In this document: one piece after another, positions 1 through 52,979 of the stretch
Layout: every line of letters begins with the position of its first letter
Position numbering within the stretch: position 1 is the first letter of the stretch
Origin: a virus
Lineage: Duplodnaviria > Caudoviricetes
Direction: 5' to 3' (one strand)
Virus record (IMG/VR): IMGVR_UViG_3300031364_000003
Span: 1-52,979 of that record
DNA: 52,979 bases
Program-made: the position numbers and the translations under genes
The notes under the pieces: model-generated
Database searches by the model: none
What the model saw: the letters and a program-made list of their open reading frames with translations, nothing else
Told to the model about the DNA's origin: nothing

Positions 1-127
1 AAATAAATGTAAATATCTTATATTTATCCTATATTATGTCACGAAATGTAAATATATGGTAATTATTGTGGAGGGCTATGTACTAAAGGCTAGGGAATAT
101 AATTCGATAGTTATAAAACCCTCGAAT
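1..127 (+). repeat. Terminal direct repeat, identical to 52853-52979
   Basis: Exact 127-nt match; the length is typical of an assembler k-mer overlap on a circular contig. Confidence 0.95.
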
Positions 128-385
128 TCCTACCGAAATACTAGGGATTGGCTAGAATTTCCTTTTTTTTACAAAACCGACATAAATGTATAAATATTCA
201 TTATTATGCATAAATATACATGGGATATAATGCCATATCTCCTAAAATATGGGAATATAGCCTATTTCTGGCCTACAAATGGCTGGTAATATAAGGGAGA
301 TATATCCCAATGGCTTGATATCACAAGCTCACAAGGCTTTATCCTAATTATACAAAACTTTTATTTTGTATAATTGAGCATATTG

Positions 386-592
386 CCAATATATGGAAGG
401 CAGCTATCTCTATCTCTATATAGAAGGAATAATATACCAATTGCACTCAATCCCAGTTATACCAATGGATAGGGAGTGTATTTATCCTTATTACCTGGAT
501 TAGCTTGTTACCAATATATGGAAAGTAGTTATCTCTATCTCTATATAGAAGGAATTTATTGCCAATTGCACTCAATCCCAGTTATACCAATG
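386..592 (+). repeat. Two ~82-bp imperfect direct repeats (386-467 and 511-592)
   Basis: CCAATATATGGAA..TATCTCTATCTCTATATAGAAGGAAT..CCAATTGCACTCAATCCCAGTTATACCAATG occurs twice, 125 bp apart. Confidence 0.9.
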
Positions 593-869
593 TGTACAGC
601 GTGCAATTGTTGAAAAACGCTGTTATTTTCCTTATAACTGTTTTTCCCATATATTTGAAGATTTGCGGGAAATTTAAAAAACTGGTATTAAATGGAAGAA
701 ACCCAACCCAGAACAGCCGGCCACCCCCTTGATTCGCCCGGTTTCAACACATGCCGACCCCCCTTATATGCAGCCCCAAATATCCTCGTTCTCCGAAAAT
801 TTTTTGGGTTGCTATAGTCCAAATCCAATGATATACTAGTGACTATAAACATAAAGGAGAATAGAATCT

Positions 870-1055
870 ATGAAATGTAAATATACGATACCAGATGAAT
901 TATCATTAAGGGATAATAGATGTTGGAACGGATATTGTGAGATCTGTGGTAGGTATACTACATTTTGTGAAGAACTAAATAAATATATTTGCTGTTCTCC
1001 TAAATGCTGTATTAAACTAAAGGAGAATGGATATGGGGAAAATAAAAATCTCTAA
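870..1055 (+). CDS. Small Cys-rich hypothetical protein
   Basis: AAGGAG SD; CxxC motifs. Confidence 0.6.
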   Translation: MKCKYTIPDELSLRDNRCWNGYCEICGRYTTFCEELNKYICCSPKCCIKLKENGYGENKNL

Positions 1056-1347
1056 AATAGAAGGTTCTAACCCTGATGACATAGGCCGAGTATATGTAGA
1101 ATTAAAAGGTCAAAAAGTAGAAATCAGTGATAGTGATTTATTCTTCGTATTCTCATTTAACGAGGATAATAAGGACAAACTTCTTATGTTATCTAATGCT
1201 GATAGCCAAGAAGAATACTATAAGCTAAAGGCCATGATATTATTTATGTTAGATAAATGGGAACAAAAATTTGGAGAATATGAAATTATAAGTTCAGATG
1301 TAGGTTCTTGTTGGAATATAATAAGAGATCATAAAAATAAGAACTAA
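1027..1347 (+). CDS. Hypothetical protein (paralog of 1699-2004)
   Basis: AAGGAG SD; shares the LFFxF...L.L(S/T)NA pattern. Confidence 0.7.
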   Translation: MDMGKIKISKIEGSNPDDIGRVYVELKGQKVEISDSDLFFVFSFNEDNKDKLLMLSNADSQEEYYKLKAMILFMLDKWEQKFGEYEIISSDVGSCWNIIRDHKNKN

Positions 1348-1418
1348 GTGTCCTTAGTTCAATGGTAGAATAGTGGACTTTTAATCTATTGATGGGAGTT
1401 CAATTCTCCCAGGGCACA
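1348..1418 (+). tRNA. tRNA-Lys(TTT)
   Basis: Acceptor GTGTCCT/AGGGCAC; D arm GTTC..GAAT; anticodon loop CTTTTAA; T arm GGGAG-TTCAATT-CTCCC; no encoded CCA. Confidence 0.9.
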
Positions 1419-1439
1419 TAAATGAGAGGGAGTGTATTC

Positions 1440-1706
1440 ATGGCTAGACGACGCAATACTGGGACATATAGAAAACTTAAAAGTGGAGTTTACGAAATTT
1501 CAATAAGCTTAGGCTATGTTAACAATAAGCGAAAAAGGTTATATAGATATGTATATAAATACTCAGATGAAGAAGCTGAGCTTGAATTGTATAAATTTCT
1601 AAAGGAATATCAAAATATCAGAGTCAGCGATAAATCAGATTTTTTTAGAAAAAAGGGTATAAAATATCTTGAAGAACAAGTAATAAAGGAGTGTATTTAT
1701 GGATAA
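1440..1706 (+). CDS. Stand-alone integrase arm-type DNA-binding-like protein
   Basis: GTYRKLKSGVYEISISLG..KRKR..EEAE resembles tyrosine integrase N-termini; no catalytic domain; SD before ATG 1440. Confidence 0.55.
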   Translation: MARRRNTGTYRKLKSGVYEISISLGYVNNKRKRLYRYVYKYSDEEAELELYKFLKEYQNIRVSDKSDFFRKKGIKYLEEQVIKECIYG

Positions 1707-2004
1707 AGATATGAAGATAGCTATAGGAGCTATGGGAGACGGAGTCTATTCTGTATTTGGCGACAAAATAACTAAGGTGTCTGATTTACCTTTATTTTTT
1801 ATGTTTGCTCATTCTGGGAAAAGTGGAGATGATAATGTTCTATGTCTAACCAATGCAACTAAAGATAACATAGAAGCTATAAAAGAAGTATTCACAAGAA
1901 CTATAGAATCTTTAGAGATAGCTGTAGGCATAGCTCCTAATTTAACTGATTCAAGCGATATGTGCCAGGACATGGTAAAGAAACATATTTCAGGAGGGAA
2001 ATAA
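1699..2004 (+). CDS. Hypothetical protein
   Basis: AAGGAG SD; overlaps the upstream stop. Confidence 0.75.
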   Translation: MDKDMKIAIGAMGDGVYSVFGDKITKVSDLPLFFMFAHSGKSGDDNVLCLTNATKDNIEAIKEVFTRTIESLEIAVGIAPNLTDSSDMCQDMVKKHISGGK

Positions 2005-2297
2005 TGCCAAGGTATAATATTATATATAAAGATGGAGATATAGAGAAATATATGCATTTTTCTAGTATCACTGAATCTCCGTTAACCAATTTTATGGTTG
2101 ATGAAGATTATAAAGAGCTATATATACGAACATATTCTGAGGAAGCTTGGGAAAAATTTAAAGCTGGAAAGAGTAATATTATGACATTAGGAGAGGCTAT
2201 AAACAGGTATAATCTGAACAAGCCAGATTATGAACAGCTAACGAAAAAAGAATTTCTATATAAATTTCATTTCTATGACAATAAGGAGGATAAATGA
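2004..2297 (+). CDS. Hypothetical protein
   Basis: GGAGG SD; TAATG coupling puts the start at 2004. Confidence 0.7.
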   Translation: MPRYNIIYKDGDIEKYMHFSSITESPLTNFMVDEDYKELYIRTYSEEAWEKFKAGKSNIMTLGEAINRYNLNKPDYEQLTKKEFLYKFHFYDNKEDK

Positions 2298-2641
2298 CTA
2301 TATATCTAGAGAATGGCAATGGGGTTATAGGTCCTAGAGAGTACAAGACTCTTATAGAGAGCAAAGACTGTAGGGTATGTCAGTACGCAGTAAATATAGA
2401 CAAATGTACTGTAGCTTTCTGTGACTTTAAGCCATCAGCCCCTGTAACAAAGAGTCTAGGTGAAATGCAGAATTTATATCATACTATCTTAAAGCTTGAG
2501 CTATCAGAATCTAACTATGAAAGGTTCTATAGCTATTGGGATTTAGATTTTATTGGTAATTTTATTGATATGGAATTTTTGAAAGATGTAGCTATGTTAT
2601 TAAGGGACAAGTATAATATTGATGTAAAGAGGGAGATTTAG
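2294..2641 (+). CDS. Hypothetical protein
   Basis: AAGGAGG SD; coupled to the upstream ORF. Confidence 0.75.
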   Translation: MTIYLENGNGVIGPREYKTLIESKDCRVCQYAVNIDKCTVAFCDFKPSAPVTKSLGEMQNLYHTILKLELSESNYERFYSYWDLDFIGNFIDMEFLKDVAMLLRDKYNIDVKREI

Positions 2642-2643
2642 AT

Positions 2644-2856
2644 ATGAAGATATATAAGTACTTTATTAGCTTTATTGCTATATGTGTTTGTGAGCTTACG
2701 TGTGAAGAGTCAAATGGCTATGGAAATTTTATTTATAATACAAATAAGAGAATATTTGCCACAGAAGATATAAAAAAAACAGAAAAATTTATAGAAGAAA
2801 CAAAGGGCGTAAAAGATGTAGTTATCCTGAATATAAGTTATCTAGGTGAGGAATGA
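2644..2856 (+). CDS. Hypothetical protein
   Basis: GGAG SD; operonic spacing. Confidence 0.7.
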   Translation: MKIYKYFISFIAICVCELTCEESNGYGNFIYNTNKRIFATEDIKKTEKFIEETKGVKDVVILNISYLGEE

Positions 2857-2932
2857 AGGTTAAAGTTTATCTGCATTAGCTAGGAGTTATATGTATCAAG
2901 CGGAGGTTGTGGTGTTAAAATGAGAGTAACAT

Positions 2933-3005
2933 AGCAGATTAACCCAGTGGTTAGGGTGTAGGGTTCATAACCCTAAAGTCGCCGGTTCGAATCCGGCATC
3001 TGCAA
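2933..3005 (+). tRNA. tRNA-Met(CAT), initiator-like
   Basis: Loop TTCATAA; anticodon stem TAGGG/CCCTA with three G:C pairs; 1:72 A-A mismatch; T arm GCCGG-TTCGAAT-CCGGC. Confidence 0.9.
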
Positions 3006-3022
3006 TCTAGGGGAGTGTATTT

Positions 3023-3265
3023 ATGGATATCGTTGGGTTATATAAAACTATAGATATTTATACTGTTAGTGAAGATAAAGTATGCAGCAAAGGAGAATCA
3101 TTAATCTATGACCCTTTATGGAGAGTTACAGAACAAGATGGACTTATAAAAATTACAAAGTGTAAAGACATAGGGTCTCAAATAAAACTGGATAATATTA
3201 TAATGTACAGATGTGATAATGGACATTTAGATTTATATATAAAGGAACCTATAGAATGGGAATAG
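3023..3265 (+). CDS. Hypothetical protein
   Basis: GGGGAG SD. Confidence 0.7.
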   Translation: MDIVGLYKTIDIYTVSEDKVCSKGESLIYDPLWRVTEQDGLIKITKCKDIGSQIKLDNIIMYRCDNGHLDLYIKEPIEWE

Positions 3266-3277
3266 GGGGTGGTATTT

Positions 3278-3439
3278 ATGGCTAAATGTAAATGTGTTAG
3301 ATGTGGTAGGGAAACTTGTAATTTTGAACTGTGTGATATCTGTAGTCTTAAGATTGAATTGGCTAATGATTTATTATCCAAAGAAGAAATTCTTGAGCTT
3401 ATAAAGCTGCTTGAGGACTATATAAAAAGGCATAGTTGA
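3278..3439 (+). CDS. Small zinc-finger-like protein, 53 aa (absent from the ORF track)
   Basis: MAKCKCVRCGRETCNFELCDICS...; GGGGG SD. Confidence 0.6.
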   Translation: MAKCKCVRCGRETCNFELCDICSLKIELANDLLSKEEILELIKLLEDYIKRHS

Positions 3440-3464
3440 CATATGGCACAGTATGCTACAGGAA

Positions 3465-3811
3465 TTGATAAATCATAATAATTATGATATAATTAAATAT
3501 AGTTTTGAATTGCTACGGCTGGGAAATGTAGAGTTTTCCCAAATAAGGGATGGTTGCAGCTATCTCTTATTTTATTTAATCATTTGACATATGCTGTATC
3601 ATATGGTAAAATATAGATATATAGTAAAAACTTTCTTTTCTCCTTGAGGCCTATATGGCCTTTTTCTATGTTGACATGTTATATAGTCTATAGTATAATA
3701 TAACATGTAACTGGATTATTTTATTCAATATGATTTTTAGTAAATGACATTAGGGAATGGGCCTATATGGCCTTTTTCTATGTTGACATGTTATATAGTC
3801 TATAGTATAAT
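3465..3811 (+). promoter_or_regulatory. Four tandem sigmaA-type promoters (3465, 3584, 3671, 3783) separated by intrinsic terminators
   Basis: TTGATA or TTGACA, 17 bp, then TATAAT or TAAAAT; a terminator+promoter block of ~54 bp is duplicated at 3648-3701 and 3760-3813. Confidence 0.85.
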
Positions 3812-3853
3812 ATAGATGCTTTTAGTTTCTATATTTAAATGTTGCTTTTCAAT

Positions 3854-3928
3854 GGCCCCATAGTGTAATTACAGCATGCTGGTCTGTCAAACCAGAGGTG
3901 AGGGTGGGAGTCCTTCTGAGGGCCGCCA
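3854..3928 (+). tRNA. tRNA-Asp(GTC), non-canonical
   Basis: CTGGT-CTGTCAA-ACCAG anticodon arm; G73 followed by CCA; T loop TGGGAGT; one bulged base in the acceptor; no D-loop GG. Confidence 0.75.
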
Positions 3929-3935
3929 TATTCAT

Positions 3936-4006
3936 TAGGACGTAGTTCAACGTAGAACACTTGTCCCTAAAGACAGGAGATGAGGGCCAAAGCCCCTTCG
4001 TCCTAC
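3936..4006 (+). tRNA. tRNA-like RNA with an 8-nt anticodon loop containing CTA
   Basis: Perfect acceptor TAGGACG/CGTCCTA; D stem GTTC/GAAC; CTTGT-CCCTAAAG-ACAGG; T arm GAGGG-CCAAAGC-CCCTT. Confidence 0.7.
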
Positions 4007-4008
4007 TT

Positions 4009-4037
4009 ATAGACCTCTCTCGGTCTATTTTTTTTTA
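4009..4037 (+). terminator. Intrinsic terminator after the tRNA pair
   Basis: ATAGACC-TCTCTC-GGTCTAT plus T run. Confidence 0.85.
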
Positions 4038-4086
4038 TTCTTGCTTATAGACTATCTATGTTATATAATTTAATACGGGGCTAGAT

Positions 4087-4275
4087 ATGGACATAAGAAT
4101 AGAGATAGGCAAATGTGACTGTATCAACTGTGGTAAAAGTAACTGTGATTACCATATGATATTTAATATAGGTAATTATACATTTACGCTATGTCAGCCA
4201 TGTATAAATAAACTCACTAAGGGTATAACTATTTTAAGTGGTGAACTTGGGTATATAAAGGGGATAGAGCTATGA
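4087..4275 (+). CDS. Small zinc-binding hypothetical protein
   Basis: CxxC...CxxC; promoter TTGCTT-17-TATAAT at 4041-4069. Confidence 0.7.
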   Translation: MDIRIEIGKCDCINCGKSNCDYHMIFNIGNYTFTLCQPCINKLTKGITILSGELGYIKGIEL

Positions 4276-4508
4276 AGAAATTTGAAGATATAAAGACTGA
4301 GGATATAGAAATCACAAGTATAAATATGGAACATGGCTACTTGGCAATACACTGGAATATTAAAGGTTTTGGTTTTGGGATGACTGAGTTTTTTTTCAGG
4401 GATGGGAAGCTAGCAGCAGATACAGAAACTTTATGTTCTAAAGATGACAAGGAATTTATAGAAAAACTTATGACGAGATTCATACAGAAAGCTGAGGTTG
4501 TAGGATGA
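4272..4508 (+). CDS. Hypothetical protein (paralog of 4505-4783)
   Basis: ATGA coupling; shared W.I...G.T.F and S..DKE.IE motifs. Confidence 0.75.
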   Translation: MKKFEDIKTEDIEITSINMEHGYLAIHWNIKGFGFGMTEFFFRDGKLAADTETLCSKDDKEFIEKLMTRFIQKAEVVG

Positions 4509-4783
4509 TAAATAAAGGAGATATAGACTTTAAAGTTATAGATTTTAGAGATATTAAAGAAGATAAAGGTATGGTATCTGGAGATGTGGCTGTCTATTGG
4601 ACAATAGATAAGCTAAAAATTAATGGAGAGACTATCTTTTCAATAAGTGGAGAAGATGAATATTTTATCCGTATATGTTTAGATGGTAATGAAGATATGT
4701 TTTCTGATGAAGATAAGGAAATGATAGAACAGGAGATGCTATATTTTATACAGCATACAGAATTTAGATACAAGGAGGAATGA
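4505..4783 (+). CDS. Hypothetical protein
   Basis: ATGA coupling. Confidence 0.75.
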   Translation: MINKGDIDFKVIDFRDIKEDKGMVSGDVAVYWTIDKLKINGETIFSISGEDEYFIRICLDGNEDMFSDEDKEMIEQEMLYFIQHTEFRYKEE

Positions 4784-5535
4784 ATATGAAACTATATAGT
4801 CTATTGGCTATAGCGACAGAGAAAAAAAAGGACTTTGCTAGTATGTTAGCAGAGATACAAAATCTTTTCATATCTAAGAAACATAAATTTGAGGGGAAAG
4901 ATAAAATATATACACCTTATGATCCAGAGAGCTTGGACATAGCTGAAAACGAAGTGGTTAGAGTTGTAACCACGGTGAAAAATAAGCTAGAGTACTTCGA
5001 ACAATTTGCTATAGATGCTATAGATTTAGCTATTACTATAGAAGAGGGGAATGCAGGTGCAACTGCTGTTTTGTATGTAGACGGTATAAGTTTTGGACTA
5101 TATAGTCCTACGAGTTTGTTGCAGCTAGAGAAATATATAAATAAGCTTATAGCGCTTTATGAGGATATCCCTACTCTAGACAACAGTAAAAAATGGTATC
5201 CTGATGAGGCTACAGGGGAGGGATACCATAAAACTGACCCACTTACTCAATACAGAAGTGTTAAAGTTGATAAGGCATTTGTATCAGTCCCAGAATCTAA
5301 TAAATTCCAAGCTCAAGCAGAACGTATAAAGGTATCTGAGCAGGTTGGTACATATGAAACAGTGTTCAGGTCTGGGGCTATAACATCTAGCTCTAAAGCC
5401 AGAATGTTGTCTAGATTGAATAAAGTTAGAGATGGCGTTATAGAAGCTAGATGTAAAGCTAATGATATACAGGTTAATGAAACTAATATAGCTAAGCTTA
5501 TATTTGATTATGTCCACGGCAGAGACTTGACATAA
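4780..5535 (+). CDS. Conserved uncharacterised helical protein upstream of a structured ncRNA
   Basis: 251 aa; AAGGAGG SD; the motifs LLQLEK, IPTLD..W and SGA..K..L.R resemble (from memory, unverified) a family of unknown function in phages and bacteria. Confidence 0.8.
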   Translation: MNMKLYSLLAIATEKKKDFASMLAEIQNLFISKKHKFEGKDKIYTPYDPESLDIAENEVVRVVTTVKNKLEYFEQFAIDAIDLAITIEEGNAGATAVLYVDGISFGLYSPTSLLQLEKYINKLIALYEDIPTLDNSKKWYPDEATGEGYHKTDPLTQYRSVKVDKAFVSVPESNKFQAQAERIKVSEQVGTYETVFRSGAITSSSKARMLSRLNKVRDGVIEARCKANDIQVNETNIAKLIFDYVHGRDLT

Positions 5536-5555
5536 GAGTGTATTTATGATATATT
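5527..5555 (+). promoter_or_regulatory. sigmaA promoter for the ncRNA
   Basis: TTGACA-17-TATATT with TGn extension, overlapping the upstream stop codon. Confidence 0.75.
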
Positions 5556-5777
5556 TTTTTTGAGTAGGCTTAGGTTAAGATTCAAATTTAGATTTAGATT
5601 TAGATTTTACTCACTAGGCTGAAAAAAAGAACTCAGTTACGTATAAGATGGGTACATAATTAGAAACACCGGTTCAAATCCGGTTCCGGGGGCCATCTCC
5701 GGATAGTTCAGCTGAAAGAACGCTAATCGTCAGACTGATACCCTAACTATACTAAAAGGCTAAGTTTAAATTCTAAT

Positions 5778-5850
5778 AAGATTGTAGCTCAGTTGATAGA
5801 GCGTAACCCTATTAAGGTTAGTGTCCCAGGTTTAAATCCTGGCAATCTAT
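5778..5850 (+). tRNA. tRNA with ATT anticodon (nominal Asn)
   Basis: AGATTG/CAATCT acceptor; GCTC/GAGC D stem; TAACC-CTATTAA-GGTTA; CCAGG-TTTAAAT-CCTGG. Confidence 0.75.
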
Positions 5851-5859
5851 AAAATCAGT

Positions 5860-5895
5860 GGTGAAGTCCCAAGGCTAGGGGGCTTCATCTTTTTA
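5860..5895 (+). terminator. Intrinsic terminator
   Basis: GGTGAAGTCCC..GGGGCTTCATC plus T run. Confidence 0.85.
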
Positions 5896-6043
5896 AGTTT
5901 TTGATGCTTGACACGAGTACATATTAAATATATACTAATACTTAGTAACTTAATAAAGACTTTATCTTCTTTATATGCCCATACGTTTGTGGGTTTTTTT
6001 TTGTTGACAGAACATATAAAGAAGCGATATAATAATAGGAAAA

Positions 6044-6226
6044 ATGGAGATAGATATGGATAAAGAAACTAAAGTTTGTAAAAAATGTGGTGATGAGAAA
6101 AGTTTGTTTGAATTCCCGATAACCAGGAGTTATACGGGTAAAGCTAAGTACAGAAGACATATATGTAAAGAATGCTACAGAAAAGAAGCTAGGAGGAGAT
6201 ACCATGCAAGAAAAGTTCAATTTTAA
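6044..6226 (+). CDS. Small zinc-finger protein
   Basis: CKKC...F...CKEC, a motif common at HNH/EndoVII N-termini; promoter at 6004-6033. Confidence 0.7.
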   Translation: MEIDMDKETKVCKKCGDEKSLFEFPITRSYTGKAKYRRHICKECYRKEARRRYHARKVQF

Positions 6227-7022
6227 AGACACTATAGTCCTTGTATCTGATCTAAATGTAGATATGACCTATCAGGGTGAACTAAATGCTAAAGTTGTCC
6301 AAAAGATAGTTAGAGACTTTAGTTGGTTCGCATTTGGAGCTATCATGGTCAATATAAGAAAAGATGGCTCTATATATATAATTGACGGAAGACACAGGTA
6401 CGAAGCAGCCAAGCAACTTAGCTTTAAAGAAGTGCCTGCTAAAGTTGCAGAAAATCTAACATACCAGGAGGAAGCGACACTATGTAACTATATGTTAGCT
6501 AACAGAAGGACATATAGTATAGCAGAAAGCATGAAATCAGCCTTAATGGCTGGTGATGAAAAAATTGTAGCTATAAATAATATTCTTGAGAATAATGGTA
6601 TACATTTCGCCTTTAAAACAAACAGAGGAAGTAACTATAGAAAAAGAGGTAAACTTAGCTGTTTTAGCGCTTTAATTGGGATATATGATTCTAAAGGGCA
6701 TAAATTCTTTAGCGAGGTAATCTCTACTTTACATGATCTATGGTATTCAGATTTATATGGATGGCAGGAAGCGGCGTTAAAACAGCTTCCTATAAGAGGC
6801 CTAGCATTTTTTGTGTTCTACGGAATGAAGTCATCTCTATATGATAGAGATAGACTGATAAAGAAATGTGGAGGGATACCTAAAGCTGAGGAATACACGC
6901 TTGTGTCTAAACAAAATGCTTTATATGCTCCAGGAACTAAAGAAAAACATTTTGCCCTGGGAATGCTTAAAGACTATAACAATAAAGCTAGGATAAAACT
7001 GGACTTATCAAAATATAGTTGA
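6204..7022 (+). CDS. ParB/Srx-like N-terminal domain protein (DUF6551-like)
   Basis: YQ.EL...V..I..F...FG.I.V and YIIDGRHR motifs. Confidence 0.75.
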   Translation: MQEKFNFKDTIVLVSDLNVDMTYQGELNAKVVQKIVRDFSWFAFGAIMVNIRKDGSIYIIDGRHRYEAAKQLSFKEVPAKVAENLTYQEEATLCNYMLANRRTYSIAESMKSALMAGDEKIVAINNILENNGIHFAFKTNRGSNYRKRGKLSCFSALIGIYDSKGHKFFSEVISTLHDLWYSDLYGWQEAALKQLPIRGLAFFVFYGMKSSLYDRDRLIKKCGGIPKAEEYTLVSKQNALYAPGTKEKHFALGMLKDYNNKARIKLDLSKYS

Positions 7023-7182
7023 CATATGCTGTAGAATGTGGTAATCTAAATATGGTAATGAATATAGTAGGTTGATTAGTAGTTTTATTATGTTGATAGT
7101 ATCTTCCGGATACTTTTTTTTTATACATATCTTCCATTTATTTCTATATATGTGATATAATTAAATAAAAGGAGTTTTTTGC

Positions 7183-7866
7183 ATGATAGTAGCTCTAAAT
7201 GCTGGACATTGTATGAAAACAGCAGGTAAACAGGCTCCTGATGGATATAAAGAATATAATTTTAATATTGCTGTGGTAAAAAAGATAGCTAAAATTCTAA
7301 GTAGGCATGGTATCAAAGTTGTGATATGCAACCCAGATGACCCAAATAAGGAATATTCATTTACAAAAATAGCATCTATAGCTAATGAGGCTAAAGCCGA
7401 TATATTTGTATCTGTACATTTTAATGCTATGGGGAATACATGGTCTAAAGTTAGGGGTCTTGAAACATATTACTATAGAACTGGGAAAGATTTAGCAGAG
7501 TGTATTCAACAGTTTTTGCTTAAGGGCCAGCCTATGCCAAATAGAGGTGTCAAACAGGCTTCATTTACAGTACTGGTTAAAACAAATATGCCAGCGGCTC
7601 TGTGTGAATGTGGATTTATGGACAATAAAGTTGATAGAGCACTTATGGAGTCTGATTCATATAGAACGGAATGTGCTATAGAGATATCGCAAGGTATCCT
7701 AAAGTATCTAGGTGTTAAATATATTCCAGAGGGAACAGAAGATTCATGGAAACTTATTCTAAGGAAAGTTTCTGCATGGGCTGATTCTGTATGGATACCT
7801 TTTGTTGAAGAACACCCGGAGGTGAATCTTAAAGGGCTAATAACTAAATTATATAGGGGTGGATAG
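7183..7866 (+). CDS. N-acetylmuramoyl-L-alanine amidase (Amidase_3) endolysin
   Basis: LNAGH, E.FN, FVSVHFNA, PAALCECGFMDN. Confidence 0.92.
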   Translation: MIVALNAGHCMKTAGKQAPDGYKEYNFNIAVVKKIAKILSRHGIKVVICNPDDPNKEYSFTKIASIANEAKADIFVSVHFNAMGNTWSKVRGLETYYYRTGKDLAECIQQFLLKGQPMPNRGVKQASFTVLVKTNMPAALCECGFMDNKVDRALMESDSYRTECAIEISQGILKYLGVKYIPEGTEDSWKLILRKVSAWADSVWIPFVEEHPEVNLKGLITKLYRGG

Positions 7867-7868
7867 AT

Positions 7869-8306
7869 ATGTCTCTTATATATGACTATAAAATAAAACC
7901 AAAACTTAATGAGATTGTAAAACTTAGAGCTCAATGTAAGTCTACAGCACATATAGCTAAATATTTAGATGTTGAGGAATATGAATTACAGCTAGAGATA
8001 CGAGATCAAACTGATCTTTATAATGCATGGTATAAAGGTGAGGCATATTTAATAGAAGAGATAGAGAAAGCTTTATATCGTGCTGCTATAGGTCATGAAG
8101 TCCAGGAGAGGGAGACTATAGAAACTACAGATGATGAAGGTAAAGTTACTAGGACAACTAAGACAAAGACTAAATTTGTACAGTCTGTTCCTGCTGCAAT
8201 AAAGGCTCTAGAAACTATACATGCCCAAAGATGGGCTAATGCTGGAAGAGCTAATAATGAGATAGAAATTATATTACCTAAAGAACTAATAGAATATGCT
8301 GAATAG
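7869..8306 (+). CDS. Probable terminase small subunit
   Basis: N-terminal HTH; IEKALYRAAIG...E motif; position upstream of TerL. Confidence 0.75.
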   Translation: MSLIYDYKIKPKLNEIVKLRAQCKSTAHIAKYLDVEEYELQLEIRDQTDLYNAWYKGEAYLIEEIEKALYRAAIGHEVQERETIETTDDEGKVTRTTKTKTKFVQSVPAAIKALETIHAQRWANAGRANNEIEIILPKELIEYAE

Positions 8307-8536
8307 ATATTTGACAAATAACTATTAGAATGATAATATTAAATTGTCTAATAAATCAAAGTATATTTTTATTTATCCTTTTTTCTATCTTCGGCCTTCG
8401 GGCCTTTTTAATTTTCTGGAAAAAAAGTGCCTCTAGATTATGAGGCTAATTAATAGTATAATGGTTATTTATATTATACACCTTCTCGACATTTTTTGCA
8501 ATATGTTATATAATGGTAATATAGGGGGATATTGCC

Positions 8537-9907
8537 ATGAAGGTTGCAATGGACTTTAGCCAAACTAGTAATAAACAGGTTTTGTTCTTTAAAGCACATA
8601 GCAAATACATTGCCTATGGAGGCGCTAGGGGCGGTGGTAAGTCATGGGCTGCAAGGATGAAGGCTGTTTTATTATGCTTTAGATATAATAATCTACGAGT
8701 CTTATTACTAAGACGTACATTCCCAGAATTAGAGGCTAACCATATAATGCCTCTACAGATCATATTAAAAGATGCAGCTCATTATGTAGTTTCTAAAAAG
8801 AAGTTCATATTTCCAAATGGTTCATTTATCCAGCTAGGCTATTGCAAAAATGAATATGATTCTATCCAGTACCAGGGCCATGAGTATGATGTCATCATAT
8901 TTGAAGAGGCCACATTATTCTTAGAGTCTCAGCTTATCTTTATATCTACATGTCTGAGAACTACGAGGCCTGATTTTGTTCCAAGGATATATTATACATG
9001 TAATCCTGGTGGCCCATCACATCATTACATCAAGCGGCTGTTCATTGATAAAGCGTACGAAGGTACTGAGAATCCTGATGAATACACTTTTATTCCTGCA
9101 TCCATATATGACAATAGGGCTTTACTTGATAATGACCCTACGTATATTACAGTTCTGGATAATCTTCCGGATGAACTTAGAAAAGCACATAGAGACGGTG
9201 ACTGGGATGCTTTATCTGGGCAATATTTCCGAGAATTCAGAAGAAGTTCACATGTTATCGAGCCTTTTGATATTCCTAAAGGCTGGACACGCTATGTTAC
9301 TTTAGACTATGGCCTTGATATGACTGCGGCTTATTGGATTGCTGTCGATTATGAAGGATATTGCTATTGTTATAAAGAGCTATATGAAAAAGACCTTATA
9401 GTCTCGGATGCTGCGGCCAAATTATCTGAGATTTCTAAAGGTGAAAATATAAAGTATTACTATATGCCTCCTGATATAAGGACAAGGAAACAGGATACTG
9501 GTAAATCAGGATTGCAATTATTTGCAGAAAATGGTATAATAGGTATAATAACAACGAATGACAGGGAATCTGGTTGGTTATGCCTCAAGGAGCTCCTTAA
9601 GCCTTGGGGAAGTCAATTGGTTCCGAGATTACGGTTCTTTAACACATGTAGAAATATAATAAAATGCTTGCCTATGGTTCAAAGGGATATGAAGAATCCA
9701 AATGATATCTCTAAAGAGCCACATGATTTGACACATGGCCCGGATTCTCTGAGGTACTTTGCTAGTACCTGGATAAAGAAGCCGGAGCATGATGTTGACC
9801 TAACATTATCAGGAACCTATTACATAGGTGAATTGCTGATGAAAGGTTATTCTAAAACTGTTATAAAGCGTATGGCTTTAAGCGGTAAAATTAGTATAAT
9901 TGGTTAA
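8537..9907 (+). CDS. terL: Terminase large subunit
   Basis: Walker A GGARGGGKS; Walker B IIFEEA; TCNPGG; nuclease motifs LDYG and HGPDSLRY. Confidence 0.95.
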   Translation: MKVAMDFSQTSNKQVLFFKAHSKYIAYGGARGGGKSWAARMKAVLLCFRYNNLRVLLLRRTFPELEANHIMPLQIILKDAAHYVVSKKKFIFPNGSFIQLGYCKNEYDSIQYQGHEYDVIIFEEATLFLESQLIFISTCLRTTRPDFVPRIYYTCNPGGPSHHYIKRLFIDKAYEGTENPDEYTFIPASIYDNRALLDNDPTYITVLDNLPDELRKAHRDGDWDALSGQYFREFRRSSHVIEPFDIPKGWTRYVTLDYGLDMTAAYWIAVDYEGYCYCYKELYEKDLIVSDAAAKLSEISKGENIKYYYMPPDIRTRKQDTGKSGLQLFAENGIIGIITTNDRESGWLCLKELLKPWGSQLVPRLRFFNTCRNIIKCLPMVQRDMKNPNDISKEPHDLTHGPDSLRYFASTWIKKPEHDVDLTLSGTYYIGELLMKGYSKTVIKRMALSGKISIIG

Positions 9908-9928
9908 TAAGAATAAAGGAGAGTTCTT

Positions 9929-10819
9929 ATGAAACCAAGTATCTATTTTCTTGATGAACCTGTCGGTTCTGTAAAATCCGAATTTCTAAAACTATGTACA
10001 GAAGTTCCAACACCTAAGAATGCATCAGTTATATATACACACAGAACACAAATTCCAGAAGGCTGTGAGCCTAAGCTGGTTATATGTCCATGTACATCTA
10101 CTAAACATCTAAGCTACAATGGTCCTGTAATCTATCTAAATGACAAAGCCTATCTAAAAGAGCATGTACATTCTACTGCTGAATTTACTATTTGTGCAAT
10201 GCTAAGTATCTTAAGAGTAAATGAAGACGAACTCTATCACACACGTGTAGGGCTTATTGGTGGTGCTGGAAGAGTAGGGCAACAAGTATGTGAAAAGCTT
10301 TATGGGCTGACTAAAGTTGTACCTATGATCTATGATCTCAACACAGTACCAGAATCGCTAAAGGGAAAGTGTGTTCAAACTAATTGGCGGTCTGAACTTT
10401 ACGAAGAATGTGACCTTATAAGCATTCATTTATCTGAATCAGAACTAACAAAAAACTTCATAAATCTATTTGACTTTAACCTTATGAAAAAACATGGGGT
10501 TAAATATCTAATCAACACATCAAGAAGCTCAGTTATAGAACCTAAAGCTCTTTTAGATTCTATAGCAGACTTTAACCATGTGTTTCTTGATGTTACGGAA
10601 GATTATCCAGAAGATATTGTAGATAGTCTTAAGCTAATACAGGAGATAACACAAGGAACTAGAGTTCTAATTACACCTCATGCTGCTGGATCTGCTAAGC
10701 CATCTAGGTTGGCTACAGACACTTATGTCCTGAATAAATTTAAGGATTGGTTTGATAAAGAGAGTTTTAAAGATAGCTTGGACAAATATCAATTACCTAG
10801 AGATTGGATGTGGATATGA
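9929..10819 (+). CDS. D-isomer-specific 2-hydroxyacid dehydrogenase-like protein
   Basis: STAEF, Rossmann VGLIGGAGRVG, INTSR, LDV, ITPHAAG. Confidence 0.85.
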   Translation: MKPSIYFLDEPVGSVKSEFLKLCTEVPTPKNASVIYTHRTQIPEGCEPKLVICPCTSTKHLSYNGPVIYLNDKAYLKEHVHSTAEFTICAMLSILRVNEDELYHTRVGLIGGAGRVGQQVCEKLYGLTKVVPMIYDLNTVPESLKGKCVQTNWRSELYEECDLISIHLSESELTKNFINLFDFNLMKKHGVKYLINTSRSSVIEPKALLDSIADFNHVFLDVTEDYPEDIVDSLKLIQEITQGTRVLITPHAAGSAKPSRLATDTYVLNKFKDWFDKESFKDSLDKYQLPRDWMWI

Positions 10820-11037
10820 TGCTAGATAGATGGGCTAAACCTGTAGAAGATGTACCTCCTCAAAATTCTAAATATATGAAACTTAAGATTTTTAGACTTG
10901 ATGAATATCCACAGCCTGATAATGCTGTAAATGAGTTTATTATAGACCTACAGAAACGGGGTATTCCCAACCAAATGACTACTCTAGAGACTGTAATCTA
11001 TGTACTCTATGAATGTTCAGGCGGTGATTCAAATTGA
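10804..11037 (+). CDS. Hypothetical protein
   Basis: Overlaps both neighbours in the operon. Confidence 0.6.
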   Translation: MDVDMMLDRWAKPVEDVPPQNSKYMKLKIFRLDEYPQPDNAVNEFIIDLQKRGIPNQMTTLETVIYVLYECSGGDSN

Positions 11038-11786
11038 CAAAGATAATTCTAGATGCCTGCAACAACCATCTAGGTAACCATGACATACTAGTTGCTATGA
11101 TTAAAGAGGCTAAAAGGCTTAAGGCCGACTATATTAAGTTCCAGTTATTTAACCATGAGAGACTAAGTAGTCTATACCCTAACTATTCTGAGTATAAGAA
11201 AGAACTTGAGAAATGCCAGATAGATAGATCAAAACTAGGCTGTATATTTAATACATGCCAGAGTGTAGGTATAACGCCTATGTTTACTATATTCAGTAGT
11301 GATAGGGTAACTTTTTTGGAGAAATATGCTAAGGATAATGGGATAAAGCAGTATGCAGTAAAGATAGCTTCTAGCGATATGAGTAACTATGTACTTGTTC
11401 AAGAGGTGCTTGATACTTTTGATACTGAACGCTTTATCTCTTGCGGGATGCATACTAAACAGGAAATAGCTGCTGTGAGAAAGCACTATAGCAACCTTGG
11501 CATAAACTGGTTATACTGTGTATCTATGTATCCAACACCTAAAGAGTATATAGACTTAAATGAGATGGTTCTGTTTGATGGGTTCTCAGATCATACGAAT
11601 ACTACAGATATGGCTCTAAAAGCTTTATCGCTTGGTATCCAATTTCTTGAGATGCATTTTACACTTGGTAGATCGCTGCCATGTAAGGACTCTATAGTAT
11701 CTAAAGTGCCTAGTGAGATAGAAAAAATTGTACATTATAGAGACTATCTAGCTTCTATAGATAATTATAAACACAGATTCTTATGA
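11034..11786 (+). CDS. neuB: N-acetylneuraminate (nonulosonate) synthase, lacking the C-terminal SAF domain
   Basis: NHLG, IKFQ, KIASSD, CVSMYPTP, GFSDHT, EMHFTL. Confidence 0.92.
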   Translation: MTKIILDACNNHLGNHDILVAMIKEAKRLKADYIKFQLFNHERLSSLYPNYSEYKKELEKCQIDRSKLGCIFNTCQSVGITPMFTIFSSDRVTFLEKYAKDNGIKQYAVKIASSDMSNYVLVQEVLDTFDTERFISCGMHTKQEIAAVRKHYSNLGINWLYCVSMYPTPKEYIDLNEMVLFDGFSDHTNTTDMALKALSLGIQFLEMHFTLGRSLPCKDSIVSKVPSEIEKIVHYRDYLASIDNYKHRFL

Positions 11787-11790
11787 AAGG

Positions 11791-12927
11791 ATGATAAAAA
11801 TGAGTAACGAAGGGAGAGCGACTGGCTTCCCCAAGACACAGTCGCTGAAAAATATAAAGAAAAATAATAAAGTTTGCATAATTGGTTTTGCTCCCAGTTG
11901 GAACCTGGCCCCATTTAAAGACATAGAGGGAGTCGATTTCTGGGGGATAAATGAATTATACATTTATCTAAACCAAATCCAGGTTCCAATTAATAAATTT
12001 TCTGCCTGGTTCGAAATCCATGATATCAAAAATTCGCCAAGTAAGCAAGCCCCTAGACACCAAAATTTTCTAAAAACTTTAGAAATTCCATTAATAACAC
12101 AGCAGTATTGGCCTGAATATCCTACTTCTATAGAATATCCAAGGAAAGAAATAAAAAAGATGACAAATAGAAATTTTATTCTTGATGAAAACCATTCTGG
12201 CTTTTCTGACTATTCAAATCAAATTTCGTGGATGATTGCTCTGGCAATATATCTAAAATATAAAGAAATAATGGTATATGGTGTAGATATGGCCCAGACT
12301 TCTGAATATGCTTTCCAGAGAGCTTCATGTCAATTTTTCATAGGTCTTGCTGCTGGTAAAGGTATAAAGCTTAAGATACCTAAATCATGTGAGCTTTTAA
12401 AGGCTGGATGTGACTATGGATTCCAGTCGGATAATTCAGGTAGATTTGATGCTAAGAAGCGTATAGAAGGCCATAACCAGGCACTACAGCAACTTAGGAT
12501 AAAGCAGGCTGAAATAAAATATTATCAGCATAGATTAGATGAAGAGCTTATCAAAAAATTAGCAGTTCTGGATGCTCAGATTGATGAAGCTGAAAATGAA
12601 ATAAGAAGAATAGAAGCTGGGAATCTTGCTAACAATAGTGTCCTGGACTTCTTAAAATCCATGCCTACAAATCCACAAGAAGCATATGGGAAAAGGGATT
12701 CTATAGTTAAGCAGACTCAAACATTATTTGACACTAATGTCAATAATATTAAGGCTATAAAATCTAGAGTCATAGAGCTTAAGAAGAAAAAAGATAATGT
12801 CCTTAAGGATACAGCTATAAATAAGACACTCCTGGACGACGAGTATGACATAAACAAAGGTGGGGCACATGAACTAAAAGGCCACATCAAGGCTCATGAA
12901 CATAGTCTAAATAACAATCTGGTGTAG
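11791..12927 (+). CDS. Candidate nonulosonate transferase (Maf/CstII-like Rossmannoid domain) with coiled-coil C-terminus
   Basis: KVCIIGFAPS..WGINE..MIALAIYLKYKEIMVYGVDM parallels the IxxxGPS/xN/GxD motifs of GT42 and Maf proteins; sits between neuB and neuC. Confidence 0.6.
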   Translation: MIKMSNEGRATGFPKTQSLKNIKKNNKVCIIGFAPSWNLAPFKDIEGVDFWGINELYIYLNQIQVPINKFSAWFEIHDIKNSPSKQAPRHQNFLKTLEIPLITQQYWPEYPTSIEYPRKEIKKMTNRNFILDENHSGFSDYSNQISWMIALAIYLKYKEIMVYGVDMAQTSEYAFQRASCQFFIGLAAGKGIKLKIPKSCELLKAGCDYGFQSDNSGRFDAKKRIEGHNQALQQLRIKQAEIKYYQHRLDEELIKKLAVLDAQIDEAENEIRRIEAGNLANNSVLDFLKSMPTNPQEAYGKRDSIVKQTQTLFDTNVNNIKAIKSRVIELKKKKDNVLKDTAINKTLLDDEYDINKGGAHELKGHIKAHEHSLNNNLV

Positions 12928-12938
12928 GGGGTGTATTT

Positions 12939-13154
12939 ATGATTGTTTACAAGATAGCTGATAAGAATGGTAATTTTATAAAAACTTTCAGCAAAAGGAA
13001 AATATGGACAAAGCTAAATTGGCTAAAAACTGCTATAAACTATCGCCGGAAATATTCAGGTAATCCAGAACTTGAAGATGCTACAGTCATTATATATGAA
13101 CTAAAAGAGATAGCTAGAAAGTCAGTTAAAGATTATATGAAGGAGGGGTTCTAA
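12939..13154 (+). CDS. Hypothetical protein
   Basis: GGGGG SD. Confidence 0.7.
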   Translation: MIVYKIADKNGNFIKTFSKRKIWTKLNWLKTAINYRRKYSGNPELEDATVIIYELKEIARKSVKDYMKEGF

Positions 13155-14216
13155 ATGGACGAGAAAGCTCCTACAATCGATATCCTGGAAGAATTTGATG
13201 ATGAAGAATTCCAAAAAAAAAGAATACTTATATGGGTCGGAGGAAGGGCAAACTATGGCAGGCTAAAGATGCTAATAGATACGCTTTCTCAGGTACATAC
13301 TGTAGAGCTTATTATAGGTGATTATGAGGTTCCGAATTACTATGTCATAGCTGGCAGAGTACCTAATTTGATGTATTCTGATAGCTTCTCTAATTCTGCA
13401 AGGTCTGTATCGCTTGTTATACAAGGTGTAACCACAATCTTAGAATCTAGAGGCTCTTATGACTTAGCTATTGTACATGCTGATAGATTCGAGAACCTTG
13501 GTTTTGCAATAGCTTGTAGTTACTGTGGTATACCGCTTCTTCATACAGAAGGTGGTGAAGAATCTGGGCAGATAGATAACAAGGTTAGAAATGCTATAAC
13601 TTCTCTAGCTGATTATCACTGTGCAGCTACAGAGTTGGCATACAAGAAACTGATATGCAGAGGCTGTAATGCTATATTTGCAGGTAGCCCAGCTATAGAC
13701 TATATAAGGGAAATAGGCTATAGAACATGTAAAAGAGACTATGTACTTGCTGTATTTAATCCATCTGATACAGATGATTATACAGAATTCATAGCTGCTA
13801 TATCAAATATATCTGAGGTTTCACCTGTATTCTGGATACCTCCTGCTAATGACCCAGGTTGGAGAGAGATTGCTAAAGATTTATATAGACTTAATAATAT
13901 ATTTCTTATGGATAAGCTAACTCCTTATGAATATTACGATCTGTTATCCAGAGCTAGAGTTCTTGTGGGCAATACAAGCTCAGGCATTAAGGAAGGCTGT
14001 TATCTTGGTATTCCATATGTCTTAGTAGGCGATAGACAGATAGGGCGTGAAGTTGGGCCTAATGTTACCAAGGTTCCATGTAAGCATAGAGATATATTTA
14101 ATGCTGTAGAAGATATACAGAATGGCTGTAGATATGAGTACAATGGGATGTTTGGCGATGGGCACTCATGTGAAAAGATTCTTAAGTATATAGACAGCGA
14201 GGTGTTTGGGGGATGA
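13155..14216 (+). CDS. neuC: UDP-N-acetylglucosamine 2-epimerase (hydrolysing)
   Basis: GRANYG, HADRFE, HTEGGE.SG.ID..VR.AIT, GNTSSGIKE, VGDRQ.GRE, FGDG. Confidence 0.92.
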   Translation: MDEKAPTIDILEEFDDEEFQKKRILIWVGGRANYGRLKMLIDTLSQVHTVELIIGDYEVPNYYVIAGRVPNLMYSDSFSNSARSVSLVIQGVTTILESRGSYDLAIVHADRFENLGFAIACSYCGIPLLHTEGGEESGQIDNKVRNAITSLADYHCAATELAYKKLICRGCNAIFAGSPAIDYIREIGYRTCKRDYVLAVFNPSDTDDYTEFIAAISNISEVSPVFWIPPANDPGWREIAKDLYRLNNIFLMDKLTPYEYYDLLSRARVLVGNTSSGIKEGCYLGIPYVLVGDRQIGREVGPNVTKVPCKHRDIFNAVEDIQNGCRYEYNGMFGDGHSCEKILKYIDSEVFGG

Positions 14217-15403
14217 AAGAATTTTATAAATGTAAAATATGTAAAGCAATTATTTCAATGGAATTTGATTATTATGAAGAGTGTGATTTATGTGGAAAAA
14301 TAATATGTGAAAAATGCTTTGTCTATGGAAATGGTACTCAATATTGTCTTAAATGTTATGAAAAAAATATTAAAACTAAAAATGAAATAGTAAAAATAAA
14401 TAATAATTTACCTGCTAAATTAGAAGATTTGTCAAAATTTATATTGGTAGGTAAAGAAAAATTAGTTAGTGTTAAGGCTGAAATAAGAGCAATGAAACAC
14501 TTAAAAACAGCCAAAGAAGTTTACAAGCAAAAAGAAATTGAAGCGAAGGGTCTCGGAGGTGCGTTGCTATTGGCTAAAGTTCGCATTGGTGAGTTGTTTG
14601 ATGATATTCCTAAAGGAAGTGGTGGCGACAGAAAAAATGATATTATCAAAATCGACAGCGCTGTCGATTTTGATAATAAGCAAACAAAGCAAGAAAAAGT
14701 TAAAGACCTAGGATTTAGCCAAAAGGAATCAGAGAGATTTCAGCAGCTAGCAGCCAATAAAGATATAGTCGAGGAAGTAATTGAAAACAGCGAAGACATA
14801 CCAACTCAGACAGAATGCCTTAAGAAAATACAAGAAAAGAAAAAAGAACAAAGGAACAAAGAAAGACAGGAAACAATCAAGAATGTAAACCCCATCGAAG
14901 GAAAGTACAAAGTAATATATGCTGACCCTCCATGGAGTTATAACGATAAGCATGAATATAACGGAACTACAGGAGCAGAAACACATTACAATACAATGCA
15001 ATTAGATGATATATGCAATATGCCAATTAAAGATAAGACAGAAGATAATGCAGTTTTATTTCTATGGGGTGTTGTACCCCAGTTAGAGGAAGCTTTACAA
15101 GTGATAAAAGCTTGGGGATTTAAATATAAGACTCATTTTGTGTGGGATAAAGTTAAGCATAATATGGGGCATTATTCAAGTGTAAGACATGAATTATTGT
15201 TTGTTGCAACTAAAGGGAACTGCACACCTGAGAATATAAAATTGTTTGATAGTGTCCAGGTCATAGAGAAAAGTTCTAAACATAGTGAAAAACCTGAACA
15301 ATTCAGAGAAATAATTGATACATTGTACCCATCTGGGAACAGAATTGAATTATTTTCTAGAAAAAAAGTAAAAAATTGGGAAAGCTGGGGTGATGAAGTA
15401 TGA
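14213..15403 (+). CDS. MT-A70 family adenine methyltransferase with N-terminal zinc finger and GGDRK/HTH-like region
   Basis: IYADPPW, LFLW, WGFKYK, HSEKP, IELFSR, WGDE. Confidence 0.9.
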   Translation: MKEFYKCKICKAIISMEFDYYEECDLCGKIICEKCFVYGNGTQYCLKCYEKNIKTKNEIVKINNNLPAKLEDLSKFILVGKEKLVSVKAEIRAMKHLKTAKEVYKQKEIEAKGLGGALLLAKVRIGELFDDIPKGSGGDRKNDIIKIDSAVDFDNKQTKQEKVKDLGFSQKESERFQQLAANKDIVEEVIENSEDIPTQTECLKKIQEKKKEQRNKERQETIKNVNPIEGKYKVIYADPPWSYNDKHEYNGTTGAETHYNTMQLDDICNMPIKDKTEDNAVLFLWGVVPQLEEALQVIKAWGFKYKTHFVWDKVKHNMGHYSSVRHELLFVATKGNCTPENIKLFDSVQVIEKSSKHSEKPEQFREIIDTLYPSGNRIELFSRKKVKNWESWGDEV

Positions 15404-15858
15404 CTCCATATTATAAAGAAAAATTAAAAGAAGGTTTAGCTTACCAAGAATTTATAGAAAAAAAATCAGAAGAAAGAGGAATGTATTTGCATAATTATAC
15501 ATCAAGGATTAATCAATATGAAATAGGTGAAAATCCAGAAGGTATAGAGATTAAATTTGATGGGCTTTATTCTAAAACAGGTAATTTATTTATTGAGACT
15601 GCTGAGAAGACCAATCCTCAAAACAAGAGATATATGAAATCAGGTATTTTTAGAGGTGATAATTCAACATCATTACTTATTGGCAATTACGATATAGCCT
15701 ATGTTTTTGCAACTACTACATTAAGACAATTAGCTAAAAGTTCAAGAATTATCGAATCTAAAACAAAAACTAGCTTGGGTTTCTTGATTAAAAAAGATGA
15801 TATCTCAAAATATTGTACTGGAACTTGGAATTTTAGTATAAAGGAGATGATAGCATGA
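15400..15858 (+). CDS. PD-(D/E)XK-like protein coupled to the methyltransferase
   Basis: G..YQ, GIEIKFD, TGNLFIE; ATGA overlap. Confidence 0.55.
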   Translation: MTPYYKEKLKEGLAYQEFIEKKSEERGMYLHNYTSRINQYEIGENPEGIEIKFDGLYSKTGNLFIETAEKTNPQNKRYMKSGIFRGDNSTSLLIGNYDIAYVFATTTLRQLAKSSRIIESKTKTSLGFLIKKDDISKYCTGTWNFSIKEMIA

Positions 15859-16544
15859 TTTACGCAGTTATACCGTTTCGACAAGGGTCTAAGCGGCTAA
15901 AGAACAAGAGTATGCTAAATATATCTGGAATCCCTTTGGTTAGGCACACGATACAACAGGCCCTTTTAGCTACAGACAATATCATAGTAACTACAGATTA
16001 CCCTATCCCAGAGCTTTCTAAAAAAATACCTGAACTAGATAACCCAAATATAATGTGCCACAAGAGAAACCCTGTTCCAGATAACCAAACAGTAAATGAA
16101 TATATAACCCAATTAATAGCTGCATATGACATAAAGGAGGACGACTCCATATGTTTATTACAGCCTACATGCCCATGCAGAGAGCCTATGGATATAAGGA
16201 ATGCAATTACTATGTATTCTACATTGAGAGGAAGCTGTCTTATATCTGTGTATAAGATAGGTTCTGCTGGCAAACTATATAAGTCTAGAGATGGGAAGAA
16301 AGGCTCTTCATACACAGGTCTTACGGCAACATTTCAGCATGAGAAACCTTTGTACATAAGGAACTCAAGCATATATATATTTAAGGTTAGGCTGCTACTT
16401 ACCAGGAATACTATATTTGCTGAGGAAACTTTGTTATATGAAATGCCACTTCACAGGAGTATAGATATTGATACTAAAGGTGAGTTTGACTTAGCTAAAC
16501 TTATTATCGAAGGGGGGTTGTCTGGATGGTCGCCACATTTATAG
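15855..16544 (+). CDS. neuA: CMP-N-acetylneuraminate (acylneuraminate) cytidylyltransferase
   Basis: AVIPFRQGSKRLKNK, VTTD, LLQPTCP.R, N.SIY, SIDIDT. Confidence 0.92.
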   Translation: MIYAVIPFRQGSKRLKNKSMLNISGIPLVRHTIQQALLATDNIIVTTDYPIPELSKKIPELDNPNIMCHKRNPVPDNQTVNEYITQLIAAYDIKEDDSICLLQPTCPCREPMDIRNAITMYSTLRGSCLISVYKIGSAGKLYKSRDGKKGSSYTGLTATFQHEKPLYIRNSSIYIFKVRLLLTRNTIFAEETLLYEMPLHRSIDIDTKGEFDLAKLIIEGGLSGWSPHL

Positions 16545-16702
16545 TTGGCTTTATACTACTTGCTGAGGCTATATTTATTGTATTCTATGAGCTTAGCTGT
16601 AGGATTAGGGATTTGGAGAATAAGATAGATGTTCCTGAAAGGGAAGATAAGCTAAAGGACTATAGAAATGAGAGGGGCTTATTTACTAATAAGAAGAGGT
16701 GA
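16526..16702 (+). CDS. Small membrane protein, 58 aa (absent from the ORF track)
   Basis: MVATFIVGFILLAEAIFIVFYEL...; GGGGGG SD; fills the gap. Confidence 0.6.
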   Translation: MVATFIVGFILLAEAIFIVFYELSCRIRDLENKIDVPEREDKLKDYRNERGLFTNKKR

Positions 16703-16707
16703 TTTAG

Positions 16708-16962
16708 ATGGATAGGCTTAGGCAATTAAGATGTAAGCATTGTAATAGGTTGCTCTTGAACGAATTATCTGGGGGCCTTGGTTTCGACAATAGCACTAAT
16801 ATGCTAAGTCTTGTTCCTAAAGATGATGATATAGTTCTAGAAATTAGGTGCCCACGGTGTAAGAAGTACTATGTGCTTTTCCAGTTAGGAGGTGTTAGTT
16901 ACTATGAGCATGGCTACGAGCGAAGAGATCAAGAGATGGAGAGACCAAAAGGAATATACTAG
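16708..16962 (+). CDS. Com-like zinc-ribbon protein
   Basis: LRCKHCNRLL...EIRCPRCK. Confidence 0.7.
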   Translation: MDRLRQLRCKHCNRLLLNELSGGLGFDNSTNMLSLVPKDDDIVLEIRCPRCKKYYVLFQLGGVSYYEHGYERRDQEMERPKGIY

Positions 16963-18895
16963 AGACAATTTCATGACAGATGAAGAGAAGATGTATATAA
17001 ATAACTGTATAACCCTATTAATGCATACAGTTAGCATATATGCTGAGGAATTTGATAAGCTTGAGACAATAGAGGAATTTTATGGCAACTCATATGATGA
17101 TGAAAAAGATATGCCAAATTCTAAAATGAACCTACTTAACTCAGCTATTGAGGGTATGGTTAGCCAACTAGTAGATAAAAATTTACAGACTAGTGTAAAA
17201 GGTGTAGGCCCAGAAGATGAACAGTTTGCTGCTGTCGTAAGGACTGGGGCTAATTGGATAATTAGAAATAATGATATGTTCAAGAAACTTAGCCTATATG
17301 CTAGAAGATACGTAAAATTTGGCTATGCATGGATAAAGCCTGTCTTTGACCCTTCATATGCTGGTGACTTTGGTATTTCTAAGATAATGATTCCTCCTAT
17401 AAATAGTGTGTTTGTAGATACTAATGTCACAGATGTCACAAGGCTAGAGGAGGCTTCGTTTATAGCTGAGACCATCCTGGTTGATAGACGCTATGTTATA
17501 GAGAACTATGGTCTTGATAAGGCATCAGCTCTGGATTATGGACAGAATGAGTTTAGAGATAATGGAGTATTCAAGTCTAAATTTACACCACAGGCCCAGG
17601 ATGATTCTATAGTTATAATTCAATGGTGGTCTAAAGCAGAGGGGAAACTTAGGCTACAGGAATTCTCTAGTTGTGGTGTCCTGCTTTTTGATTCTCATAA
17701 ACCTGGGGATAGGAAAACTAACCAGAAAGATTCGGGTATAAAGAGAAAGTCTTTCTATAAATATGTAGGAGATAAGTATCCATATTTCTTAGATGTTAAG
17801 TATTCTGTAGAAGGTATGCTGCTTGGCTTTGGCGATGGATGGTTACTTATACCATTACAGAAAGCTATAAATGAGCTGTATGACAAAATAAGGATACAGA
17901 TGCGTCCACATTTAATAGCTGTGGATAACATGAGTGATATAGACATTGAGAGCTTTGATGAAAACTCATTTGAACCTGTATATTTCGATGGTGCTCAGGT
18001 AAGTGGCCGTGACCCTGTTAAATATATACCTTGGGGGACTATAACTAATGATATGTTTCAGCTTATAGATATGATACATCTAGAGGCCCAGAGGGTTATA
18101 AGGTTCTCGAACACTATGATAGGGCAGGGCCAGGCTGAGACTGCTACAGAAGCAGCAATTCAGCAGCAACAAGGTAACTCGCATATAGATCATGAGAAGA
18201 CTAAGCTTGAGCATACTATGGCTGATGTAATTAAGTATTGTATAGGAATGATGATGGAATTATCTAAATCTGGAAAATCTCTAAGGATAAATAATGATAA
18301 AGATGAATATGAGTGGGTAGACTTTAGACAATTTGCTAAGGTTCCTGTTCAGATTCCTGCGACTGCTGAGTATACTAAGCAATATACTACAGCTAACCCA
18401 GGAGTTGAGCCACCTAAATATCAAACAGTTGAAGAAAATGGTAAAACAATAACCAAGTGTATAGAGCTTGATCTCGATATATCTGTAGGTTCTGGACTTC
18501 CTAAGAATCCAGCGTTTCTATGGACTATGATAGAAAAGCTAGCACAGCTTATGGTTATAGATACTGATGAACAACAGCCTGTTCCTAAGCCTGCTATAAA
18601 CTGGGCAGAGATTAGAGACTTTATGAAAAATATTCTTGGTATACCTATTAAAGATGATGACCAGATGAAAAAGTTTGTAGAGACTATGAACAAGCTTAAG
18701 GTTCAACAGATGCAAAAGGTTAAAGGTGCTGGGTCTATTACGCCTAACCAGAATATAGCCCCTGGGCCTGGAGGTATGGGTGGAAATCAGCCAGAAGAGC
18801 AGCCAGGGACTCAGAATCTAACTGCTGGTGGAGGTATGCAGCAATCTATGCAGCAGGAAACTATGGGCCAGAGCGGAGGAATGCCAAATGGCTAA
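16904..18895 (+). CDS. Portal protein (P22-like)
   Basis: ~660 aa upstream of scaffold and capsid; G.AW.K, V..D, Q..INE, G....TATEA..QQ; Q/G-rich tail; AGGAGG SD before 16904. Confidence 0.85.
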   Translation: MSMATSEEIKRWRDQKEYTRDNFMTDEEKMYINNCITLLMHTVSIYAEEFDKLETIEEFYGNSYDDEKDMPNSKMNLLNSAIEGMVSQLVDKNLQTSVKGVGPEDEQFAAVVRTGANWIIRNNDMFKKLSLYARRYVKFGYAWIKPVFDPSYAGDFGISKIMIPPINSVFVDTNVTDVTRLEEASFIAETILVDRRYVIENYGLDKASALDYGQNEFRDNGVFKSKFTPQAQDDSIVIIQWWSKAEGKLRLQEFSSCGVLLFDSHKPGDRKTNQKDSGIKRKSFYKYVGDKYPYFLDVKYSVEGMLLGFGDGWLLIPLQKAINELYDKIRIQMRPHLIAVDNMSDIDIESFDENSFEPVYFDGAQVSGRDPVKYIPWGTITNDMFQLIDMIHLEAQRVIRFSNTMIGQGQAETATEAAIQQQQGNSHIDHEKTKLEHTMADVIKYCIGMMMELSKSGKSLRINNDKDEYEWVDFRQFAKVPVQIPATAEYTKQYTTANPGVEPPKYQTVEENGKTITKCIELDLDISVGSGLPKNPAFLWTMIEKLAQLMVIDTDEQQPVPKPAINWAEIRDFMKNILGIPIKDDDQMKKFVETMNKLKVQQMQKVKGAGSITPNQNIAPGPGGMGGNQPEEQPGTQNLTAGGGMQQSMQQETMGQSGGMPNG

Positions 18896-19280
18896 TGACA
18901 GACAGCATAACAATTTAATAAAGATTCTATTTGACGGGTCTAAGCATCTTAAGCATGTCTTAAGTGATGAAGAGATACGGAATATGACAATGATAGAAGC
19001 TAGATTCCCGTTGACTAAGCTGCCTGTCTGCGGACACTGCGAGGCTTTAGGGCTGTGGACTAAAGATGCTATAACTCTAAAGCCTGTGGGATACTGTAAA
19101 AAGTGCGGAACATATACTAAAAAACCTATGACATATAGCTCTTATCTAGCTTCTGGATATGATATAGACAGGACTGGAGATTCATTCAGGCGTATGGCTA
19201 TTGTAGATAAGGAGTGTGAAGAATACAAAAGGAGAGTGTATTTACCAGACTTTAATAGATTGGAGGAGATGTGTAAATGA
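18888..19280 (+). CDS. Hypothetical zinc-binding protein
   Basis: CGHC..CKKC; GGAGG SD. Confidence 0.7.
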   Translation: MANDRQHNNLIKILFDGSKHLKHVLSDEEIRNMTMIEARFPLTKLPVCGHCEALGLWTKDAITLKPVGYCKKCGTYTKKPMTYSSYLASGYDIDRTGDSFRRMAIVDKECEEYKRRVYLPDFNRLEEMCK

Positions 19281-19675
19281 CCAGAGAAGATTTCGAGGAA
19301 ATAAACGGGAAAACTGAGCAGCTAAATAATCTGTATATGAATAACACAACTAAGAAGATCATAATAACAGAGCTTGAATGGCTAGATAGCTATCCATATA
19401 AGACAACCAAGCTAGATGGCCTTGTAACACCTTTATCTTTAGGTATAACAGATAGGTATTTTGGAGGCCAGGCAAATAAAGCTGCTAAAGTAAAAGATAA
19501 GCCTTTCTATATTCTAGCCAATAACCAAGGGATAACTATAGGCCTGCTTATTAAGAATGATGATTTACCAAAGCTTAGCTATAATGAGCTACAGAAACTA
19601 GCTGCTAAGTACAAACTTAAATGTGGCAAGAATGCTAAAAAGGAAGATATCATTGCCGAACTATTGACAAATTAG
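19277..19675 (+). CDS. Protein with C-terminal HeH (SAP/Rho-N-like) motif
   Basis: LPKLSYNELQKLAAKY...AKKEDIIAEL. Confidence 0.7.
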   Translation: MTREDFEEINGKTEQLNNLYMNNTTKKIIITELEWLDSYPYKTTKLDGLVTPLSLGITDRYFGGQANKAAKVKDKPFYILANNQGITIGLLIKNDDLPKLSYNELQKLAAKYKLKCGKNAKKEDIIAELLTN

Positions 19676-19692
19676 TAAAAATATGTTAAAAT
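19664..19692 (+). promoter_or_regulatory. sigmaA promoter for the head operon
   Basis: TTGACA-17-TAAAAT with TG extension. Confidence 0.75.
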
Positions 19693-19746
19693 AGGAGCAT
19701 GATGGTAATGTCCATTTCTACTCCTATTCCAGGGGAGGTTAATAAC

Positions 19747-20517
19747 ATGGGTGAACAAACTAACACAAATCCTACACCCGAAACTCAAGAAGCTCAGACA
19801 ACAACAACTGAAAATACAGAGAACCTAGAAACTCAAGAAACAGAAACTCAGGAAACTCAGCAAACTGAAACTCAGGAAACTCAGCAAACTGAAACTCCTG
19901 GAACTGTGCCATTAGCTACTTTTTTAGAAGTTAAAAACAACTTAAGAAGTTTAAAAGCTAAGATGGCAGATATTGAAGATTCTAAATATTCTGATGAACT
20001 TAGAAGTCAGAAAGAGAGAGTCTATAACAAATGGATTGATAATGGGTTTGATGAGGACACTGCCAAAGCCATATCCGAAGAGATAGCAGGAGTCTATGAA
20101 GAGCTTGGAAAAGCCAAGAAAACTCAAGGTGATCTATTTATTTCTGAACAGATAGATGAATTATCGACGGATGATTTCTACTCTGATATCAAGAAATATG
20201 AAGGTCAGATCAAGTCCAAAATTAAGCAATTCAAAAAAGCTGGCGAACAAATCTCTGTAGAGGATGCCTATGTTTTGATTGCTGGGCCTAAAACAAAGAT
20301 GCGTGAAGACAGGATAAGGAATGAGGCTATTAAGTCCACATCATCTCAAGGTACTGGTAACACTAATGTTGCTACTGCATCAGGCTCAAAAATGCAAAAT
20401 TCATACAAGTTAGATGCTAACGACAAAAAGGCTTTAGCCGAACTTAAGAAAATGCAACCAAGCTTTAATTGGGATGAAAAGAAATATTACGAGTCAATGG
20501 TAAAAGATCGTAACTAA
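19747..20517 (+). CDS. Capsid scaffolding protein
   Basis: Acidic ETQ-repeat N-terminus; VPLATF helical body; lies between portal and capsid; GGGGAGG SD. Confidence 0.75.
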   Translation: MGEQTNTNPTPETQEAQTTTTENTENLETQETETQETQQTETQETQQTETPGTVPLATFLEVKNNLRSLKAKMADIEDSKYSDELRSQKERVYNKWIDNGFDEDTAKAISEEIAGVYEELGKAKKTQGDLFISEQIDELSTDDFYSDIKKYEGQIKSKIKQFKKAGEQISVEDAYVLIAGPKTKMREDRIRNEAIKSTSSQGTGNTNVATASGSKMQNSYKLDANDKKALAELKKMQPSFNWDEKKYYESMVKDRN

Positions 20518-20555
20518 GGGGACAAAACTCCCCTTAGACAGAGGGGAGGAAAAAC

Positions 20556-21068
20556 ATGCCTGCCAATAATTTTAATTTCAGAAATAAAAAAGGAACTATG
20601 ATTCCTATGTATGTCGGTACAACTGACGAAGTTTATTCTAGCGATATAGGAAGAATAGTTTTCAGAGCAACTACAGTTAATCAAGTTAGCTTATGCTGTA
20701 CTGATTCAGATGGATTGTCAACAACTCCTATTGCTGGGTTTATTGCTGCTGTTCCTACAGCTACAACCAGAGGAACAACAACTCCTGCTGTGCCTATTTA
20801 TATATATAAATTAGACCCACAGTTAGAGTTAGAGGCTAAATATACTACAGCTAATGGTGGTGGACATCCTGCTTCGTCTGACTTAGGAAAGTATATAGGT
20901 TTCTATATCTCAACTACTACAGTTACAGGGCTACAGCTTGATATGACTTATTGTTCTCAAAATCCTGGTACATCAAATGCTTTATGGTTCCAGATTTCAG
21001 GTTACAGTACCAATAGGAGAATAGTTTATGGATATCCTGTTGCTGCTAGTTCATGTCTCTGGTTATAA
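20556..21068 (+). CDS. Probable capsid decoration/cement protein, Ser/Thr-rich
   Basis: Lies between scaffold and major capsid gene; beta-rich. Confidence 0.6.
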   Translation: MPANNFNFRNKKGTMIPMYVGTTDEVYSSDIGRIVFRATTVNQVSLCCTDSDGLSTTPIAGFIAAVPTATTRGTTTPAVPIYIYKLDPQLELEAKYTTANGGGHPASSDLGKYIGFYISTTTVTGLQLDMTYCSQNPGTSNALWFQISGYSTNRRIVYGYPVAASSCLWL

Positions 21069-21083
21069 GAAAGGGGGATAATT

Positions 21084-21980
21084 ATGGCTTATATGATGAC
21101 TGCGGATATTTCCAGGATGTTGCTTGCTGGACAGAAGGAAATATTCATGAGAAATATGGAATCTTATCCTATTGAGTATCCCGGTTTCACAACCAGAAAA
21201 GACAGTAACAAGCAGGCTGAGACTTATGATTCTATGGGAAACTTGAAAGCTGCCGCTCTAAAAGTTGAGGCAGATAAGATTACATATGGTAAGGTTACAC
21301 AGGCTTACCAGACTACAATTACTAACTACACCTGGGCAAACGGTTTTGAGGTAACAATGGAGGCTTCAAAATATGACCTCTACGGTGCTGTCAACTCCGT
21401 GAAAGCCAAAGAGCTTGCAAGGACAATGAGAGAGCTTGAGGAAACTAATGCTATATACTATGTAGATAATGCTACATCAGTAAACTTAGCTGATGGGGTT
21501 CCTTTGGGTTCAAATTCTCATCCACTTGTAGATTCAGATGCTCTTAATGATACGCTTGCTACAAGCTCTACAATTGAAGACCCTGATAACCACAAAACTA
21601 TGATTAACATGTTCTATGCATTCAAGAACCATGCCGGAGGCCCAATGAAAGCTACACCTAGGAAGGCTTTGACTCATTTCGTTAATCAGTTAACTGTTGA
21701 GGAAGTATATGGGTCTATGAATAAGCCACAGGAAATGTCAAACACAAAAAATGTACTTCCAAAATTACAATGGACATATTCTACTTATATGTCGTCTCAA
21801 ACTGCTTGGATGATGTGGGATACAAGCTTTGAGCACATTATAATGCAATGGTTTGAAGGTACAAGCTTCGACGCTGATACTGACAAAATTTACACAAAGA
21901 ACATGTACTTCAATGCTATAGCAATGTATGGCATTGGTTGTCTTCCAAATATAGGCATCGTATACAATGCTGGTGCATAA
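21084..21980 (+). CDS. Major capsid protein (HK97 fold, Mu gpT-like)
   Basis: S.KQAE, K.E...I.Y, LARTM, ADGVPL.S.SHP, Y.SSQTAW. Confidence 0.85.
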   Translation: MAYMMTADISRMLLAGQKEIFMRNMESYPIEYPGFTTRKDSNKQAETYDSMGNLKAAALKVEADKITYGKVTQAYQTTITNYTWANGFEVTMEASKYDLYGAVNSVKAKELARTMRELEETNAIYYVDNATSVNLADGVPLGSNSHPLVDSDALNDTLATSSTIEDPDNHKTMINMFYAFKNHAGGPMKATPRKALTHFVNQLTVEEVYGSMNKPQEMSNTKNVLPKLQWTYSTYMSSQTAWMMWDTSFEHIIMQWFEGTSFDADTDKIYTKNMYFNAIAMYGIGCLPNIGIVYNAGA

Positions 21981-21997
21981 GAAAGGAGTGGAATTGA

Positions 21998-22495
21998 ATG
22001 CCTAAAAATGTTATCGGAACTACTTTATCAACAAGTTTCCACGGCAGTACAGATTATCCAATCTTTGCGCCTGCTGGATGGTGTTACTTAAGGCAACAGG
22101 TAGAGGCTCATGCATGGACTTCTGATGGGCTTGACCCATCTACAGCATCATGTTATGGAGTTAGTTATATAACTGGTACATATGGTACAGATGGTGGGGC
22201 ATGCCCTTTGACAGTAGCTGCTCCAAAACCAGGATGTATAAAGACAGTTGTTTTAGATACAACTAAGACTTCTACAGATTTACCATACATTGATTTAACT
22301 ACAGCTTGTGGCTTATTAAGTGCTGGTTCGTCTGGATATAACTTTATCAACTTTAGTTCTCTTGCATCAGATGTCCAGAGTGTAACGCTTATAGGTTTAA
22401 CTACAGCTTATTGGGGACTATTGGCAATTGCTGGTTCTACATTGTTCTGGCAGAATGCTGCTGGCATCAGATCATCTACAACACCTAGTTCATAA
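21998..22495 (+). CDS. Virion structural protein, Ser/Thr-rich
   Basis: AAGGAG SD; follows the capsid gene. Confidence 0.7.
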   Translation: MPKNVIGTTLSTSFHGSTDYPIFAPAGWCYLRQQVEAHAWTSDGLDPSTASCYGVSYITGTYGTDGGACPLTVAAPKPGCIKTVVLDTTKTSTDLPYIDLTTACGLLSAGSSGYNFINFSSLASDVQSVTLIGLTTAYWGLLAIAGSTLFWQNAAGIRSSTTPSS

Positions 22496-22518
22496 GGGAG
22501 GCCCTACGGGGCCTTTAT
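22494..22518 (+). terminator. Hairpin or terminator after the head genes
   Basis: GCCC-TACG-GGGC followed by CTTTATT. Confidence 0.55.
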
Positions 22519-22536
22519 TACTATTAGGAGGCTGAA

Positions 22537-23367
22537 ATGAAAAGTAAAATATTAAGGCGTAATGTATCAAATACTATAAAAATACAAAAGTTTAAGAAAT
22601 ATGCCCTTGACTATATAAAAGATGCATATAAATCTTGTGTTCTATTTTTTAGTTATTTTCAGATTAGCGGGAAATATAGAGGCAAATGCTGCCGAATTAT
22701 AAGGGGCTCTGATTATACTGCAAAAGATATATATTTTGTAGCTGGGTACATTGATTATAAAGCTGTTGAATCTTTTTGTTCTGGCACAACTGGGAAAGTT
22801 ATCATTATTTATAATCAGAGTAAAGTTTCAGGTGCTCAAAATGCTATACAAACTACATATAATAATATGCCTATAATTTATGAAAGTGGAGCATTTTTGA
22901 GTGATGGATTTAAGTTTGTAGCTGCTGATAATAGATACATGAGTGTTGTTGATTATGCAGGGATACAATTAATAGAACCACCAATAACTATATATATGAA
23001 TTTTTATCATGGTGATAATGGATATGTATTTGCTAAAAGAGATGGAGCAATTAGACAATATGGAGAAGCTTCATTTGGATTAGAAAATTATTCATATTGG
23101 TATGATTCAACAAATAGAATATTAGCTAGAAATTCAAATCCAGAAAAATTTATGTCTTGTTGGCAAAATAAAACAGCTAATGGATTTATACAAAAGAATT
23201 CAGGATTAATTACTAATATAACAACAATTTCAGATACCTTAACAAATGTGTCTGTATTTACATTAGGTGCTGGCGGTGGATTATATTTTGGTGGAAACAT
23301 TAAGACACTAGCAATATTCAACTCAGACCAATATAACAACTATACTGAATTAGCAGCATTAATATAA
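22537..23367 (+). CDS. Beta-sandwich (ConA/LamG-like) virion protein
   Basis: YNQS..NAIQTT..P.I and YFGGNI..LAIFN patterns; AT-richer than its neighbours. Confidence 0.55.
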   Translation: MKSKILRRNVSNTIKIQKFKKYALDYIKDAYKSCVLFFSYFQISGKYRGKCCRIIRGSDYTAKDIYFVAGYIDYKAVESFCSGTTGKVIIIYNQSKVSGAQNAIQTTYNNMPIIYESGAFLSDGFKFVAADNRYMSVVDYAGIQLIEPPITIYMNFYHGDNGYVFAKRDGAIRQYGEASFGLENYSYWYDSTNRILARNSNPEKFMSCWQNKTANGFIQKNSGLITNITTISDTLTNVSVFTLGAGGGLYFGGNIKTLAIFNSDQYNNYTELAALI

Positions 23368-23383
23368 AAAAGGAGGAATTTTT

Positions 23384-23647
23384 ATGAAAGCTTTATACAC
23401 AGGTACAGATGAGAATAATGCCCAAACAAGGGCCCAGGAACAATTAGATATAGTAAATGAAAATTTACATCAATACAACCCTGATATTAACTGGGATACG
23501 TTAAGAAGGTTAACAGCTAACCCAGAGATTGAAGAGGTTACATATTATTGGATGTTTGAAAAACCTGCACCAAATATAGAAGATGGTTATAGTGCTGACT
23601 TAGAAGCATCATATGACCCTAATTGGTTTATACCAGAAGAACTGTAA
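23384..23647 (+). CDS. Hypothetical acidic protein
   Basis: AGGAGG SD. Confidence 0.75.
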   Translation: MKALYTGTDENNAQTRAQEQLDIVNENLHQYNPDINWDTLRRLTANPEIEEVTYYWMFEKPAPNIEDGYSADLEASYDPNWFIPEEL

Positions 23648-23680
23648 ACATTCAAAATGAAGATATTAGGAGGTGAGAGA

Positions 23681-24019
23681 ATGTATTCTAGAGATGTCTT
23701 TAAGAAGATAATTGCTATAGTCCCTGAAACTATTGCTTCTACGGCAACATCTACAGATTACAAGGCTGGGCTTATATCGTCTACAAGGCTCAGGACGCTA
23801 AATGGCTCAAGTTCTAGATATTGGGGGGCTAATTTTTCTGTAACTATTGAAGCTACTACAGGAGCTATATATATATTACCGAGTGAGGACGCTGAGCCTA
23901 CAAGTACTAATGCATTCAAGCTTCATGAAGGAAACAGTATTGATTTAAGAGTAACTGATTTCTTATCAGTAAAAGGTGACTCAACAACTGCCCAACTACA
24001 AGCAATAGTCTGGGAATAG
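23681..24019 (+). CDS. Structural protein, Ser/Thr-rich
   Basis: AGGAGGTG SD before 23681. Confidence 0.7.
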   Translation: MYSRDVFKKIIAIVPETIASTATSTDYKAGLISSTRLRTLNGSSSRYWGANFSVTIEATTGAIYILPSEDAEPTSTNAFKLHEGNSIDLRVTDFLSVKGDSTTAQLQAIVWE

Positions 24020-24030
24020 GGGGTGTATTT

Positions 24031-24366
24031 ATGAGTGAATGGTATTTATTTACTGGTGCGGCATCAAGCGATGCATTAGCTACAGCATCTAGTTTTCTCG
24101 GAATAGTAAATAGCAACTTTAGAAAATATAACTCTGATGCTGATTGGATGATAGAACCTATATCTCTTGATACTACAGCTACAGCTTCAAGAACGATAGG
24201 GACAACTGTTATGTATTATGGAATGCCATCTCCGCCAACTTATTTGTTAACTAATACTTCTAATTCTACATATGCTGCGGCTACAAGTTGGAGCATAGCA
24301 TGGTTTTCTACCCAGACAATACTTGACTTCTTACTTAAGGAGGCTAAATTATGGGGAAAACTATAG
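24031..24366 (+). CDS. Structural protein, very Ser/Thr-rich
   Basis: SD present; about 30 of 111 residues are S/T by hand count. Confidence 0.7.
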   Translation: MSEWYLFTGAASSDALATASSFLGIVNSNFRKYNSDADWMIEPISLDTTATASRTIGTTVMYYGMPSPPTYLLTNTSNSTYAAATSWSIAWFSTQTILDFLLKEAKLWGKL

Positions 24367-24995
24367 CAACTATTATCTCATGGGCTGATGAAGTAATTCC
24401 GAATAAGCTATCTTCAACATCCAAAATAGCATTTTTGTCTGATTTGCTTGGAGATGGTAATTTTAGGAAATACAATGATGAAGAACTCCAGTACGATTTC
24501 TATGTGTCTACACATACAGCTGAGTATGATATGCCAAGGGGGATAAAGATTGCTGATCTTACATATGTAGGTATATCTGCAACTACATATAATACTACAA
24601 ACCAAATACGCTCTACTACTCCATTTACAGAATACAGGTATGTAGGTATAGATGATGAGGGTATAGGATACACAGCTTATACATCAAAGTTGGCTTTTGT
24701 TCCAAAGCCTTCTGGTAAGTATCATGCAACGCTTAAGTATAGGCCATATTATGGGCCTTATACAGCATCTTCGGATACTACGACAATAATTGTAGCTAAT
24801 AACAACTTAATAAACTATCTACAATATAAGCTTTCAGCTATGATATGCCAGGCTATGGCGTTCCCAAGGATTGATTTAGCAAATAACTTTGAGCTTTCTG
24901 CTGAGTATGAACTTATGAAAGCAAGAACTCAATACTATAAATATAAGAGAATCACAGGTAAGAAACATCTTAGTTATAAAAGGTGGTGGGATTAA
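24351..24995 (+). CDS. Probable head-tail adaptor
   Basis: Helix-beta-helix layout with EYDMP and LQY.L motifs; directly upstream of the hub gene. Confidence 0.6.
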   Translation: MGKTIATIISWADEVIPNKLSSTSKIAFLSDLLGDGNFRKYNDEELQYDFYVSTHTAEYDMPRGIKIADLTYVGISATTYNTTNQIRSTTPFTEYRYVGIDDEGIGYTAYTSKLAFVPKPSGKYHATLKYRPYYGPYTASSDTTTIIVANNNLINYLQYKLSAMICQAMAFPRIDLANNFELSAEYELMKARTQYYKYKRITGKKHLSYKRWWD

Positions 24996-26455
24996 TGCCT
25001 ATATGGGATGAAATTCAGTATAAAAAAACTATGTTATCTGTAGCCTTTGGAAAAGGTATTAATACCTATAATGACCCTTTAGATTTAGCAAATGACGAGC
25101 TTACAGATTCTTTAAATATGTGTGCTGATGACTTCCCAATAATTAGAACCAGGAACGATAGAACAAGGATAACATTACCAGAGACAACACAAGCTATCTG
25201 GGGAATAGGAGCTAGAGGTAATAGCCAGATACATGTATTAAATGGGAATACGTGGCAATATGGAGTATCTACAGGAACAGCGTGGACTGAGCTTACTACA
25301 GAAATAACTGCTGGGGCTTATGCTTCTTTTGTAGAGTTTAATACACAATCTACTAAGTTTACTATTTTAGCATATTCTACAGGAGTTGTTTATAATTCCT
25401 ACTGGGATGGGACTGCTGTTTCTACATTTGCCGATGCCAACGCTCCAAGGTCTAATTTATATACGGCACACAGGTATAGGGTATATGGGATAGAGAATGA
25501 CAAGAGAACATTAAAATATTCAGCTCAAGGTGCTATAACTGACTGGACAACTGCTGGGGATGCTGGATATATAGATATAACAAATGCTAACGGGCCAGTT
25601 ACAGCTATCACTACTTATGCAGATCATCCTATTATATGGACTGATAATTCCATGCATGAGTTATATGGAACAGGGCCAGATAACTACGAGTTAGTTAATA
25701 TAAGCCATAGGATAGGCTGTGTTACTCAATTTGCTTTCTGCGAATGTGATAATAAGCTATTTTGGTTAGACTACAATGGTATATATGTCTATACTGGCGG
25801 ACTCCCATCACAAATAGCATATAAGGCATCAGGATTAATAGAAGGCATAAACTGGGTTTATAAGCATCTTATTAGAGCCGGGTCTGTAGGAGATAAGGCC
25901 TATTTTGCTATACCATACAAGTCTACAGCAAACAACAGGATTATAGTTATAGATGTAATAGAGGGAAAGGGCCAGCCTACACATACTATAAATCTGGAAG
26001 ATGGAAATTGGGTAGGCTATGTTAATAATAATGAAGCCCTATTTGGAATAGAAAACAATGGATTTATATATAACATGCACAGTACCAGGAAAGAGGGAGT
26101 AGACGGTTCTACAACTGTTGGTTCTACAGCTATTTCGTGGTCTATGGAAACTAAGCCTATAACTGATGAACTTATAGTAGAGTCCGCTGTAAGGGATATA
26201 TGGGTACAGCATTCAGGAACTACAGATGCTACTATGGAACTTGGATTTACTACTAATAGCAATAGTACTACATATACTCAGATGGCAGCTACTACAGATT
26301 TTACACATGTTGATTTCGCCATAAGGAAACAGTTATTTCCTACATCTACACAGCTTCAAGGTATGCCATTTATGAAGTTCCAGTTTAAAGGTACAGGACA
26401 CAAGAAAATATCTGGATTCCAGATAAATTTAATTTCATATGGAGGTATAAAATGA
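24995..26455 (+). CDS. Tail hub / packaged-DNA stabilisation protein (P22 gp10-like beta-propeller)
   Basis: F.KGIN, LKYSA....DW, IGC, FWLD.NGIY.Y.G. Confidence 0.75.
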   Translation: MPIWDEIQYKKTMLSVAFGKGINTYNDPLDLANDELTDSLNMCADDFPIIRTRNDRTRITLPETTQAIWGIGARGNSQIHVLNGNTWQYGVSTGTAWTELTTEITAGAYASFVEFNTQSTKFTILAYSTGVVYNSYWDGTAVSTFADANAPRSNLYTAHRYRVYGIENDKRTLKYSAQGAITDWTTAGDAGYIDITNANGPVTAITTYADHPIIWTDNSMHELYGTGPDNYELVNISHRIGCVTQFAFCECDNKLFWLDYNGIYVYTGGLPSQIAYKASGLIEGINWVYKHLIRAGSVGDKAYFAIPYKSTANNRIIVIDVIEGKGQPTHTINLEDGNWVGYVNNNEALFGIENNGFIYNMHSTRKEGVDGSTTVGSTAISWSMETKPITDELIVESAVRDIWVQHSGTTDATMELGFTTNSNSTTYTQMAATTDFTHVDFAIRKQLFPTSTQLQGMPFMKFQFKGTGHKKISGFQINLISYGGIK

Positions 26456-26661
26456 TTAAGAATTTAGGTGGGTTTACAGGCGGTAAGAACTTTAGGTCAA
26501 AGAGTGAGCTAAAGCGTAAAGCTATACAGAAGAAAGATATCCCAGGCTCTACAACTGGTGATGTGAATGGAAGCTACAGTCCTCCACATACTAAAAGGGC
26601 TGCTAAAGGCGGTGGTATGAATGCCATTAGAAAAATCAGAAAAGGTAAACTTAAGACCTAA
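26452..26661 (+). CDS. Small basic protein
   Basis: GGAGG SD; K/R-rich. Confidence 0.55.
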   Translation: MIKNLGGFTGGKNFRSKSELKRKAIQKKDIPGSTTGDVNGSYSPPHTKRAAKGGGMNAIRKIRKGKLKT

Positions 26662-26747
26662 GCTTATTAGGAAACCTATAAAAATAAAAACTAAGCCTAA
26701 AAGAGAAGAATTACCAACCCAGCCACATAGAAGGCCGGAGGTGCAAA

Positions 26748-28622
26748 ATGGCTGATTTAGTAAATAACCTATATGAATTTAGCGATGATACAATGCAAAG
26801 GCTAATGAAAGACCTAAATTACATGTTTACCCATCTTGATGAGAGGAATGTAAAGAGGCTTTATACTGAATATTGTAATATCCAGAGTGAAGATGGTGAA
26901 ACTATAATAACTGGGCCTTTATTAACTATGCGTGCTGAGGATTCAACAACTATAAGACTTAAAATGGGTTGGGATGAAGCTGGCTCTGAGTTTCTATTTA
27001 CACTTTATAGTTCTGATAATGTAGAAGCTATAAAGCTTAATTCTGCTGGAAAAGCTGAATTTAGAGGAAATATGAATACAGATCAGGATATATATGTAGG
27101 TAATAGAATATTTCTAGGCTGGTCTGGGTCTACGCTAATACCTACAGCAACATTGTCAACAAGAGCTATGTATATTATGGAACCAGACACTACGAAATAT
27201 ATGGCTGCTATATATAGTACTAATGTTTCAGCTACTACAGATCAATTCTATGAATTTGAAATGGAATCGTCAGCTCCTATGAATATAACTGCATTAGAAC
27301 GAATGAGAATATATATGTATGCTGGGTATGATGGTGTAAGTACAGCTAGTATTAATAGTACTGATTATATAGATATGGCTGCTTGGAATAATAGAATGTT
27401 TATACAATCATATCCTACCACAGCTAAAGGCTTAATGCTTGGATGGGATGGAGCACAAGTATTTATAGGCATGTTAGATGATTGGGACTGTAAAGTAGTT
27501 AAGGTGGCTAACCTAGAAAAAGATTATGCCGATAGACTTAAGTATTTCTATATGCATAATGTCAGAGCAGCCCCATTATTAACAACATCAGCCGATTTGA
27601 TTACAAATTGTCATTTAGTATCAAGCACACAATATATAGCAAGTACTATAGGAGTTAGGTTATATCCATTAACTACAACGATATCTTATTGCCAGGCTGA
27701 CTATAATTTAGCTACACCACTAGATTTTGAAAATTTTAATGATGGTACAGCAATGACCAGTGATGACAAATTAGTAATGATAGTTTATGTATCCTCAACT
27801 TCTATAATTGGGGAAAATGAAGACAAAGTTTATTTCAGATGTGGCAATTCATCAGACGTAGGATGGAGTTTCGTAACCTCTAATATAAACTTTGTCTCAG
27901 GGTGGAATTTTATAATACAGCCTTATTCACCAGATAGTATAGAAGGAGTCCCTGTAATGTCAGCAGTTACCTGGGCAAGATATGGGTTTCATGGTGGCAA
28001 TACTACAACTGCCTATGTAATTATAGATTATGTAGGTGTCATTAGAGCTAATAGCACAGATGCTACAGTTTCTAACCCATTTGTTAGAAATTATAATTCT
28101 ACAGAATATAACCAATGGGAGTCATATGCTGGCGCTGTAATGCTTGAAAATGCTGGGAAGCCTGCAATAGTACCTATTAATATAGATACTTATTGGGAGT
28201 ATGACACATATATAGATGGGCCTGTCCAGGATTTCGAGTTTGAATTAGATTCATTTACCATAGCAAGCAATTATATGCCTACAGTATCAGCATATATTGA
28301 TGCAGATAATTATGTATTTGCTAGGGTAAGCTCAGGAACTCTTAGATTATCTGGGAAAGTTATAGGGTCTACATTTGGAAGGACTATTAATTGTGATGCA
28401 TTTTCAAGTTTTAAGAATTCAAAAATTAAGTTAAAAAGGCAATTAGCTACATGGACAGCAAGTTTTGAAGTAACTACAGATCCAATGACATATAGAGAAA
28501 TTGCTATGTATAATGGCCCAGGTTCAAATTGGAGTCAATATGCATGGATATATATAGGCCATGAGGATTGGGATATAGGTTCAAGAATAACAGGGATGAA
28601 ACTTAAATCCTATACAGTCTAG
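26748..28622 (+). CDS. Tail fibre or receptor-binding-like protein
   Basis: N-terminal L.YMF.HLDE.N followed by beta-rich domains; tail context. Confidence 0.6.
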   Translation: MADLVNNLYEFSDDTMQRLMKDLNYMFTHLDERNVKRLYTEYCNIQSEDGETIITGPLLTMRAEDSTTIRLKMGWDEAGSEFLFTLYSSDNVEAIKLNSAGKAEFRGNMNTDQDIYVGNRIFLGWSGSTLIPTATLSTRAMYIMEPDTTKYMAAIYSTNVSATTDQFYEFEMESSAPMNITALERMRIYMYAGYDGVSTASINSTDYIDMAAWNNRMFIQSYPTTAKGLMLGWDGAQVFIGMLDDWDCKVVKVANLEKDYADRLKYFYMHNVRAAPLLTTSADLITNCHLVSSTQYIASTIGVRLYPLTTTISYCQADYNLATPLDFENFNDGTAMTSDDKLVMIVYVSSTSIIGENEDKVYFRCGNSSDVGWSFVTSNINFVSGWNFIIQPYSPDSIEGVPVMSAVTWARYGFHGGNTTTAYVIIDYVGVIRANSTDATVSNPFVRNYNSTEYNQWESYAGAVMLENAGKPAIVPINIDTYWEYDTYIDGPVQDFEFELDSFTIASNYMPTVSAYIDADNYVFARVSSGTLRLSGKVIGSTFGRTINCDAFSSFKNSKIKLKRQLATWTASFEVTTDPMTYREIAMYNGPGSNWSQYAWIYIGHEDWDIGSRITGMKLKSYTV

Positions 28623-28633
28623 GAGGTGATAGC

Positions 28634-30082
28634 GTGCCAACATATCAAGAAATACTTAGTAATTTAAACCAAGGACTAGCATCTCAGAACTTTAGCCAAT
28701 ATGCAAGTGGATATGGAGTTCCAGTTACATATAATCAGGATGTCAATAGACTTTTAGTTGGCGGTAACCCTGTAGACATTGAAAACTCTGGGCTACAGGT
28801 TCAAAATGGGCAGCTTATCGGTTCTGAAACAGCATATCAGCAGCTATTAGCTCCGTTTCTAGAGAAACAAACAGGAGAGGTGCTGCAAACCAAGGCATAT
28901 GAAACTCCTGAATATATAAAGCAATTCATAAAAGATATGGCACAACAGCAATTAGCCCCATGGAACTATAATATTGATGAAGACCCTAGTGTTCAGGCAG
29001 CTAGAGCACAGCTTGAGCAATCTATGTCTGAATTAGCTGGGAAACGTGGGTTTTTATATGGTACAGCTCAACAGGATATAGTACAACAGGAGTTTTCCAA
29101 AATAGCCCCATATTTTGAGGAAGTTGCATACCAGAAGAATAAAGACTTCTTAAGTAGACAAATGGAGCTTGCGGGAGTTGTCATGCAATGGGATGATATG
29201 CAGGCACAAAGAAAAATGAAAGAAGCTGAACTCATCCAGATGAAAGCTGATTTCATGATGCAGCTCAGTGCTAGAGATTTAGAGATATTTAAAGTTCTTC
29301 TATCTAATAGACGGTTTGAGATGGAATTAGCTCTAGATCAACAGAAATTTGATATGGAGAAAAAAGAAGCAGATATAGAAAAAGCTTGGAGATCAGTAAA
29401 TGAATTGGGCTATGCGAATAATGAAACAGCTCAGATACTTGGCATTAAACCAGGTACAGAAGCGGGCTGGGTAAAGAAAATGATAGCTCAACATCAAATG
29501 GAAATGTCAACTATGGCAGAGCAGCATAAATATGATCTTAAGATGCTCCAGGTTAATAAGAAAATAGAAATGGACTTATTAAAAGAACAGGATAGAGTAA
29601 ATACAGCTTCACAACTGAGATTAATGGAGATTGAATACGGTTATAATGTATCATTAGAAAATTTAAAAGAGAAAAATAAAAGAGAATATGAAGCTAAACT
29701 AAAGGCAGAGGCAGAGGCTAAAGCTAAACAGGCAGAATTAGAAGCTAAAGCAGAGGCAGAATCTAAAGCTGCTGAGGCAGCTAGGCTAGATTCAGAAGAT
29801 AGAATGTATAATATGGCAAAAAATGCTATGAAAGGGGTATATGGGACTTATCCATCGGCAGCTAACAAAGCTGGAGCAACTCAGCTTCTATATAATCTGT
29901 ATAAAAATGGTGAGATAAGCAATCCTGTGTACAACAGGCTTATATATGAATATAGACTCCCAGATTATACGCCTTCTCCTATAGGATATGACTGGGGTAC
30001 AGGTGAACAGATGTATTATAATGGTGCTGAAACAGTTAGTGCTACAGACTACGCAAGCCAAATGAAAGCTTTAGGATACTAA
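28634..30082 (+). CDS. Internal virion / DNA ejection protein (paralog of the next gene)
   Basis: Q/E-rich coiled coil; GTG start with AGGAGGTG SD. Confidence 0.65.
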   Translation: MPTYQEILSNLNQGLASQNFSQYASGYGVPVTYNQDVNRLLVGGNPVDIENSGLQVQNGQLIGSETAYQQLLAPFLEKQTGEVLQTKAYETPEYIKQFIKDMAQQQLAPWNYNIDEDPSVQAARAQLEQSMSELAGKRGFLYGTAQQDIVQQEFSKIAPYFEEVAYQKNKDFLSRQMELAGVVMQWDDMQAQRKMKEAELIQMKADFMMQLSARDLEIFKVLLSNRRFEMELALDQQKFDMEKKEADIEKAWRSVNELGYANNETAQILGIKPGTEAGWVKKMIAQHQMEMSTMAEQHKYDLKMLQVNKKIEMDLLKEQDRVNTASQLRLMEIEYGYNVSLENLKEKNKREYEAKLKAEAEAKAKQAELEAKAEAESKAAEAARLDSEDRMYNMAKNAMKGVYGTYPSAANKAGATQLLYNLYKNGEISNPVYNRLIYEYRLPDYTPSPIGYDWGTGEQMYYNGAETVSATDYASQMKALGY

Positions 30083-30095
30083 GGGGGGTGTATTT

Positions 30096-31973
30096 ATGGC
30101 ATCAAGCTTGCAGGAACTAATAACACAGCTTACCGAAACTGAGGGGATGAATACACAACCTACAGAGTCTTTATTAGCTGCATTGGATGCAACTCAGAAT
30201 AGCCCTTATAAATTCGGTGATTGGGCACAGCAGCAAGGATATACATACGAATATAGTTCTGCTAATGATATACATAAGATAAATAATATAGAGCTTGGTT
30301 CTGATGTTAGCTCAAGTTTAAAAGAGGGCTATGGGACAGAACAAACATATAAAAATATTATAGAAAAATATAATCAGATGGCAGCAGACCAACAGAAAGT
30401 TTTACAGGAAGCTGCACAACCTACAGCTACTCAACCAACCGCTACTACAGAGACACAGACTACCCCAGAAGAGGGGGAATATGTATCTCCATATCAAGAG
30501 CAGATACAGTCTTTGCTAGACCAGTTACAGAATATAACGCCATACCAGACACCGGAAGAACTAGAACAATATCTTCTTAACCTATTGAACTCGGCTAACC
30601 AGCCTTTTACATATGACCCTACTCAGGATGCAGCTCTAAAGATTGCACAGCAAGAAGCGCAAAGACAAGTGAGAGAGGGACAAGGAACTAAAGGAGTTTT
30701 ATATAGTTCAGCTACTATATCTAATATAGCTAAAGCCGAAGGTGCTCTAGTCCCAGAATATGAGCTTAAATCATATCAAAGGTTTGCAGACGAGAAGAAT
30801 AGGCAGATACAGATGATGACAACTCTAATGCAGTGGGATGAGCTACAGGCTAATAGATATTATGACCAGGTTCAACTTATACAGACTAAGTTTGACTATA
30901 TCATGAACCTAGACCAGTTAGGCTTTGAAAAGTTCCAGGTAATGTTAGAACAAAGACAATTCCAGAAAGAGTATGAATTAGAACTACAGCAACTACAGTT
31001 ACAACAGCAAATTCAAGACATAGAAGAACAATACAAAAGAGTTGATGCATTAGGATATGTAGATAATAAAGCTTCTGTAATACTTGGAATAGATGTAGGA
31101 ACTAAAGCTCAATGGGTTAAAGAACTTGAATTACAGCAACAGCAAGAGTTTGAAAGAATAAAGAAAGAATATGAAAATTCTAAAAAGCTTCAAACAGAAC
31201 AGGCTAAAATAGACAAAGCTTTAATAGCTTATAAAAACAGTCTGGAAGAAGCAACTAACAAAAAGTTAATGCAGGAACAATATAAACTGGACAAAAAGCT
31301 TCTTGAAGAACAACATAGACTAGAAATGGGTGGAGCTACAGGTTCAGGTGCAGGTGTTGTTTCAGTTGCTAAGTCAAACCTTGGCATTAAATATGTTTAT
31401 GGTGGAACCTCAGTAACTAAAGGGATGGATTGTTCAGCATTCACACAATATGTAATGAAGCAAAACGGCATATCTATTGCAAGGACATCAGCCGATCAAG
31501 CTAAAGGAGGAACAAAAGTTTCATGGAACAACTTGCAACCTGGTGATTTAGTATTCTTCAACACTATATCAGGAAACGGCAAGAGCGTAGACCATGTTGG
31601 GATTTATATAGGCAATGGTAAAATGATTCATTCATCTTCAAGCAATGGGAAAACTGTAGAAGTAAATATGAACACAAGCTACTGGAAAGGTATATTTACT
31701 ACAGCTAAGAGATATACTAAGACATCGGGAGCAACAAGTTCTGGAACAGGTAGTTCTAGCGGACATAATAGTTCAGAATATAGTACTAGGGCTATACAGT
31801 ATGCATTAACTAAAGCTGGATACAGCCTTGATATTGATGGAAGCTATGGCCCAGCAACAACAGCAGCAGTTAAAGCATTCCAGAAAAAATATGGGCTTAC
31901 AGTAGACGGTAATGTAGGGCCTAAAACACAGGCTAAGATGGAATCGCTCAAGTTATTTGGGACAAATTATTAA
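30096..31973 (+). CDS. Internal virion protein with NlpC/P60 peptidase and peptidoglycan-binding domain
   Basis: YVYGG..GMDCSAF, LQPGDLVFF, HVGIYIG; DGSYGPATTAAVKAFQ..GL.VDG.VGP.T. Confidence 0.9.
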   Translation: MASSLQELITQLTETEGMNTQPTESLLAALDATQNSPYKFGDWAQQQGYTYEYSSANDIHKINNIELGSDVSSSLKEGYGTEQTYKNIIEKYNQMAADQQKVLQEAAQPTATQPTATTETQTTPEEGEYVSPYQEQIQSLLDQLQNITPYQTPEELEQYLLNLLNSANQPFTYDPTQDAALKIAQQEAQRQVREGQGTKGVLYSSATISNIAKAEGALVPEYELKSYQRFADEKNRQIQMMTTLMQWDELQANRYYDQVQLIQTKFDYIMNLDQLGFEKFQVMLEQRQFQKEYELELQQLQLQQQIQDIEEQYKRVDALGYVDNKASVILGIDVGTKAQWVKELELQQQQEFERIKKEYENSKKLQTEQAKIDKALIAYKNSLEEATNKKLMQEQYKLDKKLLEEQHRLEMGGATGSGAGVVSVAKSNLGIKYVYGGTSVTKGMDCSAFTQYVMKQNGISIARTSADQAKGGTKVSWNNLQPGDLVFFNTISGNGKSVDHVGIYIGNGKMIHSSSSNGKTVEVNMNTSYWKGIFTTAKRYTKTSGATSSGTGSSSGHNSSEYSTRAIQYALTKAGYSLDIDGSYGPATTAAVKAFQKKYGLTVDGNVGPKTQAKMESLKLFGTNY

Positions 31974-32009
31974 AACTTGGGACAAATTACTATATACTGG
32001 GACAAATTA
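31958..32009 (+). repeat. Three copies of TGGGACAAATTA at 20-bp period
   Basis: Copies start at 31958, 31978 and 31998. Confidence 0.9.
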
Positions 32010-32031
32010 TCAGAAATAAGGGGGTGTATTT

Positions 32032-35000
32032 ATGGCATGGTATGACTTATTCGAATATGAAAATTCAGCAGATACATATATTAGGTTTGAGGAACAGAGA
32101 AGAAAAGATGCAGAAAAACAGCAGAGAATTAAAGACTATAGAAACCAATATGGCCTTGATGAATATATACGGGGTGGAAGCTATGGCTCGCAGGAACAGC
32201 CTACGTATGGTGTAGATTCTATGAAGACTAGAGATGAATACACTTATAATAAAGAAACATTTTTCAAGAATCTTAAAGAACCAGACTTTAGCAAGACAGA
32301 GAAAATAAAAACAGAAAAGCCTAAAGCCTCTTTTGGTACACATCTAATGATTATGCAGGCTACTCCACTCCCTAAGCCAATGAAGGTATACAAGTATAAG
32401 ACAATAAATATTGAAGATGGAGCCGAAGTTATTACTCCTCAAAAAGAAATAGAAGTTTGTGGCGAAAATGAACATAATTTCTATTATCTTACAAAGGATG
32501 GAGTAAAAAGTGTTGCTAAAAATGAGTGTTCATTACAGAAGATAGACCCAGATCAGCTAAAAGAAATGTACCAAACACAGATGAATAAGTTAGCTAAGAA
32601 AATTGTACAGTCAGATATAGGTAAGGCTGTATTTAAACCAGCCCCAGAGAAGACTAATATGCAAAAAACAAAAGAAGCTATAAACTGGGCAGGTAAACAG
32701 GCATCAGAAGCAGGAATGACAGCATTAGCAGCAGCAGGCGAAAAACTTATGGCCCCTTTCACCTGGGTTAGTGACAGGCTTATAGAATCAGGTGGTAAGA
32801 CTACTTACGCTACAGACAAAGAATATTATGAACCTGTAGAGATACAGCTTAAAAATGGGGTTCCTGATAAAGAAGCTCTTAAAAAAATAGATAAAAAAAC
32901 TAAAATGGTTGAAAAAATTACACCTTGGAAAAGAACTAAGATGCTATTTGGCAGTATTGTAGAACTTATAGAAAAATCAACAGAAGGTTATGGATCATTT
33001 ACTACGGCCGGGAAAATGGAAAAGTTCGGAAGAAAGAAAGAAGGAAAGCCACTAAAAGATGAACCATACAAAAGAGAATATAATTATCCACCTGGATTTA
33101 GCAAGGAAACAGATGCTCTAATGCAAGGCAAAAGTAAAGAAGAAGTTGCAGCAGCAAGAGAAGAAGATAGTAAAAGATTTATAAACGCTGTCCTAGACAG
33201 ACCTTTAGATACTAAACTTGATAAATCTGAAACCGTTGGTAGAGTTGCTGGTGAAATGGGAGCTTTAGTTGCTGAAATAATGATAGCGCATAAGATAACA
33301 AGTGGCTCAAGTGCAAAAGGTATCATGAAAAGACTTTTAGATGCTGGTACATCTGGAAGTATAATAGGGTTCATGGATAAGCTTAGAGAACGTGATGCCG
33401 AGGTAGTAGATACAATAAGAAATATGGCTAAAGAATCAGCATTTTTCTTTGCTGGTGGTGAAGCGTCTGAAAAATTAGGCGGCTTAGTAAAAGGGAAGTC
33501 GCTAGGTAAAAAACTTTTAAAAGGTGGCTTGGAATCTGTTGGATTTGGTGCAGGTGGAACATTAGGAAGCTGGCCTTTTAAAGACGAGGATGAAAGAAAA
33601 CTGGGGAACTCGGTTAAAGAAATGGCATTTATGATAGGAGTTGATGTAGGACTTAAGATTCTAACTCGTGGGCCTGGAGCTATAAGTAAAGCTTTAGTAG
33701 AAAAACTTACTAAAGAAGCTGAGGAGAAAATAGAAACTAAGGCTACAGAAACTTTGGCCCAAAAACTAGAATCTAAAGCAGCAGCAACAAAGAGCAGTAG
33801 AGTAATGACAGCTGAGGAAGCTAAAGCATCTAAAATTTTTGCTAAAACAGGAGTCGAAGAAACAGCTACTAAAAGAATTGCTAAAAAAGCTGAGGAGAAA
33901 ATAGAAACTAAGGCTACAGAAACTTTAGCTAAAAAACTAGAATCTAAAGCAGCAGCAACAAAGAGCAGTAGAGTAATGACACCAGGTGAAGTAAAGAAAG
34001 CTGGGCTTGTGTCCAAGACAGGGGTTAAAAGAGCTGACCTATATCCTAAGAAGCTAGAGCCAAAAGCTAAGGCTGAAAAGTCGATACGGACAGAATCACA
34101 GAAGAAAAGAATATCAAAGGTTATAGAATCTAAAGAATCTAAAGCTCTGTCACGGACAGAGTTTGAAAAGAAATATAAACTTGATACTCCAATTAAAAAA
34201 ATACCAGTTAAAGAAAGAGCAGCCGAAGCAAATAAAAGATATAAAAAATTAGTAAATGATATAGGTGGGAAAATAGTTAAGAGAGAGGGTACAAAAGATA
34301 TCAAACAAATATTTGAAAGCTATGATAAGAAATACAAGCTCACAGGTGAAGGGCAGAAAGTAAATATTAAATACACTCTTTCTGGGGATAGCCGGTATGC
34401 ACGCCTTGAAACTAGAGGCAAGACAACTAATATCCTACTTAATCCTGAGAAATCCATATATGAACAGGTAGCTGGGTTAAGACATGAGATAGAGCACATG
34501 CTTGACAAGAGAGCTGGATATACGAAGGTAACTAAGAAGGTAACAGGTGCTAAAACTATAGCTGACTATATGTCAAAGCCTGGGCATCATCAGAAATATA
34601 AAAACTTTGAAATTGAGTATTTGCAGAACATATATAACAAAGAATCCGGAATAAAGCCTATAGAAAATGTGTTAGCTCAAAAAGAGGAAATGTCAGCTTA
34701 TGGAACTGGGACTAAATTCTCTAAACAGAAGATCAAGAAAACTAATAACCAACAGATCACGACTGCAACAAATCTTCCTGAATACATAGAACCTGCGAAA
34801 ACTACAGGGCAAAAAGTTAAAGACTATTTCAAAAGGCAATATACATATTGGATTAATAGCAGACAAGGTCTTGATGAAACAGGTAAATATGTTAAATACA
34901 CTTCCCAGAATTATACAAGACATCATGCTACAGCAGAACATATAGTTACAGAAAATATGGTCGGTAGAGATGGGAAAGTTATAGGTAAATCTGTCAAAGA

Positions 35001-37251
35001 TATTATCGTAGCTCCAAAAGGCCTACAGGCAGAATGGGAAAGCTATATCCTCCATCTTAACCATATGGCTGGATTAGCTCAAGGTAAACCTGTTCTTGGT
35101 GCTCCTGGTGGAGGTGCACTGTCTGGGTCAGAAACTAAAAAAATTATAGCAGAATACGAAACTAGATATCCAGAGTTTAAGACTCAGATGAAAGAAGTAC
35201 AACAGTTCTTCCAGGACTTTGGTCAGGAATGGCTTGTAGATAGTGGGATTATAACACAGAAAGAATTTAATTCCATGAGATTCCTAAACAAGAACTATGT
35301 ACCTAAGTATAGAGAGCTTGAGAAAGTAATGTCTCTAGCAAAAGGGCTACATATAGTTGGTGCTTCTAAAGGAATAAAGAAATCTGTAGGTGGAGTAGAC
35401 CAGCTTAAGCCTCTAACTGAGTCAATACCACAATATGTAGAAGGTATAGTTAAGGTAGTACGTAAAAACCAGGTACATCAAGAATTAGCAAATGCAATAG
35501 CTATAAACCCTATAGAGATGCAAAAATATGCTCAATTTGTAAATGTGAATAAGATAACTAATAAGACATTGAAAACTAAAATATCAGGGCTGCTGTCAAA
35601 AGGTGACCTAGATAATAAAGTCATGTCTCTATCAGAAACATTAATAGAGGATTCAGCAATAAAGGGCAGATGGGCTGTAGCATTTGATAAAGGTAACCCA
35701 ATACTTATGAAGATAAATGATGAATCTCTCTGGAAAGCTTTGAAAACTATGCATAAGACAGAAGCATCAGGAATAGAAGTGCTGCTAAATGCTATAAATA
35801 AACACGCCTCTAATAAAGTTAAAGGGCTTATAACACATTATAATCCTCTGTTCGCTATAGCTAATGTATGCAGAGATGTGCCATCTGGCTATATATATGG
35901 AAGCAATAATAATCCTATAACCTATACAACTAACTTATTCAGAGCATTTGGAAACGTAATGAAGGATACACTTAAGAACTTTAATATAGGTAAAGGAAGC
36001 CAGAATGAATTATTCCAGCAATATAAAGGCCTTGGTGGCCCAGGTTCTAACATAACCAAAATAGAGGAAGGGCTTTCTAAGGGTGGATGGCAAAAGACTG
36101 TAGATACTATATTCTCTACACTTAACTGGTTTGGGTATGTGTCCGAGACAGTACCAAGGCTTGCAGAGTTTAAATATGTCATGGAAAAGGGAATAAAGAA
36201 AGGTAACTATAGTGAAAGACTTATAGAAGAAGCTCTATATAAATCCGGGGATATTACAGTTAACTTTAGCCGTGGTGGAACCATAGCCAAAGAGGTTGAT
36301 AAGTTGGCTATATATACTAACGCAGGTATACAGGGAGCTAATAAGTTCACCAGAGCTATGATAACTGAGGGTGTAGCTAAAGGTAATTTCTCTACAGTTA
36401 TTAAGTCATTTGGAGTTATGACAGTACCTAGCCTTGCTCTGCATTGGATGTCTTCGAATATATTTGACCAGGATGAATACAGAGCTATACCGGACTATGT
36501 GAAGGATAATAACTATGTAGTCCCTGTAGGTGACGAAACATGGCTTAAGATACCTAAGAACCGTGAAGCTGCATTCATATTTAGCACTGTGTTTGAAAGA
36601 ATGCTAAGGTATCTTGATGGAGATGAAGATGCTTTCAAAAACTTAGATGAAGCAGCCAAACAGACACTAGTTGGCTCTATGACAAGCTGGACAGAAGGTG
36701 GTACAGCATGGCCTTTATGGAATATCAAAGGTGGAGGAAATAAAGACTTCTTTGGGAATTCTATAGAGCCAGAGTGGATGCAGGGTACACGGAGTAAGAG
36801 ATATATAACCAAAGAGAATACATCCTATATATCTAAGAAAGTAGGGCCATTGCTTGAGAAACTGAATCTCTCTCCTGCACAAGCTGACTATCTGATAGAT
36901 TCATATCTTGGATGGATAGGGGATGTGTATTTATCGTTTAACCCACGAAATGAAGGCCTAGGAGCTAAAGATAGATTTATAAAGATAACACATAGAACAT
37001 ACCAGGAATACGGGCAGAAAGCTACTAGTGAATATTATGAAAAGCTAGAGTCTTTAGATAAACAGATAAATGATTTAGAACAGAATTCTGGACTATATGA
37101 ATATAAACAGCAGCTTAAGGATATGGACTATAGCAATAAAGAAATAGGGGAAAGAGTTAAGAACCATATGTCCGGAGTATATTATACACTAGAAGATTTG
37201 AAGGAAGAGAGGAAAAAACTTAAACAAGATTGGAAAGAAAGGAGTGAGTAA
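32032..37251 (+). CDS. Large polyvalent / ejection protein with zincin HExxH motif and LPD38-like C-terminus
   Basis: LRHEIEH; NP.F...N..RD, RLAEF, DITVNFSRGG, Y..IPDY.K, KIPK, SP...DYLI..Y.G. Confidence 0.8.
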   Translation: MAWYDLFEYENSADTYIRFEEQRRKDAEKQQRIKDYRNQYGLDEYIRGGSYGSQEQPTYGVDSMKTRDEYTYNKETFFKNLKEPDFSKTEKIKTEKPKASFGTHLMIMQATPLPKPMKVYKYKTINIEDGAEVITPQKEIEVCGENEHNFYYLTKDGVKSVAKNECSLQKIDPDQLKEMYQTQMNKLAKKIVQSDIGKAVFKPAPEKTNMQKTKEAINWAGKQASEAGMTALAAAGEKLMAPFTWVSDRLIESGGKTTYATDKEYYEPVEIQLKNGVPDKEALKKIDKKTKMVEKITPWKRTKMLFGSIVELIEKSTEGYGSFTTAGKMEKFGRKKEGKPLKDEPYKREYNYPPGFSKETDALMQGKSKEEVAAAREEDSKRFINAVLDRPLDTKLDKSETVGRVAGEMGALVAEIMIAHKITSGSSAKGIMKRLLDAGTSGSIIGFMDKLRERDAEVVDTIRNMAKESAFFFAGGEASEKLGGLVKGKSLGKKLLKGGLESVGFGAGGTLGSWPFKDEDERKLGNSVKEMAFMIGVDVGLKILTRGPGAISKALVEKLTKEAEEKIETKATETLAQKLESKAAATKSSRVMTAEEAKASKIFAKTGVEETATKRIAKKAEEKIETKATETLAKKLESKAAATKSSRVMTPGEVKKAGLVSKTGVKRADLYPKKLEPKAKAEKSIRTESQKKRISKVIESKESKALSRTEFEKKYKLDTPIKKIPVKERAAEANKRYKKLVNDIGGKIVKREGTKDIKQIFESYDKKYKLTGEGQKVNIKYTLSGDSRYARLETRGKTTNILLNPEKSIYEQVAGLRHEIEHMLDKRAGYTKVTKKVTGAKTIADYMSKPGHHQKYKNFEIEYLQNIYNKESGIKPIENVLAQKEEMSAYGTGTKFSKQKIKKTNNQQITTATNLPEYIEPAKTTGQKVKDYFKRQYTYWINSRQGLDETGKYVKYTSQNYTRHHATAEHIVTENMVGRDGKVIGKSVKDIIVAPKGLQAEWESYILHLNHMAGLAQGKPVLGAPGGGALSGSETKKIIAEYETRYPEFKTQMKEVQQFFQDFGQEWLVDSGIITQKEFNSMRFLNKNYVPKYRELEKVMSLAKGLHIVGASKGIKKSVGGVDQLKPLTESIPQYVEGIVKVVRKNQVHQELANAIAINPIEMQKYAQFVNVNKITNKTLKTKISGLLSKGDLDNKVMSLSETLIEDSAIKGRWAVAFDKGNPILMKINDESLWKALKTMHKTEASGIEVLLNAINKHASNKVKGLITHYNPLFAIANVCRDVPSGYIYGSNNNPITYTTNLFRAFGNVMKDTLKNFNIGKGSQNELFQQYKGLGGPGSNITKIEEGLSKGGWQKTVDTIFSTLNWFGYVSETVPRLAEFKYVMEKGIKKGNYSERLIEEALYKSGDITVNFSRGGTIAKEVDKLAIYTNAGIQGANKFTRAMITEGVAKGNFSTVIKSFGVMTVPSLALHWMSSNIFDQDEYRAIPDYVKDNNYVVPVGDETWLKIPKNREAAFIFSTVFERMLRYLDGDEDAFKNLDEAAKQTLVGSMTSWTEGGTAWPLWNIKGGGNKDFFGNSIEPEWMQGTRSKRYITKENTSYISKKVGPLLEKLNLSPAQADYLIDSYLGWIGDVYLSFNPRNEGLGAKDRFIKITHRTYQEYGQKATSEYYEKLESLDKQINDLEQNSGLYEYKQQLKDMDYSNKEIGERVKNHMSGVYYTLEDLKEERKKLKQDWKERSE
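33716..33981 (+). repeat. Intragenic 95-bp near-identical duplication (period 171 bp)
   Basis: 33716-33810 and 33887-33981 both encode AEEKIETKATETLA.KLESKAAATKSSRVMT. Confidence 0.9.
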
Positions 37252-37252
37252 T

Positions 37253-37417
37253 TTGCCTTTATTATCTGGGAAAGGTAAAAAAGTTAGATCACATAATATT
37301 AGTAAACTTATTAACGAGGGGTACTCTAAAGATCAAGCTGTAGCAATAGCATACAGCAAACAAAGGAGTGGTAAGCGTGCCTCAAGAACAATTAAAAGAA
37401 AAGGTACAAAAGCTTGA
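37253..37417 (+). CDS. Small basic phage protein of the MPL..G.....NI...G....QAVAIA type (absent from the ORF track)
   Basis: TTG start with AAGGAG SD; MPLLSGKGKKVRSHNISKLINEGYSKDQAVAIAYSK. Confidence 0.75.
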   Translation: MPLLSGKGKKVRSHNISKLINEGYSKDQAVAIAYSKQRSGKRASRTIKRKGTKA

Positions 37418-37595
37418 AGTGAAACAAGCTATCACTGATTCAGTTCTTGGTGAAATAAAAGAAGACTTGGGCATCCTTAGAGTCGAGGTTAAATCAGGTT
37501 TTAAAGAAATACAGAAATTTATTTTGAAATTGTTATGCTGGGTAATTGGAATATTATTGACAGCATTAGGTTATTATATTAAAATGAAACAATAG
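37377..37595 (+). CDS. XhlA-like / holin-like membrane protein
   Basis: Coiled coil plus one C-terminal TM helix at the end of the late operon. Confidence 0.6.
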   Translation: MPQEQLKEKVQKLEVKQAITDSVLGEIKEDLGILRVEVKSGFKEIQKFILKLLCWVIGILLTALGYYIKMKQ

Positions 37596-37610
37596 TCTTC
37601 TTTGTATGCG

Positions 37611-37760
37611 TTTCTGCATGCTTCCTGCATGCTTCCTGCATGCAAAAAATGTTATTACGTATACATACTAGTGCTATTCACTAGTAAACCCTATGAAACA
37701 CTTTAGCCCTATTAATAGGGCATTTTTTTTGCATAAGAAAAAAGAGCCAATGGCTCTTTT
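37611..37760. terminator. Intergenic region: three 11-mer tandem repeats and three hairpins including terminators
   Basis: TT(T/C)CTGCATGC x3; TACTAGTG/CACTAGTA; GCCCTATTAATAGGGGC plus T run; AAAAGAGCC/GGCTCTTTT. Confidence 0.7.
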
Positions 37761-37869
37761 CCTGTTCTACGTGCAAAAAATTTGGCACTCAAAGCTAAAA
37801 ACTAGATAAATATATATTATACCTTTTATTATAAAATATCAAGTGATATAATATAAAAAAAGAAAGGAC

Positions 37870-38292
37870 TTGGTATATATGTTAGAAATATTTAAATTAG
37901 AATCGGTTTGGGTAGCTTGCCTAGTCAACTCAATTTCTATGATTATAGTGACTTTAATATTTATAAACCATAGCAAATTAGAAAATTTAAGACATCGCCT
38001 CTTGCTCGACGAAATAGATGTAAGAACAGTCCAAAATAAAATACTACTAAATAGAATAGAGAATCTAGAGAAGAGAGTAGCTACAGAACCTATAGGGCCT
38101 ACAGGTTCTACAGGGCCTATAGAACCTATAGAGCATACAGAATCTACAGAAACTACAGAACCTACAGAATCTACAGAGCCCATTAATTCTAAAGAATATA
38201 TAGAGTTCGTTAATTCTAAAGAATATATAGAGTTCACTGAATCTACAGGGTTATACAAAGCTATGGAGGCTTATTGTGAACGTACTAATTAG
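37870..38292 (+). CDS. Membrane-anchored hypothetical protein with TE(P/S) repeats
   Basis: N-terminal TM helix; 9-bp repeat tract; AAGGA SD with TTG start. Confidence 0.55.
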   Translation: MVYMLEIFKLESVWVACLVNSISMIIVTLIFINHSKLENLRHRLLLDEIDVRTVQNKILLNRIENLEKRVATEPIGPTGSTGPIEPIEHTESTETTEPTESTEPINSKEYIEFVNSKEYIEFTESTGLYKAMEAYCERTN

Positions 38293-39067
38293 GCTTAAAT
38301 ATCAGGATAAGTTTAGAGAATACAGTCCTGAGAAACAATTTAATATATCAAAATATTACAAGTTATTTGTAAACTCCACCTGGATAGATAGTATTCTAGG
38401 TGGGTTTAAAACACCCATAAAAAACAGAGACTTAATTATCTTCTGGATAAATAATAAATATCCAGTATCTACCAAAGATTTAGATATTTATATGTCTAAA
38501 GCTCCAGATGTCAAAAATATACCGGAATATATGAGCATAATAAATGTCATAACTGCATTTCAGGATACTCATTATCATCTATGCTATACTTTTGATAATG
38601 TAATGCATAGCCTTGGCAAAGGATATCCGTGGATCCCTGGGTATATAAAATTCATATGCCCAGAAACATTCTTGAACACATTAAAAGTAGAATATATAGA
38701 AGGAGATGTAGAAATGAATAGATGGGCAATTCTGTATGACTATACATATACAAGTATAGAAATACAGCTTAAAATATGTAATGCAGCTATAAAGTGGCAT
38801 AGTCATATGAGGGATAACCTAAAGATATGGAAACACCAAGGCCTAATAACATTTAGATCTATAGTTACAGACTCGCAGATAAAAACCTGGGTAGAAGAGA
38901 ATTTCTTAGAAGGATATATATGGTTCATCAAAGGTCCACCTTCTAGACCAAGTTTAAACTTGGAGATAGCTAAATATGGACATACACTCGTAAACTCTAA
39001 AATTCTAATATATGGTATGGAAGAGTTTAGAGAAATGATAGATAGATATATAAAAATAAAGGAGTGA
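38276..39067 (+). CDS. Hypothetical protein
   Basis: GGAGG SD; GTG start; 263 aa. Confidence 0.75.
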   Translation: MNVLIRLKYQDKFREYSPEKQFNISKYYKLFVNSTWIDSILGGFKTPIKNRDLIIFWINNKYPVSTKDLDIYMSKAPDVKNIPEYMSIINVITAFQDTHYHLCYTFDNVMHSLGKGYPWIPGYIKFICPETFLNTLKVEYIEGDVEMNRWAILYDYTYTSIEIQLKICNAAIKWHSHMRDNLKIWKHQGLITFRSIVTDSQIKTWVEENFLEGYIWFIKGPPSRPSLNLEIAKYGHTLVNSKILIYGMEEFREMIDRYIKIKE

Positions 39068-39264
39068 AGAATATGTTCATAAATTTTGTAATAGATGCAG
39101 ATAACACAGATGATATAATAAAAGCTATAGAGCTTTTGAGCTATCATCTGAATAACCAAAGTTTAGAGCCAAAAAAAGAAAACTGGGAAGAAGAAAATAA
39201 ACAGCTCATGGAGGAAACATGGAAGAAAAAAAACTCAGACCTAGCGCAGCCGAAAGATGGCTAA
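39064..39264 (+). CDS. Hypothetical protein
   Basis: AAGGAG SD. Confidence 0.6.
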   Translation: MKNMFINFVIDADNTDDIIKAIELLSYHLNNQSLEPKKENWEEENKQLMEETWKKKNSDLAQPKDG

Positions 39265-40409
39265 ATTGTACAGGCTCTGTAGAATATGGGTCTATACCAC
39301 CTACAGAACATACAAACGATGGAATAGAGGCCCATCGGCTAATAGAAACTATCCTAACTGGGGGGTTTGATTCTATAGCTTTCCCATCTGAGGAAATGAA
39401 GCTAGCTATAGCAGCCTATATACAATATATATGGCCTATGGCTATAGCATCTGATGATTGGGGAACGGAAGAAAAAATATTTATAGAAAAAGCTATAGGA
39501 TTTGGGACATGTGACTTTTGGGCTGTGGAGGGCAAGATGCTTCATATAGTAGACTTTAAATATGGGACAGGAAAGAGAGTATTTGCACATCAGAACCCTC
39601 AGCTTATGCTATATGCATATGGTATGTGGCGTGTTTTAGACGCTGAGGGGAGGGGAATAGAGGATATAGCTCTACATATTGTACAGCCAAGAAAGAATAA
39701 GAGGGGTGTGTTTGATAAATACACTCTCTCTCTGGATGGTCTAAACGAGTGGATAAATGGGGTTATTATTCCTGTTGTCAATGATATTTATTGCAATAGG
39801 ATAAGTTTCAAAAGAGGACATTGGTGCTGGTTTTGTGCTGGGAAGAAGTCATGTCCAGCAGTATTGACATTTAAAGCAAGGAAATATTTTGGAGGAGGAA
39901 TGAATATGAATCCTATGGATTTTATACTGCGGAAAGGATATGTATGTGCATATCCACATCTAGATAAAAAAGTTGAGTCGTTATCTGGTACTTTGGAATA
40001 CCAAGTTACCATAGTTATACCTAATGATGATGCTGAAGCATCAGCGTGCCTACAGAATGCATTAGTTGGAGCTATTAAGAAAGGTAAGGATATGTGGGAA
40101 GGCAAATCGATTAAAATAGATTTAGACGATATTCTAAAGGAGTCCGAAGCTCCATGGGCTGAAGGAGGTCTTCTCCTTAAGCTTAAGAATAACAGGGATT
40201 CTATACCTATTATTGGGGCTAATAAAGAATACATGGCCCCAACAGAGATAAAGGCTGGGGACATACTAGCTATCCATGGAACATTCTATCCTTATAATAC
40301 AAAGGGTAGAAAAGGGATAACATGTTATCTCAATTCTATATTTTATATATCTCCAGGTGAGCCTATATCTAATGAACCAGATCCTATGGATATATGGTTT
40401 CCTGAATAG
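39219..40409 (+). CDS. Cas4-like PD-(D/E)XK nuclease (DUF2800-like) fused in frame to an ssDNA-binding protein (DUF2815-like)
   Basis: PSAAERWLNCTGS, GFGTCD, IVDFKYG, NPQLMLYA, C.FC....CP; then YP.L, FYPYN..G.KGI...LN. Confidence 0.85.
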   Translation: MEEKKLRPSAAERWLNCTGSVEYGSIPPTEHTNDGIEAHRLIETILTGGFDSIAFPSEEMKLAIAAYIQYIWPMAIASDDWGTEEKIFIEKAIGFGTCDFWAVEGKMLHIVDFKYGTGKRVFAHQNPQLMLYAYGMWRVLDAEGRGIEDIALHIVQPRKNKRGVFDKYTLSLDGLNEWINGVIIPVVNDIYCNRISFKRGHWCWFCAGKKSCPAVLTFKARKYFGGGMNMNPMDFILRKGYVCAYPHLDKKVESLSGTLEYQVTIVIPNDDAEASACLQNALVGAIKKGKDMWEGKSIKIDLDDILKESEAPWAEGGLLLKLKNNRDSIPIIGANKEYMAPTEIKAGDILAIHGTFYPYNTKGRKGITCYLNSIFYISPGEPISNEPDPMDIWFPE

Positions 40410-40490
40410 CCCAGGAAATATTGACAAATAGGTAAAGTTGTTATAAAATTAATATGATTCGCGTATTATCAAAAAAAGGAGAATAGAAAA

Positions 40491-41090
40491 ATGGATAAAA
40501 AAATAGACGAAAGCAAGTTAAATGTTATCAAAAAGATAGTATTTGATAATGGACATGAGCTGGAAATGGATGAGTATACTGCATATGCAGTGTTCGTAAG
40601 TTTCCCACCTGGCTACCTAAAGGATGCAGACCCAGATATTGGGGCTTCCATTGTAAGAATGGGGGGATACCAGAATATAAAACATAACTATCAGTTAGCT
40701 ATGGCGATTAAAGCTGCCTCACAAAAAATGAAAGATGCAGCTGTTAAGAAATTAGATGATAAAGACGACATATTAGATACTCTAAGAGAACTACATGCCA
40801 TAAAAAAAACTATAGAAAAAAAAGGCTACGAAAATTGCAATAAAGAATGTAAAGAATATGCTGAAAAACTTATACAGCTAGGGATTAAAAATCCCTTGTT
40901 TATGAAGCTAACTGATAAAAGGTTTGAGTCTAAAGCTGATACTGAAACCTTTATAAAAGAGAATATAGATATAATAAAAGCAATTACAGATTTCTACGGG
41001 TTTAACGTAGGAGCTGATGATTTGATAAATAAATTAGATATTTTAAGAAAGAGAAAGGATGAAGAAAATGAACGTGAAAAAGTTAATTAG
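40491..41090 (+). CDS. Hypothetical protein
   Basis: Promoter TTGACA-17-TAAAAT at 40421-40449; AAGGAG SD. Confidence 0.75.
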   Translation: MDKKIDESKLNVIKKIVFDNGHELEMDEYTAYAVFVSFPPGYLKDADPDIGASIVRMGGYQNIKHNYQLAMAIKAASQKMKDAAVKKLDDKDDILDTLRELHAIKKTIEKKGYENCNKECKEYAEKLIQLGIKNPLFMKLTDKRFESKADTETFIKENIDIIKAITDFYGFNVGADDLINKLDILRKRKDEENEREKVN

Positions 41091-41991
41091 TAGTATAATG
41101 GTTATAGTCCTTTTATTAGGACTATGCAGTTTTAGCTTCGCAGCCGAGGGTGACAAATTAGTACAGTACAAAGAGGCCAATCTATACAGGTCTAGAGTAT
41201 ACATGGAACCAGACTATATCACTGAGTTCCAAGAAGTAGATGTTCTCTCTGGAAATACAGAGATGAAATACTATTGCAAAGTAGGAAATAAAGAGATGAA
41301 TCCTGGCGACAAAATGAAATTTAAAGATCTTGGGGAATATACATGCAAAGTTTTAAATGGAGCTATAGTCCTTGGAACAAAAGAGGGAAAGTTAAAAGAA
41401 GGTCTAAATAAAATAGACCTAAGCATAAAGGTTATGAATAAAACCATCACCTACAGGTTCAAAATTAAAGTAACCAAAGTAGATTCAAAGCGTATAGATA
41501 AAGACAAATTCAACTGGGTTAAAGTAGAAAATTCTAGCCTAAAGTGGAAACTTATTCTTACCTATGGCAAAAAGTTCAAAAAAGAATTTATAAACTTAGG
41601 TGAAACCAAGGAGACAGACCTAGAGAAAGTTTATTCAAGAGGATATGTAGAGCTGAACAAATCTAAATGGTATACAGGGAATTTAGAATTGTGTTTAGGA
41701 GATAATGGCCTAAATACTAAACCATTTCAGATAGAAAAGTATCCTAGACTATGGTGGAAAGGTGAGTTCATTGTAGGGCTAACTCAACCAGAACCTAGTA
41801 TCAGTCCTAGTGATAGTACTACAGTAACTACAGATATTCCTACAGATACACCTAGCACAGCAGGAACAGATGAAGATCAGCTCCCTAAAACAGGAGAAAC
41901 TAATCCTGTATTTGTAATAGGAATAGGCGTATTTATGATTTGCGCAGGTGTAATAATATTTCTTAAAAAAAAAGAAGTAACTAATTGCTAA
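41068..41991 (+). CDS. LPXTG cell-wall-anchored protein
   Basis: Signal peptide ending SFA-A; P/S/T linker; LPKTGE followed by TM helix and KKK. Confidence 0.88.
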   Translation: MNVKKLISSIMVIVLLLGLCSFSFAAEGDKLVQYKEANLYRSRVYMEPDYITEFQEVDVLSGNTEMKYYCKVGNKEMNPGDKMKFKDLGEYTCKVLNGAIVLGTKEGKLKEGLNKIDLSIKVMNKTITYRFKIKVTKVDSKRIDKDKFNWVKVENSSLKWKLILTYGKKFKKEFINLGETKETDLEKVYSRGYVELNKSKWYTGNLELCLGDNGLNTKPFQIEKYPRLWWKGEFIVGLTQPEPSISPSDSTTVTTDIPTDTPSTAGTDEDQLPKTGETNPVFVIGIGVFMICAGVIIFLKKKEVTNC

Positions 41992-42098
41992 AATTTATTC
42001 TTAGGGCTCTATTAGGGGCCCTAGCTATTATCTTCTCTGTTGGTTTTTTATTCGCTGTATTATTTTTTTTCTTTATATTAATTTTATATTGGAGGTGA
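41985..42098 (+). CDS. Small hydrophobic peptide, 37 aa
   Basis: MLKFILRALLGALAIIFSVGFLFAVLFFFFILILYWR; fills the gap; weak SD. Confidence 0.4.
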   Translation: MLKFILRALLGALAIIFSVGFLFAVLFFFFILILYWR

Positions 42099-42105
42099 GG
42101 GGTAT

Positions 42106-42294
42106 ATGTCCCTCCTTAGAATTATGTATCTAAAATCACTAGAAGCTACAACTCAATTACCTGGGAAACCTGAAAATATAAAGATAATAAAAGAGCTGTC
42201 TAATGTAAATATTATAAACTGGAAGGAGGAAGAAAATGTATCACACAAACACAGCAATTTTGAGAAAGCTAGCTCTAAAATCGCTAAAAAATGA
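42106..42294 (+). CDS. Hypothetical protein
   Basis: GGAGGTGAGG SD. Confidence 0.55.
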   Translation: MSLLRIMYLKSLEATTQLPGKPENIKIIKELSNVNIINWKEEENVSHKHSNFEKASSKIAKK

Positions 42295-42403
42295 ATGGAT
42301 AAAGGAAGGTTACATGTCTAGAGATTATGTGGGGCCTCCAGATACTAAAAATACCAAAGTCGATAAAGATGCTAAAGAACAAAATAATATAGAGTCTTCA
42401 TAA
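42236..42403 (+). CDS. Hypothetical protein, 55 aa (absent from the ORF track)
   Basis: AAGGAGG SD; ends in the terminator loop. Confidence 0.55.
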   Translation: MYHTNTAILRKLALKSLKNEWIKEGYMSRDYVGPPDTKNTKVDKDAKEQNNIESS

Positions 42404-42420
42404 GAGACTCTATATTATTT
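42382..42420. terminator. Bidirectional terminator
   Basis: 16-bp stem AAATAATATAGAGTCT/AGACTCTATATTATTT. Confidence 0.85.
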
Positions 42421-42496
42421 CTCGCCAACATAAACATATTCTAAACATACTTATAATATCTTTATATTATCATAATATATATGCTATGTCAAACAT

Positions 42497-42530
42497 AAAA
42501 AAGATAGAGGTGAGGAATCTCTATCTTTTT
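42497..42530. terminator. Bidirectional terminator
   Basis: AAAAAGATAGAG/CTCTATCTTTTT. Confidence 0.85.
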
Positions 42531-42574
42531 ACTCCGATGTTAAAAAAAATTTAATATGTACCCTATATATGATA

Positions 42575-42700
42575 TCATATTAATAAAAAAGTGTCAACTA
42601 GATCTTTCAATTCTGAAAGAATTATAAGCATAAAGCCCATGCAGAATCCAAGAATAGAAATAAGAATCAACGCAATTATTAGTTTAATTATCTTCCCCAT
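42575..42700 (-). CDS. Small membrane peptide, 41 aa
   Basis: MGKIIKLIIALILISILGFCMGFMLIILSE..; AAGGA SD. Confidence 0.5.
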   Translation of the reverse strand: MGKIIKLIIALILISILGFCMGFMLIILSELKDLVDTFLLI

Positions 42701-42905
42701 TTTTTGATTCCTTTCTTTTATCCATTCCTATCTTTTTTATTCTCCGTAGTCTTCTTATTTTCTTTAGTCTTTCTTCCTCTAGCTTGTCTACGTAAATACA
42801 AACCGCCATTGTCCACACACATAATAAAACTGTAATATAAGTATTCCGTATTATAGCAGCAATAAACCCATAAGCTATTATCACGGAAAGCTGTATCATC
42901 TTCAT
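42684..42905 (-). CDS. Small two-TM protein
   Basis: Hydrophobic N-terminus and basic tail; ATGA coupling. Confidence 0.6.
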   Translation of the reverse strand: MKMIQLSVIIAYGFIAAIIRNTYITVLLCVWTMAVCIYVDKLEEERLKKIRRLRRIKKIGMDKRKESKNGEDN

Positions 42906-43057
42906 TTCCGTTTCCAACTTTCTATCTTGAAATTTAGCATAGCTTCACCAGCTATAAAGCCGCATAATATTGGAAATAGAAAGTTCCGTGTCATAATAAA
43001 GGTTATTAAAGCTGCTGTAGCTGATACAATAAGTACTATAAATTCTCTAGTCTTCAT
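42902..43057 (-). CDS. Small membrane protein, 51 aa (absent from the ORF track)
   Basis: MKTREFIVLIVSATAALITFIM..; GGAGG SD. Confidence 0.6.
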   Translation of the reverse strand: MKTREFIVLIVSATAALITFIMTRNFLFPILCGFIAGEAMLNFKIESWKRK

Positions 43058-44351
43058 ATATTTCCTCCATTACCGCAGATATTAAGGCTTGTTGACTGCT
43101 CTCTTTTCCCTTGAGAGCTTTAGCCATTCTAGAATCTATAGTGTTCCTGGTCAATATCCTGTAGATTCTGACATCTTTAGTCTGCCCACGTCTAAAGAGT
43201 CTTTTTATAGCTTGATCATATAGTTCTAGGTTCCAGGTAATCCCATACCATATCATAATAGAACCTCCACTCTGTAGGTTAAGTCCGTATCCCATAGACT
43301 GTGGATGGGCTACAGATACTTTTTGCTCTCTAGAGTTCCATTTGCTATATTCAAATTCCTTTGTATCCTTGAGTTTTAGAATAGAGCCTTTATCATGAAT
43401 AAAACTATACAGAACTATAGCATTATCATCCGCTTGGAGTAATAAGTCCTTTAATGCTTCAAGCTTTAAAGAATGGATGAATACACTCCCCCCATCCTCT
43501 GCATATACAATACCATTAGCCATCTGTTGAAGTTTCATGGCTAAAACTGCCGCTGTAGGGGCTGTGATGTCTAGAGTGCCTACGCTGAGTATATAGTCTT
43601 TCTTGAGCTGGTTGTATAGCTTTCTCTCCGCTTGAGACATATCGACATATATATCTATAAGCTGGCATGTAATATCTAGATTTGGGACAGGTATACTTAA
43701 GCATACAGGCTTTATGGCTTCGTAGATTTTATCCTCTGCTCCTTCTTTAGGCTTCCACTCTACAACTACATTGTTTATTATTTTACCTGGCCTAAAGTAT
43801 TCCTGCTGGAAGTCCTTTATGTATTTCCCAAGAACTACAGAATCTAAAAGCCTTACTAGTCCCCATATGCTATAGATTCCATTGGGGCATGGTGTACCTG
43901 TAAGCTCTATTAAACGTTCTAAGTTCTTACGCATCTGTCTCATGGCTTTATGTCTCTTGGACGAAGGGCTGCGGAACATAGATGCTTCATCCAGGATAAC
44001 ATATCTAAAGCTCTTTAGATAGCCTCCTTTGTACATATCTTTGAATAAGTCTACAGAGAGAGTGTATATATCTGCGTCGAATCTTAGTTTCTTTCGCCTC
44101 TGGGCTGGGGTTCCGTCCAGGGAAATAACACGTAGCCCTAGATTAAATTTGGCAACTTCATCCTTCCAGGTAAATTTAGCTACAGATGGAGGAGCTACAA
44201 CTAACCAGGGATAAACACCTAGCTCCTTTATAACACATAGGCTGATTAGAGTTTTCCCGCTTCCCATAGGGAGGAAAAGGCCTACGTATCTGTTGTCGAG
44301 TGCGAATCTGAGAGCTTGTACCTGATATTCTGAGAGAGTAAAATTGAGCAT
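43047..44351 (-). CDS. SNF2-family helicase
   Basis: MGSGKT, ILDEAS, LTGTP, GYGLNLQ, QA..RLFRRGQ. Confidence 0.93.
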   Translation of the reverse strand: MLNFTLSEYQVQALRFALDNRYVGLFLPMGSGKTLISLCVIKELGVYPWLVVAPPSVAKFTWKDEVAKFNLGLRVISLDGTPAQRRKKLRFDADIYTLSVDLFKDMYKGGYLKSFRYVILDEASMFRSPSSKRHKAMRQMRKNLERLIELTGTPCPNGIYSIWGLVRLLDSVVLGKYIKDFQQEYFRPGKIINNVVVEWKPKEGAEDKIYEAIKPVCLSIPVPNLDITCQLIDIYVDMSQAERKLYNQLKKDYILSVGTLDITAPTAAVLAMKLQQMANGIVYAEDGGSVFIHSLKLEALKDLLLQADDNAIVLYSFIHDKGSILKLKDTKEFEYSKWNSREQKVSVAHPQSMGYGLNLQSGGSIMIWYGITWNLELYDQAIKRLFRRGQTKDVRIYRILTRNTIDSRMAKALKGKESSQQALISAVMEEIYED

Positions 44352-44605
44352 ATAACATCCACATCCTTCCTAGAGTTTACTATGTATACAAGTACTCCGT
44401 GTTTCTTAAGTTTATTGTGCATGTACCGCTGATATAGCCTAGTTTTGCCAACGCTAGATTTTGTTTCTACGAATATTTGGCAGCCATATCTTATTATTAT
44501 CCGGTCAGGCATCCCTCTAGTCGTTGGGGACTGTATCTTTAGGCATAAGCCGCCTATCTCGGTAATCTTTTTATATAGATATCGTTCGATTTCCCGCTCC
44601 AACAT
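44282..44605 (-). CDS. VRR-NUC nuclease
   Basis: EREIE, GG.C.K, G.PDR, FVETK, Q. Confidence 0.9.
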   Translation of the reverse strand: MLEREIERYLYKKITEIGGLCLKIQSPTTRGMPDRIIIRYGCQIFVETKSSVGKTRLYQRYMHNKLKKHGVLVYIVNSRKDVDVICSILLSQNIRYKLSDSHSTTDT

Positions 44606-44760
44606 ATGCCTTTCCCCCTCTGTTTATCCATGAATCTTTCCCTCTCTGAGTCTAGAGCTAAAGCTTTGCACTCAGGGCACATACCGTATTTTTTGCTATA
44701 ATTTCCGTGGAAAATACAATATGTACTAAATTCTTCGTTTAATTCGTCCATAAAATTCAC
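44554..44760 (-). CDS. Hypothetical protein
   Basis: C..H...CPEC; first gene of the leftward operon. Confidence 0.5.
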   Translation of the reverse strand: MNFMDELNEEFSTYCIFHGNYSKKYGMCPECKALALDSERERFMDKQRGKGICWSGKSNDIYIKRLPR

Positions 44761-44857
44761 CTTTATTTTTAATTTTATTATAAGGTGGATAGAATTACAA
44801 TAATATTTCTGATATAATATATAGTATACATTTTAAAAAAGCGAGGAGATGTAAAAA

Positions 44858-45682
44858 TTGGGAAATAAAGGAATTCCAAAAAAAATATTAGAAATGAGAA
44901 ACTGGGTCTCCACTGATCTCAAAAGCGGGAAACCCAATACATCAATAAGCAAGAATTTATTCAATTTTCAAGAAACCATAACTCCCGGCTTCGTATTCAA
45001 CCTCCAGCATAATATATCCGGCGTTGATATAGATGATTGTATCACTATTTCCCAGAGTTGTCAAGGGAAAATGATAAATAAGCAAGCCCTCTATTTTATA
45101 CAGAAATTCGACAGCTATACAGAGATTTCACGCTCTGGAACTGGGATACATATTTTATTTGAGGCTGATAAGGCCAAAATAGCTAAAGTGATGGGAGATG
45201 AAAGACAAGGCGTACGAAAAAAAATTGGTACTGTAGGGTGGGAATTTTATATAGCTGGAAGGCAATTTATCATTACGGGAAATAGTAATGGTAAAGATAT
45301 AAGATATATAAAATTTCATGAGCTTACAGAATTTTTAGATTTCATGATTCCAAAAAGACAACAGCCTAAAGCTTCAGGTGTAAGTCTTAGTATGGATGAT
45401 GAAGCAATAATACGGATTATCTCTAGATCAAAGCAAAAAGATAAATTTCTGGAACTTTGGAATAGGGATGCTGTAGATGGAAACAGCGACGGAGACATGG
45501 GGCTTGCAGGGATGTTGGCATTCTATACTCAGGATATAGAACAGTTAGTCCGGATTCTTAGATCTGCTCCATGCGGACAAAGGAAAAAGCTTGATAGAGA
45601 TAACTATATCTATAGGCTAGCACAAAAGGCTATAGACAATAGAAGTGGAACATATGAAGTTAGGAGGAACTCATATGCTTAA
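44858..45682 (+). CDS. Primase-polymerase (NrS-1-like AEP)
   Basis: GVDIDDC, YTEISRSGTGIHI, EFY..RQF..TG, SDGD..L...LAFYT. Confidence 0.88.
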   Translation: MGNKGIPKKILEMRNWVSTDLKSGKPNTSISKNLFNFQETITPGFVFNLQHNISGVDIDDCITISQSCQGKMINKQALYFIQKFDSYTEISRSGTGIHILFEADKAKIAKVMGDERQGVRKKIGTVGWEFYIAGRQFIITGNSNGKDIRYIKFHELTEFLDFMIPKRQQPKASGVSLSMDDEAIIRIISRSKQKDKFLELWNRDAVDGNSDGDMGLAGMLAFYTQDIEQLVRILRSAPCGQRKKLDRDNYIYRLAQKAIDNRSGTYEVRRNSYA

Positions 45683-46889
45683 GCTAGTTAGAGAACAAGT
45701 AAAACCAGAACTAAATTGGGATACGGACTTTGTTAAGTTTACCAAGTCCGGATGTATACCTAAACTATCTATCTCAAATTTAAAGGTGCTCTTAGACTAT
45801 TATGAAATAGAGCTTACCTATAATGAAATGACTCATGAGATAGAGATAGATGGCAAGCCTATAGAAAATAGGCACGATGTAATAGTAAAGGATTTAGCCA
45901 CAAAGCATGACTTTATAGGTGCTACAATAAATACAATTTCTCAGTATATGAATGCTGTAGCATATGAAAATAAGTACCATCCAGTTAAAAATTATTTAGA
46001 TCATCTAAAACCTGTAACCGGGATGCAGGAAATTAGGAAGCTTATAAAAACTCTAAAGCTTTCTAATGAGGATGATTCTGAATATGCTGAAATGCTTATT
46101 GTTAAGTGGCTTGTATCCTGTGTAGCCGCTATATATGAAGATGATTTCAGAAGCCAAGGAGCTTTGACTCTCCAGGGCAAGGGTGGAATTATGAAAAGTA
46201 GCTGGTTTAGGAAAATAATACCAAAGAAACACTGGTTTCGTGGCGAGTTCGTAGGGCTAGATGTAGGGAACAGAGATTCAGTACAAAAGGCCATAAAGTA
46301 CTGGATATGCGAACTTGCAGAGCTAGAGAGTACACTTAAGAAAGACTTTGTAGCTCTAAAGGGCTTTATTACGTCAGAATACGATGAATATAGAGCCGCT
46401 TATGAACGCAGGTTTGAAAAGCATCCACGAAGAACAGTATTCTGTAGCACTGTGAACTCAGTAGAGTTTATAAAAGATGATACAGGTGATAGAAGGTTCT
46501 GGGTGCTTGAGGTAGACGACATAGATATGAAGACAGAAATAGATACTGAAAAGCTATGGGCTGAGGTGCTTAGTTTATATAGATCAGGGGAAACATATTG
46601 GCCTGATCGAGAGCAAACTGAGGCTATTATGGAACAAAATAGGAATTACAGCATCAAGAGCAATCTAGATGATTACCTGGATTCTATAATAGATCCATCT
46701 AGACCACCAGAAGAATATACAGTCCAGAAAGTTACAGAAATTGTGCTCATGGACGCTAACATTCATGACGTCACAACATCTAAGGTTGGTAAAGCGTTGA
46801 ATAAGAGAGGCTTGCGGAGTAAAGTTAAGAAGATATATGGCAAACCGTGCAGAGTGTATAAGCTGTATATCAATCGCCGAGTAATTTAG
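45675..46889 (+). CDS. VirE/VapE family SF3 helicase
   Basis: YHPVK.YL, LQGKGGIMKS, WICELAEL, LKGFIT, TVN..F..D.TGDRRFW. Confidence 0.92.
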   Translation: MLKLVREQVKPELNWDTDFVKFTKSGCIPKLSISNLKVLLDYYEIELTYNEMTHEIEIDGKPIENRHDVIVKDLATKHDFIGATINTISQYMNAVAYENKYHPVKNYLDHLKPVTGMQEIRKLIKTLKLSNEDDSEYAEMLIVKWLVSCVAAIYEDDFRSQGALTLQGKGGIMKSSWFRKIIPKKHWFRGEFVGLDVGNRDSVQKAIKYWICELAELESTLKKDFVALKGFITSEYDEYRAAYERRFEKHPRRTVFCSTVNSVEFIKDDTGDRRFWVLEVDDIDMKTEIDTEKLWAEVLSLYRSGETYWPDREQTEAIMEQNRNYSIKSNLDDYLDSIIDPSRPPEEYTVQKVTEIVLMDANIHDVTTSKVGKALNKRGLRSKVKKIYGKPCRVYKLYINRRVI

Positions 46890-46969
46890 AATATGTCTAA
46901 CTGAATATAAAGATACTATGGAGCTTATTTATTTTGGGCTTAGTTTGTTAAATTTTTAACAATATGATG

Positions 46970-47900
46970 TTAAGGTTACAGTAAATTTTTTAGTGTAACC
47001 GGAAGTGTAACCCTAAAATTTGGAAGCTATTTTTAAATGTGCCTATTTTACTGGTTTGTAGCGTTTACATATTTTGGGGTTACAGTAAGTTACAGGGAGA
47101 TATTTTACTGTAACCGCAGTGTAACCCTGTAGCAGTCCGAGTTGTAGGGACTCTAGGTTACGGTTACAGTAAAAAAGCTATATAGTATAGTATATAAATA
47201 CACCCCCTATACCCTCCCTATGTATATATATTTTTTTATTTTTTTTTATTATATATTAAGTGTAACGTAACCGGACAAGGGCTAAAACCACTATATAACA
47301 GGGCTAGAGCACGGTTACAGTAAGACAATTACCTGTAACTGGAAAATTGGAATGTACTAATACCAATATCTACAGCGGTTACAGCAAAATGTTTTACTGT
47401 AACCTTAGAAAAGTGTATTCAAAACCACTATATGACTGGGTTACACTAAGATTTATAGCGGTTACAGTAAAATGTTTTAGTGTAACCATAGACTAAAAAA
47501 GTATACAGATACATATGGTTACAGCCAATATTTAGCTGTAACCTGGTTAGATTCTATGTGGTTACAGTAGATATGTAAGTGTAACCTATATACCCTACGA
47601 TGCTGTGTCTGCTATGGTTACAGTAGAATTAGGCATACAGATGTATCGGTTACAGCTAAATATTGGCTGTAACCCTTGTAACCTGTTATACTATGATGCT
47701 ATATATCCTATAATGCTGTGTCTGCTATGGTTACAGTAGAATTAGGCATACAGATGTATCGGTTACAGCTAAATATTGGCTGTAACCACTGTAACCTGTT
47801 ATACTATGATGCTATAGAGGCTATGATGCTGTGTCTGCTATGGTTACAGTAGAATTAGGCATACAGATGTATCAGTTACAGCTAAATATTGGCTGTAACC
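46970..47900. repeat. Probable replication origin: dense GGTTACA/TGTAACC iterons, AT-rich core and three 113-bp tandem units
   Basis: Non-coding kb downstream of primase and helicase; units start at 47600, 47713 and 47826. Confidence 0.8.
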
Positions 47901-47917
47901 GCTGTAAAAAAAAAGGC

Positions 47918-48100
47918 CTATTCAACCTTTATCAGATTAAATAGGCACCCTCTTTTCCCTCTCTCTTTAGTCTGCACTAATATAGTTTTAATATTTCTAA
48001 AGAAATATGTATTAACCCATTTCCCCCTTTTTACTACAGGGCTTTCGTTATTATTTTTCTTTATGAACTGTTTTAATTGGGCTTCTGTGAGTGTATACAT
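47918..48100 (-). CDS. Hypothetical protein
   Basis: GGAGGG SD. Confidence 0.6.
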   Translation of the reverse strand: MYTLTEAQLKQFIKKNNNESPVVKRGKWVNTYFFRNIKTILVQTKERGKRGCLFNLIKVE

Positions 48101-48435
48101 ATTTTCCCTCCCTTTAGCCTTATTATCCTATTTATCTCCATATTTTGTATCTTGAGAGATTCTATCATATTCTTTAGCATCTTCATACTGCTGTGGACAT
48201 CATAATTTTTAGCCTTCATGTCTTCTAGAACTTTGTATGCTGAGATGTATGTACCTATGCAGCTCTTGTTGTAGCTGTATAGCTCTTTAAACCTTTCTAT
48301 CTTTATAAATATTTTGTCTAAATAGTTCATAGAATTAAAGTCTCCTATAGCCTTTAGGAGTTCTTTAGCCTTATAAGGCTTTTTAGGCCCTACGTTTTCC
48401 CCTTTATCCACCAGGTCTTTATAAAATTTATTCAT
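48073..48435 (-). CDS. Hypothetical protein
   Basis: AGGAG SD; ATGA coupling. Confidence 0.7.
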   Translation of the reverse strand: MNKFYKDLVDKGENVGPKKPYKAKELLKAIGDFNSMNYLDKIFIKIERFKELYSYNKSCIGTYISAYKVLEDMKAKNYDVHSSMKMLKNMIESLKIQNMEINRIIRLKGGKICIHSQKPN

Positions 48436-48872
48436 ATATCTTCATCTCCTATCTTTGTAGGATAGATATATATTTTTGATATAGAAATATATATCTGTGG
48501 ATCTGCTGTTTCTAGTACTATTTTTGTATCGTCTATGAAGTCTATGGGTTCTAGCCTATAGTCTTTATATTTTATTCTAAAGCCTTCTGTTGTCTTGTGT
48601 TTTTCTGGTATTTGTCTCTTTATCTTTTTTATACAGGAAGAGTAATATACCGAATTATATCTGTCTAGTTCACTAAGTTTTGTATCATAGCCTAAGTTTA
48701 CCAGGTTTATCTGGTATTTTAGGATATACTTTAGTTTTATGAATCTGCCGAATTTTTCGCAATAGAATCCTTTTTTCTCTAAGTATTCTATTAATTCTTT
48801 ATTGATAGGTTTTCTGCATAATGTAGAACCTGTTTTCTTTAGATTTGCTGTTATTGTGTATAATCTGGACAT
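48432..48872 (-). CDS. Hypothetical protein (cassette)
   Basis: AAGGAGGG SD inside the repeat variant. Confidence 0.7.
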   Translation of the reverse strand: MSRLYTITANLKKTGSTLCRKPINKELIEYLEKKGFYCEKFGRFIKLKYILKYQINLVNLGYDTKLSELDRYNSVYYSSCIKKIKRQIPEKHKTTEGFRIKYKDYRLEPIDFIDDTKIVLETADPQIYISISKIYIYPTKIGDEDI

Positions 48873-48969
48873 GTGCATCCCTCCTTTGCGTGATACGTCG
48901 CCACGTGATAGAGCCATTAGGGGCTATAAACCCCTATGTGGCTAGTGAAAATTTATTTTATAAAATAAA

Positions 48970-49323
48970 TTAAGAAGAACTATATAATTTTTTAACATTC
49001 TTATAATACTCATTTTTTGTTACATATTTTTTATATTCTGGGTATTCTGCTATTGATTTTTTTATTAAGATATTTTGTAATTTTCTTAATATTTTCTTAA
49101 TATTTTTTTCAGAATATTCATAGTATTCAATTTTATATCCTTTTCTTTTTAATTTTAATAGAGCTTTGAATAATTCAAAGCAGTGTCTATAATCTGCACA
49201 ATAGAAATTCGGAAGGTCCCACCTTGCACGAGCATTACACTTCCAAATACTTAAACTTAATTTATCATCTGAAAAAATAACATAGTATACTTTCCCAGGT
49301 AAATTATAATTAAATTTTTTCAT
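48970..49323 (-). CDS. Hypothetical protein (cassette)
   Basis: Start reassigned to the ATG after the GGAGGGAG SD of the repeat. Confidence 0.75.
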   Translation of the reverse strand: MKKFNYNLPGKVYYVIFSDDKLSLSIWKCNARARWDLPNFYCADYRHCFELFKALLKLKRKGYKIEYYEYSEKNIKKILRKLQNILIKKSIAEYPEYKKYVTKNEYYKNVKKLYSSS

Positions 49324-49401
49324 ATTTCTCCCTCCATAATAGGCCTTTTTGTGTGGATGCCTAGCACCTAGAGCCAAAAGGGGCTATGAACCCCTATGTG
49401 G

Positions 49402-49743
49402 CTATGCACATAACATTGTAGTAGAGTTTATTATTTGTTCGAGGAGAAATATTATTTGTTTTACAATTTCCACTACACTTTCTTCATAATCTAATGTTAC
49501 TAATGTGTCGTTGTAGAAGAAATTATCTGGATTCTCTTTGTAATTTCTTCTTATTTCTATAAAATTAGTTTTTAATTTTATGTCAAAATAAAAATGTAGT
49601 ACATTTTCTGGGCATTTTAATTCTTTGTCATCTTTGTTGTAGATGAATCCAAATTTAATTAGTTCTTTTTCTATTTGTTCTATTTTTTCGAATCTTGCTA
49701 ACTCTATTAATCTAGTATTTATCATATTTTCTAATTTACTCAT
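49402..49743 (-). CDS. Hypothetical protein (cassette; paralog of 50209-50541)
   Basis: MSKLENMINTRLIELARFEKIE; stop codon supplied by the repeat. Confidence 0.8.
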   Translation of the reverse strand: MSKLENMINTRLIELARFEKIEQIEKELIKFGFIYNKDDKELKCPENVLHFYFDIKLKTNFIEIRRNYKENPDNFFYNDTLVTLDYEESVVEIVKQIIFLLEQIINSTTMLCA

Positions 49744-49807
49744 ATTTTCTCCCTCCATAATAGGCCTTTTTGTGTGGATGCCTAGCACATAGAGCCATTA
49801 GGGGCTA

Positions 49808-50131
49808 TTAACCCTGGATTGACTTTCTAGCTTCTAAATATTCTTTTTCATCGATATTTAAAGGTAATGGACCTCCTACAGGTGTACAGTCATCTTTATG
49901 CAATAGTTTTTTTGTATATTCGTTAAATGTTGCTTCTTTTCCATTATACGTCCATAGCACATGTTGGTATCTATGGACGTCTACTCTTTTGCCCATCTTT
50001 GTTGTTTTTTCAAATGTGTCCATTAGTTTCCTGGCTATTTTGCTTTCATCAACTCTAATAGCCACCTGATCTACCACTTTAAAGAACCATTTTCTTCCGT
50101 CTACAATTGAATAATATAAATTATTATACAT
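49808..50131 (-). CDS. Hypothetical protein (cassette)
   Basis: SD supplied by the repeat. Confidence 0.75.
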   Translation of the reverse strand: MYNNLYYSIVDGRKWFFKVVDQVAIRVDESKIARKLMDTFEKTTKMGKRVDVHRYQHVLWTYNGKEATFNEYTKKLLHKDDCTPVGGPLPLNIDEKEYLEARKSIQG

Positions 50132-50208
50132 TTTCTCCCTCCATAATAGGCCTTTTTGTGTGGATGCCTAGCACCTAGAGCCAAAAGGGGCTATGAACCC
50201 CTATGTGG

Positions 50209-50541
50209 CTATACATATAACATTGAAGTTGCTTCTATTATTTCTTCGAGCATTGATATTATTCGTTTTACAATGTTTTCTACATCCTCTTCATAATCTA
50301 ATTTTATGAACTCCTCATCAAAGAACCATTCTCCTTTGTCTTTGTAATCTCTCCCTATTTCTATAACATTAGGTAATAGTTTTATGTTGAAATAGAAATA
50401 TAGGATATTTTCTGGACATTCTAAATGTTTTTCTTTTTTTATGAATCCAAATTCAATTAGTTCTTTTTCTATTTTTTCTATTTTTTCAAATCTTGCTAAC
50501 TCTACTAATCTGTTGTTTATCATATTTTCTAAATTACTCAT
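50209..50541 (-). CDS. Hypothetical protein (cassette; paralog of 49402-49743)
   Basis: MSNLENMINNRLVELARFEKIE. Confidence 0.8.
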   Translation of the reverse strand: MSNLENMINNRLVELARFEKIEKIEKELIEFGFIKKEKHLECPENILYFYFNIKLLPNVIEIGRDYKDKGEWFFDEEFIKLDYEEDVENIVKRIISMLEEIIEATSMLYV

Positions 50542-50602
50542 ATTATCTCCCTCCATAATAGGCCTTTTAATGTGGATGCCTAGCACCTAGAGCCAAAAGG
50601 GG

Positions 50603-50962
50603 CTATGAACCCCTATGTGACTTTTTAGCTTCTGATTGTAATTGTCTAGCGTATTTTTCTGCTACATCCCAAAAGGCAGATAGATTAATGTGTATTTCTT
50701 TTCTATCATCTGATGGAATTGTAACTTGTATTTCTTTTGTTGTATCAAATAGGAAATGTTTTGTAGTTTTGTTAGACTTTGTAATTACTAGAGTTTTTGT
50801 CTCTGGTTCTTTGCATACAAAAACAAATGTTACTATAAGCTGTATGTAGATATCCTCTACAAATTCGGATAACTTTTTACTAAGATATTTTTTTACTAAA
50901 GATTCTCTAGCAAAAAGCATTAATATTTCCCAATTGTCTCTAGTTTCTTTTAATTCATCCAT
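50603..50962 (-). CDS. Hypothetical protein (cassette)
   Basis: SD supplied by the repeat; reads into the next repeat. Confidence 0.75.
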   Translation of the reverse strand: MDELKETRDNWEILMLFARESLVKKYLSKKLSEFVEDIYIQLIVTFVFVCKEPETKTLVITKSNKTTKHFLFDTTKEIQVTIPSDDRKEIHINLSAFWDVAEKYARQLQSEAKKSHRGS

Positions 50963-51013
50963 TATCTCCCTCCACGTTTAACGGCCGTCGCCTTGATAGA
51001 TTCCAAAAGGCTT

Positions 51014-51553
51014 TTAAGGCCTTAATGGAATAGGTGTATATTTCTTTTTTTGCTTTTCATTATCTTTTATGACATTAGAGCCGTGCATTGCTCTAATATC
51101 ATCAAGACTGTATTGCCCACGACTATTAGATTTGCACCATTCAGGTCTATAATACCAGGCTACTTTTTTTCTAGCAAAATATAAACCAGCTTCTTTTAAT
51201 TTGTCTTTATGTTGTTTTGTATCTCCAGTTACCCAAATATACCAGCCACATATTTCTATTTTAAGGCCGTCTAGCTTTATCAATTTTTCTATTAAATCTT
51301 TAAATATCCCAGCTTCTTTGATGTGGCTTTTCATTTTTAGATCACTAAAGTTTTCAGTTAATCTTAAGATATTTTGATCAAATAGAGTATTGATTTCTTG
51401 CATAATTTGTGTTGTATCCCAGTTATTCTTATCGGGATGCCAGATAAAAACATATTGTCTATATACTTTTTTCAGTCTGTCTATTCCCATAATGTTTCTA
51501 AATTCATTTCTTATTTTGTCTAATTCTGTTATATCTTTTCTAGTTTTATCCAT
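51014..51553 (-). CDS. J-domain (DnaJ-like HPD) protein
   Basis: LKKVYR...WHPDK...MQEIN; C-terminal IEICG.YIWVTGDT..HKD.LK..G......K.AWY. Confidence 0.8.
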   Translation of the reverse strand: MDKTRKDITELDKIRNEFRNIMGIDRLKKVYRQYVFIWHPDKNNWDTTQIMQEINTLFDQNILRLTENFSDLKMKSHIKEAGIFKDLIEKLIKLDGLKIEICGWYIWVTGDTKQHKDKLKEAGLYFARKKVAWYYRPEWCKSNSRGQYSLDDIRAMHGSNVIKDNEKQKKKYTPIPLRP

Positions 51554-51623
51554 TCTTCTCCCTCCACACGTTTAACGGCCGCCGCCTTTATAGAGTCTAG
51601 AGGCCAATTAAGGCCTTATAGAC

Positions 51624-52289
51624 TTAAGTATGCGTAGAATAATATCCGCCTGCTTTTTTGCTGAAATCTCTATGCCATATAATACCACCTTCTAGACCTG
51701 TTAATCTGCTATGATGCCATATTACAAAGTATACATCTCCATGATTCCAATCATTATACAAGTCAATAGATATTGCTTCCCAGGTTGTAAAGTCTTTTAA
51801 TTTTTTTATTAGCTGGTTATATTGTGTTTTATTTTCTTGTTTAAGTTTCACCATATTAATACCATGCCATTTTATAACTGGTTTATTAGCTTTCATGCAA
51901 CATAATATATTAATTGGTTTTTTAAGTTTATAATTTTCATAGAAATTATAATAACTTATATAGAATTTATGTCTTTGTCCTTTTATTTCTCCAGTATATA
52001 TGTTTTCATAGTTTATGTGTAATATGTTTATTTCTATTTGGTTATTTTCTGTTAAACTAAATTCTGTAATTATATTATTATCACGTTCTATAAAGTAACC
52101 TTTATTTACTAGAATTGATATGCTTTCTTTATCTATAAGAAAGCTTTCTAAATGTACAGTATCAAAAGGGGTATTTATCTGTGTAAACTTAAATTCTAAA
52201 AAATGGGGTGTATAACTTATCTTTACAAACCCATTGCTTTTATATATTCTAGTACCTGTTTTCTTGTCAAATTTAACTTTATTATTCAT
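51624..52289 (-). CDS. Hypothetical protein with DUF4120-like C-terminus
   Basis: LYND...YF...GGIIWH...STHT; first gene of the leftward array. Confidence 0.6.
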   Translation of the reverse strand: MNNKVKFDKKTGTRIYKSNGFVKISYTPHFLEFKFTQINTPFDTVHLESFLIDKESISILVNKGYFIERDNNIITEFSLTENNQIEINILHINYENIYTGEIKGQRHKFYISYYNFYENYKLKKPINILCCMKANKPVIKWHGINMVKLKQENKTQYNQLIKKLKDFTTWEAISIDLYNDWNHGDVYFVIWHHSRLTGLEGGIIWHRDFSKKAGGYYSTHT

Positions 52290-52329
52290 AATTATCTCCC
52301 TCCATACGTTTAGAGGCCGTCGCCTTTAG

Positions 52330-52660
52330 GATAGATATCCTATATCTGGTTGCCAGGCGGCTTGACGACTTACACGTCAAAGAACTATGTCGATATTAGA
52401 TATCTAGACGACTCGAACGTCTATAGACTCCAGTTACCGCCGTCCTCCCAGTTTTGGAGGGAGGGAGCGTGCTATATAACTACAGTCTAGAGATACATTG
52501 CCATGTACCGACATTAACCAGGATATAAGAGGCCGCAAAAGCGTAGCTGTCTAAATACCTAGAAATAGTTATATCTACCGATATTAAGTTGACAAAGAAC
52601 ATAGTTATGCCATAGACAGGGAGCGGGCAAGGAGCGGGCAAGAAGTCGCCGGGGTGAAAA
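52330..52660 (-). ncRNA. Putative structured leader RNA
   Basis: GC-richer non-coding segment with several hairpins, including a TTCGAGT T-loop, and long-range complementary blocks. Confidence 0.5.
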
Positions 52661-52852
52661 CTAAGTTGTATCATGTTGCATATTCATCATATAACAAATT
52701 GTACCTTATGTGGTTACAAAAAAGTTAAGAATAGTTACAAAAAAGTTAACAAGCTCTAATGTCTTGATATCACAAGCTTACAAGGTTATATAGACTCTAT
52801 AGATATGTAAATATATGGGAATATATAGCATGGGAAATAAATGTACCCTGGG

Positions 52853-52979
52853 AAATAAATGTAAATATCTTATATTTATCCTATATTATGTCACGAAATG
52901 TAAATATATGGTAATTATTGTGGAGGGCTATGTACTAAAGGCTAGGGAATATAATTCGATAGTTATAAAACCCTCGAAT
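52853..52979 (+). repeat. Terminal direct repeat, second copy
   Basis: Identical to 1-127. Confidence 0.95.

Follow-up and report, generated by a model that had tools for sequence, protein, structure and literature searches.

A predicted nonulosonic acid cassette with a candidate transferase between the terminase and portal genes of an environmental phage

The window, i.e., the whole stretch of DNA analysed here, is a complete environmental phage genome of 52,979 bp with direct terminal repeats, and its gene content suggests that late in infection the phage makes a nine-carbon sugar activated with CMP, which is most likely of Neu5Ac type. The explanation that we somewhat favour is that this CMP-Neu5Ac-type sugar is O-linked by a phage-encoded transferase to a protein of the capsid surface; we infer the acceptor from gene context. 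Given that in related phages the transferase gene adjoins the capsid gene, this phage probably sugar-coats its own particle. The initial annotation described a run of neuB, neuC, neuA, a D-2-hydroxyacid dehydrogenase gene and an unassigned ORF between the genes for the large terminase subunit (TerL) and the portal protein, and Pfam searches confirmed it; the interval 9929-16544 opens exactly where the dehydrogenase ORF starts and closes exactly with the stop codon of the cytidylyltransferase ORF. The five named ORFs are all present, but an MT-A70 methyltransferase and ORF152, both located between NeuC and the synthetase, had been missed, and the cassette also holds two small ORFs (10804-11037 and 12939-13154) beyond that list. 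The relevant features are the following.

8537..9907, + strand, large terminase subunit, upstream boundary of the cassette (Pfam Terminase_6N 38.8 bits, Terminase_3 34 bits)
9929..10819, + strand, D-isomer 2-hydroxyacid dehydrogenase-family oxidoreductase, 296 aa (PF02826 2-Hacid_dh_C 71.6 bits, cut-off 25.1)
10804..11037, + strand, small conserved ORF, 77 aa from TTG, overlapping both neighbours
11034..11786, + strand, short NeuB-family nonulosonate synthase, 250 aa (PF03102 NeuB 116.5 bits, cut-off 22.1)
11791..12927, + strand, candidate nonulosonate transferase ORF378, 378 aa (GT42/Maf/MptE-like domain plus coiled-coil hairpin)
12939..13154, + strand, small ORF, 71 aa (homologue only in locus L003)
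13155..14216, + strand, NeuC-type hydrolysing UDP-GlcNAc 2-epimerase, 353 aa (PF02350 Epimerase_2 135.1 bits, cut-off 30.6)
14213..15403, + strand, MT-A70 DNA methyltransferase (PF05063 85.8 bits; phrog_359 'DNA methyltransferase' 1.2e-62)
15400..15858, + strand, ORF152 (only phrog_13596, unknown function, 1.8e-5)
15855..16544, + strand, CMP-nonulosonate/ulosonate synthetase (cytidylyltransferase), 229 aa (PF02348 CTP_transf_3 65 bits, cut-off 22.6)
16708..16962, + strand, Mu Com-like zinc-ribbon protein (PF10122 Zn_ribbon_Com 24.2 bits; phrog_6417 'translational regulator')
16892..18895, + strand, portal protein, downstream boundary of the cassette (PF16510 P22_portal 30.2 bits)
21084..21980, + strand, major capsid protein (PF25209 Phage_capsid_4 27 bits; cl15 capsid-family HMM 1.7e-115)
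21998..22495, + strand, cl1, Ser/Thr-rich beta-sandwich fibre/spike-like protein (cl1 HMM 4e-11)
22497..22516, + strand, terminator-like hairpin just after the cl1 stop (8-pair stem, 5 GC pairs; consensus match only)

From TerL through the cassette to the portal gene, the + strand carries all genes, which are closely spaced or overlap; a promoter-like site is found near TerL, at 8486-8514, and a scan of 8537-20612 detected no terminator-like site on this strand. The Mu Com-like protein, a possible translational regulator, overlaps the portal start, a position kept in 10 loci. Homologues with 37-77% identity occur in the same order on other viral contigs, and for this reason the cassette genes are considered real.

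The Pfam and NCBIfam matches support the earlier assignment of enzymes of the NeuC, NeuB and NeuA kinds, although none of the four pathway enzymes, dehydrogenase included, reaches its NCBIfam equivalog cut-off. From these families we infer a route in which NeuC would convert UDP-GlcNAc to ManNAc, the short NeuB would condense ManNAc with PEP, and the cytidylyltransferase would activate the NeuB product with CTP. NeuB matches TIGR03569 with 110.6 bits (cut-off 399.65) over profile positions 3-249 of 329; it consists of the TIM barrel only, lacks the C-terminal SAF/antifreeze-like domain of the classical enzymes, and keeps the SDH and EMH motifs in alignment with its PDB relatives, the closest of which is a 290-aa synthase (6ncs_A). 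NeuC scores 180.1 bits against TIGR03568 (cut-off 235.9) versus 31.4 bits against wecB, and its closest solved relative is the epimerase domain of human GNE (4zht_A, E 3.2e-29), with LegG (5xvs_A) at E 8.7e-21. This greater similarity of NeuC to UDP-GlcNAc-type epimerases than to LegG favours a Neu-type product. As stated earlier for the cassette, no dehydratase or aminotransferase is present, and this was borne out for aminotransferases and 4,6-dehydratases across the complete genome. The cytidylyltransferase, found between NeuC and the portal gene in 14 loci, has PseF as its top NCBIfam match (52.7 bits, cut-off 205.7). The dehydrogenase carries GGAGRVG and TPHAAG motifs; it is kept in 17 cassette loci and occurs elsewhere only in records that also contain NeuC. 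It thus appears to be an accessory to the NeuC-type route, and probably acts as a tailoring enzyme on the sugar or on an intermediate.

The other ORFs of the cassette differ in their conservation. The small ORF at 10804..11037, which probably starts at an ATG near 10816, has homologues at the same position in 6 loci as detected with phmmer; it showed no credible match in Pfam, NCBIfam or PHROG, and an Atlas search returned chance-level rows only. The small ORF at 12939..13154 had no family match in Pfam, NCBIfam or PHROG. The MT-A70 methyltransferase, which has a Cys-rich N-terminal region, was found in none of 81 other loci, and judged from this distribution it is a phage-specific insertion outside the sugar pathway. 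ORF152, for which no homologues were found in the other loci, was inserted together with it.

The initial annotation had proposed the unassigned ORF, here ORF378, as a candidate transferase, and this proposal gained support from its GT42/Maf-like fold and motifs. The AlphaFold2 model (mean pLDDT 91.2) comprises an N-terminal GT42/Maf/MptE-like domain (approx. residues 14-205) and an antiparallel coiled-coil hairpin (215-374). In structural alignments with VIA-align the model matched Cst-I (2p56_A; Z 11.6, rmsd 4.0 over 169 residues) and Maf (5mu5_A; Z 11.4), but the non-transferase MptE HPPK (Z 10.7) and also SteA (Z 9.8) scored near Cst-I, i.e., GT42 and MptE HPPK are not distinguished by fold score. 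With Foldseek, Cst-II tops the list of matches. The ORF378 family profile matches Cst-II (2drj_A, E 7.8e-5), and the alignment includes the donor-binding motifs GxxPS, N and G(V/I)D; the sialyltransferases Cst-II and Cst-I head its PDB matches, with no HPPK chain among the 60 matches listed. The Pfam MptE-like score is 17.5, under the cut-off of 34.6; Pfam CST-I gave no match to ORF378 and weak matches in just 4 of 69 family members, and it was not possible to locate in ORF378 the counterparts of the catalytic residues of Cst-II and Maf. No membrane or secretion feature was noticed in its sequence or model. The family, with 2888 representatives, is unnamed and almost purely viral; the 8 matches in the genome collection are all on MAG contigs, and the single relative in a deposited phage is annotated as 'type 11 methyltransferase'. 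Judged from sequence and model, ORF378 is a credible nonulosonate transferase.

Synteny in related phages agrees with the placement of the cassette between TerL and portal: 17 of 81 related viral loci have the order dehydrogenase-NeuB-transferase(-NeuC-NeuA) (the loci examined being the best 80 of at least 533), and TerL and portal are both visible as flanks in 10 of these 17. The transferase genes from 79 loci were reduced to 60 non-redundant ones by clustering at 80% identity. Half of them (30/60) lie directly after cl1 and/or no more than three genes downstream of the major capsid gene; the rest are in the cassette (17), in other contexts (10) or without flanking sequence (3). The adjoining capsid genes belong to three different families, and in 30 of 79 loci the gene just before the transferase gene encodes cl1. 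Among the 50 viral records with a transferase gene outside the cassette, NeuB was found in 17 and CTP_transf_3 in 18, and both in 7/7 of those at least 90% complete, which represent approx. five lineages by capsid family and size and not seven independent cases. Coordinates place NeuB roughly 9-19 kb from these transferase genes, so that it is the capsid gene, not the sugar genes, that the transferase gene accompanies. In the present phage the ORF378 gene is not adjacent to the capsid gene, and the capsid link is therefore borrowed from its relatives.

The protein cl1 is a candidate acceptor. Its gene directly follows the capsid gene in the window, a pair also kept in L046, and its Ser+Thr fraction of 26% ranks second among 70 gene calls (median 10.6%). 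The family median is 28% versus 12.7% for neighbouring genes, a composition that may help the clustering of this family. The AlphaFold2 model is of moderate confidence (mean pLDDT 67.5), and its six best VIA matches are all phage fibre or spike parts (Z 8.8 to 5.7). We suggest that ORF378 would move the sugar directly onto Ser/Thr residues of a protein on the virion surface, as Maf does with flagellin; the acceptor would most likely be cl1, or the capsid protein itself, and the coiled-coil tail may serve for oligomerisation or docking. The particle as target, as earlier proposed, gains independent support from the capsid-gene adjacency and the co-occurrence with NeuB and NeuA in other phages, with the acceptor drawn from gene context.

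A less probable explanation, which we nevertheless take seriously, is that the sugar is placed on the host surface, where wall polysaccharide, teichoic acid and flagellin are possible targets together with an LPXTG-anchored protein of the phage itself; superinfection would thereby be blocked, or progeny kept from sticking to lysed cells. Phage neuA/B/C clusters were read as host-surface modifiers by other authors in 10.1101/655167, and PMC12053666 describes prophage EpaA/EpaB that change capsule pseudaminic acid in Acinetobacter. Likewise, cell-surface glycolipids are the targets of known GT42 enzymes, and flagellin is that of Maf, according to 10.1101/2020.06.03.131540. One of the phage's own gene products (41059-41991) is a secreted protein with an LPKTG anchor and a stalk rich in Ser/Thr/Pro. 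However, no integrase or serine recombinase was found in the phage, which argues against a role in lysogenic conversion; the cassette genes lie within the late packaging/head run, and the transferase gene of other phages adjoins capsid genes of three families. The lack of a noticed membrane or secretion feature in ORF378 also speaks against this explanation, as does the lack of another glycosyltransferase for a lipid-linked glycan; no GT2 or GT1/GT4-type enzyme was found elsewhere in the genome.

It is unlikely that ORF378 is instead an MptE-like kinase, a methyltransferase-like enzyme or a structural/assembly factor, with the CMP-sugar used by a host transferase or left untransferred. The closeness of the MptE HPPK and SteA scores to that of Cst-I, the sub-threshold Pfam match and the annotation of the deposited-phage relative are consistent with this idea, but the profile matches are led by Cst-II and Cst-I, the family co-occurs with NeuB and CMP-synthetase in all the near-complete genomes, and ORF378 lies in the cassette between NeuB and NeuC. 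Still less probable is that the sugar is put on phage DNA as a hypermodification against restriction. Phage glycosyltransferases that hypermodify DNA are reportedly known, the cassette is located between packaging genes with a DNA methyltransferase embedded in it, and it is followed by a Com-like protein; in Mu, Com controls the DNA-modifying Mom. Nevertheless, the methyltransferase is an insertion, no thymidylate-synthase-like hydroxymethylase is present, and both the adjacency to capsid genes and the Ser/Thr-rich neighbour suggest a protein target; a Tet/JBP search of the phage gave no match, its control being silent too.

Returning to modification of the particle, a close parallel is the Gram-positive Maf, which transfers Neu5Ac or Kdo directly onto flagellin Ser/Thr and whose core resembles GT42 Cst-II, as described in 10.1101/2020.06.03.131540. 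In both Maf (PF01973 core, 5mu5) and ORF378, a helical C-terminal part comes after a GT42-like core for donor binding; both are genetically linked to NeuB and CMP-synthetase, and both adjoin a Ser/Thr-rich surface-filament protein. They differ in that ORF378 matches below the Pfam cut-off, has 378 aa versus 632 residues in the solved Maf chain, and belongs to an almost purely viral family with a capsid/fibre gene as neighbour instead of flagellin. Campylobacter Cst-I and Cst-II (GT42, PF06002) are the best profile and fold matches, with the same aligned motifs, but identity is 17-18%, the Pfam CST-I match is missing and ORF378 has the extra coiled-coil hairpin; moreover, the Cst enzymes sialylate lipooligosaccharide galactose, not protein. 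The bacterial NeuC-NeuB-NeuA route to CMP-Neu5Ac uses the same three enzyme families, here in one operon; in contrast, the phage enzymes fall below equivalog cut-offs, NeuB lacks SAF as does 6ncs, and a 2-hydroxyacid dehydrogenase is always present in the phage lineage.

In actinobacteriophages, glycosylation genes are found among the structural genes, and the proteins that become glycosylated are those of capsid and tail. The earlier comparison with them holds by analogy only: the embedding among structural genes is common to both, but the GT2 and GT1/GT4-type transferases are absent here, the sugar class is different, and sugar synthesis is encoded by this phage. No paper describing this phage sialic-acid system was found. 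The statement in the initial annotation that it knew of no described sialylated phage virion needs amendment, given that a nonulosonate on a prokaryotic virus is already on record: in the archaeal pleomorphic virus HRPV-1 the VP4 spike carries 5-N-formyl-legionaminic acid, implicated in adsorption, on an N-linked glycan that PMC6137143 presents as wholly host-made, with none of it virus-encoded. The likeness would be a nonulosonate on the particle, as proposed for the present phage. As for the dehydrogenase, EpaA/EpaB of Acinetobacter baumannii, prophage-borne oxidoreductases with a CTP_transf_3 domain, remodel a nonulosonate according to PMC12053666; these are an aldo-keto reductase and a short-chain dehydrogenase of temperate phages that target the host capsule, and the cassette enzyme is of the 2-Hacid_dh family, but their remodelling activity is a precedent for the cassette dehydrogenase as a putative tailoring enzyme.

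The window, 52,979 bp long, represents a complete viral record and has direct terminal repeats; all the genes from the large terminase (TerL) to the portal lie on the plus strand and are tightly packed. Between them is the cassette, i.e., the run that includes the dehydrogenase, NeuB, ORF378 (a 378-residue candidate nonulosonate transferase), NeuC and NeuA genes; further downstream, the major capsid gene is followed by cl1, which encodes a Ser/Thr-rich fibre-like protein:

8537-9907, plus strand, large terminase TerL, upstream flank of the cassette
9929-10819, plus strand, D-2-hydroxyacid-dehydrogenase-family protein (NAD-binding domain PF02826, 71.6 bits; cut-off 25.1)
10804-11037, plus strand, small ORF
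11034-11786, plus strand, NeuB, 250 residues (TIM barrel PF03102, 116.5 bits; gathering score 22.1)
11791-12927, plus strand, ORF378, with a sub-threshold MptE-like domain as its sole Pfam match
between ORF378 and NeuC, plus strand, ORF of 71 residues
13155-14216, plus strand, NeuC-type epimerase (PF02350, 135.1 bits)
14213-15403, plus strand, MT-A70 DNA methyltransferase with an N-terminal Cys-rich zinc-ribbon-like region
15400-15858, plus strand, ORF152
15855-16544, plus strand, NeuA-type cytidylyltransferase (domain PF02348, 65 bits; gathering score 22.6)
16708-16962, plus strand, Mu Com-like zinc-ribbon ORF (PF10122, 24.2 bits; phrog_6417 'translational regulator'), extending into the portal gene, which starts at 16892
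16892-18895, plus strand, portal, downstream flank of the cassette
21084-21980, plus strand, major capsid gene, directly before cl1
21998-22495, plus strand, cl1 (cl1 HMM, E 4e-11)

The coordinates and gene list of the initial annotation were correct, and to them have to be added the methyltransferase and the extra ORFs, which it had left out. Comparison of 8537-18895 with deposited phages by megablast gave no match. The Mu Com-like ORF, also found directly before the portal gene in 10 related loci, may regulate how the portal or the cassette is translated. The DUF7873 and DUF6551/ParB-like nuclease genes at 4780-5535 and 6204-7022 (plus strand), which precede the lysin and terminase genes, are also kept in the related locus L002; at the other side, a protein with NlpC/P60 and PG_binding_1 domains (30096-31973) precedes a protein of 1,739 residues whose C-terminal domain is LPD38, a 'large polyvalent protein' domain (32032-37251, plus strand). 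The segment 9929-16544 is present in near-identical form in two DNA runs labelled salt marsh metagenome, which come from two studies and each contain at least half of the sampled words (shares of 0.96 and 0.54); one of them is possibly the source of the window. Smaller word shares, which are not evidence of habitat, were seen in marine sediment and marsh runs.

The genome has a G+C content of about 35%. Its products include an Amidase_3 lysin and a protein that combines NlpC/P60 and PG_binding_1 domains. The gene at 41059-41991 (plus strand) specifies a Gram_pos_anchor protein, in which a Ser/Thr/Pro-rich stalk is accompanied by a signal peptide, a sortase motif (LPKTG) and a transmembrane tail. 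These three products point to a Gram-positive host. Neither a tyrosine integrase nor a serine recombinase was found in the window genome, and the product of 41059-41991 is a cell-wall-anchored protein of an apparently non-integrating phage.

Every enzyme of the sugar pathway scores above its Pfam threshold and none reaches an NCBIfam equivalog cut-off, i.e., all of them are divergent, so that family membership does not reveal the sugar specificity. NeuB consists of the TIM barrel and lacks the C-terminal SAF/antifreeze-like domain: residues 22-234 correspond to positions 1-227 of the 241 in the PF03102 profile, the protein ends at residue 250, and the match to TIGR03569 (110.6 versus 399.65 bits for the equivalog) stops at position 249 of 329; the score for PseI was 83.6 versus 340.25 bits. 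In the relatives, the NeuB cluster has a median length of 253 residues, and the best PDB match of the window protein is 6ncs, a synthase of 290 residues. The motifs GFSDHT and LEMHFT pair with GYSDHS and IEKHYT of 6ncs_A, and we take the histidines of SDH and EMH to be metal ligands. A reading of the small ORF at 10804-11037 as a detached SAF domain was unsupported by Pfam, NCBIfam, PHROG and Atlas searches. NeuC scores 180.1 bits with the hydrolysing model TIGR03568 (equivalog cut-off 235.9) versus 31.4 bits with wecB, the model of the non-hydrolysing WecB; the GNE epimerase has aligned counterparts of the NeuC blocks DRFE and H-x-EGGE-x-SG-x-ID, and the human GNE epimerase domain is a closer match to NeuC (E 3.2e-29) than is the legionaminic-acid enzyme LegG (E 8.7e-21). 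The NeuA-type enzyme, a CMP-sugar synthetase, fits no equivalog for a specific sugar (best PseF, 52.7 versus 205.7 bits), and the KdsB models gave 27-39 bits, all below their cut-offs. As the initial annotation had claimed, a dehydratase and an aminotransferase are missing: a search of the complete 52,979-bp genome detected no PseB/PglF-type dehydratase and no DegT-type aminotransferase. This absence, together with the closeness of NeuC to GNE, favours a Neu5Ac-type product, predicted to be built from UDP-GlcNAc and PEP; alternatively, host Leg or Pse precursors possibly feed the pathway. That the cassette makes a CMP-nonulosonate is very probable.

The dehydrogenase carries in its translation the sequences GGAGRVG and TPHAAG, presumably the GxGxxG motif and the catalytic His region, respectively. 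It matches no known substrate class (best NCBIfam model PGDH, 61.4 versus 454 bits), all 19 of the 19 NCBIfam models being far below their cut-offs, and a homologue search returned only phage proteins from metagenomes, unnamed or generically named. Prophage oxidoreductases that epimerise pseudaminic acid (PMC12053666) are a precedent for a dehydrogenase acting as a tailoring enzyme.

ORF378 belongs to a large family, with 2,888 relatives at E <=0.001 among 1.84 billion cluster representatives, which have the N-terminal ~210 residues in common; the named ones are all 'hypothetical protein' entries from metagenomes, on contigs of up to about 52 kb. In one homologue, P0159 (630 residues), the transferase contains an intein domain (precomputed PF14890). 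In the AlphaFold2 model of ORF378 (mean pLDDT 91.2), a long antiparallel coiled-coil hairpin comes after an alpha/beta domain. A profile made from 69 family members matches the Campylobacter sialyltransferase Cst-II (2drj_A, PDB) at E 7.8e-5, with the pairings IvGfApS/IAGNGPS, WGlN/FRCN and YGVdMA/SGIDFY, i.e., the CMP-binding motifs GxxPS, N and G(V/I)D are aligned; the alignment stops before the catalytic base and the phosphate-binding tyrosines of Cst-II. Residues G32, S36, N54, G164, D166, E172 and Y173 are invariant in 14 close relatives. With the structural model, Foldseek had Cst-II chains at the top of its ranking (E 1.5e-3, probability 1.00), and VIA-align gave a Z of 11.6 with Cst-I (2p56_A; rmsd 4.0 over 169 residues, model residues 14-205) and of 11.4 over 228 residues with the Maf protein 5mu5_A, but with an rmsd of 16.7. 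At the level of Pfam, CST-I (PF06002) had no match in ORF378 at E 0.01 and weak matches in four of the 69 family members (best E 0.00049), and the Maf_flag10/MptE-like domain (PF01973), weakly matched in four of the 69 as well, reached in ORF378 17.5 bits, under the gathering score of 34.6, over residues 133-170 only.

A role other than transfer has to be considered for ORF378, given that the non-transferase MptE HPPK was aligned with a Z of 10.7, within about 1 unit of Cst-I, and thus the fold alone is no proof that ORF378 is a transferase. Pointers towards such an activity come from the sequence profile and from the genomic associations, and no GT2 or GT1/4-type enzyme was found in the window genome, which leaves ORF378 as its sole candidate transferase. 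The earlier proposal that the phage has a candidate transferase of its own is in this way strengthened by the Cst-II profile match and the Cst-I/II fold, and ORF378 is probably the transferase for the CMP-nonulosonate.

The conservation of the cassette was analyzed by comparing the window proteins with the ORFs of 81 loci, namely the best 80 of at least 533 viral loci with an ORF378 relative plus one close relative. The dehydrogenase, NeuB and the transferase occur together in 17 of these 81 loci (L005/L006 and L008/L009 are examples of near-duplicates in this sample), mostly with NeuC and NeuA after them. Synteny with TerL and portal, a check put forward by the initial annotation, was observed with both flanks in 10 of the 17; in the remaining 7 the contig ends or one flank was undetected. 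The MT-A70 and ORF152 pair is absent from all 81 other loci and is therefore an insertion peculiar to the window phage. This insert (14213-15858, plus strand) sits between NeuC and NeuA, and several relatives have a different insert of ~700 bp at the same junction, which suggests an insertion hot spot. Five cassette phages (L004, L005, L006, L011 and L024) have the transferase in two or three paralogous copies and the dehydrogenase in two, a hint of more than one acceptor or linkage.

In other lineages, neighbour clustering together with Pfam and PHROG searches placed the transferase gene apart from the sugar genes and downstream of the major capsid gene, usually with cl1 between the two. The preceding capsid genes belong to three families: Phage_cap_E/phrog_1005, Mu gpT-like/Phage_capsid_4 and HK97 Phage_capsid/phrog_10. 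The 89 transferase genes present in 79 loci (from the best 80 of at least 533) formed 60 clusters at 80% identity, of which 20 follow cl1 and a capsid gene, two follow cl1 only, eight are located three genes or less downstream of a capsid gene, 17 are in the cassette, 10 have another context and three are without flanking sequence; several loci with another context look like the same capsid arrangement with a capsid family outside the three modelled. For 50 non-cassette loci, the pathway genes were sought in the entire viral records from which the loci come. As raw counts, NeuB was present in 17 of the 50 and CTP_transf_3, the NeuA-type domain, in 18; both were present in all seven records at least 90% complete, which represent about five lineages, and most records without a match are fragments, 5-60% complete. 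Epimerase_2 appeared in 8/50 and 2-Hacid_dh_C in 5/50, each in one of the seven. In the complete genomes, coordinate arithmetic puts NeuB and the transferase gene roughly 9-19 kb apart. From the co-occurrence in the seven near-complete records, the core kept across phage lineages is NeuB, the CMP-synthetase and the transferase, and the transferase gene stays with the capsid gene; NeuC and the dehydrogenase are a variant of the window's lineage. The dehydrogenase was rejected as a core component, being present in one of the seven near-complete other genomes and only alongside NeuC, which accompanies all four dehydrogenase matches above the family cut-off.

The product of cl1 has a Ser+Thr content of 26% in the window (second of 70 gene calls), and the family has a median of 28% versus 12.7% in neighbouring genes; the cassette locus L046 also encodes cl1 directly after the capsid gene. 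The structural model, of moderate confidence (pLDDT 67.5), is a beta-sandwich whose six top matches all come from phage fibres, spikes or baseplates, a capsid spike among them (Z 8.8-5.7; the next, 4.5). At E <=0.001 cl1 matches 50 viral models, which include tail-fibre and collagen-repeat proteins, and its profile had no match in PDB sequences at E 1. A terminator-like hairpin is located directly 3' of the stop codon. Three further small proteins of the structural module (20556-21068, 23657-24019 and 24031-24366, plus strand) have 22-27% Ser/Thr versus a median of 10.6%.

We propose that late in infection the phage would synthesise a CMP-activated Neu5Ac-type sugar, which the GT42/Maf-like ORF378 would transfer directly onto Ser/Thr residues of a capsid-surface protein, with cl1 as the first candidate acceptor and the capsid protein as the second. 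The usual reading of phage neuABC genes is that the sugar is destined for the host surface (10.1101/655167); DNA is another possible destination, and the cell-wall-anchored protein encoded at 41059-41991 is an alternative glycosylation target. The direct O-linkage to protein is proposed from context, namely the Ser/Thr-rich neighbour cl1. On balance, a virion protein is slightly favoured as the acceptor, and cl1 specifically is a rather doubtful choice. As for the family, the idea that a large phage-specific GT42/Maf-like group O-glycosylates capsid-surface fibre or decoration proteins with self-made nonulosonic acids is put forward tentatively, doubt being a little stronger than confidence.

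At E 0.001, PHROGs gave no family for ORF378 or two other transferase homologues, nor for NeuB, NeuC, NeuA or cl1. With 50,697 deposited phage records as the database, tblastn yielded for ORF378 one weak match, a Microcystis phage gene annotated as 'type 11 methyltransferase' that adjoins terminase genes, and for NeuB one marginal match; no cultured representative was thus found by this single-sequence search, which is insensitive. The lack of a PHROG family and the single marginal match are the sole indications that NeuB is rare in phages. A scan of bacterial and archaeal genomes with the transferase-family profile detected eight loci, all of them on MAG contigs, and no host assignment follows from these.

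If the proposal is correct, tailed phages go beyond borrowing host glycans: they would have all that is needed for a sialic-acid-like capsid coat, from the synthesis and activation of the sugar to a dedicated transferase. Virion glycosylation would gain a new chemistry and about 2,900 unnamed protein clusters a function, and the phage neuABC 'auxiliary metabolic genes' would be reread as structural-maturation genes. If the idea about the family holds, 'sialylated' tailed-phage capsids would be widespread in environmental viromes, with the window genome as a complete example of the NeuC-type variant. Acidic nine-carbon sugars on the capsid could alter particle stability, aggregation and adhesion to mucus or sediment, as well as recognition by hosts, grazers and immune systems, and for protein O-sialylation the enzymes would offer compact tools.

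The finding is classed with virion glycosylation or with Maf-like protein O-glycosylation. Glycosylated actinobacteriophage virions are known, as are phage-borne neuABC genes and the prophage tailoring of nonulosonates. In the literature consulted, mostly open-access main texts, this transferase family and its capsid-gene synteny were not found described, nor was a nonulosonate pathway that a phage encodes and directs at the virion. The archaeal virus HRPV-1 carries legionaminic acid that is made by its host (PMC6137143), whereas the window phage has a predicted nonulosonate pathway of its own. The working analogy for ORF378 is Maf: in 10.1101/2020.06.03.131540, Maf enzymes are described as having a GT42-like core, genes beside the NulO genes and flagellin as substrate, and those of Gram-positive bacteria as placing Neu5Ac or Kdo directly onto Ser/Thr; in contrast with flagellin, the candidate acceptor of ORF378 would be cl1 or the capsid protein.
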